From assembly GCF_003704095.1 (NCBI RefSeq), contig NW_020843837.1:434001-498000 (forward strand): a stretch of 64,000 bases of DNA, written 5' to 3'. The first letter of the stretch is position 1. Every line of letters starts with the position of its first letter. Below, in pieces: positions 1-64,000 of the stretch. This DNA comes from Pocillopora damicornis. Lineage: Eukaryota. The notes under the pieces are model-generated. The model was given only the letters and a program-made list of their open reading frames with translations. It was not told the DNA's origin and did not search any database. The position numbers and the translations under genes are program-made.

Positions 1-123
1 GCTATAATGCACAACTCTGATAGAGGTATTTTTCTCTACGATGTTTATCAGTGAAAGCAGGTGCAGTGCCCTCTGTGTTATAATATGACTACAATTGTGT
101 GATATAACGTTCATTAGCATCAC

Positions 124-3100
124 CTGGTCTGATTCAGACATCTTAGTAGTAAGTTGAAACATGGTATCTCCAACTGACTTCACAAATCGTTTCAGACCAC
201 CTCCACTGAGCGCTGCAGTGTCTTTAGCTCTGGGTAACTTTGTAGAAAGAGAAACAATTTTCATCAGTGTCACTCAACAAAAGTTTAGTTAAGGTGAAGT
301 CATTAACACAAAAAAACTCAAGGAGCATACAGAGTACATCCACAAAGCACTTAAAAGAATTGCCAGGCTTAAAGAACTATTCAAGAATAGGACATCATAC
401 ATACCACATCAGCTTCCAAAAATTGTCGGAAATCTGGATCTTCACGTAAGGTTGGATGTCGGGCAACTCTGTTAAGATACCTGGAGAGGAAACATCAATG
501 GATAGTAAAATTAAGTGAAAGATAGAGTGCAAATTATTTTAGTCACAAAAGCTTAAAACAAAGAATTGCTTCCACATTAACCCTTAGAACCCTAAAAGTT
601 GTTAGCCTCTATCTTCTCCTTACAATATCACCCCTGAATCACATATTAAGACCAAGAGAAATGGAAAAGCTCATCAACTTAAAAGGCTCTTGATTTTTAG
701 ACAAAGTATCTTTATCAGCACCTTAGGAAATGTACAGAGAACAGTATACTAAGAGAATCTGCATACTGATGTTAGGGTCTACAAGATAAATTCAAAGTAG
801 TCATAGCTGGATAGAATACAACAGTTGATACAAGTAGTTTGAAGAATGAATACCACAACTGAAAAAGGAAAATTAACACTAAAATAGAAAGAAAATAAAA
901 GAAAAGTATATAAATGGGTAAATGAGACATGCAGCTCATGCGTTAACAGCAGCAGTTTAACAAAGCTGGATTGCAACTTTTAGATCTGTATCACAGGCAA
1001 TTTTCACAAGTAATTTACCTCTCTAAGGCAGCTCTCCTCTTGGAAATAAAGTCAACTGGGGTGCTTTCCTCTCCTTTTCCAAGCTTGACCCTGGTCATGC
1101 CTGAAAATAAAATAAATAAATACATCTTAAACTTGTACTTAATCTATAACAAAAGACTATTTTCTCTTGAGCATTGATAAACCATGAAGTTTGTGTAGAA
1201 ATTAATGGCAAACAGGCAATTTTTTCACAAAGTTTCAGTGATTACTCACCAACAACAGACTTCTCAGGAGCTGGGGGCACAATCTTTCCAAGGTGAAGAA
1301 ATTTGCTATTTAATCGATCATGGAGTCCTAGAAAATCACTAAATCGACGCTTCACAGATGTCTCTGAATTCTTGAATGTCGGCATACTTGTCTATGGTAA
1401 AGTAAGGTCATAAGTTTAAATTTCAAATTTGCATTCATCAAAAATCAAAGCTGCCGTTGGATTTTTTCTATAGCTGTTATCTACCTTGAAATGGTCTCTT
1501 TCTAAAGGCAGTAAAATAAGTGTGACAAGAGTGATAAACACATTCATGTACAATATCTTAAGAAAATAGGCAAGTGTCAAGACGTTCTTTAAATCGGCTA
1601 CAGTCAGTTACTTTTAAAAAGAAGACTAGGGTTGTTGTTAAGTGCAGGCTGCTGGCAAAATTTGTAGGATGAAAAATCTGGCAGGATTTTTTCCCAGTCC
1701 AGCCATCACTTACTAATGCACAATGGCATTCTGAGGTTACACACTTATAATTGTTCAATGTCTAACACAAAGTTTAAGCCTGCACCCTAATTTCTAACCT
1801 ACAACCCTGCAACAAGGTAAAGAATCTCTGATCAGACCTTTGGAAGTAATGAGTGAACAGATCTATATAAATGAAAAAACACAACAGTGCAAGTCAAACA
1901 GCAAAAAGGTCATATAATTTTTAACTTACCATTGTTGTCACTTTGAAAACCATATAAGAACCCATGCCATCACCTGCAAAAGTAACATTAAATAGAGGTG
2001 TGATATGCTTGCCCCTTTACCTCCCATGAGTTAGTTACCAGTCCAGTTACGAGGATAAATAAATATAGAAATTAAGGAATTATTTGTTGATAAAAATGGT
2101 TTGGTAGCCAGTAAGGAGAATTACTAATGAGATGTTGCAAGTTAAAAGGTTAAATTGATGAAAAAGAACTTTTAGAAATATCAACCTGTAGATCTTCAAT
2201 GGCAGACCTCATTATCACAAGAGGAGTTCTTACAAAAAGTTAAGGATAATAGTGTACAAACAGGTAGCTCCTCTTGAAATAAGTCCTTTTCTTTCATATA
2301 CCTCTCCTCAAAAGTGGCCATTGAAATAAAGCCTGCTGACTCTAGTTTACTTTTCAGCACATTGTACTGTGGTTTTTCAAACTTTTTTTTTTAAAGGAAG
2401 TAAAAAGAATTTAGGGTCACATTTACATGGGATTTGCACTTAATGTACTCAATAACGACTGAATTGCTGCAGTTCAAAATTCTTGGGTAAAAAGTGAAGA
2501 ACATATTTCACAAACCAGAGCTGCTGATAGTGCTGACTAAAAAACTCCAAACAAAAGAAATGTTGAGAAAACACACCGATCTTTTCAGGATCTGTCACTT
2601 TAATATTCATGTCAAAGGTGTCATCCTCCTCGTCTTCTTCAACTTCCTTTTCCTGCAAGGAAAATCAGCATCTCTTGGAAGAAAAATCGTAAATGTTTTC
2701 CACTTAAGGTAGAATAAACATCTAATTATTATAGGGTAAACCAGCAACAACTCATTAACAACTTATCCATATATATTTACGCATTTATAATAATACAAAG
2801 ATACACTTTTGTTTTAAATTCAGTCCTAGACTTTGAGATGATATAATGCGTGAATCGATCAATTAACCGAAAGTAAACTGAGTTGGGTCTAGCTATCTGC
2901 CAATTAGACAATTAAAAATGGGAGGGATTGAGAGTAGTCATTCTGAAAATAGATTCAGATAGAGCCCAATAATATAATATCTTCGGTATCTACAACCTCA
3001 GGTTTTTCTGTCGGAGCTGGTTCGCTGTCATCCTCGCTCGGTTTCGAGAGGTTGGTGACATCCACGGAAGCCGCCGCAGAAGTTTCGGACTTTTCCTCGC

Positions 3101-3296
3101 TCCCGCCTGCAGCAAGATCGGACGAACCCTTGTCACTCTCCTCAGGAACAGTGTCTGCCTTGGCTTCCTCGTCATCTAGAGTAATTTCCGTGGTCTCTCC
3201 AATAAAGGGATTACCGTTAACTTGCTCGTCCGGGTTGGTCTCTGGCGTCTCAGCTTCATCGTCGAAAAGGGCAGGAGGTTCACGATCATCCGCCAT
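124..3296 (-). CDS. SNX2: Sorting nexin 1/2 (PX-BAR), 5' part; gene continues beyond the left edge
   Basis: GT-AG exons in consistent phase: 3296-2997, 2652-2577, 1973-1930, 1391-1250, 1100-1019, 480-405, 237-124. N-terminus MADDREPPALF; PX motifs VTDPEKIGDGMGSY, VKRRFSDFLGLH, IVPPAPEKS, KRRAALERYL; then DTAALSGGGL as in SNX1/2. Confidence 0.93.
581..778 (+). mobile_element. TTAA-targeting (piggyBac-type) MITE
   Basis: TTAA|CCC start; internal CTCCTTACAATATCACCCCTGAATCA...GCATACTGATGTTAGGGT shared with many copies in the window. Confidence 0.75.
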
Positions 3297-5087
3297 TTTA
3301 ATTTTCTGGGCAGTCACGTGGGGATTGCCTCGACTTAGGGGAGAGGTGTGTCTAAGGTTGTTCAAGGTGTGCTTTGTAATTTCACTTTTTTCTTTTTTCT
3401 CTCGTTTTTTTTCCCCTTCATTTGCCTCCCCTCTTCCATTCTGTCCATTGTATTCTGTTTAACTGAATTCATTCCTCTTATCTGATGCATTCACTATTGA
3501 TATTTATTTGCCAGTTTGGATAGAATGTTTAAAACAGAATTGACAGCTTCTCTGTTGGTCGCGCATCGCCTTTCACCTTCAGTGGCTCGCTCGACATTTA
3601 AAATTTACAGAGGAACTGGTCTTTCATCTTACCAGTCAATATGTCAAGGTTTTTTTAATCAAGATTTCAATTTTAAAAAAAAAATTTCGTCGACAATGAT
3701 CTACATGTCCTAAAATGACATAACCGTTATGTGAAATCCGACGACTGATTCAAACTACAGGAACTTGAACTTTTCTGATCAAACAATCGCGTAGATGAAT
3801 GGAGAACTTTCAAGCTTACCTTCCAGCCTGTGTTTGTTATTTCATTTCCAAATCTGCCCTCTCCCAGAAAGTGAAATTATCTCACACAGTCATATACGAT
3901 CACTATTCATTTATAAACGGACTGATTAAAAACATCAGTAACTACTTAACACTAATTAAAATACTGTTCGATAATAACGTATTTTCAAGATCAAATATAT
4001 TGAAAGCGAGCATTTACCGACAAGGTGAATAATTCGTTTAACAATAACATAGAGGGTGAAACATGTTTCTCTTATTTCATTTTTTTGAATTTCGAAGTTA
4101 ATTGCAGCTTTGTACTTCATATTCGTTTATTCGGTTAGGCTAAACCCTAGAATTCTTCTAAAATATCTGGTTTCCTCGGGTCAGTCAGCCAGGTGTTCGC
4201 TACTAGATAATTTTTTTACGAACCCAAACCTTTCGGATGTGATATACCCCATAATCAAGAGAAAGGTAATATTCTAAAATACCAGGACAGAGAATCCATC
4301 CCATAATTTCCTTTGCTGTAATACATGGGCAAAAACGATTTCTCGTCAAAATAAAGTCCATATTATCTGTAATCTTGTTTATCACACCGTGCCAGCAGCT
4401 TCATTTTTGTTTCTTTGTTTGTTTCTTTCCAAAAACACTTTGGGTAGTTTAGTAGAAACTACATTTTAGGGGCAGGGGGACCACATCAATTTATTTTCTC
4501 GAACTTCCGCCGTAAAAACTCTGGGGTATTCCTCAGAACTATTGAAACCTTCTACACGGATACGATCTGCAATGGTATCTTGATATAAGCAAAGGCTGTA
4601 GTCACTCAGGTGGTAAACAACATCTCCAGACTGACAATATAAGAACATTTTAATCTAATGGAGAGGGAGTGTTGACTCAGCAGACCACAGGTATTTATTG
4701 CGGTCAGAAGCATTATAATGAATTATACACGGTTTACATAAAATAATATATATATTTTTATTTTCAAAAATCATGATGCCTTTAATATATGCTTTGTATA
4801 AATTTGAAAGATAATATAAATGGTCCATATCGAATTTCTATATACATCATTTATACTCTAACTTGCTTTCCACCTAGAACTCGTCTATGAATAGCATCGA
4901 ATATCTTCAATAAATCAGGGTAAGTCAAAACAATTATTTCAGTCGACAGGTGCAACACATAAGCTCTTTTATATTTGCGGAAAGTCAGTGGAAGTAAAAA
5001 CTAAAAGATCTATTCTTTGGTCATTAAAAAAAATTGTGGATGAATATTAAGGACAATTGAAGAGACCTTATTGATACCCCATGGTAA

Positions 5088-5890
5088 TCAAAATAACGAG
5101 TCGGAAAGGTTATCATAATCGACAGAGCTTTCCAATTCGCTCTGGTTTGAGTCCTCAAAACGAGACCGCAGTCTAATGGTCGCATTGTTTATTACGTCTT
5201 GTCGAATTTTCCAATACGGTGGACACGAGCTGCCGTAGATTTCCACTTGAGTATGTCCTTCGGGAATAACAAGACCCAAAGCGAAGTATTCATCCAGAAA
5301 GCTTGCATGCTCGAGATAATAGCGAAATAGCACTTGCGCCGTTTCCGCGTGCGAAATGACAAAGAAAAAAAGCTTAACAATTGTGTCATCGTCTTCATTT
5401 ACCATTACCGGCTTAAATATTGCCCTCCTGTCAGAAGGAAAGGTCCCATTTGAGTGATCTCTCTTCCAAATGCGTTTATTCTTGCAGCTTCGAAGAATTT
5501 GTCTCCAAGAACATTTCTCAGTCGCATAATTTCCTTGACAACTCTTTCCGCGTCGTGTTGTTTAGGATCTATTGTCATACGACTCATTTCAATTGTAGCT
5601 GCATCTAAAACGCTGATGACTTTTAATCGGTAGTTTTCAAGTTCTGTTCTGGATGTACATCGGCGAATTTTCTGTCTCAAACCTTGAGCATGCTCAAGTT
5701 TTAGTAAAAGGGTTTCCAGTTTCGGATCGGTGTCGACGTCAATTTCCCGGCCACGATCTGTTGACGTGGCATGATCATCCTGTATATAGCCTTTTGGTCT
5801 CGAACTTTCGTTCAGTAATGGAGTGATATCGAGATCTAGATCTTCATCTGCGGACCACTGGTGGCATTCTTTGGTAGGAAAGCAACCCAT
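5088..5890 (-). pseudogene. Uncharacterised family paralog 1 (MGCFPTKEC...CPPYWKIRQDV), split by a 1-nt frameshift; pseudogene or assembly error
   Basis: ORFs 5405-5947 and 5088-5405 overlap at TAATG. Adding one A at 5413-5414 gives GQYLKPVMVNED, matching GQYLKP of paralog 3, and a ~267-aa protein from ATG 5890. Confidence 0.75.
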
Positions 5891-7371
5891 CTCTTCATTT
5901 GTAGACCTGTGATTTTCAGTTTTCAGAAGTAGAAAGCACCTTATCAAAACTCATTCGCCAATCCCAGTGTCACGTTTGGTTCTATGACGTTGTAACAAAC
6001 ACAAGGAAGCTTGATGTGACCTGATGCGTAAAATTAATGTGGGAAAGAAAATGCAAATATGCGCCTGAACAACTGAAACGAAAATACAATAGCGCAAAAT
6101 CCCAAGAGCTTTCATTTCCTATTGAAACAGTTTAATCGTTGATGTAAATAAACAGCAAAAGAGTAACTGCATATCACCCGTGCGTAAGAGCTAGATCAGT
6201 AATGATGTGTTAAAAAGTCAAAACTTTTGCAAATGCAATATACTATAAGTATTTACTCAATAGAACTCACGGTAAAGCTTTAAGAACTTTATCTACGAGT
6301 TATGAAAACCTTTATTTACAAAGTGGAGCACAGGAACAATGTTAAAGAGTCTAAACGCTGCATACATAACAATCCTTAATATTATGTGGGAAAAGTGACG
6401 TTTCAAATCATTTGGGCAACACACGCGGTTCTTCCACACCAAAGCAACTTTGACGTCAACTGATGTGAATAACGCGAACGTTTGTCTTTTAAAAATGTTT
6501 TGCTTTTCAGGCTATATCGGTTTAATTAATTTTGCTTGTTACGTCACGAAACAAGCTTAAAAATTCCGAAGCGAATGTTTTGAATGATTTGCTTTCGACC
6601 ATCACAGGTTTCGTTAAAATTAAAACTTTTCACACAAAAATATTGTAAATATAGTTAACTGAAACCTATCAAGTCCCAAAATTTCGAGATTGATTGTCTC
6701 GTTTGTGAGTAGGAAAGTAAGTGAGTTTGACCATTCGCTTGCAAAAATTACAGGGGGGGAGGGGGGGGGCGGAGGAGAAGAGCGGATGGAGCCCTACTCA
6801 CGAGTTAGCACTGGCAATGATAAAAAAAAGTAAAAAACAATAATGAAAACAAGTTAGAAATAAGGTAAAGGAATGAAAAAGCCAAATTCAACTCCTGCGA
6901 AGATTTCTCACTCTTACTAGTATTCACAATTGTAGGCGTCTGGTGCTCTTGCAAGATTGAGATTGAAATCTTTTACTGAATTCTGAAGAGCCTTGCGAAA
7001 GAATGGAATGGAGACTTTTCCTGTTTTTGGCACAGAAAAGATGGATTTGAACGCGTAAAAACAACTTCCACATCAAATTTGGACCAGAACTGACGAAGAT
7101 AAGAGGAATCGTGTGACGGTTTCAATGAGGCTCTAAGCTACTGTTCACAAAAATTAGCCTGGAAGCTTATTTTCCATACAGTAACTTAAACTACCATATC
7201 AGTATAATTTTACTAAAGGCAATGGTTGCTATATTAGAGGAAAGGTTTGAGCAGGTACCAGAGAACATGAATTGACGGAATAGAAAGGCTGTTAACTTTT
7301 TTTTCTTAATGGCACGCACTGATTCCGACAAACAGATTATGATTTGCCTGCAAATCTGCCTCGCTCTCAAC

Positions 7372-7507
7372 GTGTGGTTTCGTAGCTCAGTTGGTAGTGG
7401 AGCCCAACTAGTATCTGTGAGATTCGAATCCCGTCGAAGCCTGAATTTTTCAGACACCTTTTCTGCAATTGCTTAAATTGCAGTTCACCTGAGAGAATAT
7501 TTTTCTT
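7372..7507 (+). mobile_element. tRNA-derived SINE
   Basis: A box TAGCTCAGTTGG (7383-7394), B box GATTCGAATCC, then a tail shared with the copy at 28.5 kb; no closing acceptor stem. Confidence 0.75.
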
Positions 7508-8169
7508 TACTAAACTCTAAACTCTTGGTATAATTATTTTTCTGAGCCGTAGGGGTTCTTTTTTTTGTTTCGTTTTGTGTTTCCTTTTGAGTTCGTTTTG
7601 CTTTGTTTATGTATTTCGCCTTTCTTCCGCCAAACTCACAGTAACGAATGATGAACTCACGGAACCTTATCATAAATATTTACACAAATCGTATTGCACT
7701 GCTTGATATCAATTCAAGTGACACTCTAGTTCTTCAAACCAAATTCAAAACTGCAGTTCGGGATGAAAAATCATTACTACCGAGAAAGGGATAAATATGC
7801 TATGTGTCATAAGGCGGGCTGAAAGTACGAGAATGTGAATTATTCCTACCGTTGTAACATTTTTGTTTTTCTGTGTAAGATTTTCATCTTGAAGTGAATG
7901 TAGTTAGAAGAATTGAGTACATGTATTGATAAATATTTTCCTTCAAACGGGAGGAGTACAGGTCGATCACTTAAAGTGTTATGTACTTTTTCGCCTTAAG
8001 CATCAAAATCATTAAGGTATTGGGGATAAAAATAATCAACATCAAACTAAATCAATATACTTTAATGCTGGAAAAGATATGATGCGGGAACAAATTGAAA
8101 AATATAATCAGATTAGCTACCTCGGGATTTTTCCATAGTCTTGGAGCATCACATACTCATTTTTTTTTC

Positions 8170-8533
8170 TGAGCGAACGAAGTTTACTCCAAAGTAATCA
8201 AAGTCAAAAATGAACGCAGCACTCGTATTTGTCTAATCTGGGCGATAATATCAGCATCTAATGAGCTAAGTAAAGTATTGAATACTTTGCGAATTCTGAA
8301 AGGTATTTGGAATTGTCAACCATAAGGAAATTGTTCAAATAACATGCATTTGAGGGAACGAAGTTTACTCCAAAGTAATGATGTCAAAAATGAACGCAAC
8401 ACTATTATTTTTGTCTAATTGAGGTGATAATTTTAACATCTAATCAACTAAGTAAAGAATTGAATAAATTCTTAATTCAGAAAGGTATTTGGAATTGTCA
8501 ACTATTAGGAAATTGTTCAGAAAACATGCATTT
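8170..8533 (+). repeat. Tandem dimer of a ~182-bp unit
   Basis: GAACGAAGTTTACTCCAAAGTAAT...GAAAGGTATTTGGAATTGTCAAC...AACATGCATTT occurs twice back to back. Confidence 0.9.
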
Positions 8534-9240
8534 CTGCTATTAAATCACTTGATTTGTACATCGACACATTTGCAATTTAATCACCTACACTGATAGTAAA
8601 CATCAAAGTTCTACATTTCTTTTTTTATAATGGCCAAGAAAATAAGTCAAACGTAGTTATTTCAGTGAAAAATAACAAACAATAAAAAAGACAGAAATAC
8701 AAAAGTTATTCGATAATGTTTATCACGACGGAATACTGGACATCGTAAAAGCTCTTTTACGATATTTTTTGATATAATCTCAATTTATTTGGTAACTGAG
8801 TGAGGACGTTTCTTTATTGCTGCCAGCACTAGTAAAAAATATTTGGTTGCCTTGAAATGCTTAACTTTCAAATGATATTTACTGGTTTATTTAGCAGAAG
8901 GAATATTCTAAGAAAGCATACATTCAACTTGTATGCAGGTCTATCCGCATTTCATTTGCTTTCGGCTGAAATGTTTTTCTTTAGTCTAAAGTTTCCATGG
9001 CAATGAAGCGGTTCAATTAGCGCTGCTTTTTCAGCACGCTTTGGGGCGGCACCAATTAAACAAATTTACAAAGTTATAATTTCACGGTGTGAATTTTGAA
9101 GGACTTAAGATGATTTACATCATTTCCACTTGAAAGGGATGTCTTAGTTTAGTGTTAACTGTGAATAATGAATCTAACTTTTGATTTGAAGATATGATGT
9201 GGATTTTTGAATGATAATAATAAAAAGATAAGATATTTGA

Positions 9241-10047
9241 TTTGTCGCCCAGTGTCTTCCGTGTTGGCAGATAGTGCTATCGTCATTTTCCTTGAATTTT
9301 CAACGCGCTTTGGTCACCGAAGACAAATTTGTACCTTCCCATTATGCAAACTCATCGAAGCAATTTCGGGACGACAACTCGAGACTTGACGGAAGAGCAC
9401 GAAAAAGTCGGGAAGCCAATTTTCAAACCACACAACTCACAAATGTTTGCATCGAGGACAACACGCTTCGAGATCTAACCTCAAAATTGGAGAAAGCGCT
9501 TTGCTGGACGAGTAAACACGACGTGTGTTGGAGTGTCGAGTTTTCGGAGTCAGTAAATGAATTATTTGTTGACGCATGTCGATGCATGAGCGATCTTGCC
9601 GAAAGTGAAGACTACGGGAAAGCTGATGAAATCGTAAAAATGATTCTGCGGTTGAGAACTGCTTGGGGAAACGAAGCATTTGAATATCTCAACATAAAGT
9701 CTTTTCCTCGCGAAAGAATCGAGACGAAAAATGCTGTCATTCTCGCTGGGCAGTACTTTACGCCAGAGCGATTTTATGAGGATGATGATCGGCTGTTTAG
9801 ACTATATTACTTCGAAGTAAGGGAAGCAGAAACTAATGAATTCATGTTTACGTATTACTTAGAATGTAGTAATATCTTGCAGAAATTTCATGTCCTCTGC
9901 TTGTCGTGTTCTGGTGGACATTTGCAAATAACGAAATACGGAAAAAATTGCCCGTGTTATTGGTCTGTTCGAGAGGACATGCTGAGGGATTTTCAATATA
10001 AAGAAGATAGCGCTCTCGTCTCGCATAGTGAGGTACTTAAAAACTGA
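9241..10047 (+). CDS. Uncharacterised family paralog 2 (...CPCYWSVREDM); start codon unresolved
   Basis: Open frame from 9241 to TGA at 10047 aligns with paralogs 1 and 3 over ~180 aa (FPRE, GQYF, YYLE, GHLQ, YGKNCPCYW). No in-frame ATG upstream of the homologous region. Confidence 0.75.
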   Translation, partial: FVAQCLPCWQIVLSSFSLNFQRALVTEDKFVPSHYANSSKQFRDDNSRLDGRARKSREANFQTTQLTNVCIEDNTLRDLTSKLEKALCWTSKHDVCWSVEFSESVNELFVDACRCMSDLAESEDYGKADEIVKMILRLRTAWGNEAFEYLNIKSFPRERIETKNAVILAGQYFTPERFYEDDDRLFRLYYFEVREAETNEFMFTYYLECSNILQKFHVLCLSCSGGHLQITKYGKNCPCYWSVREDMLRDFQYKEDSALVSHSEVLKN

Positions 10048-13000
10048 ACGAGAGTTAATGGTATGGTAAAGATTATCCAGCGTTACATATAACAGGTACT
10101 ATTTGTGATAAAGCAATGAAGAGAGTTTTGAAAAAATATTTCAGGATTTTTGAACCTTAAGAAATTAAGTTAAAATTTTTTAATTCGTCTTTGGAATTCC
10201 ACATTATCTTTGTTACCTTTTCGTATGTTCGGGCATATCTGGTGTTTTTTTTGCCGAACAATAATTTAAAGGTGTTTTTATTTAGTAGAGAGGTATTTTT
10301 CTATGCAGATAAAAAACATGGTTCAGTTTCCTTAGTTATTGAATCGCGCGCCGACTCCGATGGAAAGAAACGGCGTCAGTAATAGCTGAATTCCAGGAAA
10401 ATTTTGACTGATTTGGTGTAAGACGCTTTTAAATCTATCGCTTGCGTTCTATCTGTATAGGTTATATTTTTTGTGTTGCATGTTAGTCTTCATATCACAA
10501 ATAATTTCGTAGAATTCCTCATATTTACCTATCTATTTAAATGTTTAATTTCATTTTTTCACGTCGCTTTTTACGAATTTGAATCAAAGTTGTATCTGGT
10601 CGTCGCTGTCATTACCGCGGACGGTAATCCTCTCACGAACTCACCTCCAGTATTTGTGCTACGAAACGAATCTTACAAATATTACAAAAACAAAGAACTC
10701 GTTGGGAATAAATGGGTAAAACAGTTTTCATATTTACAGCCTTCCAAACCAAAACATCCGTGTGCATTCAAATTTGTGTATATTGCAAAATGTAAATGTA
10801 TTCTCTACTTCGAATGAAATAATTATATGTAGTCTTCGTTCATTAGATTTAGGTCAACATCGAACTGTTCTGAGTAGAACCTGGAGCCTAAACGGACCTT
10901 TTAGGACAGATTTACGGGCCTCTGTCTGAGCCAAAGTGCTTTTGTTGTCATGAAAGAACTTGATAATTCACTCGACAAGCAGAGTTCCTTTCGCGCGAGG
11001 GGTAAATGCCGAAGTCGCCCTAAAACGTATTTCTTTTCATGTGGCAAGCAGTGCAAGTACAAGTATGGAATCTTTAGCGGTTGAAACGAAAAAAACTTTC
11101 ATTTATTACGACAGCTTGAAATTTTTTATGCGATCATAGAAAAGTCTTCATCGGAAATGTAGATGAACAGATACACCGCATTAAATGACATGATACAGTA
11201 TACAGTGATATTGACATTCATAGGGGATGATTAGAAATGATTTTTAGCCAGCAGAATACATCATTTTAACAAGATGAAAAAAAGGGTAAATACAAGGGTT
11301 AGTTCTTGTCGTTCTGCGGCGCAACAAATCGCCCATTTTGGTTTCACATCCTGGGAAGGCGGGCAAAGGCCTTAAAATCCCTCAATTTTGGTACTATATC
11401 CAAGACGACACATGGACTAAATTGTTGCATTTAAGCCAAAAGAAAAGGCGTCGTTTGTGTGAGTGTGTTTGAGAGTCTCACCTCCGGCACTCAGCTCTCT
11501 CCTGCCAACGCTCGCCCAGACAAAAGAAAAAAACGCATACAAAGCTTGAAAAGCATTGACGCTTGCCCTGTGCAGGGTAGCGGCACCTTGACCTTAAAGA
11601 ACAAAACATTTGTCAGTAACGCACGTGCACACCACGCAGCGGCAACGCCGCCTTGTTCGAGACCTTGGATCTTGAAAGATTTCCAGTCAAAGACGCTTTA
11701 TAGTAAAATCGTAGGCCCTTTCACTACAATTTTGTGTAACAAGACCTCTGTTTGACGGCGCCAAGGTAAAGAGTACCTCCAACCGAGAAGAAAGGGGGCA
11801 GTTTTCACAAATTTGCCCTGAGAACGAAACACCATTATTTACACGGCCAGAGCTTCTATTAAGATTTCGCACAAAGAAATCTTAATGCGTGATTCATTCT
11901 GTTCCTTTTATTACCTCTCTGCCTGTTTAACCAGTATGTGGGAAGAAGTCCATGGTATATTGCAGTCAACTCTTGGTGAACTTTGATCAAATGACCTTTG
12001 CTAATAATGTAACACCACAGTTCCGCTTAATTCGTCACTCACGCACTTTTAACTTTTCACAAAATAGCCTTTTCCTAAAAATAACCACACGAATTGTGTC
12101 TTTGTATCACAACACCGTTATCACACACAATAAAATAATAAGCTAAAAATGAAATACGAAATCATGACGCCTTTTTACCATAGCGCAAGGTCTATTTGAC
12201 TGTTCCCTGCCTCAAAACAATGTTGATTAATAGGGCCATGTTTTCGTTCAGCTGTTTCGTCACACCTTCGTGAGTCTTTCGCGCTCTGCGATTTGCGCAG
12301 CTTCCAACGAAAGTCTCTATATTGGAAGATACAAAATTCACTAAAACAAGCTATTTTGAACTTTTTCGTCAGAAACGCCATTTACAAGAAGTATCTCGAA
12401 CTGCATTAGATGCGAATTGGTTTAAGGTGAGAAATGAACTTTGGCAGTCAGTCTTCCTTGCTATTGATGCAACAACAAAATTACATTTGAAAATTGAATT
12501 TGCGTAGTTTAATCTGTTTAAATTATTGTAATCCGGCGGAGTTCTGACAATAGCTTGATCACATAATTTAAAAGCACTCAGTACCTTTTTTAAAATATTT
12601 TCTTCCTTGCCTAACAGTAAGATTCTATTTTTACACAAACAATAAAACCAGGAATAGAAAACAACCCCTGAAGTCTAAGAATGTCAAGAGACGGGGGTCA
12701 TCAAACAGTTACCCGCTAAATTTCAAAGTTTCTTTCCCCTTTTTCAACCAAAACACGCAGATTGTAATTTTTGTTACAAATTGGAGTTCTGCCGGAACTA
12801 TTTTTCATGCTCGAAAAGATTGGAAATTTAGCAACACTTGAAGACAGAACGGAACGCTTTTGTAAGAACAATTTCAGGCACAATATCTCACATACCAAAC
12901 TGTGTTCGTGACCTATGTAGATATTTTCATGCGGATCTGCCCTGTTTCCGGGCGGATGCCATTGACTGACCTCATTGTACCTTGGACTGTCGCGTAAACA

Positions 13001-13221
13001 AACTTAACTTTCAAGCATTAAAAACGTGACGAGTGCACGAAAAAATGATTTAAGCCGTCAACACGGATAATTTCATGTGTGTATCTCTGCACGTTCCCAT
13101 GAAGCTACGAGCTAAAGACAACGACAGTCAAATTTAAAAGCAAAACCGAGCAGAAGCAGGAATTGTGAATGAGCTTCGGTCGTTTAATTTTTTGCTGCAA
13201 CAAGGAAACGTTCGGTTTGAC

Positions 13222-13926
13222 ATGGGTCACTGTTGGTCGTGCATGTGTAGAGAAAAGAAAGCTCTCTTTCGTCGAGGAGGATGCCTAGAAGATTGGGTTT
13301 TCGTAGATTCCGATTTTGAAGACGACGAAGAAACATTTTACCGAGATGAAGCCCTCGACGAAATTCTGTCAGCCTTCGAGGAAGCTCTTTCTTGGCCGAA
13401 AGAACAAAACGACTTCCCCAATTCGACGGCCATTGATGCTATGAACGATATGTTCTGCATGGCTTCTTCAGAAATGTCTCGCTTGGCTTCGGGTGATAAA
13501 TTTACCGAGGCCGATGAAATAGCCGATGCTATCGTAGAACTCTACGACGTTTGGGGAGAGAGTGTCTTTAGCTCTCTGAACGTAACTTTTTTTACGAGAG
13601 AAGAGATTTCGCTCAACCGGTTTACCATTAAAGTTGGACAATACTTGAAACCAGAACCGTTGCAGGAGCGAGAAAATGACATAGCGGTCAAGCTGTATTT
13701 CTTCATTGTTTACGATATGGACCTGGAGAAATATGTTTGCACGTACCACTTGGAATACAGAGATTTTAGTGGCATGACCGCTGGAATTTATTTTCTGAGG
13801 CTTAAATGTCGCAGAGGAAGGTTCCAGGTTGCATCTTATGGCGAGAGTTGTCCAGTATACTGGAAGATTCGACAAGATGTTTTGAAAGACTTCTCCAAGA
13901 GAAAACGGACTTTTATTTCATGTTAA
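13222..13926 (+). CDS. Uncharacterised family paralog 3 (MGHCWSCMC...CPVYWKIRQDV), 234 aa, intronless
   Basis: ATG at 13222 in ORF 13165-13926; shares FTRE, GQYLKP, YHLE, YGESCPVYWKIRQDV with the other two copies. Confidence 0.82.
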   Translation: MGHCWSCMCREKKALFRRGGCLEDWVFVDSDFEDDEETFYRDEALDEILSAFEEALSWPKEQNDFPNSTAIDAMNDMFCMASSEMSRLASGDKFTEADEIADAIVELYDVWGESVFSSLNVTFFTREEISLNRFTIKVGQYLKPEPLQERENDIAVKLYFFIVYDMDLEKYVCTYHLEYRDFSGMTAGIYFLRLKCRRGRFQVASYGESCPVYWKIRQDVLKDFSKRKRTFISC

Positions 13927-16559
13927 TATAGTTTTGAACCCTCCAAGGATTTGAGATCGAGAATATGCACTGTCATTCACTAGCTGTAGATAGAAGTCTC
14001 TTTAAAATCACAGGAAATTTGTGATATTTGGAAAATTTCTACTCTTCCGTGTCTCCTATTTCGAGTAGTAAAATCTTCAGTGATCGGTAGTCATATTTTA
14101 TCCAGTTCACAATGAGGAAGTTTTGTAAATAGTGTACGATCTACAAGGAGTGGAAATATATTTGTTTGTCAGTCTTTGTTTTCGGTGTGTTTGGTAAAGA
14201 ATGGCAAGCGGAAAACTGAAAACTATGTACTACGGTTCTCATCGCCGCTGTTTCATACCAACTGATCACTATAAACTATGAATAAAACAAACATGACGAA
14301 GTTAAGAGTTGACCCATTAGTCCAGAAAGCGAAATCGGAGCTACTTTTTTGCGAAAAATAAACCTCCGAAATGTGTAAAAGATCTAAAATGCTGCCACAG
14401 TCTTTTGTTGAACAAGTAAGTCTAGACATTTTCGAAAGGTTCAATTTTTGGTTCAAGTTTGAGCCTTTTACGCCCGCCGTCGGCTGAGATTAACCCGATC
14501 CAACTTTCTATTAACTCCGCAATACCTGAGGCGTCCATTATCCCTGCTGCGATTTCAGTCACGATGACAAAAGTTGTGGGGTCTGGTGACAGTCTGGGAC
14601 AATTTTATTTACTGTACAAAGCCCTCATTAGTGACCCCGCAAGACGCGCTGTTCTCCGCTCGCGGGAATAGTTAGAACGAGTCGGGGTGAGGTCTACCGG
14701 GGGTCTGGCACCAACAATCTGAGCTGGACCCCTTGCAGACCAATAGATCGCCGACTCGACTCGCGCTGGTCAAGGCTTCGTATTTTCCTGCGGGCGAAAC
14801 GCACGTGCCGAAGCGATAATGAGCAGGACCTACTCGCAGGATATTGTATTTTTTGGAGGAACCATTGCGTTATGATGCTTTAACACCTTATTGAAAAATA
14901 AGGTGTTTATTAAAGCATTAGAGCTCAGTTCAGTGTGTGCTGCAAGGTGTTGTATGTTTGAAACGGAGTGTGTATGGCGACATCTCAATGGGGCATCAAT
15001 GATTGACAAAAGGACTTGGCAACCTGAGGATTATAACAACGTTCCCTGGAAAAGTCTGTCGGTCTCAAAATTTCTCTGTCAAATTCGAATCCCCCCACCT
15101 CTCTGTAAAACGTGAAGAGAAAAAAACTTGACATGTCAGTAAGGTTGGGAAGGGCGTAAGGACCTGCGAAGCGTGCAGGACTTTTGTTACTCAATCTAGG
15201 TTAGTATTTCAGGCTGTATCTTGGATAATTTAGCCTGAAGTTTTTTTTAAATTCGTCAATCGTAATCAGTTCAGTTCAATCTCTCCCATTCTTGGCCACC
15301 TCTGTTCCCTCTCGCTTAGTTGTTACTTCAGTGATTCTTTCGATTTTTGCAAACCTTTGAAACTGTATAAAAGCAATAAAACTGTAAAATCGTTTTTCAA
15401 ATTCTCATTCGTTTATTAAGATTGAAACTTTTTTGGCTAAAATCTGACAAAAAAATCTACATATCTATCTACAAAGCTATTCAAGTCTTTTTCCCACCCT
15501 ATATACAACTTATCATTTTGTTTAAGAAACTGAGTCATCCTCTATGTTGGAACTCTATTTAGTGAAATACGAAAACGGAAAATCACAACGATTTTCACTA
15601 TATTCTCTTATTGTCCACGCGATTGCTTGCTTGAAGCGCTCAAATATATCTGCGGTTTTTCTTTGCTGACTTTCTGATTGGATCTCTGTGAACTCCGCGC
15701 TGTAAAAAGACTCGACTCATGAAAAGAATGAACGAAATCATTTTCCGTCACTCGGGAGTTACGGCGCTTGCACAAAGTAATGATTTTCTACGATTTCTCA
15801 TTTGTGGACATGGTTTACTTTGAGATTTGCCTCAAAGTACTTTTTGATAACTTATGTAAACGATTCTACTTAAGTTGAAAAAGAAAAAAATTGCCTTTCA
15901 GGCCGAGTATAAATTATCAACCAACCAACTGCTCAAAGCGACCTGGCTAGAGAAGGAAAACAAACCGACCAAAAACATCCCAGATTTCCTTCGACAATGG
16001 GGCTAATTTGGTGATAAACACCAAACGAGAGAGTGAATGAATGAATGAACGTAAAAAGTGTAAAAACAAATAAAGCAAAATTACAAAAATCAGAAATAAT
16101 CCGATATTTTTTTTTTCGTAAGCTAGCTCAACATGTTTGGAAAACGAGAGAGTAAAACTCTTAAAAATTGGAATAACATCCAGTTTGAGGTACAACGTAA
16201 GTACGCGGTAATACGATAAAAACTAAGATTGACGGCACATGATAAAAATAATAAAAATGACTCCTTAGAAACAGGGTAAAACGAAGGGCCTTGACGAGGA
16301 ACTGTAAAAATTTTGTGAAATACCGGCAACGGAAGGCTCATCTGTATAAAAAAGAAAAAAATCATGACTTAAGAACCAACTGAAGCGAACAAAATCATAA
16401 AGCACTGAAACAAGGCAAATTGACATATATATAAGTGCTGAAACATGAGTAAAAGTAGAAAATACATATTTTACCTTTCAAGTTGTACCCAATCTTGAAT
16501 CAAATCATACCAAAGAATCTATCAAAAAAGCAGAAACAAAATGAAGCATGGATGCTTAC

Positions 16560-19500
16560 CTAAGAGTTATGCTTTACTTTAAGATCTTCAGGGCGCAGTT
16601 GTCTCTCTCCTTCACTGAGTAATATTTTAAGAGCCCTCTGAAGAAGAAAAACCCCCATTTCTCTCTTTTTCTTTTGAGGCCAAGATGCTGCCCTTCCGTA
16701 ATAATCACCTCTTTTCTTGTTTGTTAGTCGTGGAAGGCCTGAAATAAACAAAAACAATAACAACAAAAGAAACATAAACTGAAAAGCTTTAGTACGAGTC
16801 TCACCGGGGAATGTGTGTTCCCTTTTTATGCATAGAAAAAAATTGGGGATGAAAGGACACTAAGACACTAAGGGTGTATTGTTTTCGGTCTGAGTAAGTC
16901 ATGGACTCATGGGCTGGAGCAGTCTTAGTAGTCACGGATAACATTTGGCACTCGATTTAACCATGGTTGAAAATACAACGAAATGATAAGTATTCACGGG
17001 GATTATTTCAAAATTCGATTAGGATTAATTGACCATTTTAACCGATACTGGGTTATGTAATTTGGATGTGTTCAAAAGACAAGTGACATTTTCAACCTTT
17101 GAACGCCTTTTTCTCAGCTGTCAGTTGCTTTAACAGAGTGTTCGAATCTTTCATTTGGAGCAGTGGCTTGTCATATTGGTTTCAAGATCTTCACCCTGCT
17201 ACTCAGTGGAATTAATTCCGCCTGAAATAAGTTTAGTCTCCCTCGTGGCCTTTGTGTGATCTTGTCACACAGCGCGTTCAACACAATAATTATTTCAACT
17301 GTTAATAAAAACTACTGTCATACAAGTGACTATCAAACACTGAGAACATAATTACCAAGTGCATCTATCATGCACGCTTCCCTCGTGTATGCCTCCACCG
17401 GAATGACACTCTGAAAGATATGGAGCGACACAACACCAAGCCCAGCTGCCCAAATATCACGGATTTGTTGAATTTTGGGATTTTCCTGTTAAGGCAGAGC
17501 AATTTCATTAGAGTTTACAAAACAGTCTGGGATTGCATTGATTTTGCTACACGTTTATTGGTTTAGAAAACTCGCGCTTCTCTCCTCAAAGAGTTGCAAT
17601 GAGTTGACTACTAGCGTTTTCTGTCCTTGAAGCCCAGCAAAGTGTGTCGGGTTTGAGTTCTCGCTGGATCCATAAGATAATTACCTTGGATGTGATTGGC
17701 TGTTGCTCTTCGCGGGTTCAATAGCACTTCAAACCATTGTTCAATAGCGCTGCAAATCCCAGAGAACTCCAACGAAGGTGCCAGAACTTACGGCTAAAAA
17801 TTGCCGATACAATGTTCGAGAAGAGGTGAAGTTTTTTACAATTTGTATTAAGGAAAACGATTCTTCTTTTGATTTATTTGTAACTGCATCGCTGGTTCTG
17901 TTACTCAAAACAAAGATGTTATCATTAAAGCTTTGTATCTAATATTGCAATATGCATGGCATCTCTATGTACCTTGGCAGAGTTCATGGCTTCATTAAGA
18001 TGTGCGTAGGGTCTTGATCGCTTTCCTTTTCCCACGTAGAATATCGCCAAGATAAACACTCGGAAGACATCCTCAGGGCTCATACTTTTGGATCTCGTTG
18101 GTAGATTTTGAGTGACACGCGGATCAATAAGAAGATAATTAAATGAAGATTTTTCAGTCCTATAGAAAGTAAATGTAAGCTATGTGATACTTTAAAGAAA
18201 TTTGCTAACTGATCTATCAGAGGACATACCTGTACATGACCTCATCCAATTCATTAGCTATTTTTTTTGTTTCGTCATGCATAAAACAATTCAGTTTCAT
18301 ACTGCTGAACGTCTTTTCGATAAAATATTACGATGGTGTATAAAATATGGTTGGAATAAAATAAACAACAATATCAACGACGTTCATATTTACTGTAAAT
18401 AAGTTCGGACCACATTTTTACATCATCTGTAATCTTATATGAAAAAGAAAAAAAAGAAAAAAAAACAGACACTAAACAAAACAGAATTTATTTGTAAAAA
18501 AATTGCACTTAGTCCATACAAGAAAGTTAGATAGTGTTCCCGATTACATCACTTGAAATTATTGATTACACGAACGACTCACCCCTCCCTCCAATTCTTT
18601 TTACAGGTGAATTCTATGCACATAGACTCCTCCTCCTCAAACAAATCTGGCGTTTCTGCTTTCCCCTCCAAATGTCTCCTTAGCTCTGGTAGATACTCAC
18701 TATAGAGTGATTCCTAAGTAAAAAATAATTGCATTTAGGATACAGTTAACAAATTAATGCATACTATGGGAAAATCTAGTTCCCAGTGTCTCTCTTCTTC
18801 TTACTACCCTAGAACCAGAGAGAGTGGGGCAAGGGGGGAGAAGGGGGATCACAGGAAGGTAGGTCCACTCATAAGCTAGGTGATCTAGCACTTTGAACCA
18901 TTTTCCATCAAATGATGTAAAATTAATAGAATCTGAAAGGCCAATCATAACTTGGGAGAATATCACCACAGGCTGATGATAGAACTCGAGGAAAAAACTA
19001 GCCAACTGCTTGAGGCACAGGACAACTTTGGTGGCCAGGTCACCATAAATTTTAGTTTAGTGAATGGTTGAGAAGGGAGCATGAATGTTCTTGACAATCA
19101 CAGAGTGAATAAACTTAAGCCAATGTAAACCTGAACTAATTTAAACTCTCAATTGAGAATTCTCAGTGGTTGGCAAACCCACCAGATTTGTTTGTCAGAA
19201 TTTTTTTAGGCTTTCCAAACCTAAATGACTTTGCTCATCATTTCCTTTGAGATTAAGAACACAACAAACAACAAATTATATTTGCAGAAAATTTTTGTGT
19301 TTCAAATAATATGCAAACAAAGGGTAAAAAACTTAACTAAAGCGCTATATGTAAACAGTTTGTGGTTTTCAGGTTTGGTTGCATTTCCTGAACTTTATTG
19401 CAATTGGTCTGTATAAAAATTTACCTGTCACAATCAAATTGAACTTACCAGTAAAACAACAGAAGTGGTCACATTTTTCTAAATTTTGCAGAAGTGCAGT

Positions 19501-22500
19501 AGCAACCATTTGTATTGAACTAAATGAAAAACAGAAACTGCAAACTCCTTAGTTCAGAGCACAAAAAGAAATTTTGTGCATGGGAAGGGAGAAATCTTAA
19601 CACAACACAGTTACTTTCAACTCAGTTTTATTGTTGATGGCTCTCATGATAAGCCATTGTGACTTAACTTCAACACCAATACTTGATATATGTACCCACA
19701 CCCCGGCAGTTCCAAGTTAATATTCCCTGTTACTTTGCTGTGTTAGTTTTTACCTTTGAATCCATTGAGCCACTCTGTAGCCGAGCTAATCGTTTTATAT
19801 ACACATTTCTAGTGCTTGTCATGATTGGACCAGGTATTTCTCCATACTTTTGTAGTTCCATCCTGAGATCATTATTAGAAAGTTTGAAAAGATTCTCTGG
19901 CACAGTTATGGATTCATTGATGATAGACTGGTCCAATATTGTGCTGCACTCCTTCCAGTCATAGAATATGGTGCTATTGCCAAAATAAAACTCTGCAGGG
20001 TCTTCATTATCTGAATATAAGAGACAAGAGGTAAGTAAGTGAAAAAGGGGAATAGAAAATATGTCTGAGAAGTAACCCTTTAACTCCCACAAGTGACCAA
20101 GACAGAATTTCTCCATACAATATCGAGTAGACAAGTGATGAGAATAAAGAAAAATATCAATTAGGAGATTATTAACTGATCCATCACCAAATTCTCTGTC
20201 CAGACTAATATCATAAGAACTGTATAACAGACAGTAGGGAATATTATTAATGAGATCTTGAGAGTGAAAGGGTGAGGGCACCATAATTGAAACAAATCTT
20301 TCACCGTGCAGGGAAATATCAGCAGGTGTATACCAGCACTTTGAAAAGAATGTATCAAATATCCTTTTTTTTTTTTGCCATGTTATGGAATAATCACCTC
20401 TTCAAACCCTCCCAGGAGATTTGGGTTCAAAACAAATGTGACCTTTGATGGTTTTCAGACAATTATTGTGAACTAGATTGAGTTATGGTCAGAGAGGAGA
20501 GGGTAGTGGACGACATTGTCATAGTCTTGTGCAAAAGTTAGAAGAAGTTAACTAAGTTGGCCTCATTGTTCATGCAGATTTTTTTTCAGCTGATGTCTTT
20601 TAACTTGTACCATAAATTGAAATATGGGAAAAAAGAACTGCAATCTTTTGATATCCAAACAAAACACAATCAATTCTTAACTTATAATATGTACCAACCA
20701 TGCTCTTGATAACTTGTATGTTCCAGCCACTGCTTTGCACCTTCTTCTACGGTTTCATCACCATCTACAAGACTTAAAAGACCATGTTCAAAGGAATTAG
20801 TATAGGTATTTCGAGTGTAATTAGGTGTCAGTAGTAAGCATAACTAAATTTTTCAAAGACAACAAAATTAGAAGAGCCTGTAGGGCTAGTGCCATATAAA
20901 GTCCTTCAAAAGTTTATAAGTGCTTACGGTATTACACCAAATCGCAAGAGAAATCATGTTCTTACTTGTCAATAATGTCCATGAAAAAGCATCACAGAAA
21001 GTCAAGAGAGATGAAATTTTGAAAGCGAGTGTGCACCATTTGTAATTTACATTGTATTACAACTTTTCACTTACGTTACATGAGAATGCACTCATTTTCA
21101 GCCTATCAGAAGTGTGTAATTTTTTCATGTACATTGTTAATGGGGAAATAAAATTAAGTGATGTCTATTAAGGGTACTCTCTCAAAATATTGTTCTAAGT
21201 TAGACAACTTACAGCCCCATTAAATGTTGAAAAATAATTTTCAAAAACCCTGGAGAGAACACCATCCTGGTAATGTGGGAAGGAGCTCATGATTGTAGTT
21301 AGAAACCAGGGCATCACTCTTTCTGGCTGCTACTATCAGTTATAGGCTTGACTCAAGAGAGAGTTCTATGTACATGTCAGAGAAATAATTAAAAAAAAAA
21401 TAGTATGTTCTGTGTAAAGCTATGATCATTTTAGGTTAGGGTCATAATAGCCTTAAACCCTTTAACCCCTGAGAATGACCAGCTTCTAACTTCTCCTCAC
21501 AATATCACCCATGAATCAAACATTAAGGTTGCGAAAATCAAGGAAATGATCACCACCTCATGAAGCTCTTGATTTTTAACCAAATTCTCCTTGTCACCCT
21601 TTCAGGAAATGTGTAGAGAACAGTATGGAGAATATGCATACTGATATTAGGGTGTAAAGGGTTAAAAAGTGAAAAATGGCTGAAGGTACATGTGCATGTA
21701 AACACCAAAAGTGAATATAACATATATTATACAATTTATACCTGTTACTGGAGATACTTAGTTCAGTAATCTTATCGACCACCGTTTCATCCAAGTCACC
21801 TGAAGAAACATCGGCACTAAACCAAGGATGCAAGTTTGGAAATGTAACCACTGTCTGATCGAGCAAACTGTCTTCTGCAATTGCTGTGTAAAATGACTCA
21901 CTGAATCCACAACTGACTTCACCAACTGGCTGTTCATGTTTCATTCCATCCCATTTTTCTTCAGGAATACAGGTTTTAGATTCGTCCAAGCTTATGTTTG
22001 ACTCTACTTCTAATATAAATTTGATACACTGTTTTGCACTGGTCCCTTCGGACAAGGAGGCAAAATCCAGAACATTTTGTCCTTCATCATCTGTTTGATT
22101 GAGATCACCTCCATGGTTTATCAATAACTTTAAATTATCCAGCCTTCCCCAGAGAGCAGCAACATGAACAGGTGACATTCCCTCACTAGATCTGACGTTA
22201 GGATCTGCAGTCCTCAAACAAACCTCCAAAACCTCTGAAGCTTCCTGATCCTCGTGCCCAGCCAGCAGATGGAGAGCAGTAATACCATCCTCTAATTGAT
22301 CAGCTCTCGCTCCATTCAAACTGAGCTCCTTAGCAAGACTGCAAACGACAAATGGATGAAAAAGGACCTTACGACTTGTTTGGTACATGTCAATGATACC
22401 TTTTTAACAAACCGCGCATTTCGATTGACCAAAAACAATCAGAACAAGAAAAATACCGATGAAAATTCAAAGTTAAAACATGTGTATTGCTTGAAACACA

Positions 22501-23017
22501 AGAGGTTGCCAAGTTTATTTTTCCCGTGTAATTTGTTTCAATCGTTCATCTGATCGGATGAGAGCGAAGCTTTAAAGTTTTCAAACCGATCAAAGAGTAC
22601 AGGTAAGGAAAAACCGAACAAAGAGTACAGGTAAGGAGAAAGAACTTATACTTTTCGATCTTAAAATTCTCTGTGATCGCAATTACACATAACGGGTGAA
22701 AAAGAAATTGCTCATGAGACAAAAAAACGGCAACAAATCACAGGAACACATGATTGTCGCTTGGCAGAACATTGCAAAGTTAACTCAGTACAAGACTACA
22801 TATAGGAGCAGCATTTCCATTAGATCGTTTATGTCGATGAGTTGATAAATTACTGCAGTCTTCTGCTCCGATCGCTGATATTTATTGCAAATAAGTCAGC
22901 TATCGAAGCGATCAAAACAGTCATGCAAACCAACTTCACTTCATGAGCAAACGACAAATAGATGCATACGTACCTATAATTTTCTGATGCGATGGCCGAA
23001 AACAGTTCCTTGTCCAT
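16560..23017 (-). CDS. ANKLE1: Ankyrin repeat and LEM domain protein 1 (ankyrin-LEM-GIY-YIG nuclease, LEM-3 ortholog)
   Basis: Exons 23017-22974, 22338-21742 (ankyrin: GITALHLLAG, GMSPVHVAALWG), ~20765-20699 (uncertain), 20010-19754 (LEM: LSNNDLRMELQKYGEIPGPIMTSTRNVYIKRL), 18713-18583 (WREG), 18159-17973 (KSSFNYLLIDPR, FYVGKGKRSRPYAHL), 17485-17356 (EAYTREACMIDALG), 16738-16560 (GDYYG, EGERQLRP). Confidence 0.92.
20076..20272 (+). mobile_element. TTAA-type MITE, related subfamily
   Basis: CCCTTTAACTCC...GAGTGAAAGGG termini; AATTTCTCC..ACAATATC core. Confidence 0.7.
21458..21661 (+). mobile_element. TTAA-type MITE
   Basis: CCCTTTAACCCCT...AGGGTGTAAAGGG|TTAA; full-length ~200 bp. Confidence 0.8.
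22583..22637 (+). repeat. 28-bp tandem duplication in ANKLE1 intron 1
   Basis: AAACCGA(T/A)CAAAGAGTACAGGTAAGGA twice. Confidence 0.85.
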
Positions 23018-23500
23018 GCAGGTGGTTAAAATCGCTGTAGCTGCATGGCCCAGACAATCGTAGTTCAATCATAAAAATTTAAAAAATGATAAAGATTAAA
23101 AGGAAGGTATAAAAAAGAAACAGGCGAAGAAATTATCATGTCTGCTGAAGTTTACGTCGAAATTGGCGCCGAAATATATCCCAGCATTCCATGTAGTTAG
23201 AAGTGTCACACAATCGCTTAGACATCACCAAACATATTTGACACTCAAGGCTTCAGTATTTCTTACTCCTTTCATCTTTAGATTGATGTATGTAGAGATT
23301 TCAAGTTGTAATTCATCATTAAAAGTAATCTTGCAACATTTATCACGATTACTCCGTGACATATCTGAAATAGTTAGAGAGGCTCTCAATACTAGCATGA
23401 CGTTATCGTAACGTGACGTGTTGTCCAGACTGGGAACAACTTGGAACGCCTGCTGGAGAATGCCGAAGAGAATGAGAGTCACGAGATTTCACAATTCAAA
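23018..23500. promoter_or_regulatory. Probable divergent promoter region for ANKLE1 and GBA copy A
   Basis: 483 bp between divergent ATGs, CpG-containing, with two TGACGT half-CRE sites near 23398-23419. Confidence 0.5.
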
Positions 23501-26500
23501 ATGTATATTTTTTCAATTTTTAGCGTAGGTTTGGGGCTTCTCTGTGTTCACATCGGCGCTTTTTCTCCGCCTAAGTATTCTAAATGTATCAGCAAAGATT
23601 TTGGACAAGGAGGGACCGTTTGTCTTTGCTCAGAAAACGAGTGCGACTCATTCAGCGAAGGAATTCCTCTTGGAACGGAAGAATATGCAGTTTACACGAG
23701 TTCTAAAGCGGGAGAACGTTTTAGTCTTAAGACAGCGAAGTTTGACAAGAGTTTGACGGNNNNNNNNNNNNNNNNNNNNNNNNNNNNNNNNNNNNNNNNN
23801 NNNNNNNNNNNNNNNNNNNNNNNNNNNNNNNNNNNNNNNNNNNNNNNNNNNNNNNNNNNACAAGGAGAACTTGTTTAACAATCAAGAGCTTCTTTAGTTG
23901 GTGATCATTTCCTGTATTCTTGTTACCTTAATGTTTGATTCAGGGGTGATAATTTAGGGAGAAATTAGATGCCAGTCACTCATAGCAGTCAAAGGGTTAA
24001 GTTGTGCAAGGAGACATATGTTACTGATCAGAATACATTGTGTTGTGTATCAAGCTTTTTAATCTTCTGATGGCTGCATCTTTCAACAATGATTAAAGTA
24101 AAGTTATCAGTGTTTTTTCATTGGCTCGGCATGATAGAGGCCAATTAATTCTTCTGTGTCTTCTTACAGATGCTGCCTCAATTAATATTTACAACATCAG
24201 CACAGCCTTGAGGCAGAAACTTCTTTCTTCATATTTCTCAGAGGAAGGTATTGAGTATAACATTGGACGTATTCCTATGGCTAGTTGTGATTTTTCTACA
24301 AGACCTTACTCCTACAATGATCATGTTGGTGATCTTGAGATGGCCAACTTTAGCTTGGTTGATGAAGATGTAAAATTGAAAATTCCACTGATGTTGACAG
24401 CGATGAAGATGAGTAAGAAAAACATCACATTTTTTGGAAGTCCATGGTCTGCACCTGCATGGATGAAAACAAATAACAAGATGACTGGGTTTGGTCAATT
24501 AAAGGGCAAGGCAGGAGATAAAAACCACAAAGCATGGGCTTTGTACTTTGCCAAGTTTATTGAGGCATACAAGGAGAAGGGAATAAAGATCTGGGCAGTT
24601 ACAGCACAAAATGAGCCATCTGATGGATTTATTCCATTGTAAGATAATCATTATTCTGTGCTTTTTAATAATGGGCAAGCTTTAAAGTTGTGTAGAAGCA
24701 TGGTTTAAAGTGCATTCTATGCTGCTAGAAATTATATTGAAGACTTTTTGCATTGTAAGGTAGACTTGTGTTGTTTACAAGGGTTTGTGAGGTCATAATC
24801 CAAAGCTGTGACCAGACAATTTTGATCCATTTTTACTTCCTTGATAATGATTGATTAAAGGGTAAAAATTTTGAGTTCATTCTATTAGAATTTTGTTTCC
24901 TCATCTTCTGATGATGAAAGCATATCACATAGTTTTCTTTCTCTGCATTGAATTTTGTAATACTCTAAACCCTAACTCTAATCATAGTAAAGATTTTGTT
25001 TACATCAAGCACTTACTACAAACTGTAAGTACAATCATTAAATGGGACACTAGAACATGGCTTTGGTGTCATTTCAGAAAAAAAGTCCTAAAACCATTGT
25101 GAAGTAAATAGCATTTATCTACGTCAGCATACAAATGTTTAAAAGTAAAATTGATTTTATCTAAAAATTATTTTCAACATTTTTTTTTCATTCTAGAGAC
25201 ATTTTTATACTTATAAAGAAGAAAAATACAAAAGAATTAAACTGGTTGAAATTATTTCAACCCAAATTTATTTGAAACAACAACATCTGCATTTTAGTGC
25301 CATAGATGAAATTTATTTTTTATTCTTTATCTTCCTTTCTTCCAGTTTTTCATTTCAGTGTATGGGATACACAGCTGCAATGGAGAGAGATTTTATCAAG
25401 GAGGACTTAGGGCCTATGCTATCAGCTCGTGGCCATGCTGATGTGAAGATAATCATGCTTGATGATCAGCGCATGTTTTTGAAGTCATGGGCAAACACTA
25501 TTCTTACTGATCCAGATGCTGCTAAGTATGTTGCTGGAATTGGTGTTCACTGGTATGAAGATATATTTCTTCCTGCCAAAGCGCTGAGTGACACTCACAA
25601 CAGGTGATTGCTGTGATCTAGGTTATCTGTTAACCCGTTAACCCCTAAGAATGACTAACATCTAATTTCTCCTTACAATATCACCCCTGAATCATGCAGT
25701 AAGGTCATGAGAATAAAGAAAACTATCAGTAGTAAAAGAGGCTCTTGATTGTTGCACAAATTCTCCTAGTCAGCACCTTAGGGAATGTATAGGGAACAGT
25801 ATGGAGATTACCTTTACTGATGTTAGGGTGTAAAGGGTTAAATGGGTATTATTACTATTATTATCTTTCAAGCCTTAAAACCCTGGCAACAGTATGCAAG
25901 TTCTTCCTAATGTTCTCTATACATTAGCTATGGATAATCTATCTGACAATCATGGACGTTTTAACTTGAGTTCCTAATCATTTCCTTTATTTTCATGACC
26001 TACATGTTTTATTCAGATCTGATACTCTTTGGAGAAATCAGATGCTTATCATTCTTAAGATATAAAGGGTTATTGCATGGTGTAAATTTGAGGAGAAAAG
26101 ATTCCTGTGCCAGAGAACACAAAGTGACCTTACAAGGGCTAATGTACGACTCATTGTATTTTTCTTTGCAAGAACATTTAATACACCTTTTTGATAAATC
26201 ATTATCCTCGAAAGAACAATTAGGCTAGGATATAGACATAGACAGGATATAACTAATCTACTTATACAAACTTCTAGTAGCAATTTTCAGAAAATTTTCC
26301 TGGAAAAGGATAGGATTGAAATTGAGGGAACTGAGAATTTACTGGCTAAATTTCAAGATTAAAGTTGACAAAGTTGACTCTAATTTGATTGATAACTTAA
26401 GTTGCAAATTTAAAAATGTAAAATGGTAATTACATTAACTTAAAGAAATTGTTTTACTAATATTGTAGAGGAAACTTATTTCTTTTCTCTTTGTCAGGTT

Positions 26501-29500
26501 TCCTGATTACTTCATTCTTGCTACCGAAGCCTGTATTGATCCCCACCTCTCCAAACCTCCTATAGTCAGCCTGGGGAACTGGGCGAGAGGGAATCGGTAC
26601 AGCCATAGTATAATTGAGGTTTGTGCTCTGCTTGATCTCATTATAGACACACCTTGGAATCTATGGTTTTTCATGAAAGGCTGAGATGAGAATGATTAAC
26701 ATTGTGTTTTATATCTGGTTATTCACCATCGTTACGAGTTTTAATCAAACTATTGAAGAACTGAGCCAGGAAAGATACTTTTTTTACAACTTAAATTTGT
26801 AGACGCGGTTAATTTTGCTCAGATTTTGCAAGTTTTTTTTTCTTTCCCTAGTTTTTTTTTGTATGGCCTGCCCTTTAATCGCAAAATAGGCGCTGAAAAT
26901 TCAAAAAAGAAAATACCTCTACCGTTCTTACTATCGCACTATATTTGGAAAGATATCCGTATAACCTATATTATTCTAAACAAAGCCCAGGTCCCAAGGT
27001 GATCTACTGATTTGCCATTGATTTTTTTTATCCAATACTTTATGCATAATGAAGTATTGGGCTGTAAGGAAGTCTTGTCTAATACTCGATAGTGACCGAC
27101 GTTTTGGCAACCCCAGCGTAAGTCATAGTCAAATTTAAGAGAGTAAATGTTAGTCAGTCGAGTGTTATAGGATCCTGTTCGTGGAAATTTTTCTAATTGA
27201 AATTTGCCTCAAGATTGTATTAAGGTATTTCAGCTCTGATTGTTCCGTTTCGATCCATCATTCTGTTTGGTCTGCTGGTTATGAAAAATTCGTTTTCATG
27301 GTGCCAGTAGTTGTAGACGTTAATAAGGAAAACCGGTTTTCTAAATTTGGAGCTGAGGTTCATTTATTTTAAGTGAGCTATTCTGCTTTGTAATTGTCAC
27401 ATCATCTTTTCTCTTCGCTCGTTTGTGTTCGCTCGGTGTTATATGTATTATATTAAACCAAAGGGTGTTTTTAGTTCAAAGTTAACTTAGCGGCGCAGCT
27501 CCATAGCAGGTCAACAAATGATTTATCAGCACTAAAGTATTAAACTTGTCTCCACAAAAGAAAAATCGCAATTTTCTTTCCCTTCTTTTTAGGAGTAGAT
27601 ACACCTAATTGCCAGTGACGATGTTACAGAAAAAAGCAGAAAAAAAAAGAAAAAAATCCGGCGTTAGCGTACAATTTTTTTTTAATTATTGAAATCGCTT
27701 GAAATTTCTAAACAACATCTGATACTCTCAAAAAGTTCGAAAGTGGAAATTTTGAGAAAATTTCCTGCTTCCGGGCAGTTATGGCCCGAGAGTAGTTTTA
27801 AATGCTAAATTAAATATAGTAAATAAATCCCTTTTTAGACTTGTTCCTTTTTTGTAATTACAATGTGTTTTTTCCTATGACAATGTTATTGCAGGTACCC
27901 TATACTGAAAAGGTTTACTTTTCACTTCAGGGAAAAAAATATTAGTCTTTCATTTACTTGGCTGATTTCCCAATCAACCTTGGAAGGTCGATTTCTAATT
28001 CTAGAAAGTGTCAAGGAAAATTTGAATGCTTCATTTACGGGACACTCTTCATAAAAGAATGGAATCCCTATATTAATATCTACGCCGATACCATCCGTTT
28101 TTAAGTCTTTGTTTAGAGACAATTTTAAAAATTTCTATACCATTTTTAATGAAGTATTGTTTTACTAAGAATTTTTTACATTCACAGCAGCTCTTATTTT
28201 TTGACTTGATAATAATGTTGACATTTTCTGGACGTGAAAATGTCGTTTTCAAGTTCTTTTGTTTGATTTACTTAATGCTTTCAAAGCAATGTTTTAATCG
28301 CGGTTTTTTAATCGACTCAAATGTTCGCAAAAAAAAAAAAACCGCTCCTTAACCTGGAAAATTCACAGAGCAAATAGCTGTTTTTATGAGCATGAAAACA
28401 TTTATTGACACGCGCTGGTAACTTTTCGGCGGATGTGTTTATCGTCTAGAGTCGTTTCCCTTTTTGTTACTTATTCGTCAGATAGAGAGTGATTTAGCGG
28501 ACTAACTAAAAAATTTGCCTAGCTTCTAAAGAGCGGCTGCGTAGAGCTGGGTCAGTTGGTACAACCGCCCAACTAATATCCAGGAGGCATGGGTTCGAAT
28601 CGCGTCGAAGCTTGATTTTTTCTAAGCTTTTTTTTTACAAAGCTGAAATTGCATTTCATCCGCAAAGATGATTTCTTTGTTTGGAAACCATTTTTCATTG
28701 ATTCCTGAATTTAACCTAACTTTTCGACGTAATATGTGTAATTTTCATTTTAATTAAAGTGGATAACTTGAGAACCACTCATTTCGTTGCAATATTTAGC
28801 GGACGGATTGCCACAAAGAAGGGAGTTAACGAAATTTCCTTCGTACGACACTATATTACTTTCAAACGAAGCCATGGACAAGCGATGAAAAAAAAAAGCT
28901 GTCAAATTTTGAGCAAAGATGACAGGTTTATTTGCTGTCTAGAGCAGTTCGGCCTGTCATGTATCACATCTTCCGACGAAGTGTATACATTTTGCAATGT
29001 CGTGCATATTGTATAACTCGCAGAGGTTCAGGATACTTAAAGACGTTTTTTCCGTCATTTTTTAATTCTAGCTGTTGCGAGAATATTTATGCAAAACTTG
29101 TGGTTTCTGGTGCCGCTTGGACAAAAGCTTCAAGGGACCCCTTGTATTAAGTACCCGTCATCCTCTTCTGTCTTTTATAAGAGGTGTGCCGGGGAACAAA
29201 AAAAATGCAGCTGCAGAAGAAGCAACTTAAGATGCAAATAGAAATCGCCTTCAACCTAAGGCTGTACCGTCAAATTGAGCAAATATCACTATAACGACGA
29301 CGGTGACTGGAAGAAAACGAACCTCTGTATCCATGGAATACCTTCGTTGATCAAACTATTTAGCTGAGGTTGCTTCTTTTTTTTTAACCGAATACGTTAT
29401 CGAACGGAGTTGCAGACAAAAATATTTCAGGTTGCTTTTTTATGACTGGCATACGTTATCAAGCGGAGTTGCAGCACTGAAAATGGACCAAAACCCGGTG

Positions 29501-32500
29501 CCTTTTGTAATTAATGCTGCCCTGAACATTCCATTTTGTTTAGTTGCCGTTGCGGGAAATTCGCTGGTTTTAGCTTCGTTTGCTAAGAACCGCTCACTCA
29601 TTTCACCGTCTAATGTTATTTTAATCGGACTGGCGGTCTCTGATCTTTGTGTGGGCGTAATCGTCCAACCTTTGTACATCGTGTGGAGATTCAACCAATT
29701 TTTCTCCAAGGACAACTGGGGAAAAGGAATTCTCGATTCACTTACACTGTTTTTATCGTGTGCTCTGTGTTCTTTCTCATTTTTGACCGTCACAACCCTC
29801 AGTGTCGACAGATACTTAGCTTTGCGTCTTCATCTACGTTACAGAGAACTTATAACTGTTCGTCGTGTCTCCTATTTTCTTGGTTTTGCTTGCATGTCTG
29901 CGTTTTCCCTCTGCACAATGACCGTATTTCTACCTGCACACGATGAATACATTGCCTCTGTCATGGCGCTCGCTTTCTTCGTGATAAATACTGTAATCTA
30001 CTTCAAGATTTATTGCGTGGTACGCAGGCATAGGAGGGAGATAACAGAACAACAACGACACACAAGCAGAATTCCTGTCACAAGATTTGCAAACATTTTA
30101 CGATTGCGGAATTCATTTCTCGACACGTTTTATGTGTACTTGATTTTTTTGTGCTGTTATATTCCATATATCTCCATAGCAATTATATTTCCTGAGTTCA
30201 AAACAAACTCTTCGCTTGTTATTGCATTCGAGATTTCTTGGAGTTTGGTTTTCATAAACTCCTCGCTGAATCCTTTGCTATATTCATGGCGGATCAAGGG
30301 GGTTCGCGCAACGATGAAAACAATTCTACTAGGATCTTCGAAAAGACAATCAGCTCCGTCCATAAGAAGGGATGCCGGCCATAGTTTTGCCATGTACCAT
30401 ATAAATCATTCTTGTGAAGTTTTGTAAATCAATATCGTCCAGTTATGTAAGCAATCTGCTGAGTACTGCCATTGTTGTCAAGTGAGGTAGACAAAAGTAA
30501 TTTTCATTTTCCCAGCTCTACGCAGTGTTTATTTGTACATGTATGACCACGCCACTAGAATTAAACTGTTCTGAAGTACAGATATTATTAAAATTATCCT
30601 TTTTACACTGAAACCGTAAGGTTGGAGTTGAACGGATTCCTGGACTGACGTTACTATGTCTCACCCAGACTTAACGAAAATGAATTTCGTTGCGTGATAT
30701 TTTCTTCTTTGTCATGTAAATCTTAGAAAAACGAGTATTATATCAATTCTAAAATAAAATAGACAAAAAAATCTCGAAATAATTGCAAAAGTATAAAGTT
30801 TTGGTGAGGGTATGCAAAAGTAATAATAAAATTAGTAATACACGAAGCTTTCATTAACACAAAACGCATTATTTAACTTTTTAAGTAAGGTATAAACGCA
30901 GGTTACAGAATACGCAAGACTGAAGTCCTGATGTGGTATATTATGCTGACAAAATGTAGATTAAACTCAGTCCTGGTTGAAAATAGGGAATGCTTCATCC
31001 ACCACATCTTAGCATTTTGTCTTTAATGTATAAATTGAACCTGTCATTAGTTAACATGAGAGGTCGTGCTTTTCGGTACTCTTATTTTCACACGTAACCA
31101 ACTAACATTAATTAAGCTAGCTTTAGAAACTCTTTACATTATCAACTCAGGTGGGAAAACCAAATTATGTCACATAATTAGCATCGCGCTTTCAGGATTA
31201 TGTAAACCTCTTTAGTTTCACACTTTTATTTTACAGATGTAACAAACGAACGTTACTGTAGCTTTAGAAACTCTCTGCTGTGGCCAATTTATGTTATCAA
31301 CACAGTTGATGAAACCAAATTAACAATATCTCACATAATTAGCATCGCGCTTTGACGTGAATTATAAGCTAAACAATCAACAATCAAAAATAAGCTTAGT
31401 CCTTAATTATTTTAATGCTGCGAATCCACGCGAATACTTGTTTTTAAGAAAATCATTCGAATTCACCATCAGTGATGCTACAGAGCCAAGTATTAAGTTG
31501 AGTTTGATTCCTATTATTGCATGCTTTCCATATTTCCCAGAAAAATTGTCAAAACGTTTTATTCTAGCAGACCAGCAAACTCACAATTGCGCATTTGGGG
31601 TAAATGTACATTTGCGCGTTGAATACGGTCAGTGCCTTGCCTTTTGGTAAAAAATTCATGCTTGTTTGCAAAGCGCGGTGACAGAATGCTGCTGTAACAA
31701 TTTTACTTCTGTTGTGAAGTATTAAATATGTACTTTGTTGTCCGTTGGTTTCTTCTGTGTTTTCTATTTGTAAAACAAATGGTAAACAAGCTAAAGGTAA
31801 AAAGTTTGTATCTTTTCTGTAGAATATTTAGCATGTGTGCTCTCGCAGAATGATCATTCGATCATTCGGGCAAGGCGTTGAGACGTGCGGGAAAAAAAAT
31901 GCGAGCTCCGCTTTTAGGCATGGCTAAATCTATATATTATCGGTAAAGGCGGACCAAATCTTGGGGGTTGCAAATCTTCTAAGAAACCGGCACTTGTCTT
32001 CATTTGCAGTATGTTTGAACCTTTGCTAACAACGGATTTTTATGGTTGGAGAACACTGGTCACAAAAGACAGTCATTATGACGGACAGCCCAAGATGTAT
32101 TTTCGGCTCTGTTGTGGGTTTAGGGTTTCATACGCAACCTCCGTGATTATCTTACATTACCGCGTGTTGAAGCACACATTTAGAATTGTGCACTAACCTG
32201 ATTCACTCTTTTATTTTGGAGCCCATCGATCGCCCGCACAAACAGACATATTCAGTTCAAATTCAGTCAGTAAAATTACACTGCTGGAATTTGTACCAAT
32301 TCTTAATTGAACGGTTTAATACAATGCCCTATGGAACGGACAAATGTGTCTGTTAAGGATATCGAACAAAGAACAGCCTTTTTTTTTTGTTAGATCAATT
32401 GTCAATTACTTTAATTTGCGTGCCTAGTTACGATCTTAGTTACAATGTTTATCTTTTTCCCTATTGGTTAGTAATCGGATATTTTAGCGTCACCACGCGC

Positions 32501-34070
32501 ATATAAAAGCTAAATTAGCGTCTCTTTAAGCCAGAGTTTCGTAAGATTTCACCTTGAACAGCAATAACTTCGTCTTTCGTTCCAAACCTTTGGCACAAGC
32601 GGGACCGATATGTAAGTGATTTTTGTTAGTTTTAATTATATATGTTTAAGTTTAGTTTTTCACCTTGGGCGATAGCGCACGTATGTACTGTGTTGTACAA
32701 CAGTACAACTAATTATCTTGAAATCGAAGGAATATTTTGAAATAACTAGACGCTCGCAAAGTAACGCCCACATTTTAGTCTTTGGGCTGTTAACCAGCCG
32801 CAAATGGTCATTGTGTAGCTGATCTTTGATTCTCGAGTAGTTTTAATTTAGCCTTTTATGATTTGTTTATGTTAATTCACGTTAATTGTTGTTATTTTAA
32901 TCGCGTTATCGACATAGGCACGTAAAGCGTTTCATTCATGCTTTCGTTATAATATTATTGCAATTTCAGTTTACGATCGTGATCGTGACCGTGATCTTAA
33001 TAAACACCGTTGATAGTCATCTTGGTTTTCGTGGTTTCATTACGACCGGTAAAATAGTCCCACATCAGCGACACTTAGAAAACACGCATAGCGACACCCC
33101 TCGAAGTTTCCTCTTTCGTCGCAAGCGTCACAGTGTCACATGTGACTTCGGAAAAAAAAAGGGTTGGGGAGGGGGAGATAGGGGAAAAAAATGTTGAAAT
33201 TGCCTCATAAGTGAAAGTGTAAGGTAGGAGACCAGTTTGCAAACAATTAGTTAGTGAAGATAAACGCTAATTTTTAGTACCTTTTTATTAACCTCGTTCT
33301 CTGTCTGAACTTTAAGTTACGGACCGAATTTTTTCCCTGGCTTGAATTTAAGGACAAAGCGCGCGGGCCATAAATCTAAGCGGAACAAACGAGGTTCCGT
33401 AACTCACGAGGAAAACGAGGAAAGTAAGATTGTCATATTTATTTTATCTCCGAGTTCAAATAGAGGGGAAAGATTAAAGGGACAAATTCAAACAACTTTT
33501 TAAATTTAGCGGGCTGCACAGTAAAATATGTCCCGCTAAATTTACTGATCAAAGCGCACGTATTGACCAAGAGCTACCATGAAGAGAAATAACTGAAGCA
33601 ACTTTGAGTGGAGTGGACCTATTTCACTGCTTATGTTTAATATCAATGTTTCTGATATTGTTCCATGTAACTCTTCAGGACTTGTCCAACTGGGCTGTTG
33701 GATGGGTGGACTGGAACATAGCTCTCAACATGGAGGGAGGACCCAACTGGGTGAAGAACTTTGTTGACTCTCCAATTATTGTAGATGCAGAGAAAGGACT
33801 TTTCTATAAACAGGTATAAATTTGGTTGCAATTTTTCATTTTCACTCCAAAAGTAATCAGTTTTGAACAAAGTTATAGTCATCTGCTAAAAAAATTGGCT
33901 TTTGGGGTAAAGTTGTAGCCAGTGATGAAAATAAAAAAATCTCACGCATATTGCCCAATTGTGAAACGGTTAAAAACAAAAGAATTCTAAAGCACACTTC
34001 ACCATACAGTCAGAAGGAAACTATTCAAAAATTTGCTTTCGATCAGTTGCACAGCAGTCAACAGATGGTA

Positions 34071-34101
<31 letters not shown>

Positions 34102-34535
34102 CAATGATGAAAATCAGGGCAATGAAGATAAAACGGACAACGGCCATTCTTGCTAAAAATAAAAAAGGCTACCACAATTATTTGCATTTCTCTGACATAT
34201 AAATACATATATACATAGATATCTTTTCTGCCCGGATTTTCAGTGCCAGTTACTGATGCTATAATTTCTGGTGATTCTTCTATTCACAGCCAATGTTTTA
34301 TCATTTGGGCCACTTTAGTAAGTTTGTGCCTCCTGGCTCACAAAGAATTGAGGTTACAGCAAGTGGCAAATCTCCCCTTCAGTTCATTGGTTTTACTACT
34401 CCAGCACCATCCACGTCAACAGTAGTTATTATACTCAACAAAGATGACTCTGCAGTTGAATTGCAAATTAATTCTCAAGATGGTACCATCACTGAGACTG
34501 TGCCACCATCTTCCATTCAAACTTACATCTGGTAG
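23501..34535 (+). CDS. GBA1: Lysosomal acid glucosylceramidase-like (GH30_1), copy A
   Basis: Exons 23501-(gap at 23760), 24170-24638, 25346-25603, 26498-26618, 33679-33813, 34290-34535. Signal peptide; [22 protein letters not shown], acid/base AQNEP, HWY, nucleophile [38 protein letters not shown]. Confidence 0.95.
23860..23996 (-). mobile_element. TTAA-type MITE, reverse orientation, truncated by gap
   Basis: TGATTCAGGGGTGATA...GAGAAATTAGATG...AAAGGG|TTAA is the reverse complement of the MITE 5' half. Confidence 0.7.
25634..25837 (+). mobile_element. TTAA-type MITE with both target-site copies intact
   Basis: TTAA(25630-25633)|CCC...TAAAGGG|TTAA(25838-25841). Confidence 0.85.
28541..28678 (+). 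mobile_element. tRNA-derived SINE, same family as 7372
   Basis: GTCAGTTGGTA...CCCAACTA...GGTTCGAATCGCGTCGAAGC...AAATTGCA aligns with the 7.4 kb copy. Confidence 0.7.
29483..30427 (+). CDS. Intronless rhodopsin-class GPCR (cnidarian-expanded melanocortin/adenosine-receptor-like type), nested in GBA copy A intron 4
   Basis: 314 aa from ATG 29483 with 7 hydrophobic segments; GN in TM1, LAVSD in TM2, VDRY, CYIPY in TM6, NSSLNPLLY in TM7. Confidence 0.92.
   Translation: MDQNPVPFVINAALNIPFCLVAVAGNSLVLASFAKNRSLISPSNVILIGLAVSDLCVGVIVQPLYIVWRFNQFFSKDNWGKGILDSLTLFLSCALCSFSFLTVTTLSVDRYLALRLHLRYRELITVRRVSYFLGFACMSAFSLCTMTVFLPAHDEYIASVMALAFFVINTVIYFKIYCVVRRHRREITEQQRHTSRIPVTRFANILRLRNSFLDTFYVYLIFLCCYIPYISIAIIFPEFKTNSSLVIAFEISWSLVFINSSLNPLLYSWRIKGVRATMKTILLGSSKRQSAPSIRRDAGHSFAMYHINHSCEVL
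34072..34109 (+). repeat. (ATG)n microsatellite
   Basis: About 10 ATG repeats in GBA copy A intron 5. Confidence 0.95.
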
Positions 34536-35109
34536 AATTGGCACAAGAATGAAGATGATATTTTAATCCATCATACAATACATTCCTGAATCAAAAATTC
34601 TTCACTTAGAATTGATTGTTCCTATCAAAAACTGCTGTGTGAAAAGGTTAAGAGAAAAAAAATTAATAAAACCCTGCTGTTTCAGGGAATTGGGAAGCTT
34701 TAAGACAAAGAGATATGTCCAGGAGAAAACTAATTCTGCTTATTCGTTGATTGAAAAAGTAAATTAAAGAATTCTTTGAGGAAAACTGCTAGGGAAAAGA
34801 GACTCGTGTAGGGATGTTCAAGCTTTAAAGTTTCATATGCATTAAAAGTTTCTTTAAGGCATAAGAGCATAACATACAGTTTATGAGTGACTTTGCAACT
34901 GATTTTTCTTTATTAATTTACATTCATAATTTCCCACTGACCAATATCACCACAACCAAGACATGGCTGTTAATGCTTGGCACACACTGTGATGAATTTG
35001 AGCAACTCCATGGCAACATGAATCAGTTACTGTTAAGCCCTAGAACACTCCCTGCATGTCTAAGTTGGAGCTTCTCAGTTACAGGTACTCAGTGTAGTTG
35101 TGTCAAATG

Positions 35110-37630
35110 TCAAGAAGCCAGCAGCTCATCATCCTCATCATGGGGTTCTGACATTTCTGCATCATCATCTTCATTGGAGGATAGATCTGATGTATTACTA
35201 GCACAAGCAACTTGTTTTGTGTCTTCTCTGTCTCCTTCTTCATTATGTCTGAAGTAAGTCCCTGGAAGAAATAGTTTATAATTTTATTTTCTGAAGAAAG
35301 TCCCCGGAAGAAATAGTTTATAATTTTACTCAAAGTTAATTTAAGAGATACTCGCAAATAGTTGTTGGTAAAAAAATACTGGGTGAAGACTTTTAATTGG
35401 CATACAAATCATACATATGGAACAAAATCACAAAAAAAAATTGAATTTAATAATAAACTGAGATAACTTAAAACAGTAGCTCATACAGATAATACTTACT
35501 GATATTATAATTTCAAAAGAACTTGCTTTGCTATTTAATAAATAAAGAATTAAATGAAGTACAAAATATAACAAAATAAAGAGAAATGAATCAGATCTTG
35601 TGTAGACTTTTCTTTATGTGTCAATAAATGGTAAAAATAATCAACATTGATGACCTACTTCTTTGTCTTTCTGTCATAGATTTTATTTCTTGTTGTAACA
35701 TACTGTCCTTTGAGGCTCTTTCTGCTGGTGTTGGTTCAGACCTTAAGCAAAATTAATAATTTATTTTGTGTGATAAAGTGATTAAAGCTGAACAATTGAT
35801 ACATAACCCTGGTCTGACCCAGTCCTTTCACCCTGACCCTAAGAATGGCCATCATCTTATTTCCCTCTGCTGAATCATTTATTAAGATCACAAGAATAAA
35901 GTAAAGGATTGCAAATCTACATGGAAGACGCTTTGATTGTTAAACAAATTCTCCTTGTTTGTACTACAGGAAATGTTTAAAGAATGTATGGAGAATATAT
36001 ATATTGATGTTGTGGTGTATGGGGTTAACCCTTTAACTCCCAGATCAAATTTGTAATTCTTGTTACTGTCAAGCATACAGTTCTTATAATGTTTGTTCAG
36101 ATAATTTAGTATTGGATCAACTAATTACCACAAATTTATATTTTTCTTTATTCTCATCATTTATCTGGTTGATGTTTTATTGATATTGCAAGGAGAAATT
36201 CTGTCTTGGTCACTCATGGGAGTTAAAGGGTTAATGGATCCAGACAGCTAATGATCCAAGGTTTATTTATAAAAACCTATGGGCATACTCTCTCAGTCCA
36301 GTGATAAGCGTCACTTTAGATGTGACTGACACTTACTTTGCTGCTATTTCTCGCACCTCCCCACACTTCTCACACACCCCTGTTTGTTGTGCACATTTAG
36401 AACAAACTGTGTGATAAGCATGTTTTATTGTCTTCAGCTCACACCTCACACTGAAAGTAAACATATAAATTTATATATAAAAACTGTTTTAGTTGCACAC
36501 AGTAATTACTAGGATTCTCAATCCACTAGACTGATCCTATGATAATGTAAGCATCTATTTCTTATTAATTAAAGGGGGTATGTTTCTAAAGAAACTGTGG
36601 TGCTGTGTCAGTGGGAGAGTATAACAGGGTAATTTAGTATTATCAAATGAGTTTATAACATGAATTGGCCACCATAAAGAGTTTCAAAGCTGGCATTTTG
36701 AGCGTTAGCCCTTTGTCAGCCCGGCTAAACTTCAGAATACCTGGCCACTTGGTCCGCCTCACTTACATGTGTCAGGAGGCTTTGAAGATTGAGGCATAAC
36801 ACAATAGACGCTATTCTTATTCAATGATATGTAAATGAGTGGCTGAGTATTCTGAAGTTGCTCCATCAGCCCTTCATCATTTTGCTCTGACAAAGGGTTA
36901 ATTCTCTAAACATCAGCTTTGAAACTCTTTACAGTGGGCAATTTACATTATCAACTCAGTTGATAATTTACTAAATTACCCTATTTCCCATTACAGTTAC
37001 ACAACAGCAATTGAAAAGGTACAAATTACTGTCAGCAAATACAAGAGGAAATACAATACCACGAATGGCTCTTGTTCACTGAGGGATTCATGTTATAAGC
37101 TACATGGGTATCGGTAGCACCATTACTTTTGCCCAAAAATTCACTGTGAGAACGTTTTGCACACCCCACGAAACCGGGGACTAAAATCGCAAACAAAACA
37201 TTCAACAAATATTTCTCTTGAGGCAAGCATTTCAATTAGCTTTATTTGAGCAGTTTAAGGCTCTTCTCCTGATCTGCTAACGAAAGGAAATTTGGTTCAG
37301 GTCTAATTTCAAGGGAGATTAGACCCATGCACCACTAACATGATAAAGAAAAGTAAGCTATAAAAGCTTAAAAACAGAACGAAAATCATTCCTCTGAAAG
37401 AAATTGTACATAAAAAGCACTTACCATTTCTTTGGCGCTGTAAGAGGCTTGTATTTTTTGTATTTCTTTCTCCACTCAATGATCTCACGACATCTTACGC
37501 AAACTCCACCAACTTTCAAACTATTGATTTGCTTTGTCTTTTTGCTTGTATCATGAAGATTGTTCTTGAAAGCTTTCGTGTTTTGATGTCTCTGGCCCTT
37601 TTTCGTGTTATTTCCCTTTTTGGTGCTCAT
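35110..37630 (-). CDS. C9orf85: C9orf85 / DUF2039 homolog
   Basis: Exons 37630-37425, 36450-36337, 35741-35659, 35261-35110 in phase: HQNTKAFKN, GVCVRCREIIEWRKKYKKYKPL, CVRC...AYHTVCSKCA...CEKC, TERQRRTYFR, acidic tail. Confidence 0.9.
35248..35328 (-). repeat. 42-bp-period tandem duplication spanning the last C9orf85 splice acceptor
   Basis: TCTGAAG(T/A)AAGTCCC(T/C)GGAAGAAATAGTTTATAATTTTA twice. Confidence 0.9.
35824..36230. mobile_element. Two adjacent TTAA-type MITEs sharing one TTAA (36025-36028)
   Basis: First ends GGGG at 36024, then TTAA, second runs CCCTTTAACTCCC...GGGAGTTAAAGGG|TTAA (36029-36234). Confidence 0.75.
36582..36981. mobile_element. Penelope-like terminal-repeat remnants in inverted arrangement
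   Basis: Arms 36626-36719 and 36887-36981 are reverse complements (AGCTTTGAAACTCTTTA..GTGG.CAATT.AC.TTAT.AACTCA); related fragments at 31118-31352. Confidence 0.6.
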
Positions 37631-37773
37631 TTCCTGTGATCAATTCACAGAAGTTTATTCCTTATTCCACTTCACAACATTCACGTGTGTTAGATTATCA
37701 GCGGTGTTTCTGACAAAGACAACCATCTTACGCATATACGTAGCTTTGAAACAGCTGACCAGTTAAACTCAAC
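37631..37773. promoter_or_regulatory. Probable bidirectional promoter for C9orf85 and SHLD2
   Basis: Only 143 bp between divergent ATGs; CACGTG E-box at 37682-37687. Confidence 0.6.
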
Positions 37774-40637
37774 ATGGCGGACGAAATTCATGAGACCACC
37801 TCCAAACTTCTTATTTTCACTGCCCCAAATTTATGCTTTGATTGCCTTCAGAAAACGTCAATAGAGGAACAGAAAGGTAGGTTTTTCTATTTCTACCTTT
37901 GGCCTAGTGCTAACTTAAAATTCCTCTTCCATTCCTCTTTTCGGCTGATTATTTTCTGTGCTTATTTTTGGCCTATTTTTCAATGGAGCTACGCAATTAT
38001 TTGATGGAGTTTTTGTTACTGTTGTTGATATTGAAGGTGACATTTGTATCCCTTTGCGCCTCATAGAGGTTCGAGTAAATTCTAGCAATTGCTGGAAGCA
38101 GACAACCTTTAGTTTCAACGAAAACTCAAACGTGGTCTGCGATCGCAAGGTCCACAACAATGGTAACGATGTCGAACTCACTGACGAGAGTGACGTTACG
38201 ATCGAGTATGACCCACTGGCGATACAGGAATCGGTTTGTTTCTACCTTGAGAGTGAATTTAAGAATGTTGAAAACATTAGCTCCTCATCGTCCTCTCAGC
38301 CGTTTGGATCTGACGCGGAATTTCACATACCTGACGACGAACATGCCTCTTCACACAGCGATGCTCTTCAGAAAGAATTCGAAGATATACGATCTGCTAG
38401 TCAAAAGCTTCTTGTCGATGACAGAGCTGAACGTTTCAGCAGTTCAAGGGGAGATATTGATCATGATAGCAGAGGGCTGAAGAGGAAGGCTGAGGAATAT
38501 CAGAATCTTGATCACATTGATACACATCAACTGACAATGGAAGATATTTATACTCAGGACAAGTACCTTTCTTCAAGTGATAGCTGCAGCCCAGCTAAAA
38601 GAGAAGCCAGAATGCGAAGTCCCATATCAATCAGCTGTCGAGGGAGTTTAAATGTTTCATTTCAAAATGACATTAACTCTCACGAGCAGGGCTCTTCTCC
38701 TTGTGTACTGATGGTACCCAGAGTCAGTGGGAACCTCACTCTGCTGAGAGACTGTACTGAGGAGAATTCTATCGTAAACATGTTCTTTATTGTTACCCAA
38801 GTGAATGACATTCGTGATGTTCAAGTCAAATCAGGTGTGAGTGCTGGCAACTTTGTCGCTCTGTCTTCACTGGTTATTGCTGATGATTCCAAATCTTGTT
38901 TTAAGCTTACGTTATGGAGAGAGGCGTCCAGATGGACTGAGAAAATAAATCCAGGTGATTTTGCTGTGGCAACTGCTATCAAGATTGGGAAATGGCGCGA
39001 TGAATATGTTGGAAAAACAACTTTCAATTCGGGATTTTACAACCTTCATCAGCCCAGAGCAACCCTCTCAAAAGGTTGTTTAAACTTGGTTTCACAAGTA
39101 CGGCTTAATTCCCTTGTGACGTGGGTTAGATCAGAGCATTCATACCTTCTCACTGGGGGCCATTTAAAGAAAAATGTTGAATTTACAGAAATTACTCATC
39201 TTCACAATAATACTTTGGTCCACTTTAGAGGCAAACTGATCAGTGTCCACAGGGCTTCGTCGTCATCAAACACCTATCATTTTGGTGTGCAACAGCTGAC
39301 CAAGATATCGACAGGTAAGCAGTGGTAGTCTGCAAGATATTTATGTCAATAAGGACTACTGTTAGTAAAAGGTACATCTTGCCAACGGGTCTTTTTGTTT
39401 TTTGTTTTGTTTTGTTTTGTTTTGTTTTGTAGCGTTGTTAATAGAGCGTCTGACTGTGGGTGAGAGAAGTAAGTGTTTTGTGCCTACCCTCAAAAAATTG
39501 TTTCTTTGCAAGCACCGGCTAGCGAGTTGCGAGCAGAATTTTATTAGTGCGCGGACATAACCCCTTTTTTGTCGAACGAGCGCGGGCCTGTGTTGAACGA
39601 AATTCGTGTTTGTGTGTGTGTTATTTTCTTGTTTGTGTATTTGCTGTATTGTTGTTGTTGTTGTTTGTTTGTTTGTTTACTTCCTTATAAATTTCTTTGT
39701 AGCTTCAAAACCTTAATAACCAATGTTTTTTAGCATAACCAAACTACCATGTACGAATGTTAATCATTAAGTCATATATATTTTATACTTTTTTCGTCTG
39801 TTTTGTTTCCCAGTTCTATCTGACCGCCCAAGCGAGGAAGTAGAGCTGTTTTTGTGGGGAAGACAGGCTGCGTGGGAAAACCAACTGCGAGAAGGATTTG
39901 GGCAAATCTGGGAATTCCAGTTCATTACCGCTAAGTTCAACAGTGACAGTGGCCGCATGACGCTACACTCAACGTCCCGGTCAACAATGTACAAATTGAA
40001 TCCGCAAGACAAAAATGCCCAATGTATCATGTCACGATTTAACGGAGGCGTCACGGAAATAACTAAATTCGCAAACATACGAGATCTGCTTGAGTCAAAA
40101 TACACTGGCCTTGCTGAATTTGAAGCTAAGATTTCATCTGTTCGTTTTAAAAGTGCAAATGAGGTCATCGTTGTGGACAAAACCGAATCCGCAAGCACTA
40201 AACTGCGCAATAAGCTCGACAAAATAGTGTATATTGGCTGTGGGTCTTGCTCGCGTGTTCTTCCGCAAGATCAGAACAGCGTTTACGGTCAGTGTTCGCA
40301 TTGCGTTGTCACTGATCCTAACTATAAATACACGGTAGGCCATTATTACAAACCGTTGACCTTTTGCTTAAGTGACGGTCATATGTCTGTCGAAGTAGAC
40401 GCGTTTAACAGCGTCACAACCGGTCTCTTTGGAGATTTTCCTGCCAAGACCTTGTGGCAAAGAACAGTGAATGCATCGTTATGTGATAACAGTTATTTAG
40501 ATGGTTTCCTTGAGTGTGTTGGTGCCTTGCTCAAGGGGAATATTTACAAATCGATTGTGGCGTGCCGTATAGAGCTTGACGAAAACAGCTTTGTCGAAAA
40601 CAGATATTTCACTCTTCGGGAAATCCATTCCTTGTGA
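37774..40637 (+). CDS. SHLD2: Shieldin complex subunit 2 (FAM35A)-like OB-fold ssDNA-binding protein
   Basis: Exons 37774-37876, 38067-39314, 39814-40637 in phase. N-terminal KLLIFTAP; OB1 VQVKSGVSAGNFVALSSLVIADDS...LTLWR...W...PGD; C-terminal VYIGCGSC...DQNSVYGQCSHC...YYKP...DG and LDENSF match SHLD2 motifs. Confidence 0.85.
39398..39430 (+). repeat. (GTTTT)n microsatellite
   Basis: Pentanucleotide repeat in SHLD2 intron 2. Confidence 0.85.
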
Positions 40638-41218
40638 GTATTTTCACGAAATTATTGAAATTCGTGATGTACTTGGGAATTCTTCGGCAACTTACCTGAC
40701 TTTTTTTTTCACGCTTATGCTGCACAAAAAAGGCCTGTGTGAACGAATGAAACTTCTGTTTTCGACAAATCTGTTTTGGAGATCTCGCTATGACTTTGTA
40801 GGAAAGAACAGAAAATGCGTCGTAATATGTATGTAGATAATTTCCTTGAGCGTTGGTGTTAATGCCAAGGGGAATTTTGTCAAAGTCTCGATTATTTCGC
40901 GGCTCAGAATAGAGAGTCTTTTATTTCTCATTCTTGTCGTAACCTACATTATGCTTCACCTTTCGCAGTTCACGTATCTCATAACGCAATTTTTTTGTTT
41001 ACAGAAACAGTTTCAATAAATCCCTGATATCATGATTTTACCTTTAAATTATTGTTCAGTCATTTGGAAGACAAAAAAATGCGGGGAAAAAAACAGTGAC
41101 TCAGTGGCTTTGGAAAGTTATCGAACTTTTATTCTTAAAATTGTGTTAATTTGAATACGCTTTTCATAAATATTTATTAAATTACTTACTTATTTGCTTT
41201 TGTCTTGGTTCTAAGTAA

Positions 41219-43426
41219 TTATTGATTCATGACGTTTATCACCTCTTGGTCAACATTCAAACTTAGATACGACGGGTCTGAGGAATTCATCCCTGTCTCG
41301 AAAAAATAACTTCCATAAACTCTAAGTTCCCGAGCGATTGATAAACAACGCAGTAGATCTTCGCTGACATCAAATGGTATCTTCTGAACAAACAACATGT
41401 TGCGCTTGTTCCAGCCTAGAACCCAACGTAAATCGCGAACACTTAACCAACATATTTGCCGCACCCATTTTCCATGGCATTTATAGTTCGCCTCATTTTT
41501 GTCTTTGTCAAACCAATCAATAGCACGCATAACAAACGCGGGCTGCAAGCCAATGACACCCCCTGGAACTCCGGGGTGTTGTTGTAAAGAAGAGTAGAAA
41601 GTTTCCGGTGGACTCCTTGTATCTGAAAGCCACTCAATAAAATCGCGAGCAGTCTGGTTAAATACGATATACTCCACAAATCCTTTTGTAAGCCCGACGT
41701 GGTTTGCACCCTTAAAAAGAGTGATGTTGTAGGGTGGTGGTTTTTTCTTTCGAGATGTCTTGACAGGTTTGTATGCTTTGTGGTCTGAACCTTGCATTTG
41801 TCTTTTGAACTCGTATACATACTGCGTGCGACGTTTTAAGTCAGGATGGTGAAAGCTTTGAATATTGTTTTTACCGTTTAGCGCGCGTAAGGCGCGCACT
41901 AGTTCTCGATTGTTATAAAGAGGGAAATCCTGGCCAACGAGGTTAATCAGATACTTCCAGTCTTTGCCAGTGTTGAGCAAGTCCTCCATACAATTGAACT
42001 GCGCGTATAAGATACTGATATGCGGATAAATGACATCGACGCTTTTCTTCGCCAATAGCACATTCGGTAAGCATCGAATCAACTCCGTTGCCGCTGCACA
42101 GAAAGTTGGTGAAGACTTCAAGTCAATGTGAATGCAGTATAGGTTTTGAGGCATGTAAATGGCTTGAAGGAGTTTCTCTAAGAGCGAGGCTGATTTGTAC
42201 ACGGAGATCGTGAAAGCTATTGGAAATTCAAGTTCTGACTGAGTAGGTGCAGGGCGGCTAAATTGTTGGTGGACTATGGAGGTACACTCTTTAGTCCTGT
42301 ATGTTTGGTAAATGATGTCATCATCACTAATCAAAGTTGTATTGCCAAGCTCGATTGAAGGATCACTTTGGATCTTCGCTACACATTTATTCCAGTCTTT
42401 TTTCTAAAATCGTGATGAAAAAAACAACAAAAACAAAACAAAACTAGATGTTAGTCATAGTTTTGAAGTGTCTATATACTCTCATGACGTACACATTAAA
42501 CTTAGTTAAATCTTTTGCCGCCTTATCATATGTTTTTCCATATTAGTGTGTAGAAGTAAACTCTTTCGCTGTCTGTACTCGAGCGTAGTAATCCATTCAA
42601 CGGGAGCTCATCCCGGTTTCCAAAGCATGAAGTGACCAGGAGAATGACTTCGCGCCCCGGATGGGATGCCTGTTAATTGCAAGTTTACTCCNNNNNNNNN
42701 NNNNNNNNNNNNNNNNNNNNCCAACTAGTCTCCAACTCGAGCCCAGACATTTCCCAGCCAAGCGCTTAGTTGTATTTACACGGTATGATTTGGGTAAGAG
42801 ATTAGTACCCAACTCATGGTTGACGGGTATTACTTAACTCGACAAGGAAAGGGATAACAGCCGATCGATGTCTACGTTGAATGCTATTGGCTCTGAGAAC
42901 TGTGGTGTCGTAGTCAGGGGATGTGGCAACCGATTTGATTCCTGCTTCTTCCGTGCAAGTAAATCTATTATTTGTGAGGTGAGGGGCGATTGGAAGAGAA
43001 TTTCCTATCATAGATTTTTTTTTAAAAAACTAAATAGTCAGGGGGCTGGCAGTTTTTATGCTGTTTTGGTCTCTTAGTATCCATTATAGGAGAAAAGGGT
43101 AGGTACTGACAGTTGTATGTACATGCTTTTTGAACCTAAATGCAAAAAACACAATTTTTTTTTAAACTCGAAGGTAGCTATGATTTTTAACTTGCATCTA
43201 AAAGTGAAATTGACTCGATTGGATTGTAAGCTTTTGTCTTTCTTGTTAAGAGAAACCAAGGAAATATTGGAGTTGAAGAGTTATACTGACTTACCAATTG
43301 ATTTTTCTCATGTGAGTTTTTTACTTCTTGTCGAGCAATCCAGAAGGTTAGGACCGTGGATAGGACCAGAAAACAAGAAAGCATTCGAGTCTTAAATTTG
43401 CGCCGTCTGATACGAAATGGAAACAT
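41219..43426 (-). CDS. Core-2/I-branching beta-1,6-N-acetylglucosaminyltransferase (GT14, GCNT-like)
   Basis: Exon 43426-43295 (basic residues plus type II signal anchor, TTG|GTAAGT) spliced in phase 0 to 42403-41219: EFPIAFTISVYK, IYMPQNLYCIHID, CMEDLL, WKYLINLVGQDFP, SPPETFY, CHGKWVRQIC. Confidence 0.9.
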
Positions 43427-45935
43427 TGCCCTTTTCAGGTGAGAATCTGCAGGAAACAAAATGGTTTAAAATAAAACACCAGTCACATTCTGTTTTACTA
43501 CACATATAAGCATATATAGATGAATATGTGCGCGTTAAAAGTATTAAATTTATTATTATTACGACTGTTATTATTCAGCAGTGGTGAAAATAAGGCCTGT
43601 ACGTGATTTGAACCCACGACCTTCGTGATATTAGCGTTAACTTGATTAAATGCAAAGATTGTAATTTGGCGAAACAAAGAGAATCTACGTATGAGTGATT
43701 TAATGACGAAATTTTAATTGATTGAAAATATCTCTGTACTTTGCGATAACTTTCCCGATAACTTCTTAATTTTGTTCGTTATAAATATCAAATTTATTAT
43801 TATCAGTATCACTACCTTGATTAAATGCAAAGATTTACAAATGCAATACATCAACTGGAAACCGTGATTGCATGAGTGAATCCGGTTGCGATATATTTTT
43901 CTCAGCTCGCATCAACTAAGTTAACCGAAGTGGAGCGCGCACATGATGCAGCCTAGCCTGGAATAACCGAAAAATAAAAGCTTTGCTACGCTGTTGAAAT
44001 AACAAATGCAATCCTTACTTGAAAAATGTTTCAGACAATACTATCGGTAACCAATAAAATCCCTCTATATTGTACTTTACATCCAGCCGTATACCTTACA
44101 ATATTTACATGCATCTGTTCAGAAGAATTACAAGCAGGTTGCTATGCTTGTTTTCCATTTGTTGTTCGTTTGTTTTATTTCGTTCGCTCTGTAGTTGTTT
44201 TGGTATCGATCGTGTAGCGAGATGTTCGAACCTCCTCTGGGGAAATCGAGACTTATGAAAAAATTAACAAGAGCAACTGCTTCTCTCAGGACCAGGCATG
44301 AAGAGATTCTTGAATCGTATATTGTTCAATACAAATAAGTTATCACGTACCGTTTTCCACCATTATCCAAGCTTTCTAACACCTACTCACGCACAAAGAA
44401 TCTTCGGCTGATTCTGCGAATATTTACTTTGAAGTCCTCGGTCATTTCCTTGAAATTTGATTAACCAATAACTGAACAAGTGCTATAATGGTTTTCTTAC
44501 CAAAAGACTCAACGTCGGAGATCAGAGCAAATCAAAAATCTTGATTTTAAAACGACCATGGCTTTCAGTTTCGTCTCGGAATTCATTTATTCATTTCTCA
44601 TTATCAATCTGGCATAGCGATGCAATTGAGCCGTCAAGAAGGTCGTGTTGAAATTTTGAAAACCAAAGGGCGAAGGAACTTCAGTCAGTTGTATGACCTG
44701 TGCGTCTCGCTTCGTTTGAAGTGTTCTTTTATGCAAATGTTTAAAAACCATAAGGTCACGAAACAGTTTCATTTACTCACCCCACAAAGCAAGATGCAGT
44801 CAGCAGCACTAAACTACTTTCTCACATGTTAAGCAAATCAGACGAAACTTCGACGACTGAATTTCATCATTATTTGAACTCTCATCTGCGAGTGTCATAC
44901 GCATCAAAAGAGGCTTATTATTCAACTAGCAGCAGTAGTATTTGGATGTTCCGCATAACTAAGTCTATATCCTAAAAAAAAATAGCTGCTATATCGGTGG
45001 TTAGACTGTGTTAGTGTTATGCAAATTTGACATTGCCTTTCTCGAAAAGGGTACGTTACTGAAGTAAGCCTGATTGCAAACGCCCATGCCTAGTATCGAA
45101 ATAGAAATTTACGCATAATTTAGAATTAAAAGGTCGAAAACGATAGAGAAATTTAACAGAATCTGCCCCAACATGCATCGAGCCACTTTGAGATGATTGC
45201 TTTCAGAGTTTTATGAAGAAAGGATGTTGAGAAATCTTGCTGCACCAACCTTCAAATTTCCCGCGTTTAATTTATTCGAACAACATTATATATGCTGTGG
45301 CAATTTACTTTTTTCGCTTTTAATTTTCGGAGGGGTTTGCTTTTTTTCGGTTTTGCCCTCTTTCTGGTTTTGTTCAACCAGAAAAGGGCAACGTAAATGA
45401 TTGCTGACATTTGGTCAGTTTAAAAAATAGTGTCGCATGGACCGTATTTGAAAAATTTGCTTCTCCACTTACCAAAATCTAACATCGCTAACGCCCTCGA
45501 CTGTTATCGATGAATTATACAGGAAGAATTTGCTTCAAATTGGAAAACATATTCTTCTTGATTCATTGGGTCCAGTACAAAAATATTATATTTGAAAAAT
45601 TCCGACCGGCTCGTGGACACAGCTGTAAAACAGATCATATCCATGAATGGTAAGTTTTGTGTCATTATGACATACATTCCTGGCATACATACATATTTAT
45701 CATACATACACACATATTTATTCAAACTCATTTACACAAATGACATACATAAATTCGAAAAGGGAATTTTGAGGTTAACCCTTTCACAAAAAGGGCAAAT
45801 TTTTAAATTATTTTTTTAATTTAGTCGGCCCCATACGATTACATAACCCTATTCGAACCTGTTCAAATTTTAAAATTGATTCGTCTCCAATCTTAAGTAA
45901 ATGACTGTTATTTGATCTCTAGGCTGTTTTTTTAA

Positions 45936-48517
45936 GAGTAAATGTCAATAAAAATCACAGATTATCGAAAAAGTCGCGGACACGGTCAAAAATCGATTTG
46001 GTTCATTTCTTGCCTGTGGGTAGCCTTATCCAGTAAACAAACGGAAATGGGGTTAGATTTTTGAAATATGCACTTTAACGGGAATNNNNNNNNNNNNNNN
46101 NNNNNNNNNNNNNNNNNNNNNNNNNNNNNNNNNNNNNNNNNNNNNNNNNNNNNNNNNNNNNNNNNNNNNNNNNNNNNNNNNNNNNGAATTGCACTCAAAA
46201 GGTTAAATTTGGCACAAAGCCGTTAGTTTCCGTTTACTTTTCATCCGGTGGACATGGATTCGAGCATTTGCATCCCTTTTGCGCCTTCTGCACTCGCCAG
46301 TTTCGAATTTACTGAAAGCTGTCCAACACAAAGATAAGGAGGTTTCACAAGCAATCGTGAGCTCGAGTGACTAAAATCCGATATGTAGGACTCTGCTGTC
46401 ACGCAGGTACACTCCTGGACTAATTGTGTGAGTCGTGCGATGAATGGCTTTTTCCTCTTCTAAGGTGAAATGTCAGAAATATCCAGCCCAAGGTCGATGC
46501 ACATGTCTCTTAGCCTATCCAGTCTTAAAGTTGTGAGTGTACGTTTTTGTACAAGTTCGCAGATGTTTAGATCGAAAGATACAATCGGATGTTGAATAGC
46601 CACATCTCTCATCACATTTGCACACACTGCAGATAGATAACCCTCAGCTTCGGCGGAAATTTCGTCCTTGTCGACGCTCTTCATGTCCACTTCTGAGATT
46701 TCACTAGCTTTTGCTCGGTTACCGGCGGCTGTAACTTCTTATCGCTTCTTTGCTGAAAGACGGCTGAAGAAGCCACTAATCTGCTGCGACGTAAGGACTT
46801 CATCAGGTTGAAATCGACGTCCCCCCGCTTGGTCTCTTGCTAGACTCATGATTTTCGAAACTTCCTGTGGATCGCTTTTCCGTCCACTAAACTCCACTTT
46901 TTGAAATTGGTCAGTTAAGAATTCGGTCTGTTTCCTTGTAAAAAGCACCTTTTTCTTAATTGTCTTCAGAGCCCAACCCATTGGAAGAGGCGGCAAGCCG
47001 TCTCTCTTTGATTGTGCAGCAACTNNNNNNNNNNNNNNNNNNNNNNNNNNNNNNNNNNNNNNNNNNNNNNNNNNNNNNNNNNNNNNNNNNNNNNNNNNNN
47101 NNNNNNNNNNNNNNNNNNNNNNNNNNNNNNNNNNNNNNNNNNNNNNNNNNNNNNNNNNNNNNNNNNNNNNNNNNNNNNNNNNNNNNNNNNNNNNNNNNNN
47201 NNNNNNNNNNNNNNNNNNNNNNNNNNNNNNNNNNNNNNNNNNNNNNNNNNNNNNNNNNNNNNNNNNNNNNNNNNNNNNNNNNNNNNNNNNNNNNNNNNNN
47301 NNNNNNNNNNNNNNNNNNNNNNNNNNNNNNNNNNNNNNNNNNNNNNNNNNNNNNNNNNNNNNNNNNNNNNNNNNNNNNNNNNNNNNNNNNNNNNNNNNNN
47401 NNNNNNNNNNNNNNNNNNNNNNNNNNNNNNNNNNNNNNNNNNNNNNNNNNNNNNNNNNNNNNNNNNNNNNNNNNNNNNNNNNNNNNNNNNNNNNNNNNNN
47501 NNNNNNNNNNNNNNNNNNNNNNNNNNNNNNNNNNNNNNNNNNNNNNNNNNNNNNNNNNNNNNNNNNNNNNNNNNNNNNNNNNNNNNNAGATGTCCACTGA
47601 GACTGCCAAAGATGTCCACAGACTTATGACCGACGAAGACTACCGCAGATTTGGCTTGTATAACTCATGACAATCTATTCTTAAAGCGCTTTTACAGCGA
47701 GGATTCACCAACCGTGACCACTTAGAGNNNNNNNNNNNNNNNNNNNNNNNNNNNNNNNNNNNNNNNNNNNNNNNNNNNNNNNNNNNNNNNNNNNNNNNNN
47801 NNNNNNNNNNNNNNNNNNNNNNNNNNNACTTCGAAAATATCTTCCAAGCGGAATAACAAGGGCCTATAAAAGATTTCTAGGGTAAGGAACTATTGATTTC
47901 AAAGCAAAAATAAAAAGCTAAGTGCGGCTGCGACTCAAACAATGCTTTGCTTGTGTCATTGCAATGTTGATTTTGTTCATTTCAATATGGCACCATTTTA
48001 CAATTTTAGCGAAGTTTGGTTGGTTGGTACATCAAAACAGCAGAAGATACCAGAAAAATGAAACAATGAATTTGAAGACCCACCTTATAAGCCCTCGTGA
48101 TAGTATTGCTGGAGATTTTGAGAAACTGCCACATGCATTTTTGCCACACTACATTAGGCCGGGTTTGGCATGAATTAAATATGGCGAACACGCCCACTGG
48201 TAATTAACCCGTGGTTTCGTCAACTTGGTAATGGAAGGTCACATGTATATATTTATAGCTAGAGAAGTCCTGCTGTTGCATTTTAGTTCATGCAAGGATG
48301 GCCTGAAAACTGCATAATTTAGAGCTGGCAGGCACTCATTTTCGATCATTCAATTAGTATCGATTTATTTCCGTTAAAATGAATATTTACAGAAACTAAC
48401 CTCACTTCACTTTAAGTAGTACCTATAGCTATCTGTAGACAAAAAATGGGACGAAACGATTTTTTTACCACGTCCGCGATTTTGTCATTTTTCTTTGATT
48501 TTTAGAGACATTCACTC
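45936..48517 (-). mobile_element. Degenerate Sola3-like DNA transposon (GAG...CTC termini, TTAA flanks, imperfect long TIRs)
   Basis: TTAA|GAGTAAATGTC at 45932-45946 and GACATTCACTC|TTAA at 48507-48521; the ends align as inverted repeats over ~150 bp; internal transposase-like remnant; three N gaps inside. Confidence 0.7.
46400..47024 (-). pseudogene. Transposase C-terminal remnant with two in-frame stops
   Basis: One frame reads GWALK...Q.EFL..QF...GRKSDP..V...M..ARD..G...F...E.LT.QQI.GFFSR*...HPI...NIC...*KRKKPFI..L..LV..CTC, with stops at 46739-46741 and 46460-46462. Confidence 0.72.
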
Positions 48518-49295
48518 TTAATTTGTTATAACACCACAAAATTGCAGCGATGTTTTAATTAATTTAAAGAGGAAGGAGTTTGTAGGAAGCATATTCAGTA
48601 AAATCCTGGAATAACATGAAGTGCTACCCAAACAGTCAAACAGAAACTCGAGACATCTCTTGATTCACTCGCACTCCGTAAATTTTAAATTGAGTCTCCC
48701 ATCAACGCCAGTCATTAGGTGGTCACTGTCCGACGTGAAGAGCCGGATGTTTACACGATCCTTTAACCAAATTAGCAGGATCAGAGAGGTCACGTGTCTA
48801 TGCGTAACAAGTTGGAGACACGTCTCACTGATGGAACAGTGATTGGACCAATCATCATCTCCTCAATGAACCAGAAGGATAATAAGAAGTGGTGTCGAAG
48901 TGTTATATATAACCATTTTGTGCGCAATCATTGTGGGATAGTTAGTATTCCAAGCTTGCAAATAATCTTTATTCGTATCGTGAAAATTTCCTCATTCGAT
49001 CATTACAAGTGTTAAGTTTTTGCGTGGTGAGTTATCTACTAACAAATAGATCTCCAGGTCGTTTTCGTTATGCGCATGCGTATTAAGAACTATGACGCTT
49101 TGCTTGAAAAAAAGGTAAAAAGGAAATGATACAACGACCCAGGAATTTTTTAAATCGAGCAATGCTTGTGTCAAGTTTGTTTCACTGTTTTTATTTGACC
49201 TTTAAGTATCTAAAAGCAAAAGAAAAAAATATTACTTCTCTCACAATTAATGAAACAGAAGAAATAAGGAAACAAAAGAAGAGAGTAAAAAAGTG

Positions 49296-49428
49296 TGAGA
49301 GAGGGAGGAGAGTGGGAGGGGAGGGAGAAGAGGGGGAAGGGGAGGGAGGAGAGTGAGGAAGGGAGGGGGAAGTGGGGGCAAAAGGAATTTGATGAAAAAA
49401 CAAACAAACAAACAAATAAACAAACAAA
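49296..49428 (+). repeat. G-rich polypurine tract followed by (CAAA)n
   Basis: Nearly pure A/G run with many GGG tracts. Confidence 0.8.
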
Positions 49429-50993
49429 CACTTGTACAAAAACACAAAAAGACGAATGGGAATAAAGGAAACAAAAGCAAAGCTACCAAAAACAAAATTC
49501 AAAACCAGCCATAAATTGGTCATGCAGCATTTATTTGTTATTTGCTTCTTGGCATAAAAAATAAGACAGTGAAGTCCCAACCATAAACAGAGAAAAACGC
49601 TTTGTTTTTCACAAAAAAATAATCATGTGTATAATAATTAAATCCCCTATGCCTTCTGCCCACGATTGCTGACATAAACATTAATGAAAGTTTAACACTT
49701 ATACTTCAAAAATGTATGGAAAATAACCCCTGGAAATAAAGAACATGGAAAATAGTACATTATTTCACACCAACTTTGTTTGTTTTCAAATCTGTTTTCC
49801 CCCTTAGTAAGGTCTTTTATTGCTTCTTCAATGCATTTTATTTTAGATTCAATTAAAATATATTTTACATCTGATCTATTCAAATAGCCATAAGTTATCT
49901 GATCATTAGGCTAGCTCCAATAAACTCTTAACTTAACATTTTTAACACTCAGCAGATAGTAATTTAAAATAACTATTAATTATACTCTTGCATTAAATAC
50001 AATTCTCAAATTCTCAAGAGGTGCACAATGTAATTTCCTTCGAATATCTTGGTGCAAGGGAGGAAACTAAAGTACCCTCAAAGCTATGGACCCTAATTAC
50101 ACATAAATAAATTGCCAGGAGTAATAAGGCATTATTATTACTATGAATGTTTAACAGATAAGTTGTGATTCTTTACTATGGTGAAGTGCAATGGGTGACT
50201 AAATCTTGTACAGGGTATTAATATATGTTCAGCTGAACTGTACACACATTTTGAATGGTTCCCACTCATAATATATTGGAAGACACACAGAAATGACGTC
50301 ACCAATAACAACATTTTGCTTCCTTATCAGTCATAAAACAAATAGATTCCATTTTGCCATGGCTCTGTACAGTCTGTAATGGATCATAGAAGACATCACA
50401 ATGAGACAGACTTGACTGCGCCTCATGTGCCACTGTTGACATCATCTGTGACCTATTACTGAATGGAAATATCACCCCATAGAATCTAATTATTAATTTC
50501 ATGTTTTGTTTTGCATTCACTTTAACAAATTCAAATTTCATATAATGTAAGGCAAGGTCTAATGGGAAATATGAAGGCATGAAACTCTGGCATGGAAAAG
50601 TTATCATGCCATGTGCATATAAATTCTAACATGTGTAACTAACAGAAAGAGCTCTATGCCAGTAAGTAATTAACATGTTTCATGGTTAAGACAAAGTTGT
50701 CTAATGATAAATACTTGTATGTTGTGTTTTTACTGTGTAATGAAAACTGTGAAATCTTTCCTAATCTATTTTTTGTGTCTTTTTTATTATTTTTTCCAGA
50801 GTAAAAGAGCATTTGAAGGTAATTGAATATTAAATTTCTCCATTTATTTCCCTGAACTCTACTAATGCAGTTAAACAAAATACTTATGGAATAGGAAGAA
50901 CAATTTAAATATGTATTAGAGTTACTATAATAACATCTATCTTGGTAGTCAGAACCTACATAGCATCAATATTCTAACGTTAGTATCAACTTG

Positions 50994-53900
50994 TTACATA
51001 ACTAATGCATTCTCCATCAATGAGTCAGCACTAGCTCTCAATCTTTCTCTAAACTGCCCTGCTAAACTCCTTGCAGCTAAAGTAAGAATTTGTCTTTTGG
51101 AAGAACCTAGAAAAGAAAAGAAAAAGATGAGTTTGACATCGCTTATTCCCCAAATAGCAAGGCAAACCAGCCCAAGCCTTTACAGCTGTAACAAATATAA
51201 GTGGCGAGTTGTCACAAACTGTCACAAACAGTCACTTGTATTTGGTAAAATCACATTGTTATGTAACATTAGTCACCCATTTATAATTTTGTTCCTTAAT
51301 CCTTAATGTTTGATTCAGGAGTGATACTGTACGGAGAGATTTGATGCTCATCACTCTTGGGGATTTGAGAGTTAAGATAACACCACTTTTTAAAAGTGAA
51401 CAAAAAAGTATAATGGTTGGATTTGGGTGGGGGAGCTGAACAGTTCTGCCTGAAAATTGTGAGTCAAACAAGCCTCCAATGCAAACTTATCAGCCAACAA
51501 AATTTTAAAATTTTGACTAAAAGTTTTAAAAAATGATTCAAAATAAAGTTCATTCTAACTCAAGGAATGCAGTATGTTTAAAATCAGCTGTACCTGATAT
51601 TTTAGAATGCCAATCGCCATACTCTTGCCCAGAGCCAAGCATAACCTCCCCAAGAGTAAATGATAGCCCTGACCATCTTAGGTTGTAATTGGATGGTGTG
51701 CTTTCCTCTGCTTTCTTGATATAAAAACTTGGAATTTGGACTGATTGAGAGAATGTTTCAAGCTCTGTCTTTGAAGTTGGGTCACTCAGTGCAAGACATG
51801 TTAAACCAAACCACCTAGGAAAGAAAAATGTCAACTCAATAAATAAGTCTGGACAAAAAAGCTATTTGACTTGAATCCAAGTTTTTTCTTAACTATTAAA
51901 ATGGAGTTATTTTAAGAAGCCATTATATCGCTTTTCTTCAACTCCACTTTAAAGTCAACTCCCTTTTTTTGTTTGAACTGGGTACAAATAAAGAAGTTTT
52001 TGTTGCTGTTAAAAGAGAGGGTACTTCATGTCACAGATATCATAAATCATTCTCTAGCTGAGAACAATCACTATGACTGTAAAGATACATCAAAGGGAGC
52101 AGTAACCTACTTGCCAGGTAACAGCTCTGACAACATTTCTTCCACTCCAATGATCACTTGACCTTCCTGCACTTTCTTTCCACGCACTAAACTGGCTATT
52201 CTATGCTGTGCTCCCTTCACCCCAGCTGAAAATCCTACAGGAAGGGGAGCAATCCCAGATGTCGAGGAATTTGACTGCATGGTAACATGTTCAAACACTT
52301 GACGGAACCCATCCTTTATTGCTTCTATGGCTTCAGTATCAGTGGTTGCAACAGCCAGGCTTATAGACTGTTCTCTCCTGTCTGCTAGCAAAAGTGAAAA
52401 AAATACATAAATATACATAGATTGACACTAGCTATACATCAGTTGGCCCCATGACCCCCGACAGTGACTAGGATCTAGGACTAATTTTTCCTTGCAATAA
52501 AAGAATTAACCCTGTATCAAACATTGAGGTCATGAGAATAAAGGAAATGATCACCAACATAAAAATCTCTTGACTATTACACAAATTCTCATTATCGGCA
52601 CCTCAGGAAATGTATAGAGAACAGTTGGCAGAAAATACAAACTGATGTTAAGGTGTAAAGGGTTATGCAAATGAATCAAGAAATGTGGCTGATACTTGTT
52701 TTCTTTACACTGCTACATGCAGAGGTGTACATGTATTTTCACGCACTGTAAATTTTCACAATGAAATAACCTTGTCACCCCTAAGAATGGCTAGCACGTA
52801 ATTTCTCCTCACAATATCACCTCTGATATCAAAAATAAAGGTTACCAGAATAAAAGATATGATCACTAATGAAATAAGCTCTTGATTGTTAAATTTAAAA
52901 CAAATTCTCCTGGTAAGCATCATAGAGAACAGTTTGGAGAATATACACAGTGAAGTAAGGGTGTGAAGGGTTATATGAAAGAATTTATTAGGTAGCATTA
53001 CTCATGCTTCTTTCCTTTACAGTGCTATAAGTCAAAGTGTATGTTCACATACTGCAAATTATTGGTTTCATACTGAATTTAAAATAAGATATTTCTGATA
53101 CATGAATGTGACTGATGTTTACAACACAGCTCTTATAAATGGTGCAGAGGTTCAGTCTTTGGTGCTTTAAATCAACAATTAAAAGAACCTCCCTAAAAAT
53201 TCAAATCAAGTTACTCACATAAGTAGTCCTCCATTTCTGGGTCAAGTGTTGTGATCACACTTTCAACTGAAGTCTGAAGAAAAATACAGACAAGTTATGA
53301 CAATTTTCAAAATGCTTTTAAGATTTATAACTGATTCTAAAAATTATTAATATGAATTCTGCCCTTATGATAGTCTGCTTAAAGCTGGTTTTAAATTTGA
53401 CTTTTCATCTGTTCTATTGAATAATTTGTTTCCACTGATTCAGGCCACTGCGATGACTTTGTTTTAGTTCAAATGACACTTAATCAAAGAGCATGCAAGA
53501 ATAACACACTAGTGCTTTGACAGCCAACATCAGCCCAACGATATTGATATAACAACAGACTCACATAATTGTACTGGGTTTAAACCGATGTATGCTTTAG
53601 TGCAAAATCTTAAATTAACAAACATCAAAATTTGTCAGATTTTATTCTATAGATCATTACTTTCACACACTGTTGAACCTAACGAGGCTTCATTTTGAAA
53701 TGATTTTGATCGATTTGGAATTTAACAACGTTGCAAAACGTATGATAAGTGAATTGTTTTCATTCTACATATTTTAACAATACCTTGGTTTTCTCCATAA
53801 TATTTCTACCAATGTTTTGCGTTGTTTGTAATCCAACCGACATTGCAGTGGACATCCAGCCCCAAACCCCGCTAGTTAAGTCATCATTCCCATCGCCATC

Positions 53901-54197
53901 CTGGTCAGAAGTTTGCCCCTGGCCTTGCCACGTCGATGATGAATTTGGAGATGATTTACCACTCTTATTTTCCAAGAGATCACTTGCTGAAACGTCCGTG
54001 CGAATCTTCTGCTGAACGGGGCTCGTTATTTGGGTCACCGAGTGCGAATGAACCGAAGTGACGCCACGTGAACTCGATTTTTTATCCCCAATGGAAACAG
54101 GAGAAGTAGAGGTGGACATGGTGCTCGAGGAAGTCGAGTCGATTTTAACGTAACCTTCTTCTTCCAATGCGCTTTCCACTTCTTTCGTAATGTCCAT
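50994..54197 (-). CDS. PRRC1: Protein PRRC1
   Basis: Exons 54197-53784, 53273-53219, 52384(or 52381)-52111, 51814-51594, 51106-50994: GVWGW, SVESVITTLDP, AIKDGFRQVF, IAPLPVGFSAGVKGAQHRI, ELLPGKWF, NLRWSGL, DWH, AARSLAG. Confidence 0.9.
52447..52970 (+). mobile_element. Two TTAA-type MITE copies in a PRRC1 intron (~52447-52662 and ~52770-52970)
   Basis: Same core (AAGGAAATGATCAC, CTCTTGA, AAATTCTC, GAGAACAGT, GGTGT.AAGGGTTA). Confidence 0.7.
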
Positions 54198-55779
54198 CTC
54201 AGGTTAAAGATATTTCAAGTTCCTTTTAACCTTTGATCACGGGTTCTTGATACGAACAAATCGCAAAAAAAGTAAAAAATATATTCATCAACAAGCACAA
54301 AAGTCAAGAGAATGCCATCAACTATTGATCAGGCTCCATGGCAGAGCCTCGCCTGGAAGTAGAAAATAGTACAGAGGGGAGGGGATGCTCGGGTAAATTT
54401 CTCAAAATTCCCGGTAACGTGACGGGCTCTTAATTAGTCTCCTTAGTCATATTTAACAGGTTCTGGCACCCTAACCAGTCCATTTTGTTTCTTAAGATGA
54501 TAGTTTTATTCTGTGATTTTTAATACTCTTGAACACCCCATCTTGAACGAAAACAGAACAGCTTCACGTGCTTGTAAAGTTAGGGGACTTCAAAAAAACA
54601 GCTAGCTCAAAATCCCCGACAAAAGAGGTCACAACAGTTGATAAATTTAAATTTGTGAGTATAATGAGGCACAGATCTTCTTTAAAGATCCAATCTCTTT
54701 TTTTCTCTTTTTGATATACATTTCTAAGGTTGGTTTAGATAACCGAGTTGTACCAAACTTGATAAAATTATATTTTACTGGGTGCGACTTAAATTGATAA
54801 TATTTTGATCTATTATATACGGTACTTTAAACGATTGTCTGTAAAAAGCAGGTTTACATTGTACTCTCAGCAGATATCAACATGCAGCTACCAGCACCTT
54901 ACAAACGATTTACTAACGTCATTTTAATTAAGGAAAGAACAGACTATAGCGCTGATCGAAACTGAATAATCACAACCGCTTTACGCTTCTTGCGTTTTTG
55001 CGTCCTAGTGAAATGGACCAATCAGCTTTCGAGGACTAGACCAAAAGCAATCGGCACTCGACTCTCATGATTTCTGCTCAAGTTGAAACGATAGTCACTA
55101 GTACTGCCACTGAGAATCGATCAGATTACGTTCAATAATAGATTTAAAGAAAGTCTCAACCAACCGTCATTGGCAAAATAGCAAGTAAGTTAATAACAAA
55201 AACATAAAAAAAATATGTTCAAACTAAAAGTTTTCAACTTTATTTCAATAACCTAATCATCGGGAAAATTATTATAGAAACTTCCCTTTCAATATCGTTC
55301 AATATTATAAAAAAAGTTATTTATGGGTCCAATGCCGCTTATCTTTTTTTGTGATTTTTTCATCTTGAGATTTTTTTATTCCTGTTATTATTATAATAAT
55401 TATTATTCATTGTTACTTACTTACCAAGTAACTCTTCACACATACATTTTATCTACCCCGGAAAAACCTATCTGATGCCTTCCTCATATCAGCGGTGGAA
55501 ATAATGCAGATGATTTTTTCCAGTATTCTTAGGCTCAGAAAATGGGGATCAGGTTCTAAACTCCACAGCTCCAGGGACCAACCCTTTCTTAAAGTTCATT
55601 AAAAAGGTCAAGTATCCAAAACTTCCCATGAATTAAAACACATTTGAATCTGTGGGACATTTCTTGTCCTGCTGGTAGGTTTTGGCTAATCTACATGAAG
55701 AGATTTATATTCTCTCTCACCAATTATTTTCAGGAACTAGCTACATCATGGGCCTGAATAGTTAAGTTTAGCGACCTTA

Positions 55780-55975
55780 ACTCTTTGACCCTTGACCCTT
55801 GAAAGAGACAAACATCTAATATCTCTTTAAAATATCATCCCTGAATCAAACATAAAGGTATAAGGGAAATTATCACTAACTAAATAAGCTCTTGGTTGTC
55901 AAACAAATTCTCCTTGTCAGCACCCAAGGAAATATATAGAGAACAGTATGGAGAATATGCATACTGATGTTATTA
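55780..55975 (+). mobile_element. TTAA-type MITE immediately downstream of the GBA copy B stop
   Basis: AATATCATCCCTGAATCAAAC...GAGAACAGTATGGAGAATATGCATACTGATGTTA core. Confidence 0.7.
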
Positions 55976-55988
55976 TGGTGCCAAAGAT

Positions 55989-58900
55989 TTACCAAATATA
56001 AGTCTGAATTGCAAAAGATGGAATAATTTCACTGATGATTGCTCCCTTTTTATCAGTGATGTCAAAGGTAACATTTCTTCCTTCAGTGTTTTGTATCACC
56101 ATAACAGTGTTGCCCTCTGGTGTGACAAAGCCAATAAACTCCAAGGAAGTTTCTTCAGAGCTGTTTACTTCAATTCTGTGAGAACCTGGTGGAACGAATT
56201 TGCTGAAGTGGCCAAGATGATAAAACATTGGCTGCAAAAGATTGGACAAAATTATGTCATAAACTGATTGGAATCTCAGAGTACCTGACAATGCTAAAAA
56301 AAAATATCCTGTAGTTGATGTGAGTTTTATACAGTAAATTTGTTACATAATTAGGGCCAATATAGATGTTTAGATTATAACTCTTTAAGTCTTGCTGTGA
56401 TTAAAATGAAACTTCTCCCAAAAATATCCATACATTATCAAGCAAACAAGAGACGAGAATACGCAATCTTGTCTGGTATAAGTTGTCATCTTGATCTAAC
56501 ACCAAATTATTGTAACTAGGGAGAATTAAAAATCTCATCTTGGGAGTTAAAGGATTAGCTAAATCAAGTAAAATCAAGGAACACTAATCATTAAAGAAGA
56601 ATAAAAAAAAGTTAAAAATAAAAGGAGAGGCATTCAGATACCCCTGGTTGCCTCTTCTTTCAAAGGCTCAATTAACATTGATTCTATGACAACTTTACAA
56701 CTTTGCTGAAACAGAAGTGGAGGTAGATGAAGAGCTGAGACTGTCATGTTAAGTGGATTATACCTGTTTGTAGAAGGCTTTATTTTCTGCATCTACAATA
56801 ATTGGGGAATCAACAAAGTTCTTCACCCAGTTAGGTCCTCCTTGCAAATTAAGAGCTATGTTCCAATCCACCCATCCACTTGACCAGTGGGATAAATTCT
56901 GAAGATTAAAAAAAGAACTAATGTCATGTCATCCACTGAAAATATGATGGCAGCAACAGAGTGTCAGTAACTGTCTGTTTTGAAAGATGATGATGTTAGG
57001 AAGCCTAGTTTGGTTTGAAATAAAGAAGAATCTCTATTCAGAATACAATCCCAGGGGGAACTCCCAGGTATAGGAGAAGCATCTTTTAAACAGAGCTCCC
57101 ATTGGTAAAGACTACAGATACAAAGGCTAAAGGAGTATTTTTCAGGCACAAAAAACAATTGCAGAGGTGTATCTCTAATAGAAGTGTCCTTTCAATGTAG
57201 TTAAAAGATCTAAACTATAAGGTTATGAGAGCATCTTTCAGTTGGGAACTTACAAGGCTTAATTTCCATAGAGTTTGAGATAAAAAGAAAGGGAGCACTC
57301 TGCACTTTGAGAGGCTAATCTTATTTTCCTCATGTTTCTTTTCTTCTAATTATTATTTTGATTATTTTAACATTTCTTTGCTCTGAATATAACAGTAACT
57401 GTATAAAATATGAAATCACCTCAATGATGCTATGTGCATAATCACTTCCTCTAGACCACTGACCAAGGTGAACTCCTCTCTCACTAGGGGGTCCTGTCCA
57501 GCCAGTACACGCTTCCGTGTTTAGAATAAAGTGGTTGGGAAATCTATACAGTGAAACCAATTCAGCTACTTTGAGTAGACAATCACAATAGTAAATGATA
57601 TATAGTTATTTAAGTTTGCATTGTGTATTCTCTTTCAAACCTCCACTTTACTTTATAATAAAGTGACATTATATGTGATACTTTACCCTACTAAATGTAC
57701 CTTACAATTCTTGTCATCCTTGTTTCAACTAAATTTAGCTGCATATCTTCTTTAATCCATGCTTAGTGATTGAAAACACCCACCTGTGTTTAGTAGTAGC
57801 ACATGCACAGTATCAGCTAAGTTTAAAATTAAACACAATATTCAGGTCTGGATACTATCCAGTAAAAAGATGTTCAGTGAGGTGAGCACATTAACGAGTA
57901 AGATAATAATTGTACTTATTTCTAACTGACTGTGTTGTTCACTATAATGAGGTAGAGGAATTAGCTATTAACTGCTGATGAAAATAAGAGTAAAATAATA
58001 AAATAATGTCGAGCAAAATTTATGCTGACATACTTTTTGTGTGTTGCAGATAATACATCAGGTGAGGTATCATTCTCATTATACCAATGAACTGCAATGC
58101 CAGAAACATATTCAACTGTTTCCTTATCTCCAAGGATGGTATCTGCCCATGGCTCAACATACATCCGGTTATCGTCAACCATCATTAGTTTCACATCAGA
58201 GTAGCCAAACTTCTCCAAGGTTGGACCTAGGTCCTCTTTGATGAAATCTCTCTCCATCTCCTTTGTGTAACCCATTGTTTGAAAGGCATACCTTCAAGTA
58301 AAAGTTGACCAGTGAAATAGCACACAAATTTTCTAAACATTTTCTTGGAGAGCTGAGGCAATTAATCAAATTCCATTTTAAAACAACCTCTCTATGTGAA
58401 CAAACTGTTCAATAGTAAAATATAATTTGAGACTATGGTAACATTGAGAAACCTACATAGATAATTTAAGATACCCTCATCGGAGTTTTCTTCCTGACAA
58501 ACCACTCCCAGTCTGAAACATCAACTGGTGAAGATTACTGTGGCTAAAATTATCCTTATTGAAAGACATCAATTGACTGTAAGTGCTGTAGGACCTGAAA
58601 GCTGTTGTTAAAGAACATAAAAGGAAAGTGCAAATCCGAGCTTAAAGAAATTACTGAAAGGATGGTTTTCATATGTCAGGAGGACGATTTACCCTACTTC
58701 CTACCGTCCCAAATTTTGCTTTCCATTGATCATTTTTCTTGGGACCCAATGAAAAACAATTTGTCTTTGACCATTATGGACAGTTAACAATAAATCTAGG
58801 ATTTGTGTTTTTACTTGATGCCAAATTCAGGTTGAAACAGTCTAATTCCTGAGCATCTAGAATTTATCTTACAGAATGATGCAAAAAACCAGTTTTACAG

Positions 58901-60463
58901 CCTGTGGAACCACAAATATGTCTCACCATGGGATGAATCCAGTGCTAGGTTCATTCTGTACAGTAACTCCCCAGATTTTCACCCCATTTTCTTCATACTC
59001 CTTGATGAACTTTGCAAAGTACAAAGCCCATGCCTTATGATATTTGTCTCCTGCCACTCCCTTTAATGTTCCAGCCCCTTGCATCTTGCCATTGGTTTTC
59101 ATCCATGCAGGCGCAGCCCAAGGACTTCCAAAGAACTTGAGGGTCCTTTTACTCATATTTGATGCAGATAACAACAAAGGAATCTTCAGCTTGAAGTCTT
59201 CCATGACCAAGCTAAAGTTTGACATTCCAAAATCTCCTTCATGGTCGTCGTAAGAGTAAGGCCAGGTAGAAAAATCGCAGCTGGCCATAGGAATACGCCC
59301 AAGGGAATACTCAATGCCATCTGGAGAAAAGTATGAAGATAACAGCTTCTGCTGCAAGGTGGAGCTGATGTTTAATATGTTGATTCCAGCAGCATCTGAA
59401 GAAAAAATGAACTTGGGACTTAAGCAAGATTTACTGGTTGATGGGGGTTGGGGAGAGGGGGAAGGTTCCTTCAACAATATTTAATTGGTGTTTTATTGGT
59501 ATTTAAGGTATGCCACATTGTTCAATGAATAGGATGATCACATTTTCGTAATAAAAAGGAGAATAAAAGTACTACAGGAACACCCTCATCACTCCCCCCC
59601 CCTCCCTCCAACCTACATTCTCATTACCTGTACCCTTGGAAATGTATTGAGATTGGTAAGGAGAAATTAATTCTTCATCACTTCAAGTCTGGCAGTGAAA
59701 GGGTTGAGAGGATCATAAAACCATTGAATGGGCCAAAATGTCTCTACCAAGACCATTGCTTCTGGCTTACAAGCTTGATGGAAAGACATGCAAGATTTTT
59801 TTCTTCATTCAATCTGCCTAAAAATATTAGCAATAACCTCACTTGTAGGAATATTGATCTCTGTTCTCTGCCATAGCTATACATTTGGTGTATCAAGGAA
59901 ATTAGTTGAATCAACCAAAGAAACTTTGTGTAGCTCAATTAAAAAATTTGAGACCATTTGTTTTCGGCAATATTAGTTGTAAATACCCCGAGGTAAAAGT
60001 TGTCGATTTTAGTTACATCTTAAGCTTTCAAAAATGATCCTCTAGAATAGGGAGATAACAACTCGACAAAGGATAACAATACTAAACCTGTAAAAGCTCC
60101 CCCTATTCCTAGTATAGTTTGAAAAACTTCATCCTGATTAACGACAAACTTGACCTCGACTTCAGCAGAGTGTTGTAGTTTTCTAGAGAAACCTGGTTTT
60201 TTAACCTTCCCCGTCCTTAAATTGAAACGATCGCCTGTCTTTGAGCTGGTGTAAACGGCATACTCTTGCTCTGACAAAGGACTTCCCTCGCTGAAGGCAT
60301 CGCAGCCATGCTCATCAGAACACACACAGACAGTACCCCCATGACCAAAGTCTTTGCTGTGGCACGCTGAATATTTAGGTGGTGAAAATCGAACTGTAGC
60401 TACAAAGGAAAAAAAGCAGCATGCCAAGGAAAGAAAAAGAAGTCCTGCTTTCCTGAGATACAT
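55989..60463 (-). CDS. GBA1: Lysosomal acid glucosylceramidase-like (GH30_1), copy B
   Basis: Exons 60463-60088, 59395-58927, 58291-58034, 57543-57420, 56898-56764, 56231-55989, with the same intron positions as copy A where visible. [47 protein letters not shown]. Confidence 0.95.
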
Positions 60464-63386
60464 ACTTTCCCAACGTTAAAATTACGAATAAGCTCTCCTA
60501 ACTACTGCAATGTTCGAGCAGGCGCTCAGTCCCAGGCCACCGGAGTGTTGGATATTTCTACAAAATGAAATCATGCGAAAAGAAATATTATTTTAAGCGT
60601 TTGTATTAAACATGACTGGACATGGTTGTGTTGGTCAGCATAACACAGAATACATCTTACGGACTGGCTCTTTTGTCGTTGGTCAGTTTTGCTTTACACG
60701 AGAATAATTCATGGAGGGTTGTTTTCGTTCGCTTACTGAGAATACTGTGAGCTAACAATATCGAGGGGTACGAGAGTATTCTTGAAGTCCGGTATATATA
60801 TATAGGCATATAGAATAATTCGGTCGGTCTGTAATCATACAACAGATTGACAAAATCAGACGAAGTGTTTAGCTTTTGTTTATCACCAGTTAATCAAAAC
60901 TTCGGAAAACTCTTGCAAGACATTCTAGGAAAAAATCGGTTGAATTTATTCGAAAATAAAACCACGACAGTTGACGTTTTTCTCCGAGAAATTAGACCCA
61001 TAGGTTTATTTAATCAGCACACGAAATTATTCTCCACTTCACAAAGCGAAAAATAAACGGTTTAATGTTACTCCACCAGCAAATTTTTTTGGCAATGTAC
61101 AAATCTCAGTTTTACCTCACACGATTAAAATTACTGTCAATAAACGTTCAACTGATGATCACGAGGTGGCCACAGGTAAAGGCCTGTTGAAGGGTGTCGA
61201 GCTTCTTATCGCCCTTTTTTTTTTTTTTTTTTTTTTTTTTAGATGAAGACACAACTGGTTTTAGAGCGCTTTTTTCCCCGATATTCATTTTCAAGATAAA
61301 ATTAATTATTTCCCAAAAGGTGTAAGAAAGCTATATTCCGCCATTTTCTTAGATCTGATGTCAATCTTCCATCCTCCCGAGAAGAAACTGCAGTACACGC
61401 GATGCATAACGTAACAGTCCTTCTTAAGATCCTAGATCCACCCCTGTTAGGCATGTGTGTGACTTAAAGGGTGAACTGCTTTGGTTCTGACTAGATCATC
61501 GATGTCGAATAAATTATGTTATATTCATATGAAATAAATTAGCACGTGGGGAGAATGGTTTATTATTGTTAGAGAGACACAAGTGGTTTTCAATTATTCG
61601 GTCAGCTTGCACACAAGAAAATTAGATACCAACCCCTGTAGTTTTGGGATGGGGATTTACTCACCAGCTTCCCTCTTTTGGGGCCATGAATTCACATGAT
61701 GCCCCCTTTCTCGTTTTCTGGACTCCCTCTTTAATTTAAGCTTCCCAGTTTGGGACGTTCGGTGGGTCTTGTCAACAATGGTTCTCGTCTATAAATTTAC
61801 AAACACTTAACGAACTTCCGGTTACGTCATGAAAATGGAAGTGATTATACTTCAAATCTTTACCACAAATAGTATTCAAGCTAGGCGAAATGCCTTCAAA
61901 TTCAAAATTACCAGGGGCTAACTCGCTTTTAGATAAATTTCTGAGCTCACCAAACGATTGGAAACTGTAAACATGACGACAATCATGCTGTAGCATATTT
62001 TACTATGATATACATCGCCCTAGAGACTATTTTGTAATGAATTTAAACATCGTTGTCACACCATTGGTTTGTGATCGCAATGAGAGGATCACCTATGATT
62101 CCACACCACCCTCCGATGGACTATGGTGTAATCTACCACGAGAAGATTAATACCAATGAGCATCATAAAGATCGTGTGGGATTCCAGCAAGGGGAAACCG
62201 AGGAAAGCGTGGAACTGGGGTAAGCGACTTTGTAAAATTTCACATTTTGATACCCACGCTCTATCATTTGTCAGCGAGTGCCCCGAAAGTCATCACGATC
62301 GAGTAGAAAGCGACGATGGCTCGAAAATTATCATAACCAATACAGTAAAGAGCAAACTTGTTTTGTGCTTGCGATCTCGAATAACAACATTAACTATCGG
62401 TTTATGGTCACAGAATTTGCATAACGATTTAAATATTCTGCTTGTTTGATTTATTCTTGATTGTTCAAACTTCTGGTTTTTGCTCGCAAATACTTCAAAT
62501 TGACAGCAGTTCCAACTTTTTTAAGAGAGGCAAAAGACTGATCATTTTTCCCCGTTAAATCTTGATGAAAACTTAGACTCTACTTTGTTCTTTATCTGGA
62601 ACAATTTAATTGACAGCACGTACATTAAATCAAAACTGATTGAGCGTAAATTTGAGCTCAGCTACGTGAATTTTAAAATATCCTCTAATTGGTTCCTAAT
62701 GACCGTTTTTCAAATTGAATCAGGTGGAGATCTGCATAATCTATTGACAGGTAGAATTGATATGTGAAATTGTTCCTTCTGGTGTGGTTTCCATACTAAA
62801 ATTTCGCATGAATTAATCAATTTACAGTTCCTCGTGCTACCTTAGCTGACAAACAACGACTGACACCTTTTGCTCGTCAAAACTTAGCCCAACTATTTTT
62901 ACGTTGGCTGATGTAAAACAAAACTCAAGAAAGTACCATCTACTTTACTTTTCGTGCTTCCACTCAAATTGCGGCAGTGAGAGGATTTCATTCTGATTTC
63001 TTTACCTAGCCATTTTTTTCATTGTTCTTGGCTTCCTTTTTATGCTGTAATTTTCTTGACGTAAAATGGCTGCGAGACTTCTGCCTGTTGAAAAATCTTC
63101 TTTGAATTTTTAGCCACGAGAAACATTCGCTGTCGGTAACTTGCACTGAATATCTCTCGGATCTGTCATCATTTTTTTCCGAGATGATTTCTTACTGCGG
63201 CTATGTCAGAATAGTCCTGCCGGAACTTGGCCCCTTAGTGGGTATAAAATTTGTTGAAGTTTTTCACGTAACTGAATTATTTAAATCGCATCGCAAAGTG
63301 GATTTACGAGGACCTCCCTTTCACTTCAGTGATTCGTCTCACATAAAAGTATTCTCGTTGAAAGGCTTTTTGGAGAAAATCAAGAT

Positions 63387-63489
63387 TAGGCTGCGAGCAG
63401 GCTCTCGTCGTTACGGCTTCGATCCGAGTGTTTCTTCGTCCGCGGGAAAGTATGTAGCCTTAAACAAAGCGAGCCTGCCAGAGGTCTAC
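63387..63489. mobile_element. Short MITE with TAG.CTGCGAGCAGGCTC-type termini
   Basis: TAGGCTGCGAGCAGGCTC at the left and GAGCCTGCCAGAGGTCTA at the right are imperfect inverted repeats. Confidence 0.5.
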
Positions 63490-64000
63490 AAGTGGTCTGG
63501 TACTGCATGATTACTCTTTTGAAATGAATCGATCTGAGGGAACATTACAATGTCATACATGTAACTTAGCCGGGAGATATCTTATGCAATATGAGTTCAA
63601 GATCTACACTTTGATTCAATTTAGGGGGGCACGAATTCTGGAGAAAAGACCATGCATGAATTCCCAATCTATTTCGAGCAAACTCAGGATAAATGCAAAA
63701 AATTATTTTAAGAAAATAAAACTTTATTTGGTTCCTTTCCTTGAGATGTAGATGAAACACCTTGTTGAAAGAAGCATCAAACTATAACCTGCTAACGGCT
63801 ACACTTGTACCACAATTTATCCATGAAAAGAAGACGAAAAAATAATAAAAAAAATTCAAACATTTTATGTGATAGACCTACGAATATTATCGCTTTGATG
63901 AAATAAATTATCCAAAAACTGCTTGAAATGTCCACTCGGCTCAATGATATTTGACAACCACTTAGTAATACAGGTATAAGTCCCCTCCAAACAGCCACCC

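Follow-up and report, generated by a model that had tools for sequence, protein, structure and literature searches.

Three single-exon genes of the coral Pocillopora damicornis encode a new protein family that is probably membrane-tethered

Introduction

N-termini of the SH4 type, which carry two acyl groups, are found in the Src-family kinases Lck and Fyn, G-alpha-i, LAMTOR1 and Vac8. The F-actin capping protein CapZ is built, in linear order, from a three-helix stalk, an antiparallel sheet and a long helix over the sheet, and its alpha and beta subunits form an obligate heterodimer with a joint 10-stranded sheet. The FP domain of Fbxo7 and PI31 and the protein PsiB are protein-binding modules in which an antiparallel sheet is packed by a C-terminal helix. 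In TRIM E3 ligases, a recognition domain such as PRY-SPRY takes the substrate-recognition position, C-terminal to RING, B-box and a coiled coil. In invertebrates, a high observed/expected (o/e) CpG ratio marks weakly methylated genes, which according to coral methylation studies are typically regulated rather than housekeeping genes. The repeat classes usually listed for eukaryote-like proteins of bacteria are ankyrin, TPR and WD40. For Endozoicomonadaceae, such proteins are discussed in two papers (PMC6955870, PMC12491435).

In this study, we analyzed three paralogous genes in a 64,000-nucleotide stretch of the P. damicornis genome (the window). Their products, like most animal relatives, resemble SH4 proteins in starting with Met-Gly, in having Cys at positions 3-4 (with more Cys in copy 3) and in the small size of residue 6, but the likeness is confined to the first ~10 residues and the remainder is unrelated. 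RING and B-box domains are absent from the three proteins and occur in only one relative, P0071, where the domain of interest occupies the substrate-recognition position of a TRIM protein although its fold differs from that of TRIM recognition domains. No Pfam profile match to CapZ alpha or beta was obtained. The domain is present in three species of Endozoicomonadaceae but is not among the repeat classes named above. What is new is the protein family and its domain; the mode of anchoring is of a well-known kind.

Results

The homologous coding regions lie at 5088-5890 (copy 1, minus strand), 9241/9344-10047 (copy 2, plus) and 13222-13926 (copy 3, plus) and encode proteins of 234 to about 267 aa. 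A preliminary description had located all three correctly; however, it took 5890-5088 for a single frame and 9241 for a start, neither of which held. Copies 2 and 3 are 34% identical over 183 aa (BLASTP E 3e-35), a similarity that chance does not explain. The shared motifs F-x-RE, GQY, Y-x-LE and YG-x2-CP-x-YW-x-R-x-D proved to be real, and several of them are invariant or nearly so throughout the family. The block is CpG-rich, as had been proposed, with o/e ratios of 1.18-1.40 in the three coding sequences and 1.09 across the cluster, whereas the window as a whole has 0.75, the SNX region 0.43 and ANKLE1 only 0.26. The proposed flanks were also recovered: a PX-domain exon at 1245-1385 (minus) on the proposed SNX2 side, and LEM and ankyrin exons at 19733-22388 (minus) on the ANKLE1 side. 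Copy 1 on the minus strand is followed by copies 2 and 3 on the plus strand and then by ANKLE1. This order and orientation of the three genes beside ANKLE1 is preserved in another coral, and a separate orthogroup corresponds to each copy in other corals, which bears out the view of an old, locally expanded group. The block consists of three single-exon genes derived from ancient duplication, of which copies 1 and 2 are transcribed.

The coding sequence of copy 1 runs on the minus strand from an ATG at 5890 to a stop at 5088-5090; the protein begins with MGCFPTK and its conserved domain spans about 5169-5728 (minus). In the window this region is 803 nt long and its frame is broken at about 5405-5415, leaving ORFs of 180 and 105 aa. 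The lesion (5413-5417, minus) is a run of T that is one letter short, TTT in the window, at a site where the genome of another coral (L024) has TTTT and a further coral contig (L021) has CTTT, also four letters. The extra base (an A behind 5414) is present at full depth in all four RNA runs (X1-X4), and its restoration gives ..GGQYFKPVMVNEDDD.., consistent with the family motif. The orthologs P0031 and L024:3365-4144 have intact frames. The transcript was followed over 5000-5983 (minus) and continues past 5000. Each poly(A) run (X1-X3) yielded a single colinear contig of ~1.2 kb ending at 5950-5983, and X4 yielded three shorter pieces; no splice joint was seen in the copy 1 contigs of any of the four runs.

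In copy 2, position 9241 is merely the first codon past a stop. The window frame that opens there lacks an in-frame ATG because 31 nt of the RNA contigs are absent from the window. Contigs of three runs (X1, X3 and X4) carry 28 added letters and a repeated ATG at 9344-9346, which together make up these 31 nt. With them restored, copy 2 reads ATG GGT AGC TGC (MGSCPSRSKRDANSS...), in frame with the remainder. Read from the transcripts, the coding sequence is 9344-10047 (plus) with the ATG at 9344, and the conserved domain spans about 9457-9993 (plus). The N-terminus MGSCPSRSK is common to the copy 2 RNA, the Stylophora protein P0239 and another coral (L024). The longest RNA contig (2.0 kb, 8711-10666, plus) is colinear with the window except for the 31-nt difference; shorter contigs came from X2-X4, and none of the copy 2 contigs showed a splice joint. 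The claim that the paralogs are intronless is thus upheld by RNA for copies 1 and 2.

Copy 3 (13222-13926, plus) is intact and encodes 234 aa, with the N-terminus MGHCWSCMC, a domain at about 13333-13923 (plus) and a C-terminus that combines a basic patch with a terminal Cys (KRKRTFISC). Across 13222-13926 it matches P. damicornis pdam_00004384 with 100% identity; the public model has 274 aa and thus exceeds the 234 aa of the protein that starts at MGHCWSC. The likely 5' untranslated region is 13050-13221 (plus), since 1.3-kb contigs of a related coral (L026, L027) start here and are colinear through the copy 3 ATG. The size and shared ends of these contigs suggest that they are transcripts.

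RNA contigs were examined over 5000-10999, a range that covers copies 1 and 2. Each of these copies was covered in four runs, and the runs came from three studies. The contigs hold both missing pieces (in four runs for copy 1 and three for copy 2), so both copies are intact in transcripts. The two lesions are probably assembly errors; it is possible but unlikely that the sequenced colony really carries them as alleles. In the population, the genes are not in this state. Estimates of dN/dS (NG86) were about 0.1-0.2 where computable (0.10-0.19 for copy 1 and 0.09 for copy 3), and copy 2 gave a dN of 0.24-0.33 with saturated dS. Neither a confident match to a characterised family nor a joint lack of transcription and purifying selection, the two outcomes that the preliminary description named as fatal to it, was found.

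All three proteins begin with a Src-type dual-acylation motif: MGCFPTK in copy 1, MGSCPSR in copy 2 (from the RNA contigs) and MGHCWSC in copy 3. We applied sequence rules only, namely Gly2 after Met, Cys near position 3, and Ser, Thr or another small residue at position 6, and by these rules the three copies and 125 of 247 fetched relatives carry an SH4-type N-terminus. An MG start was present in 137 of the 247, with Cys at positions 3-7 in 125 and a small residue at position 6 in 116; several further relatives have an internal MGC after a mis-called start. On these patterns, the coral proteins are probably membrane-tethered.

The family had been described as unassigned, and this was confirmed by sequence searches against Pfam, NCBIfam, PADLOC and PDB. 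At curated cut-offs, Pfam-A, NCBIfam and PADLOC left the domain unmatched in the window proteins and in 74 relatives, the only hits being the RING and B-box of the fusion protein P0071; a TPR match was seen in none of the 74. A sequence-profile search of PDB chains gave nothing significant (best E 0.24), the ESM Atlas gave no usable match to copy 3 or to the sponge-type domain, and no enzyme or toxin family was matched by sequence. A search for papers by locus tags and accessions found no mention of these genes. AlphaFold2, run on copy 3 with 103 sequences, returned a model (m8dec38cb6d11) with a pLDDT of 95.6 and a pTM of 0.90. In the predicted domain of ~190 residues, a three-helix bundle is followed by an antiparallel sheet of six strands and then by a C-terminal helix. 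The earlier suggestion of a beta-rich domain therefore holds, but the helical hairpin proposed with it is replaced by a three-helix bundle in the model.

In Foldseek searches of PDB, no structure passed the threshold of E <= 0.001 (best E 0.0059 and 0.046, TM < 0.3), and we do not claim a new fold for the beta part. VIA-align matched sub-structures to spectrin, GAT and YopO bundles (Z 8-9), PsiB (6.3), capping protein beta (6.1) and the Fbxo7 FP domain (5.2), all of them protein-binding modules, and every structural match was under the tool's own level for more than a common arrangement. A weak lead comes from BFVD, in which the fold matches (E 6e-3 to 2e-2, TM 0.35-0.49) were to uncharacterised proteins of Klosneuvirinae; a scan of viral contigs detected no relative. 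In copy 3 numbering, R126 and P211 occur without exception in 74 sequences, and the conservation of K157, Y175, E178 and Y213 is 90% or higher in animals and bacteria taken together. The polar residues R126, K157, E178 and Y175 could equally mark an active site.

The family had been thought lineage-restricted. This is true of the coral clade only; overall, the domain extends to a sponge-type branch, a TRIM-like fusion, Endozoicomonadaceae and exported bacterial proteins. The sponge-type branch is well conserved, and in its assemblies two paralogs seem to share a contig, to judge by contigs of equal length. In P0071, one continuous ORF encodes RING, B-box and a coiled-coil-like stretch, followed by the domain at residues 349-525. 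Among Endozoicomonadaceae the distribution is patchy (3 of 63 genomes), as seen with a query (alignment A6) that finds only sponge-like or Endozoicomonas-like members. In the three species, one of which, Parendozoicomonas callyspongiae, was isolated in culture from a sponge, the domain is encoded on contigs whose neighbouring genes are ordinary bacterial ones. In a FastTree analysis with SH-like supports, for which copy 1 was entered as its two pieces with an X at the break, their sequences group with animal sequences. Their placement relative to the sponge and coral clades has a support of 0.23, and therefore we do not state firmly in which direction transfer took place.

A tether is not common to the whole family, since its Endozoicomonadaceae members lack both an acylation signal and an export signal. 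Of 25 non-redundant bacterial members, at least 10 have a lipobox by a PROSITE-like pattern, so that these, too, would be N-terminally tethered, and most others have a signal-peptide-like start. The lipobox pattern, a signal peptide ending in Cys, concerns the bacterial relatives only and not the coral proteins.

Discussion

We propose, with a probability of about one half, that the three coral proteins are lipid-tethered binding modules that act at membranes. Each would have an N-terminal dual-acylation signal of the Src/G-alpha type (Gly2, Ser/Thr6, Cys3-4), connected by a short linker, acidic or disordered, to a single compact domain. As peripheral membrane proteins, they would be tethered by myristate and palmitate to the cytosolic leaflet, and the domain may bind a protein or lipid ligand, serving as an adaptor or in recognition. 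Partner or membrane might differ among the three paralogs; copy 3 has extra features in its multi-Cys N-terminus and in its C-terminal basic patch with terminal Cys. A binding role is suggested because the domain is C-terminal in a RING/B-box/coiled-coil protein, because an N-terminal tether occurs in animals and in bacteria and because no enzyme-like match was found. The genes, the transcription of copies 1 and 2, the constraint, the motif, the fold prediction and the spread of the family on which this proposal draws are observations.

The physiological role of such modules is a separate matter from their mechanism. That the trio belongs to a defence, symbiosis or stress-response system, as the preliminary description suggested, is compatible with the tethered-module proposal, and we hold it only tentatively. 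The CpG o/e ratios of 1.18-1.40, against 0.26-0.43 in neighbouring genes, the existence of the TRIM-like fusion and the patchy homologs in coral and sponge symbionts (the 3 of 63 Endozoicomonadaceae genomes) are consistent with such a role. However, no PADLOC or immune-domain match was obtained, and the presence of a copy 1 contig in all RNA runs examined looks constitutive, contig depth being no measure of expression.

A further reading, which we consider rather unlikely, is that the domain has been exchanged between bacteria and early-branching animals and represents a kind of membrane-tethered recognition module that had escaped notice. It would be held by a myristate and palmitate anchor in corals and sponges and by a lipoprotein anchor in free-living or symbiotic bacteria, and the host-like copies of Endozoicomonadaceae symbionts might compete for the same partner inside host cells. 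If this is true, the coral trio would lie within the molecular interface between host and symbiont.

It is equally doubtful that the proteins are enzymes acting at membranes, in which the domain would be catalytic and reach its substrate through the lipid anchor, with an active site made up of the invariant Arg and the conserved Glu, Lys and Tyr. The invariance of R126 and P211 and the at least 90% conservation of K157, Y175, E178 and Y213 would fit an enzyme, as would the fact that the domain is exported by bacteria and carried by symbionts, as is often the case with effector enzymes. On the other hand, no enzyme family was matched by sequence or fold, the conserved residues could be structural, bridging bundle and sheet, and in the TRIM-like fusion the domain occupies the usual place of a recognition domain.

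It is improbable that the domain is a scaffold that dimerises in the manner of capping protein or the FP domain, with sheets that pair edge to edge in homo- or heterodimers of the paralogs, possibly on the cortical cytoskeleton. The domain follows the capping protein in the order of its elements, VIA-align gave a Z of 6.1 for CapZ beta (102 residues, rmsd 5.0) and 4.7 for CapZ alpha over sheet and helix, and 5.2 for the Fbxo7 FP domain, and sponge-type assemblies seem to have two paralogs on a contig, all of which would fit this view. However, these Z-scores are within the common-arrangement range of the tool, and the bundle and sheet could not be superposed on CapZ together. Foldseek, with TM < 0.3 for everything, recovered neither capping-protein nor FP folds, and no Pfam or PDB sequence match linked the domain to CapZ. 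For the FP domain and PsiB, the scores are low, only about 85 residues were aligned and there is no sequence relation. A homodimer prediction for the copy 3 domain by ESMFold2, run without an alignment, left the chain itself unfolded and so speaks neither for nor against binding. A reading in which copy 3 is the sole gene of the block and the other two copies are decaying pseudogenes, as the frameshift and absent start codon in the assembly might imply, is very improbable and is largely refuted for the species by intact frames at both sites in RNA contigs from three studies, by the intact orthologs of other corals and by dN well under dS.

These results correct the reference at a locus where the assembly prevents the correct calling of two of three gene models; in Stylophora, the model SpisGene6151 is a fusion of copies 2 and 3. 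They also describe a confidently predicted, constrained domain that is absent from all family libraries and structure collections searched and yet common to reef-building corals, sponges and Endozoicomonadaceae symbionts. The domain provides a testable handle on the unannotated part of the coral proteome and on how symbionts may copy host proteins.

Results

The three related reading frames of the preliminary description are real, as is the motif string that they share, and two corrections to the frames are needed. Copy 3 (13222-13926, plus strand) is an intact 234-aa frame in the ORF listing and in translation, and it matches P. damicornis pdam_00004384 at 100% identity. Copy 1 starts at the ATG at 5890 on the minus strand, and its frame is split in the window at about 5405-5415 into 180 + 105 aa. 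Copy 2 (plus strand) is open from 9241 with no in-frame ATG in the window; it shares 34% identity with copy 3 over 183 residues (E 3e-35). A six-frame search across the full assembly returned these three copies and no others. The neighbours had been named correctly: an SNX1/2-like gene with a PX-domain exon lies on one side and an ANKLE1-like gene with LEM and ankyrin exons lies on the other. The block is CpG-rich, as described, with a CpG observed/expected ratio of 1.18-1.40 in the three coding sequences versus 0.26 in ANKLE1 and 0.43 in the SNX region.

Four RNA-library runs, drawn from three studies, supplied contigs that were placed on 5000-10999. Copy 1 is covered by one contig of about 1.2 kb in each of three poly(A) runs and by three shorter pieces in run X4; the 1.2 kb contigs end at 5950-5983 and contain no joint. 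The T-run at 5415-5417 is longer by one base in all four runs. Once this base is added, the frame reads ..GGQYFKPVMVNEDDD.. and fits the family motif, and the site is TTTT in the ortholog of another coral's genome and CTTT, likewise four letters, in a further coral contig. At copy 2, three runs carry 28 additional letters and a repeated ATG at 9344-9346. The frame in these contigs starts at the ATG of 9344, reads MGSCPSRSKRDANSS... and then continues in the frame of the window; the same N-terminal start is found in the Stylophora model P0239 and in the ortholog in locus L024 of another scleractinian. Since the RNA contigs carry the missing base and the missing segment, copies 1 and 2 are intact in transcripts, and the two lesions in the reference are small assembly errors or else null alleles carried by the sequenced colony. 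The depth of RNA contigs does not measure expression, and RNA libraries can contain DNA; the contigs over copies 1 and 2 have gene-like ends, and only short, thin pieces cover the intergenic stretch. Expression of copy 3 is indicated indirectly by 1.3 kb contigs from a related coral (12 runs), which are colinear with the window and start roughly 170 nt 5' of the ATG. Two public gene models are off: in P0239 (Stylophora pistillata SpisGene6151) copies 2 and 3 are joined as a 465-aa fusion, and in P0001 (pdam_00004384, 274 aa) copy 3 includes additional residues ahead of its MGHCWSC start.

Between copies 1 and 2, the spacer contains an element at 7370-7495 that looks like a tRNA-derived SINE, with a tRNA-like head (GTAGCTCAGTTGGTAG ... 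TTCGAATCC) followed by a core of about 33 nt at 7458-7491; this core is common to many unrelated RNA contigs with loose ends on both sides. Elsewhere in the window, a glycosyl hydrolase family 30 (glucosylceramidase-like) gene has exons at 24121-25607 on the plus strand (Pfam E 2e-61), with an ORF just upstream broken near 23750 by a short run of N, and an intronless 331-aa ORF for a rhodopsin-family GPCR lies at 29432-30427 on the plus strand (7tm_1, E 1e-22). In the composition table G+C falls to 0.13 at 47001-48000, where a long run of N from an assembly gap or from masking is the most likely cause.

The arrangement is kept in another scleractinian, in which locus L024, together with L025 as its allelic contig, carries copy 1 (minus), copy 2 (plus), copy 3 (plus) and then ANKLE1 (minus), in an order and orientation identical to the window and with 64-72% protein identity. 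The NG86 dN/dS was 0.10-0.19 for copy 1 and 0.09 for copy 3; for copy 2 dS was saturated and dN was 0.24-0.33. In a FastTree analysis of 113 non-redundant domains (SH-like supports), the coral sequences form one clade (1.0) with three orthogroups, one per copy (0.59, 0.86 and 0.78). The triplication is therefore older than the divergence of these corals.

No named domain could be assigned, as the preliminary description had stated: Pfam, NCBIfam, PADLOC and ESM Atlas had no match to the domain, profile searches of PDB sequences gave nothing below E 0.24, and no paper mentioning the three genes was found in the literature. AlphaFold2 gave a pLDDT of 67 with 18 close sequences and a confident model with 103 diverse sequences (pLDDT 95.6, pTM 0.90). 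In model numbering, helices at 6-18, 31-53 and 57-81 are followed by strands at 86-94, 97-109, 117-128, 133-144, 152-159 and 162-170 and a last helix at 176-196. Foldseek against PDB returned no match at E <= 0.001, with TM < 0.3 throughout, and BFVD gave borderline matches to uncharacterised Klosneuvirinae proteins. In VIA-align the three-helix bundle alone resembled generic bundles (spectrin, GAT, YopO; Z 8-9). In a second look, the sheet and C-terminal helix matched PsiB (Z 6.3), the Fbxo7 FP domain (Z 5.2) and capping protein beta (Z 6.1, 102 residues, rmsd 5.0) and alpha (Z 4.7). The program's guidance places all these scores in the range of common arrangements. Capping protein and the modelled coral domain share one order of elements, which is a lead rather than membership. 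The family is undescribed in domain and fold libraries, and for its beta half we stop short of claiming a new fold.

Discussion

The earlier interpretation, an old, locally expanded, lineage-restricted family, was partly right; the family extends beyond the three genes. A phmmer search of 1.84 billion representatives in full found 66 clusters with the domain, in four groups. Sponge-type proteins, one of them from the sponge Halichondria panicea, have an MGC.. start and a long disordered linker, and their domains are 70-95% identical between assemblies. Judged by equal-sized contigs, MGCKISS (about 430 aa) and MGQCVSS (about 340 aa) paralogs apparently share one contig in at least 6 assemblies (e.g. 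P0124/P0135, P0122/P0136), which suggests that a tandem pair is conserved in sponges too. The TRIM-like fusion P0071 is encoded by one 550-aa ORF of a eukaryotic contig and has a RING, a B-box, a coiled-coil-like stretch and the domain at its C-terminus. Members from Endozoicomonadaceae (395-472 aa) differ in their N-terminal region and carry no signal, and their contigs hold recA, recX, alaS and other ordinary neighbours. They occur in only 3 of the 63 species genomes of this bacterial family, including cultured Parendozoicomonas callyspongiae, in which another eukaryote-like gene lies 3 kb from the homolog (L008:12642-14360; 572 aa, weak RING-finger matches). The exported bacterial branch is diverse (200-410 aa) with signal peptides, on bacterial contigs of 54-72% G+C, and a lipobox is present in at least 10 of 25 non-redundant members. 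Among 74 family members scanned, none had a TPR match. One further protein, P0053 (852 aa, ENA contig), has fourteen repeated matches to copy 2 residues 112-166 (bundle end and first strand) and may represent either a repeat protein derived from a portion of the domain or noise of low complexity.

In the FastTree analysis the animal and Endozoicomonadaceae sequences form a group apart from the exported bacterial branch (support 0.996), and within this group the position of the symbiont sequences has a low support (0.23). From this tree, transfer of the domain between kingdoms, in either direction, is very likely.

All three copies start with Met-Gly, followed by a Cys at position 3 or 4 and a Ser or Thr at position 6, a pattern known from N-myristoylated, palmitoylated proteins that we regard as a putative signal for both modifications. 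An MG start occurs in 137 of 247 fetched relatives, 125 of which have Cys at positions 3-7, and in several others the start is mis-called and an MGC follows internally. Copy 3 orthologs start with MGHCCSC and end with KRKRSFISC, a basic patch and terminal Cys.

The most economical mechanism would be a lipid-tethered binding module, to which we give about even odds. The N-terminus would tether the domain to the membrane via a flexible linker, by acyl chains in animals and as a lipoprotein in many bacteria. The domain could instead be an enzyme, as R126 and P211 (copy 3 numbering) are invariant and K157, Y175 and E178 nearly so. As a tethered adaptor, the domain would in one lineage take the place of the recognition domain in a TRIM-type ligase. 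A putative role in defence or symbiosis, as proposed earlier, would be compatible with these findings.
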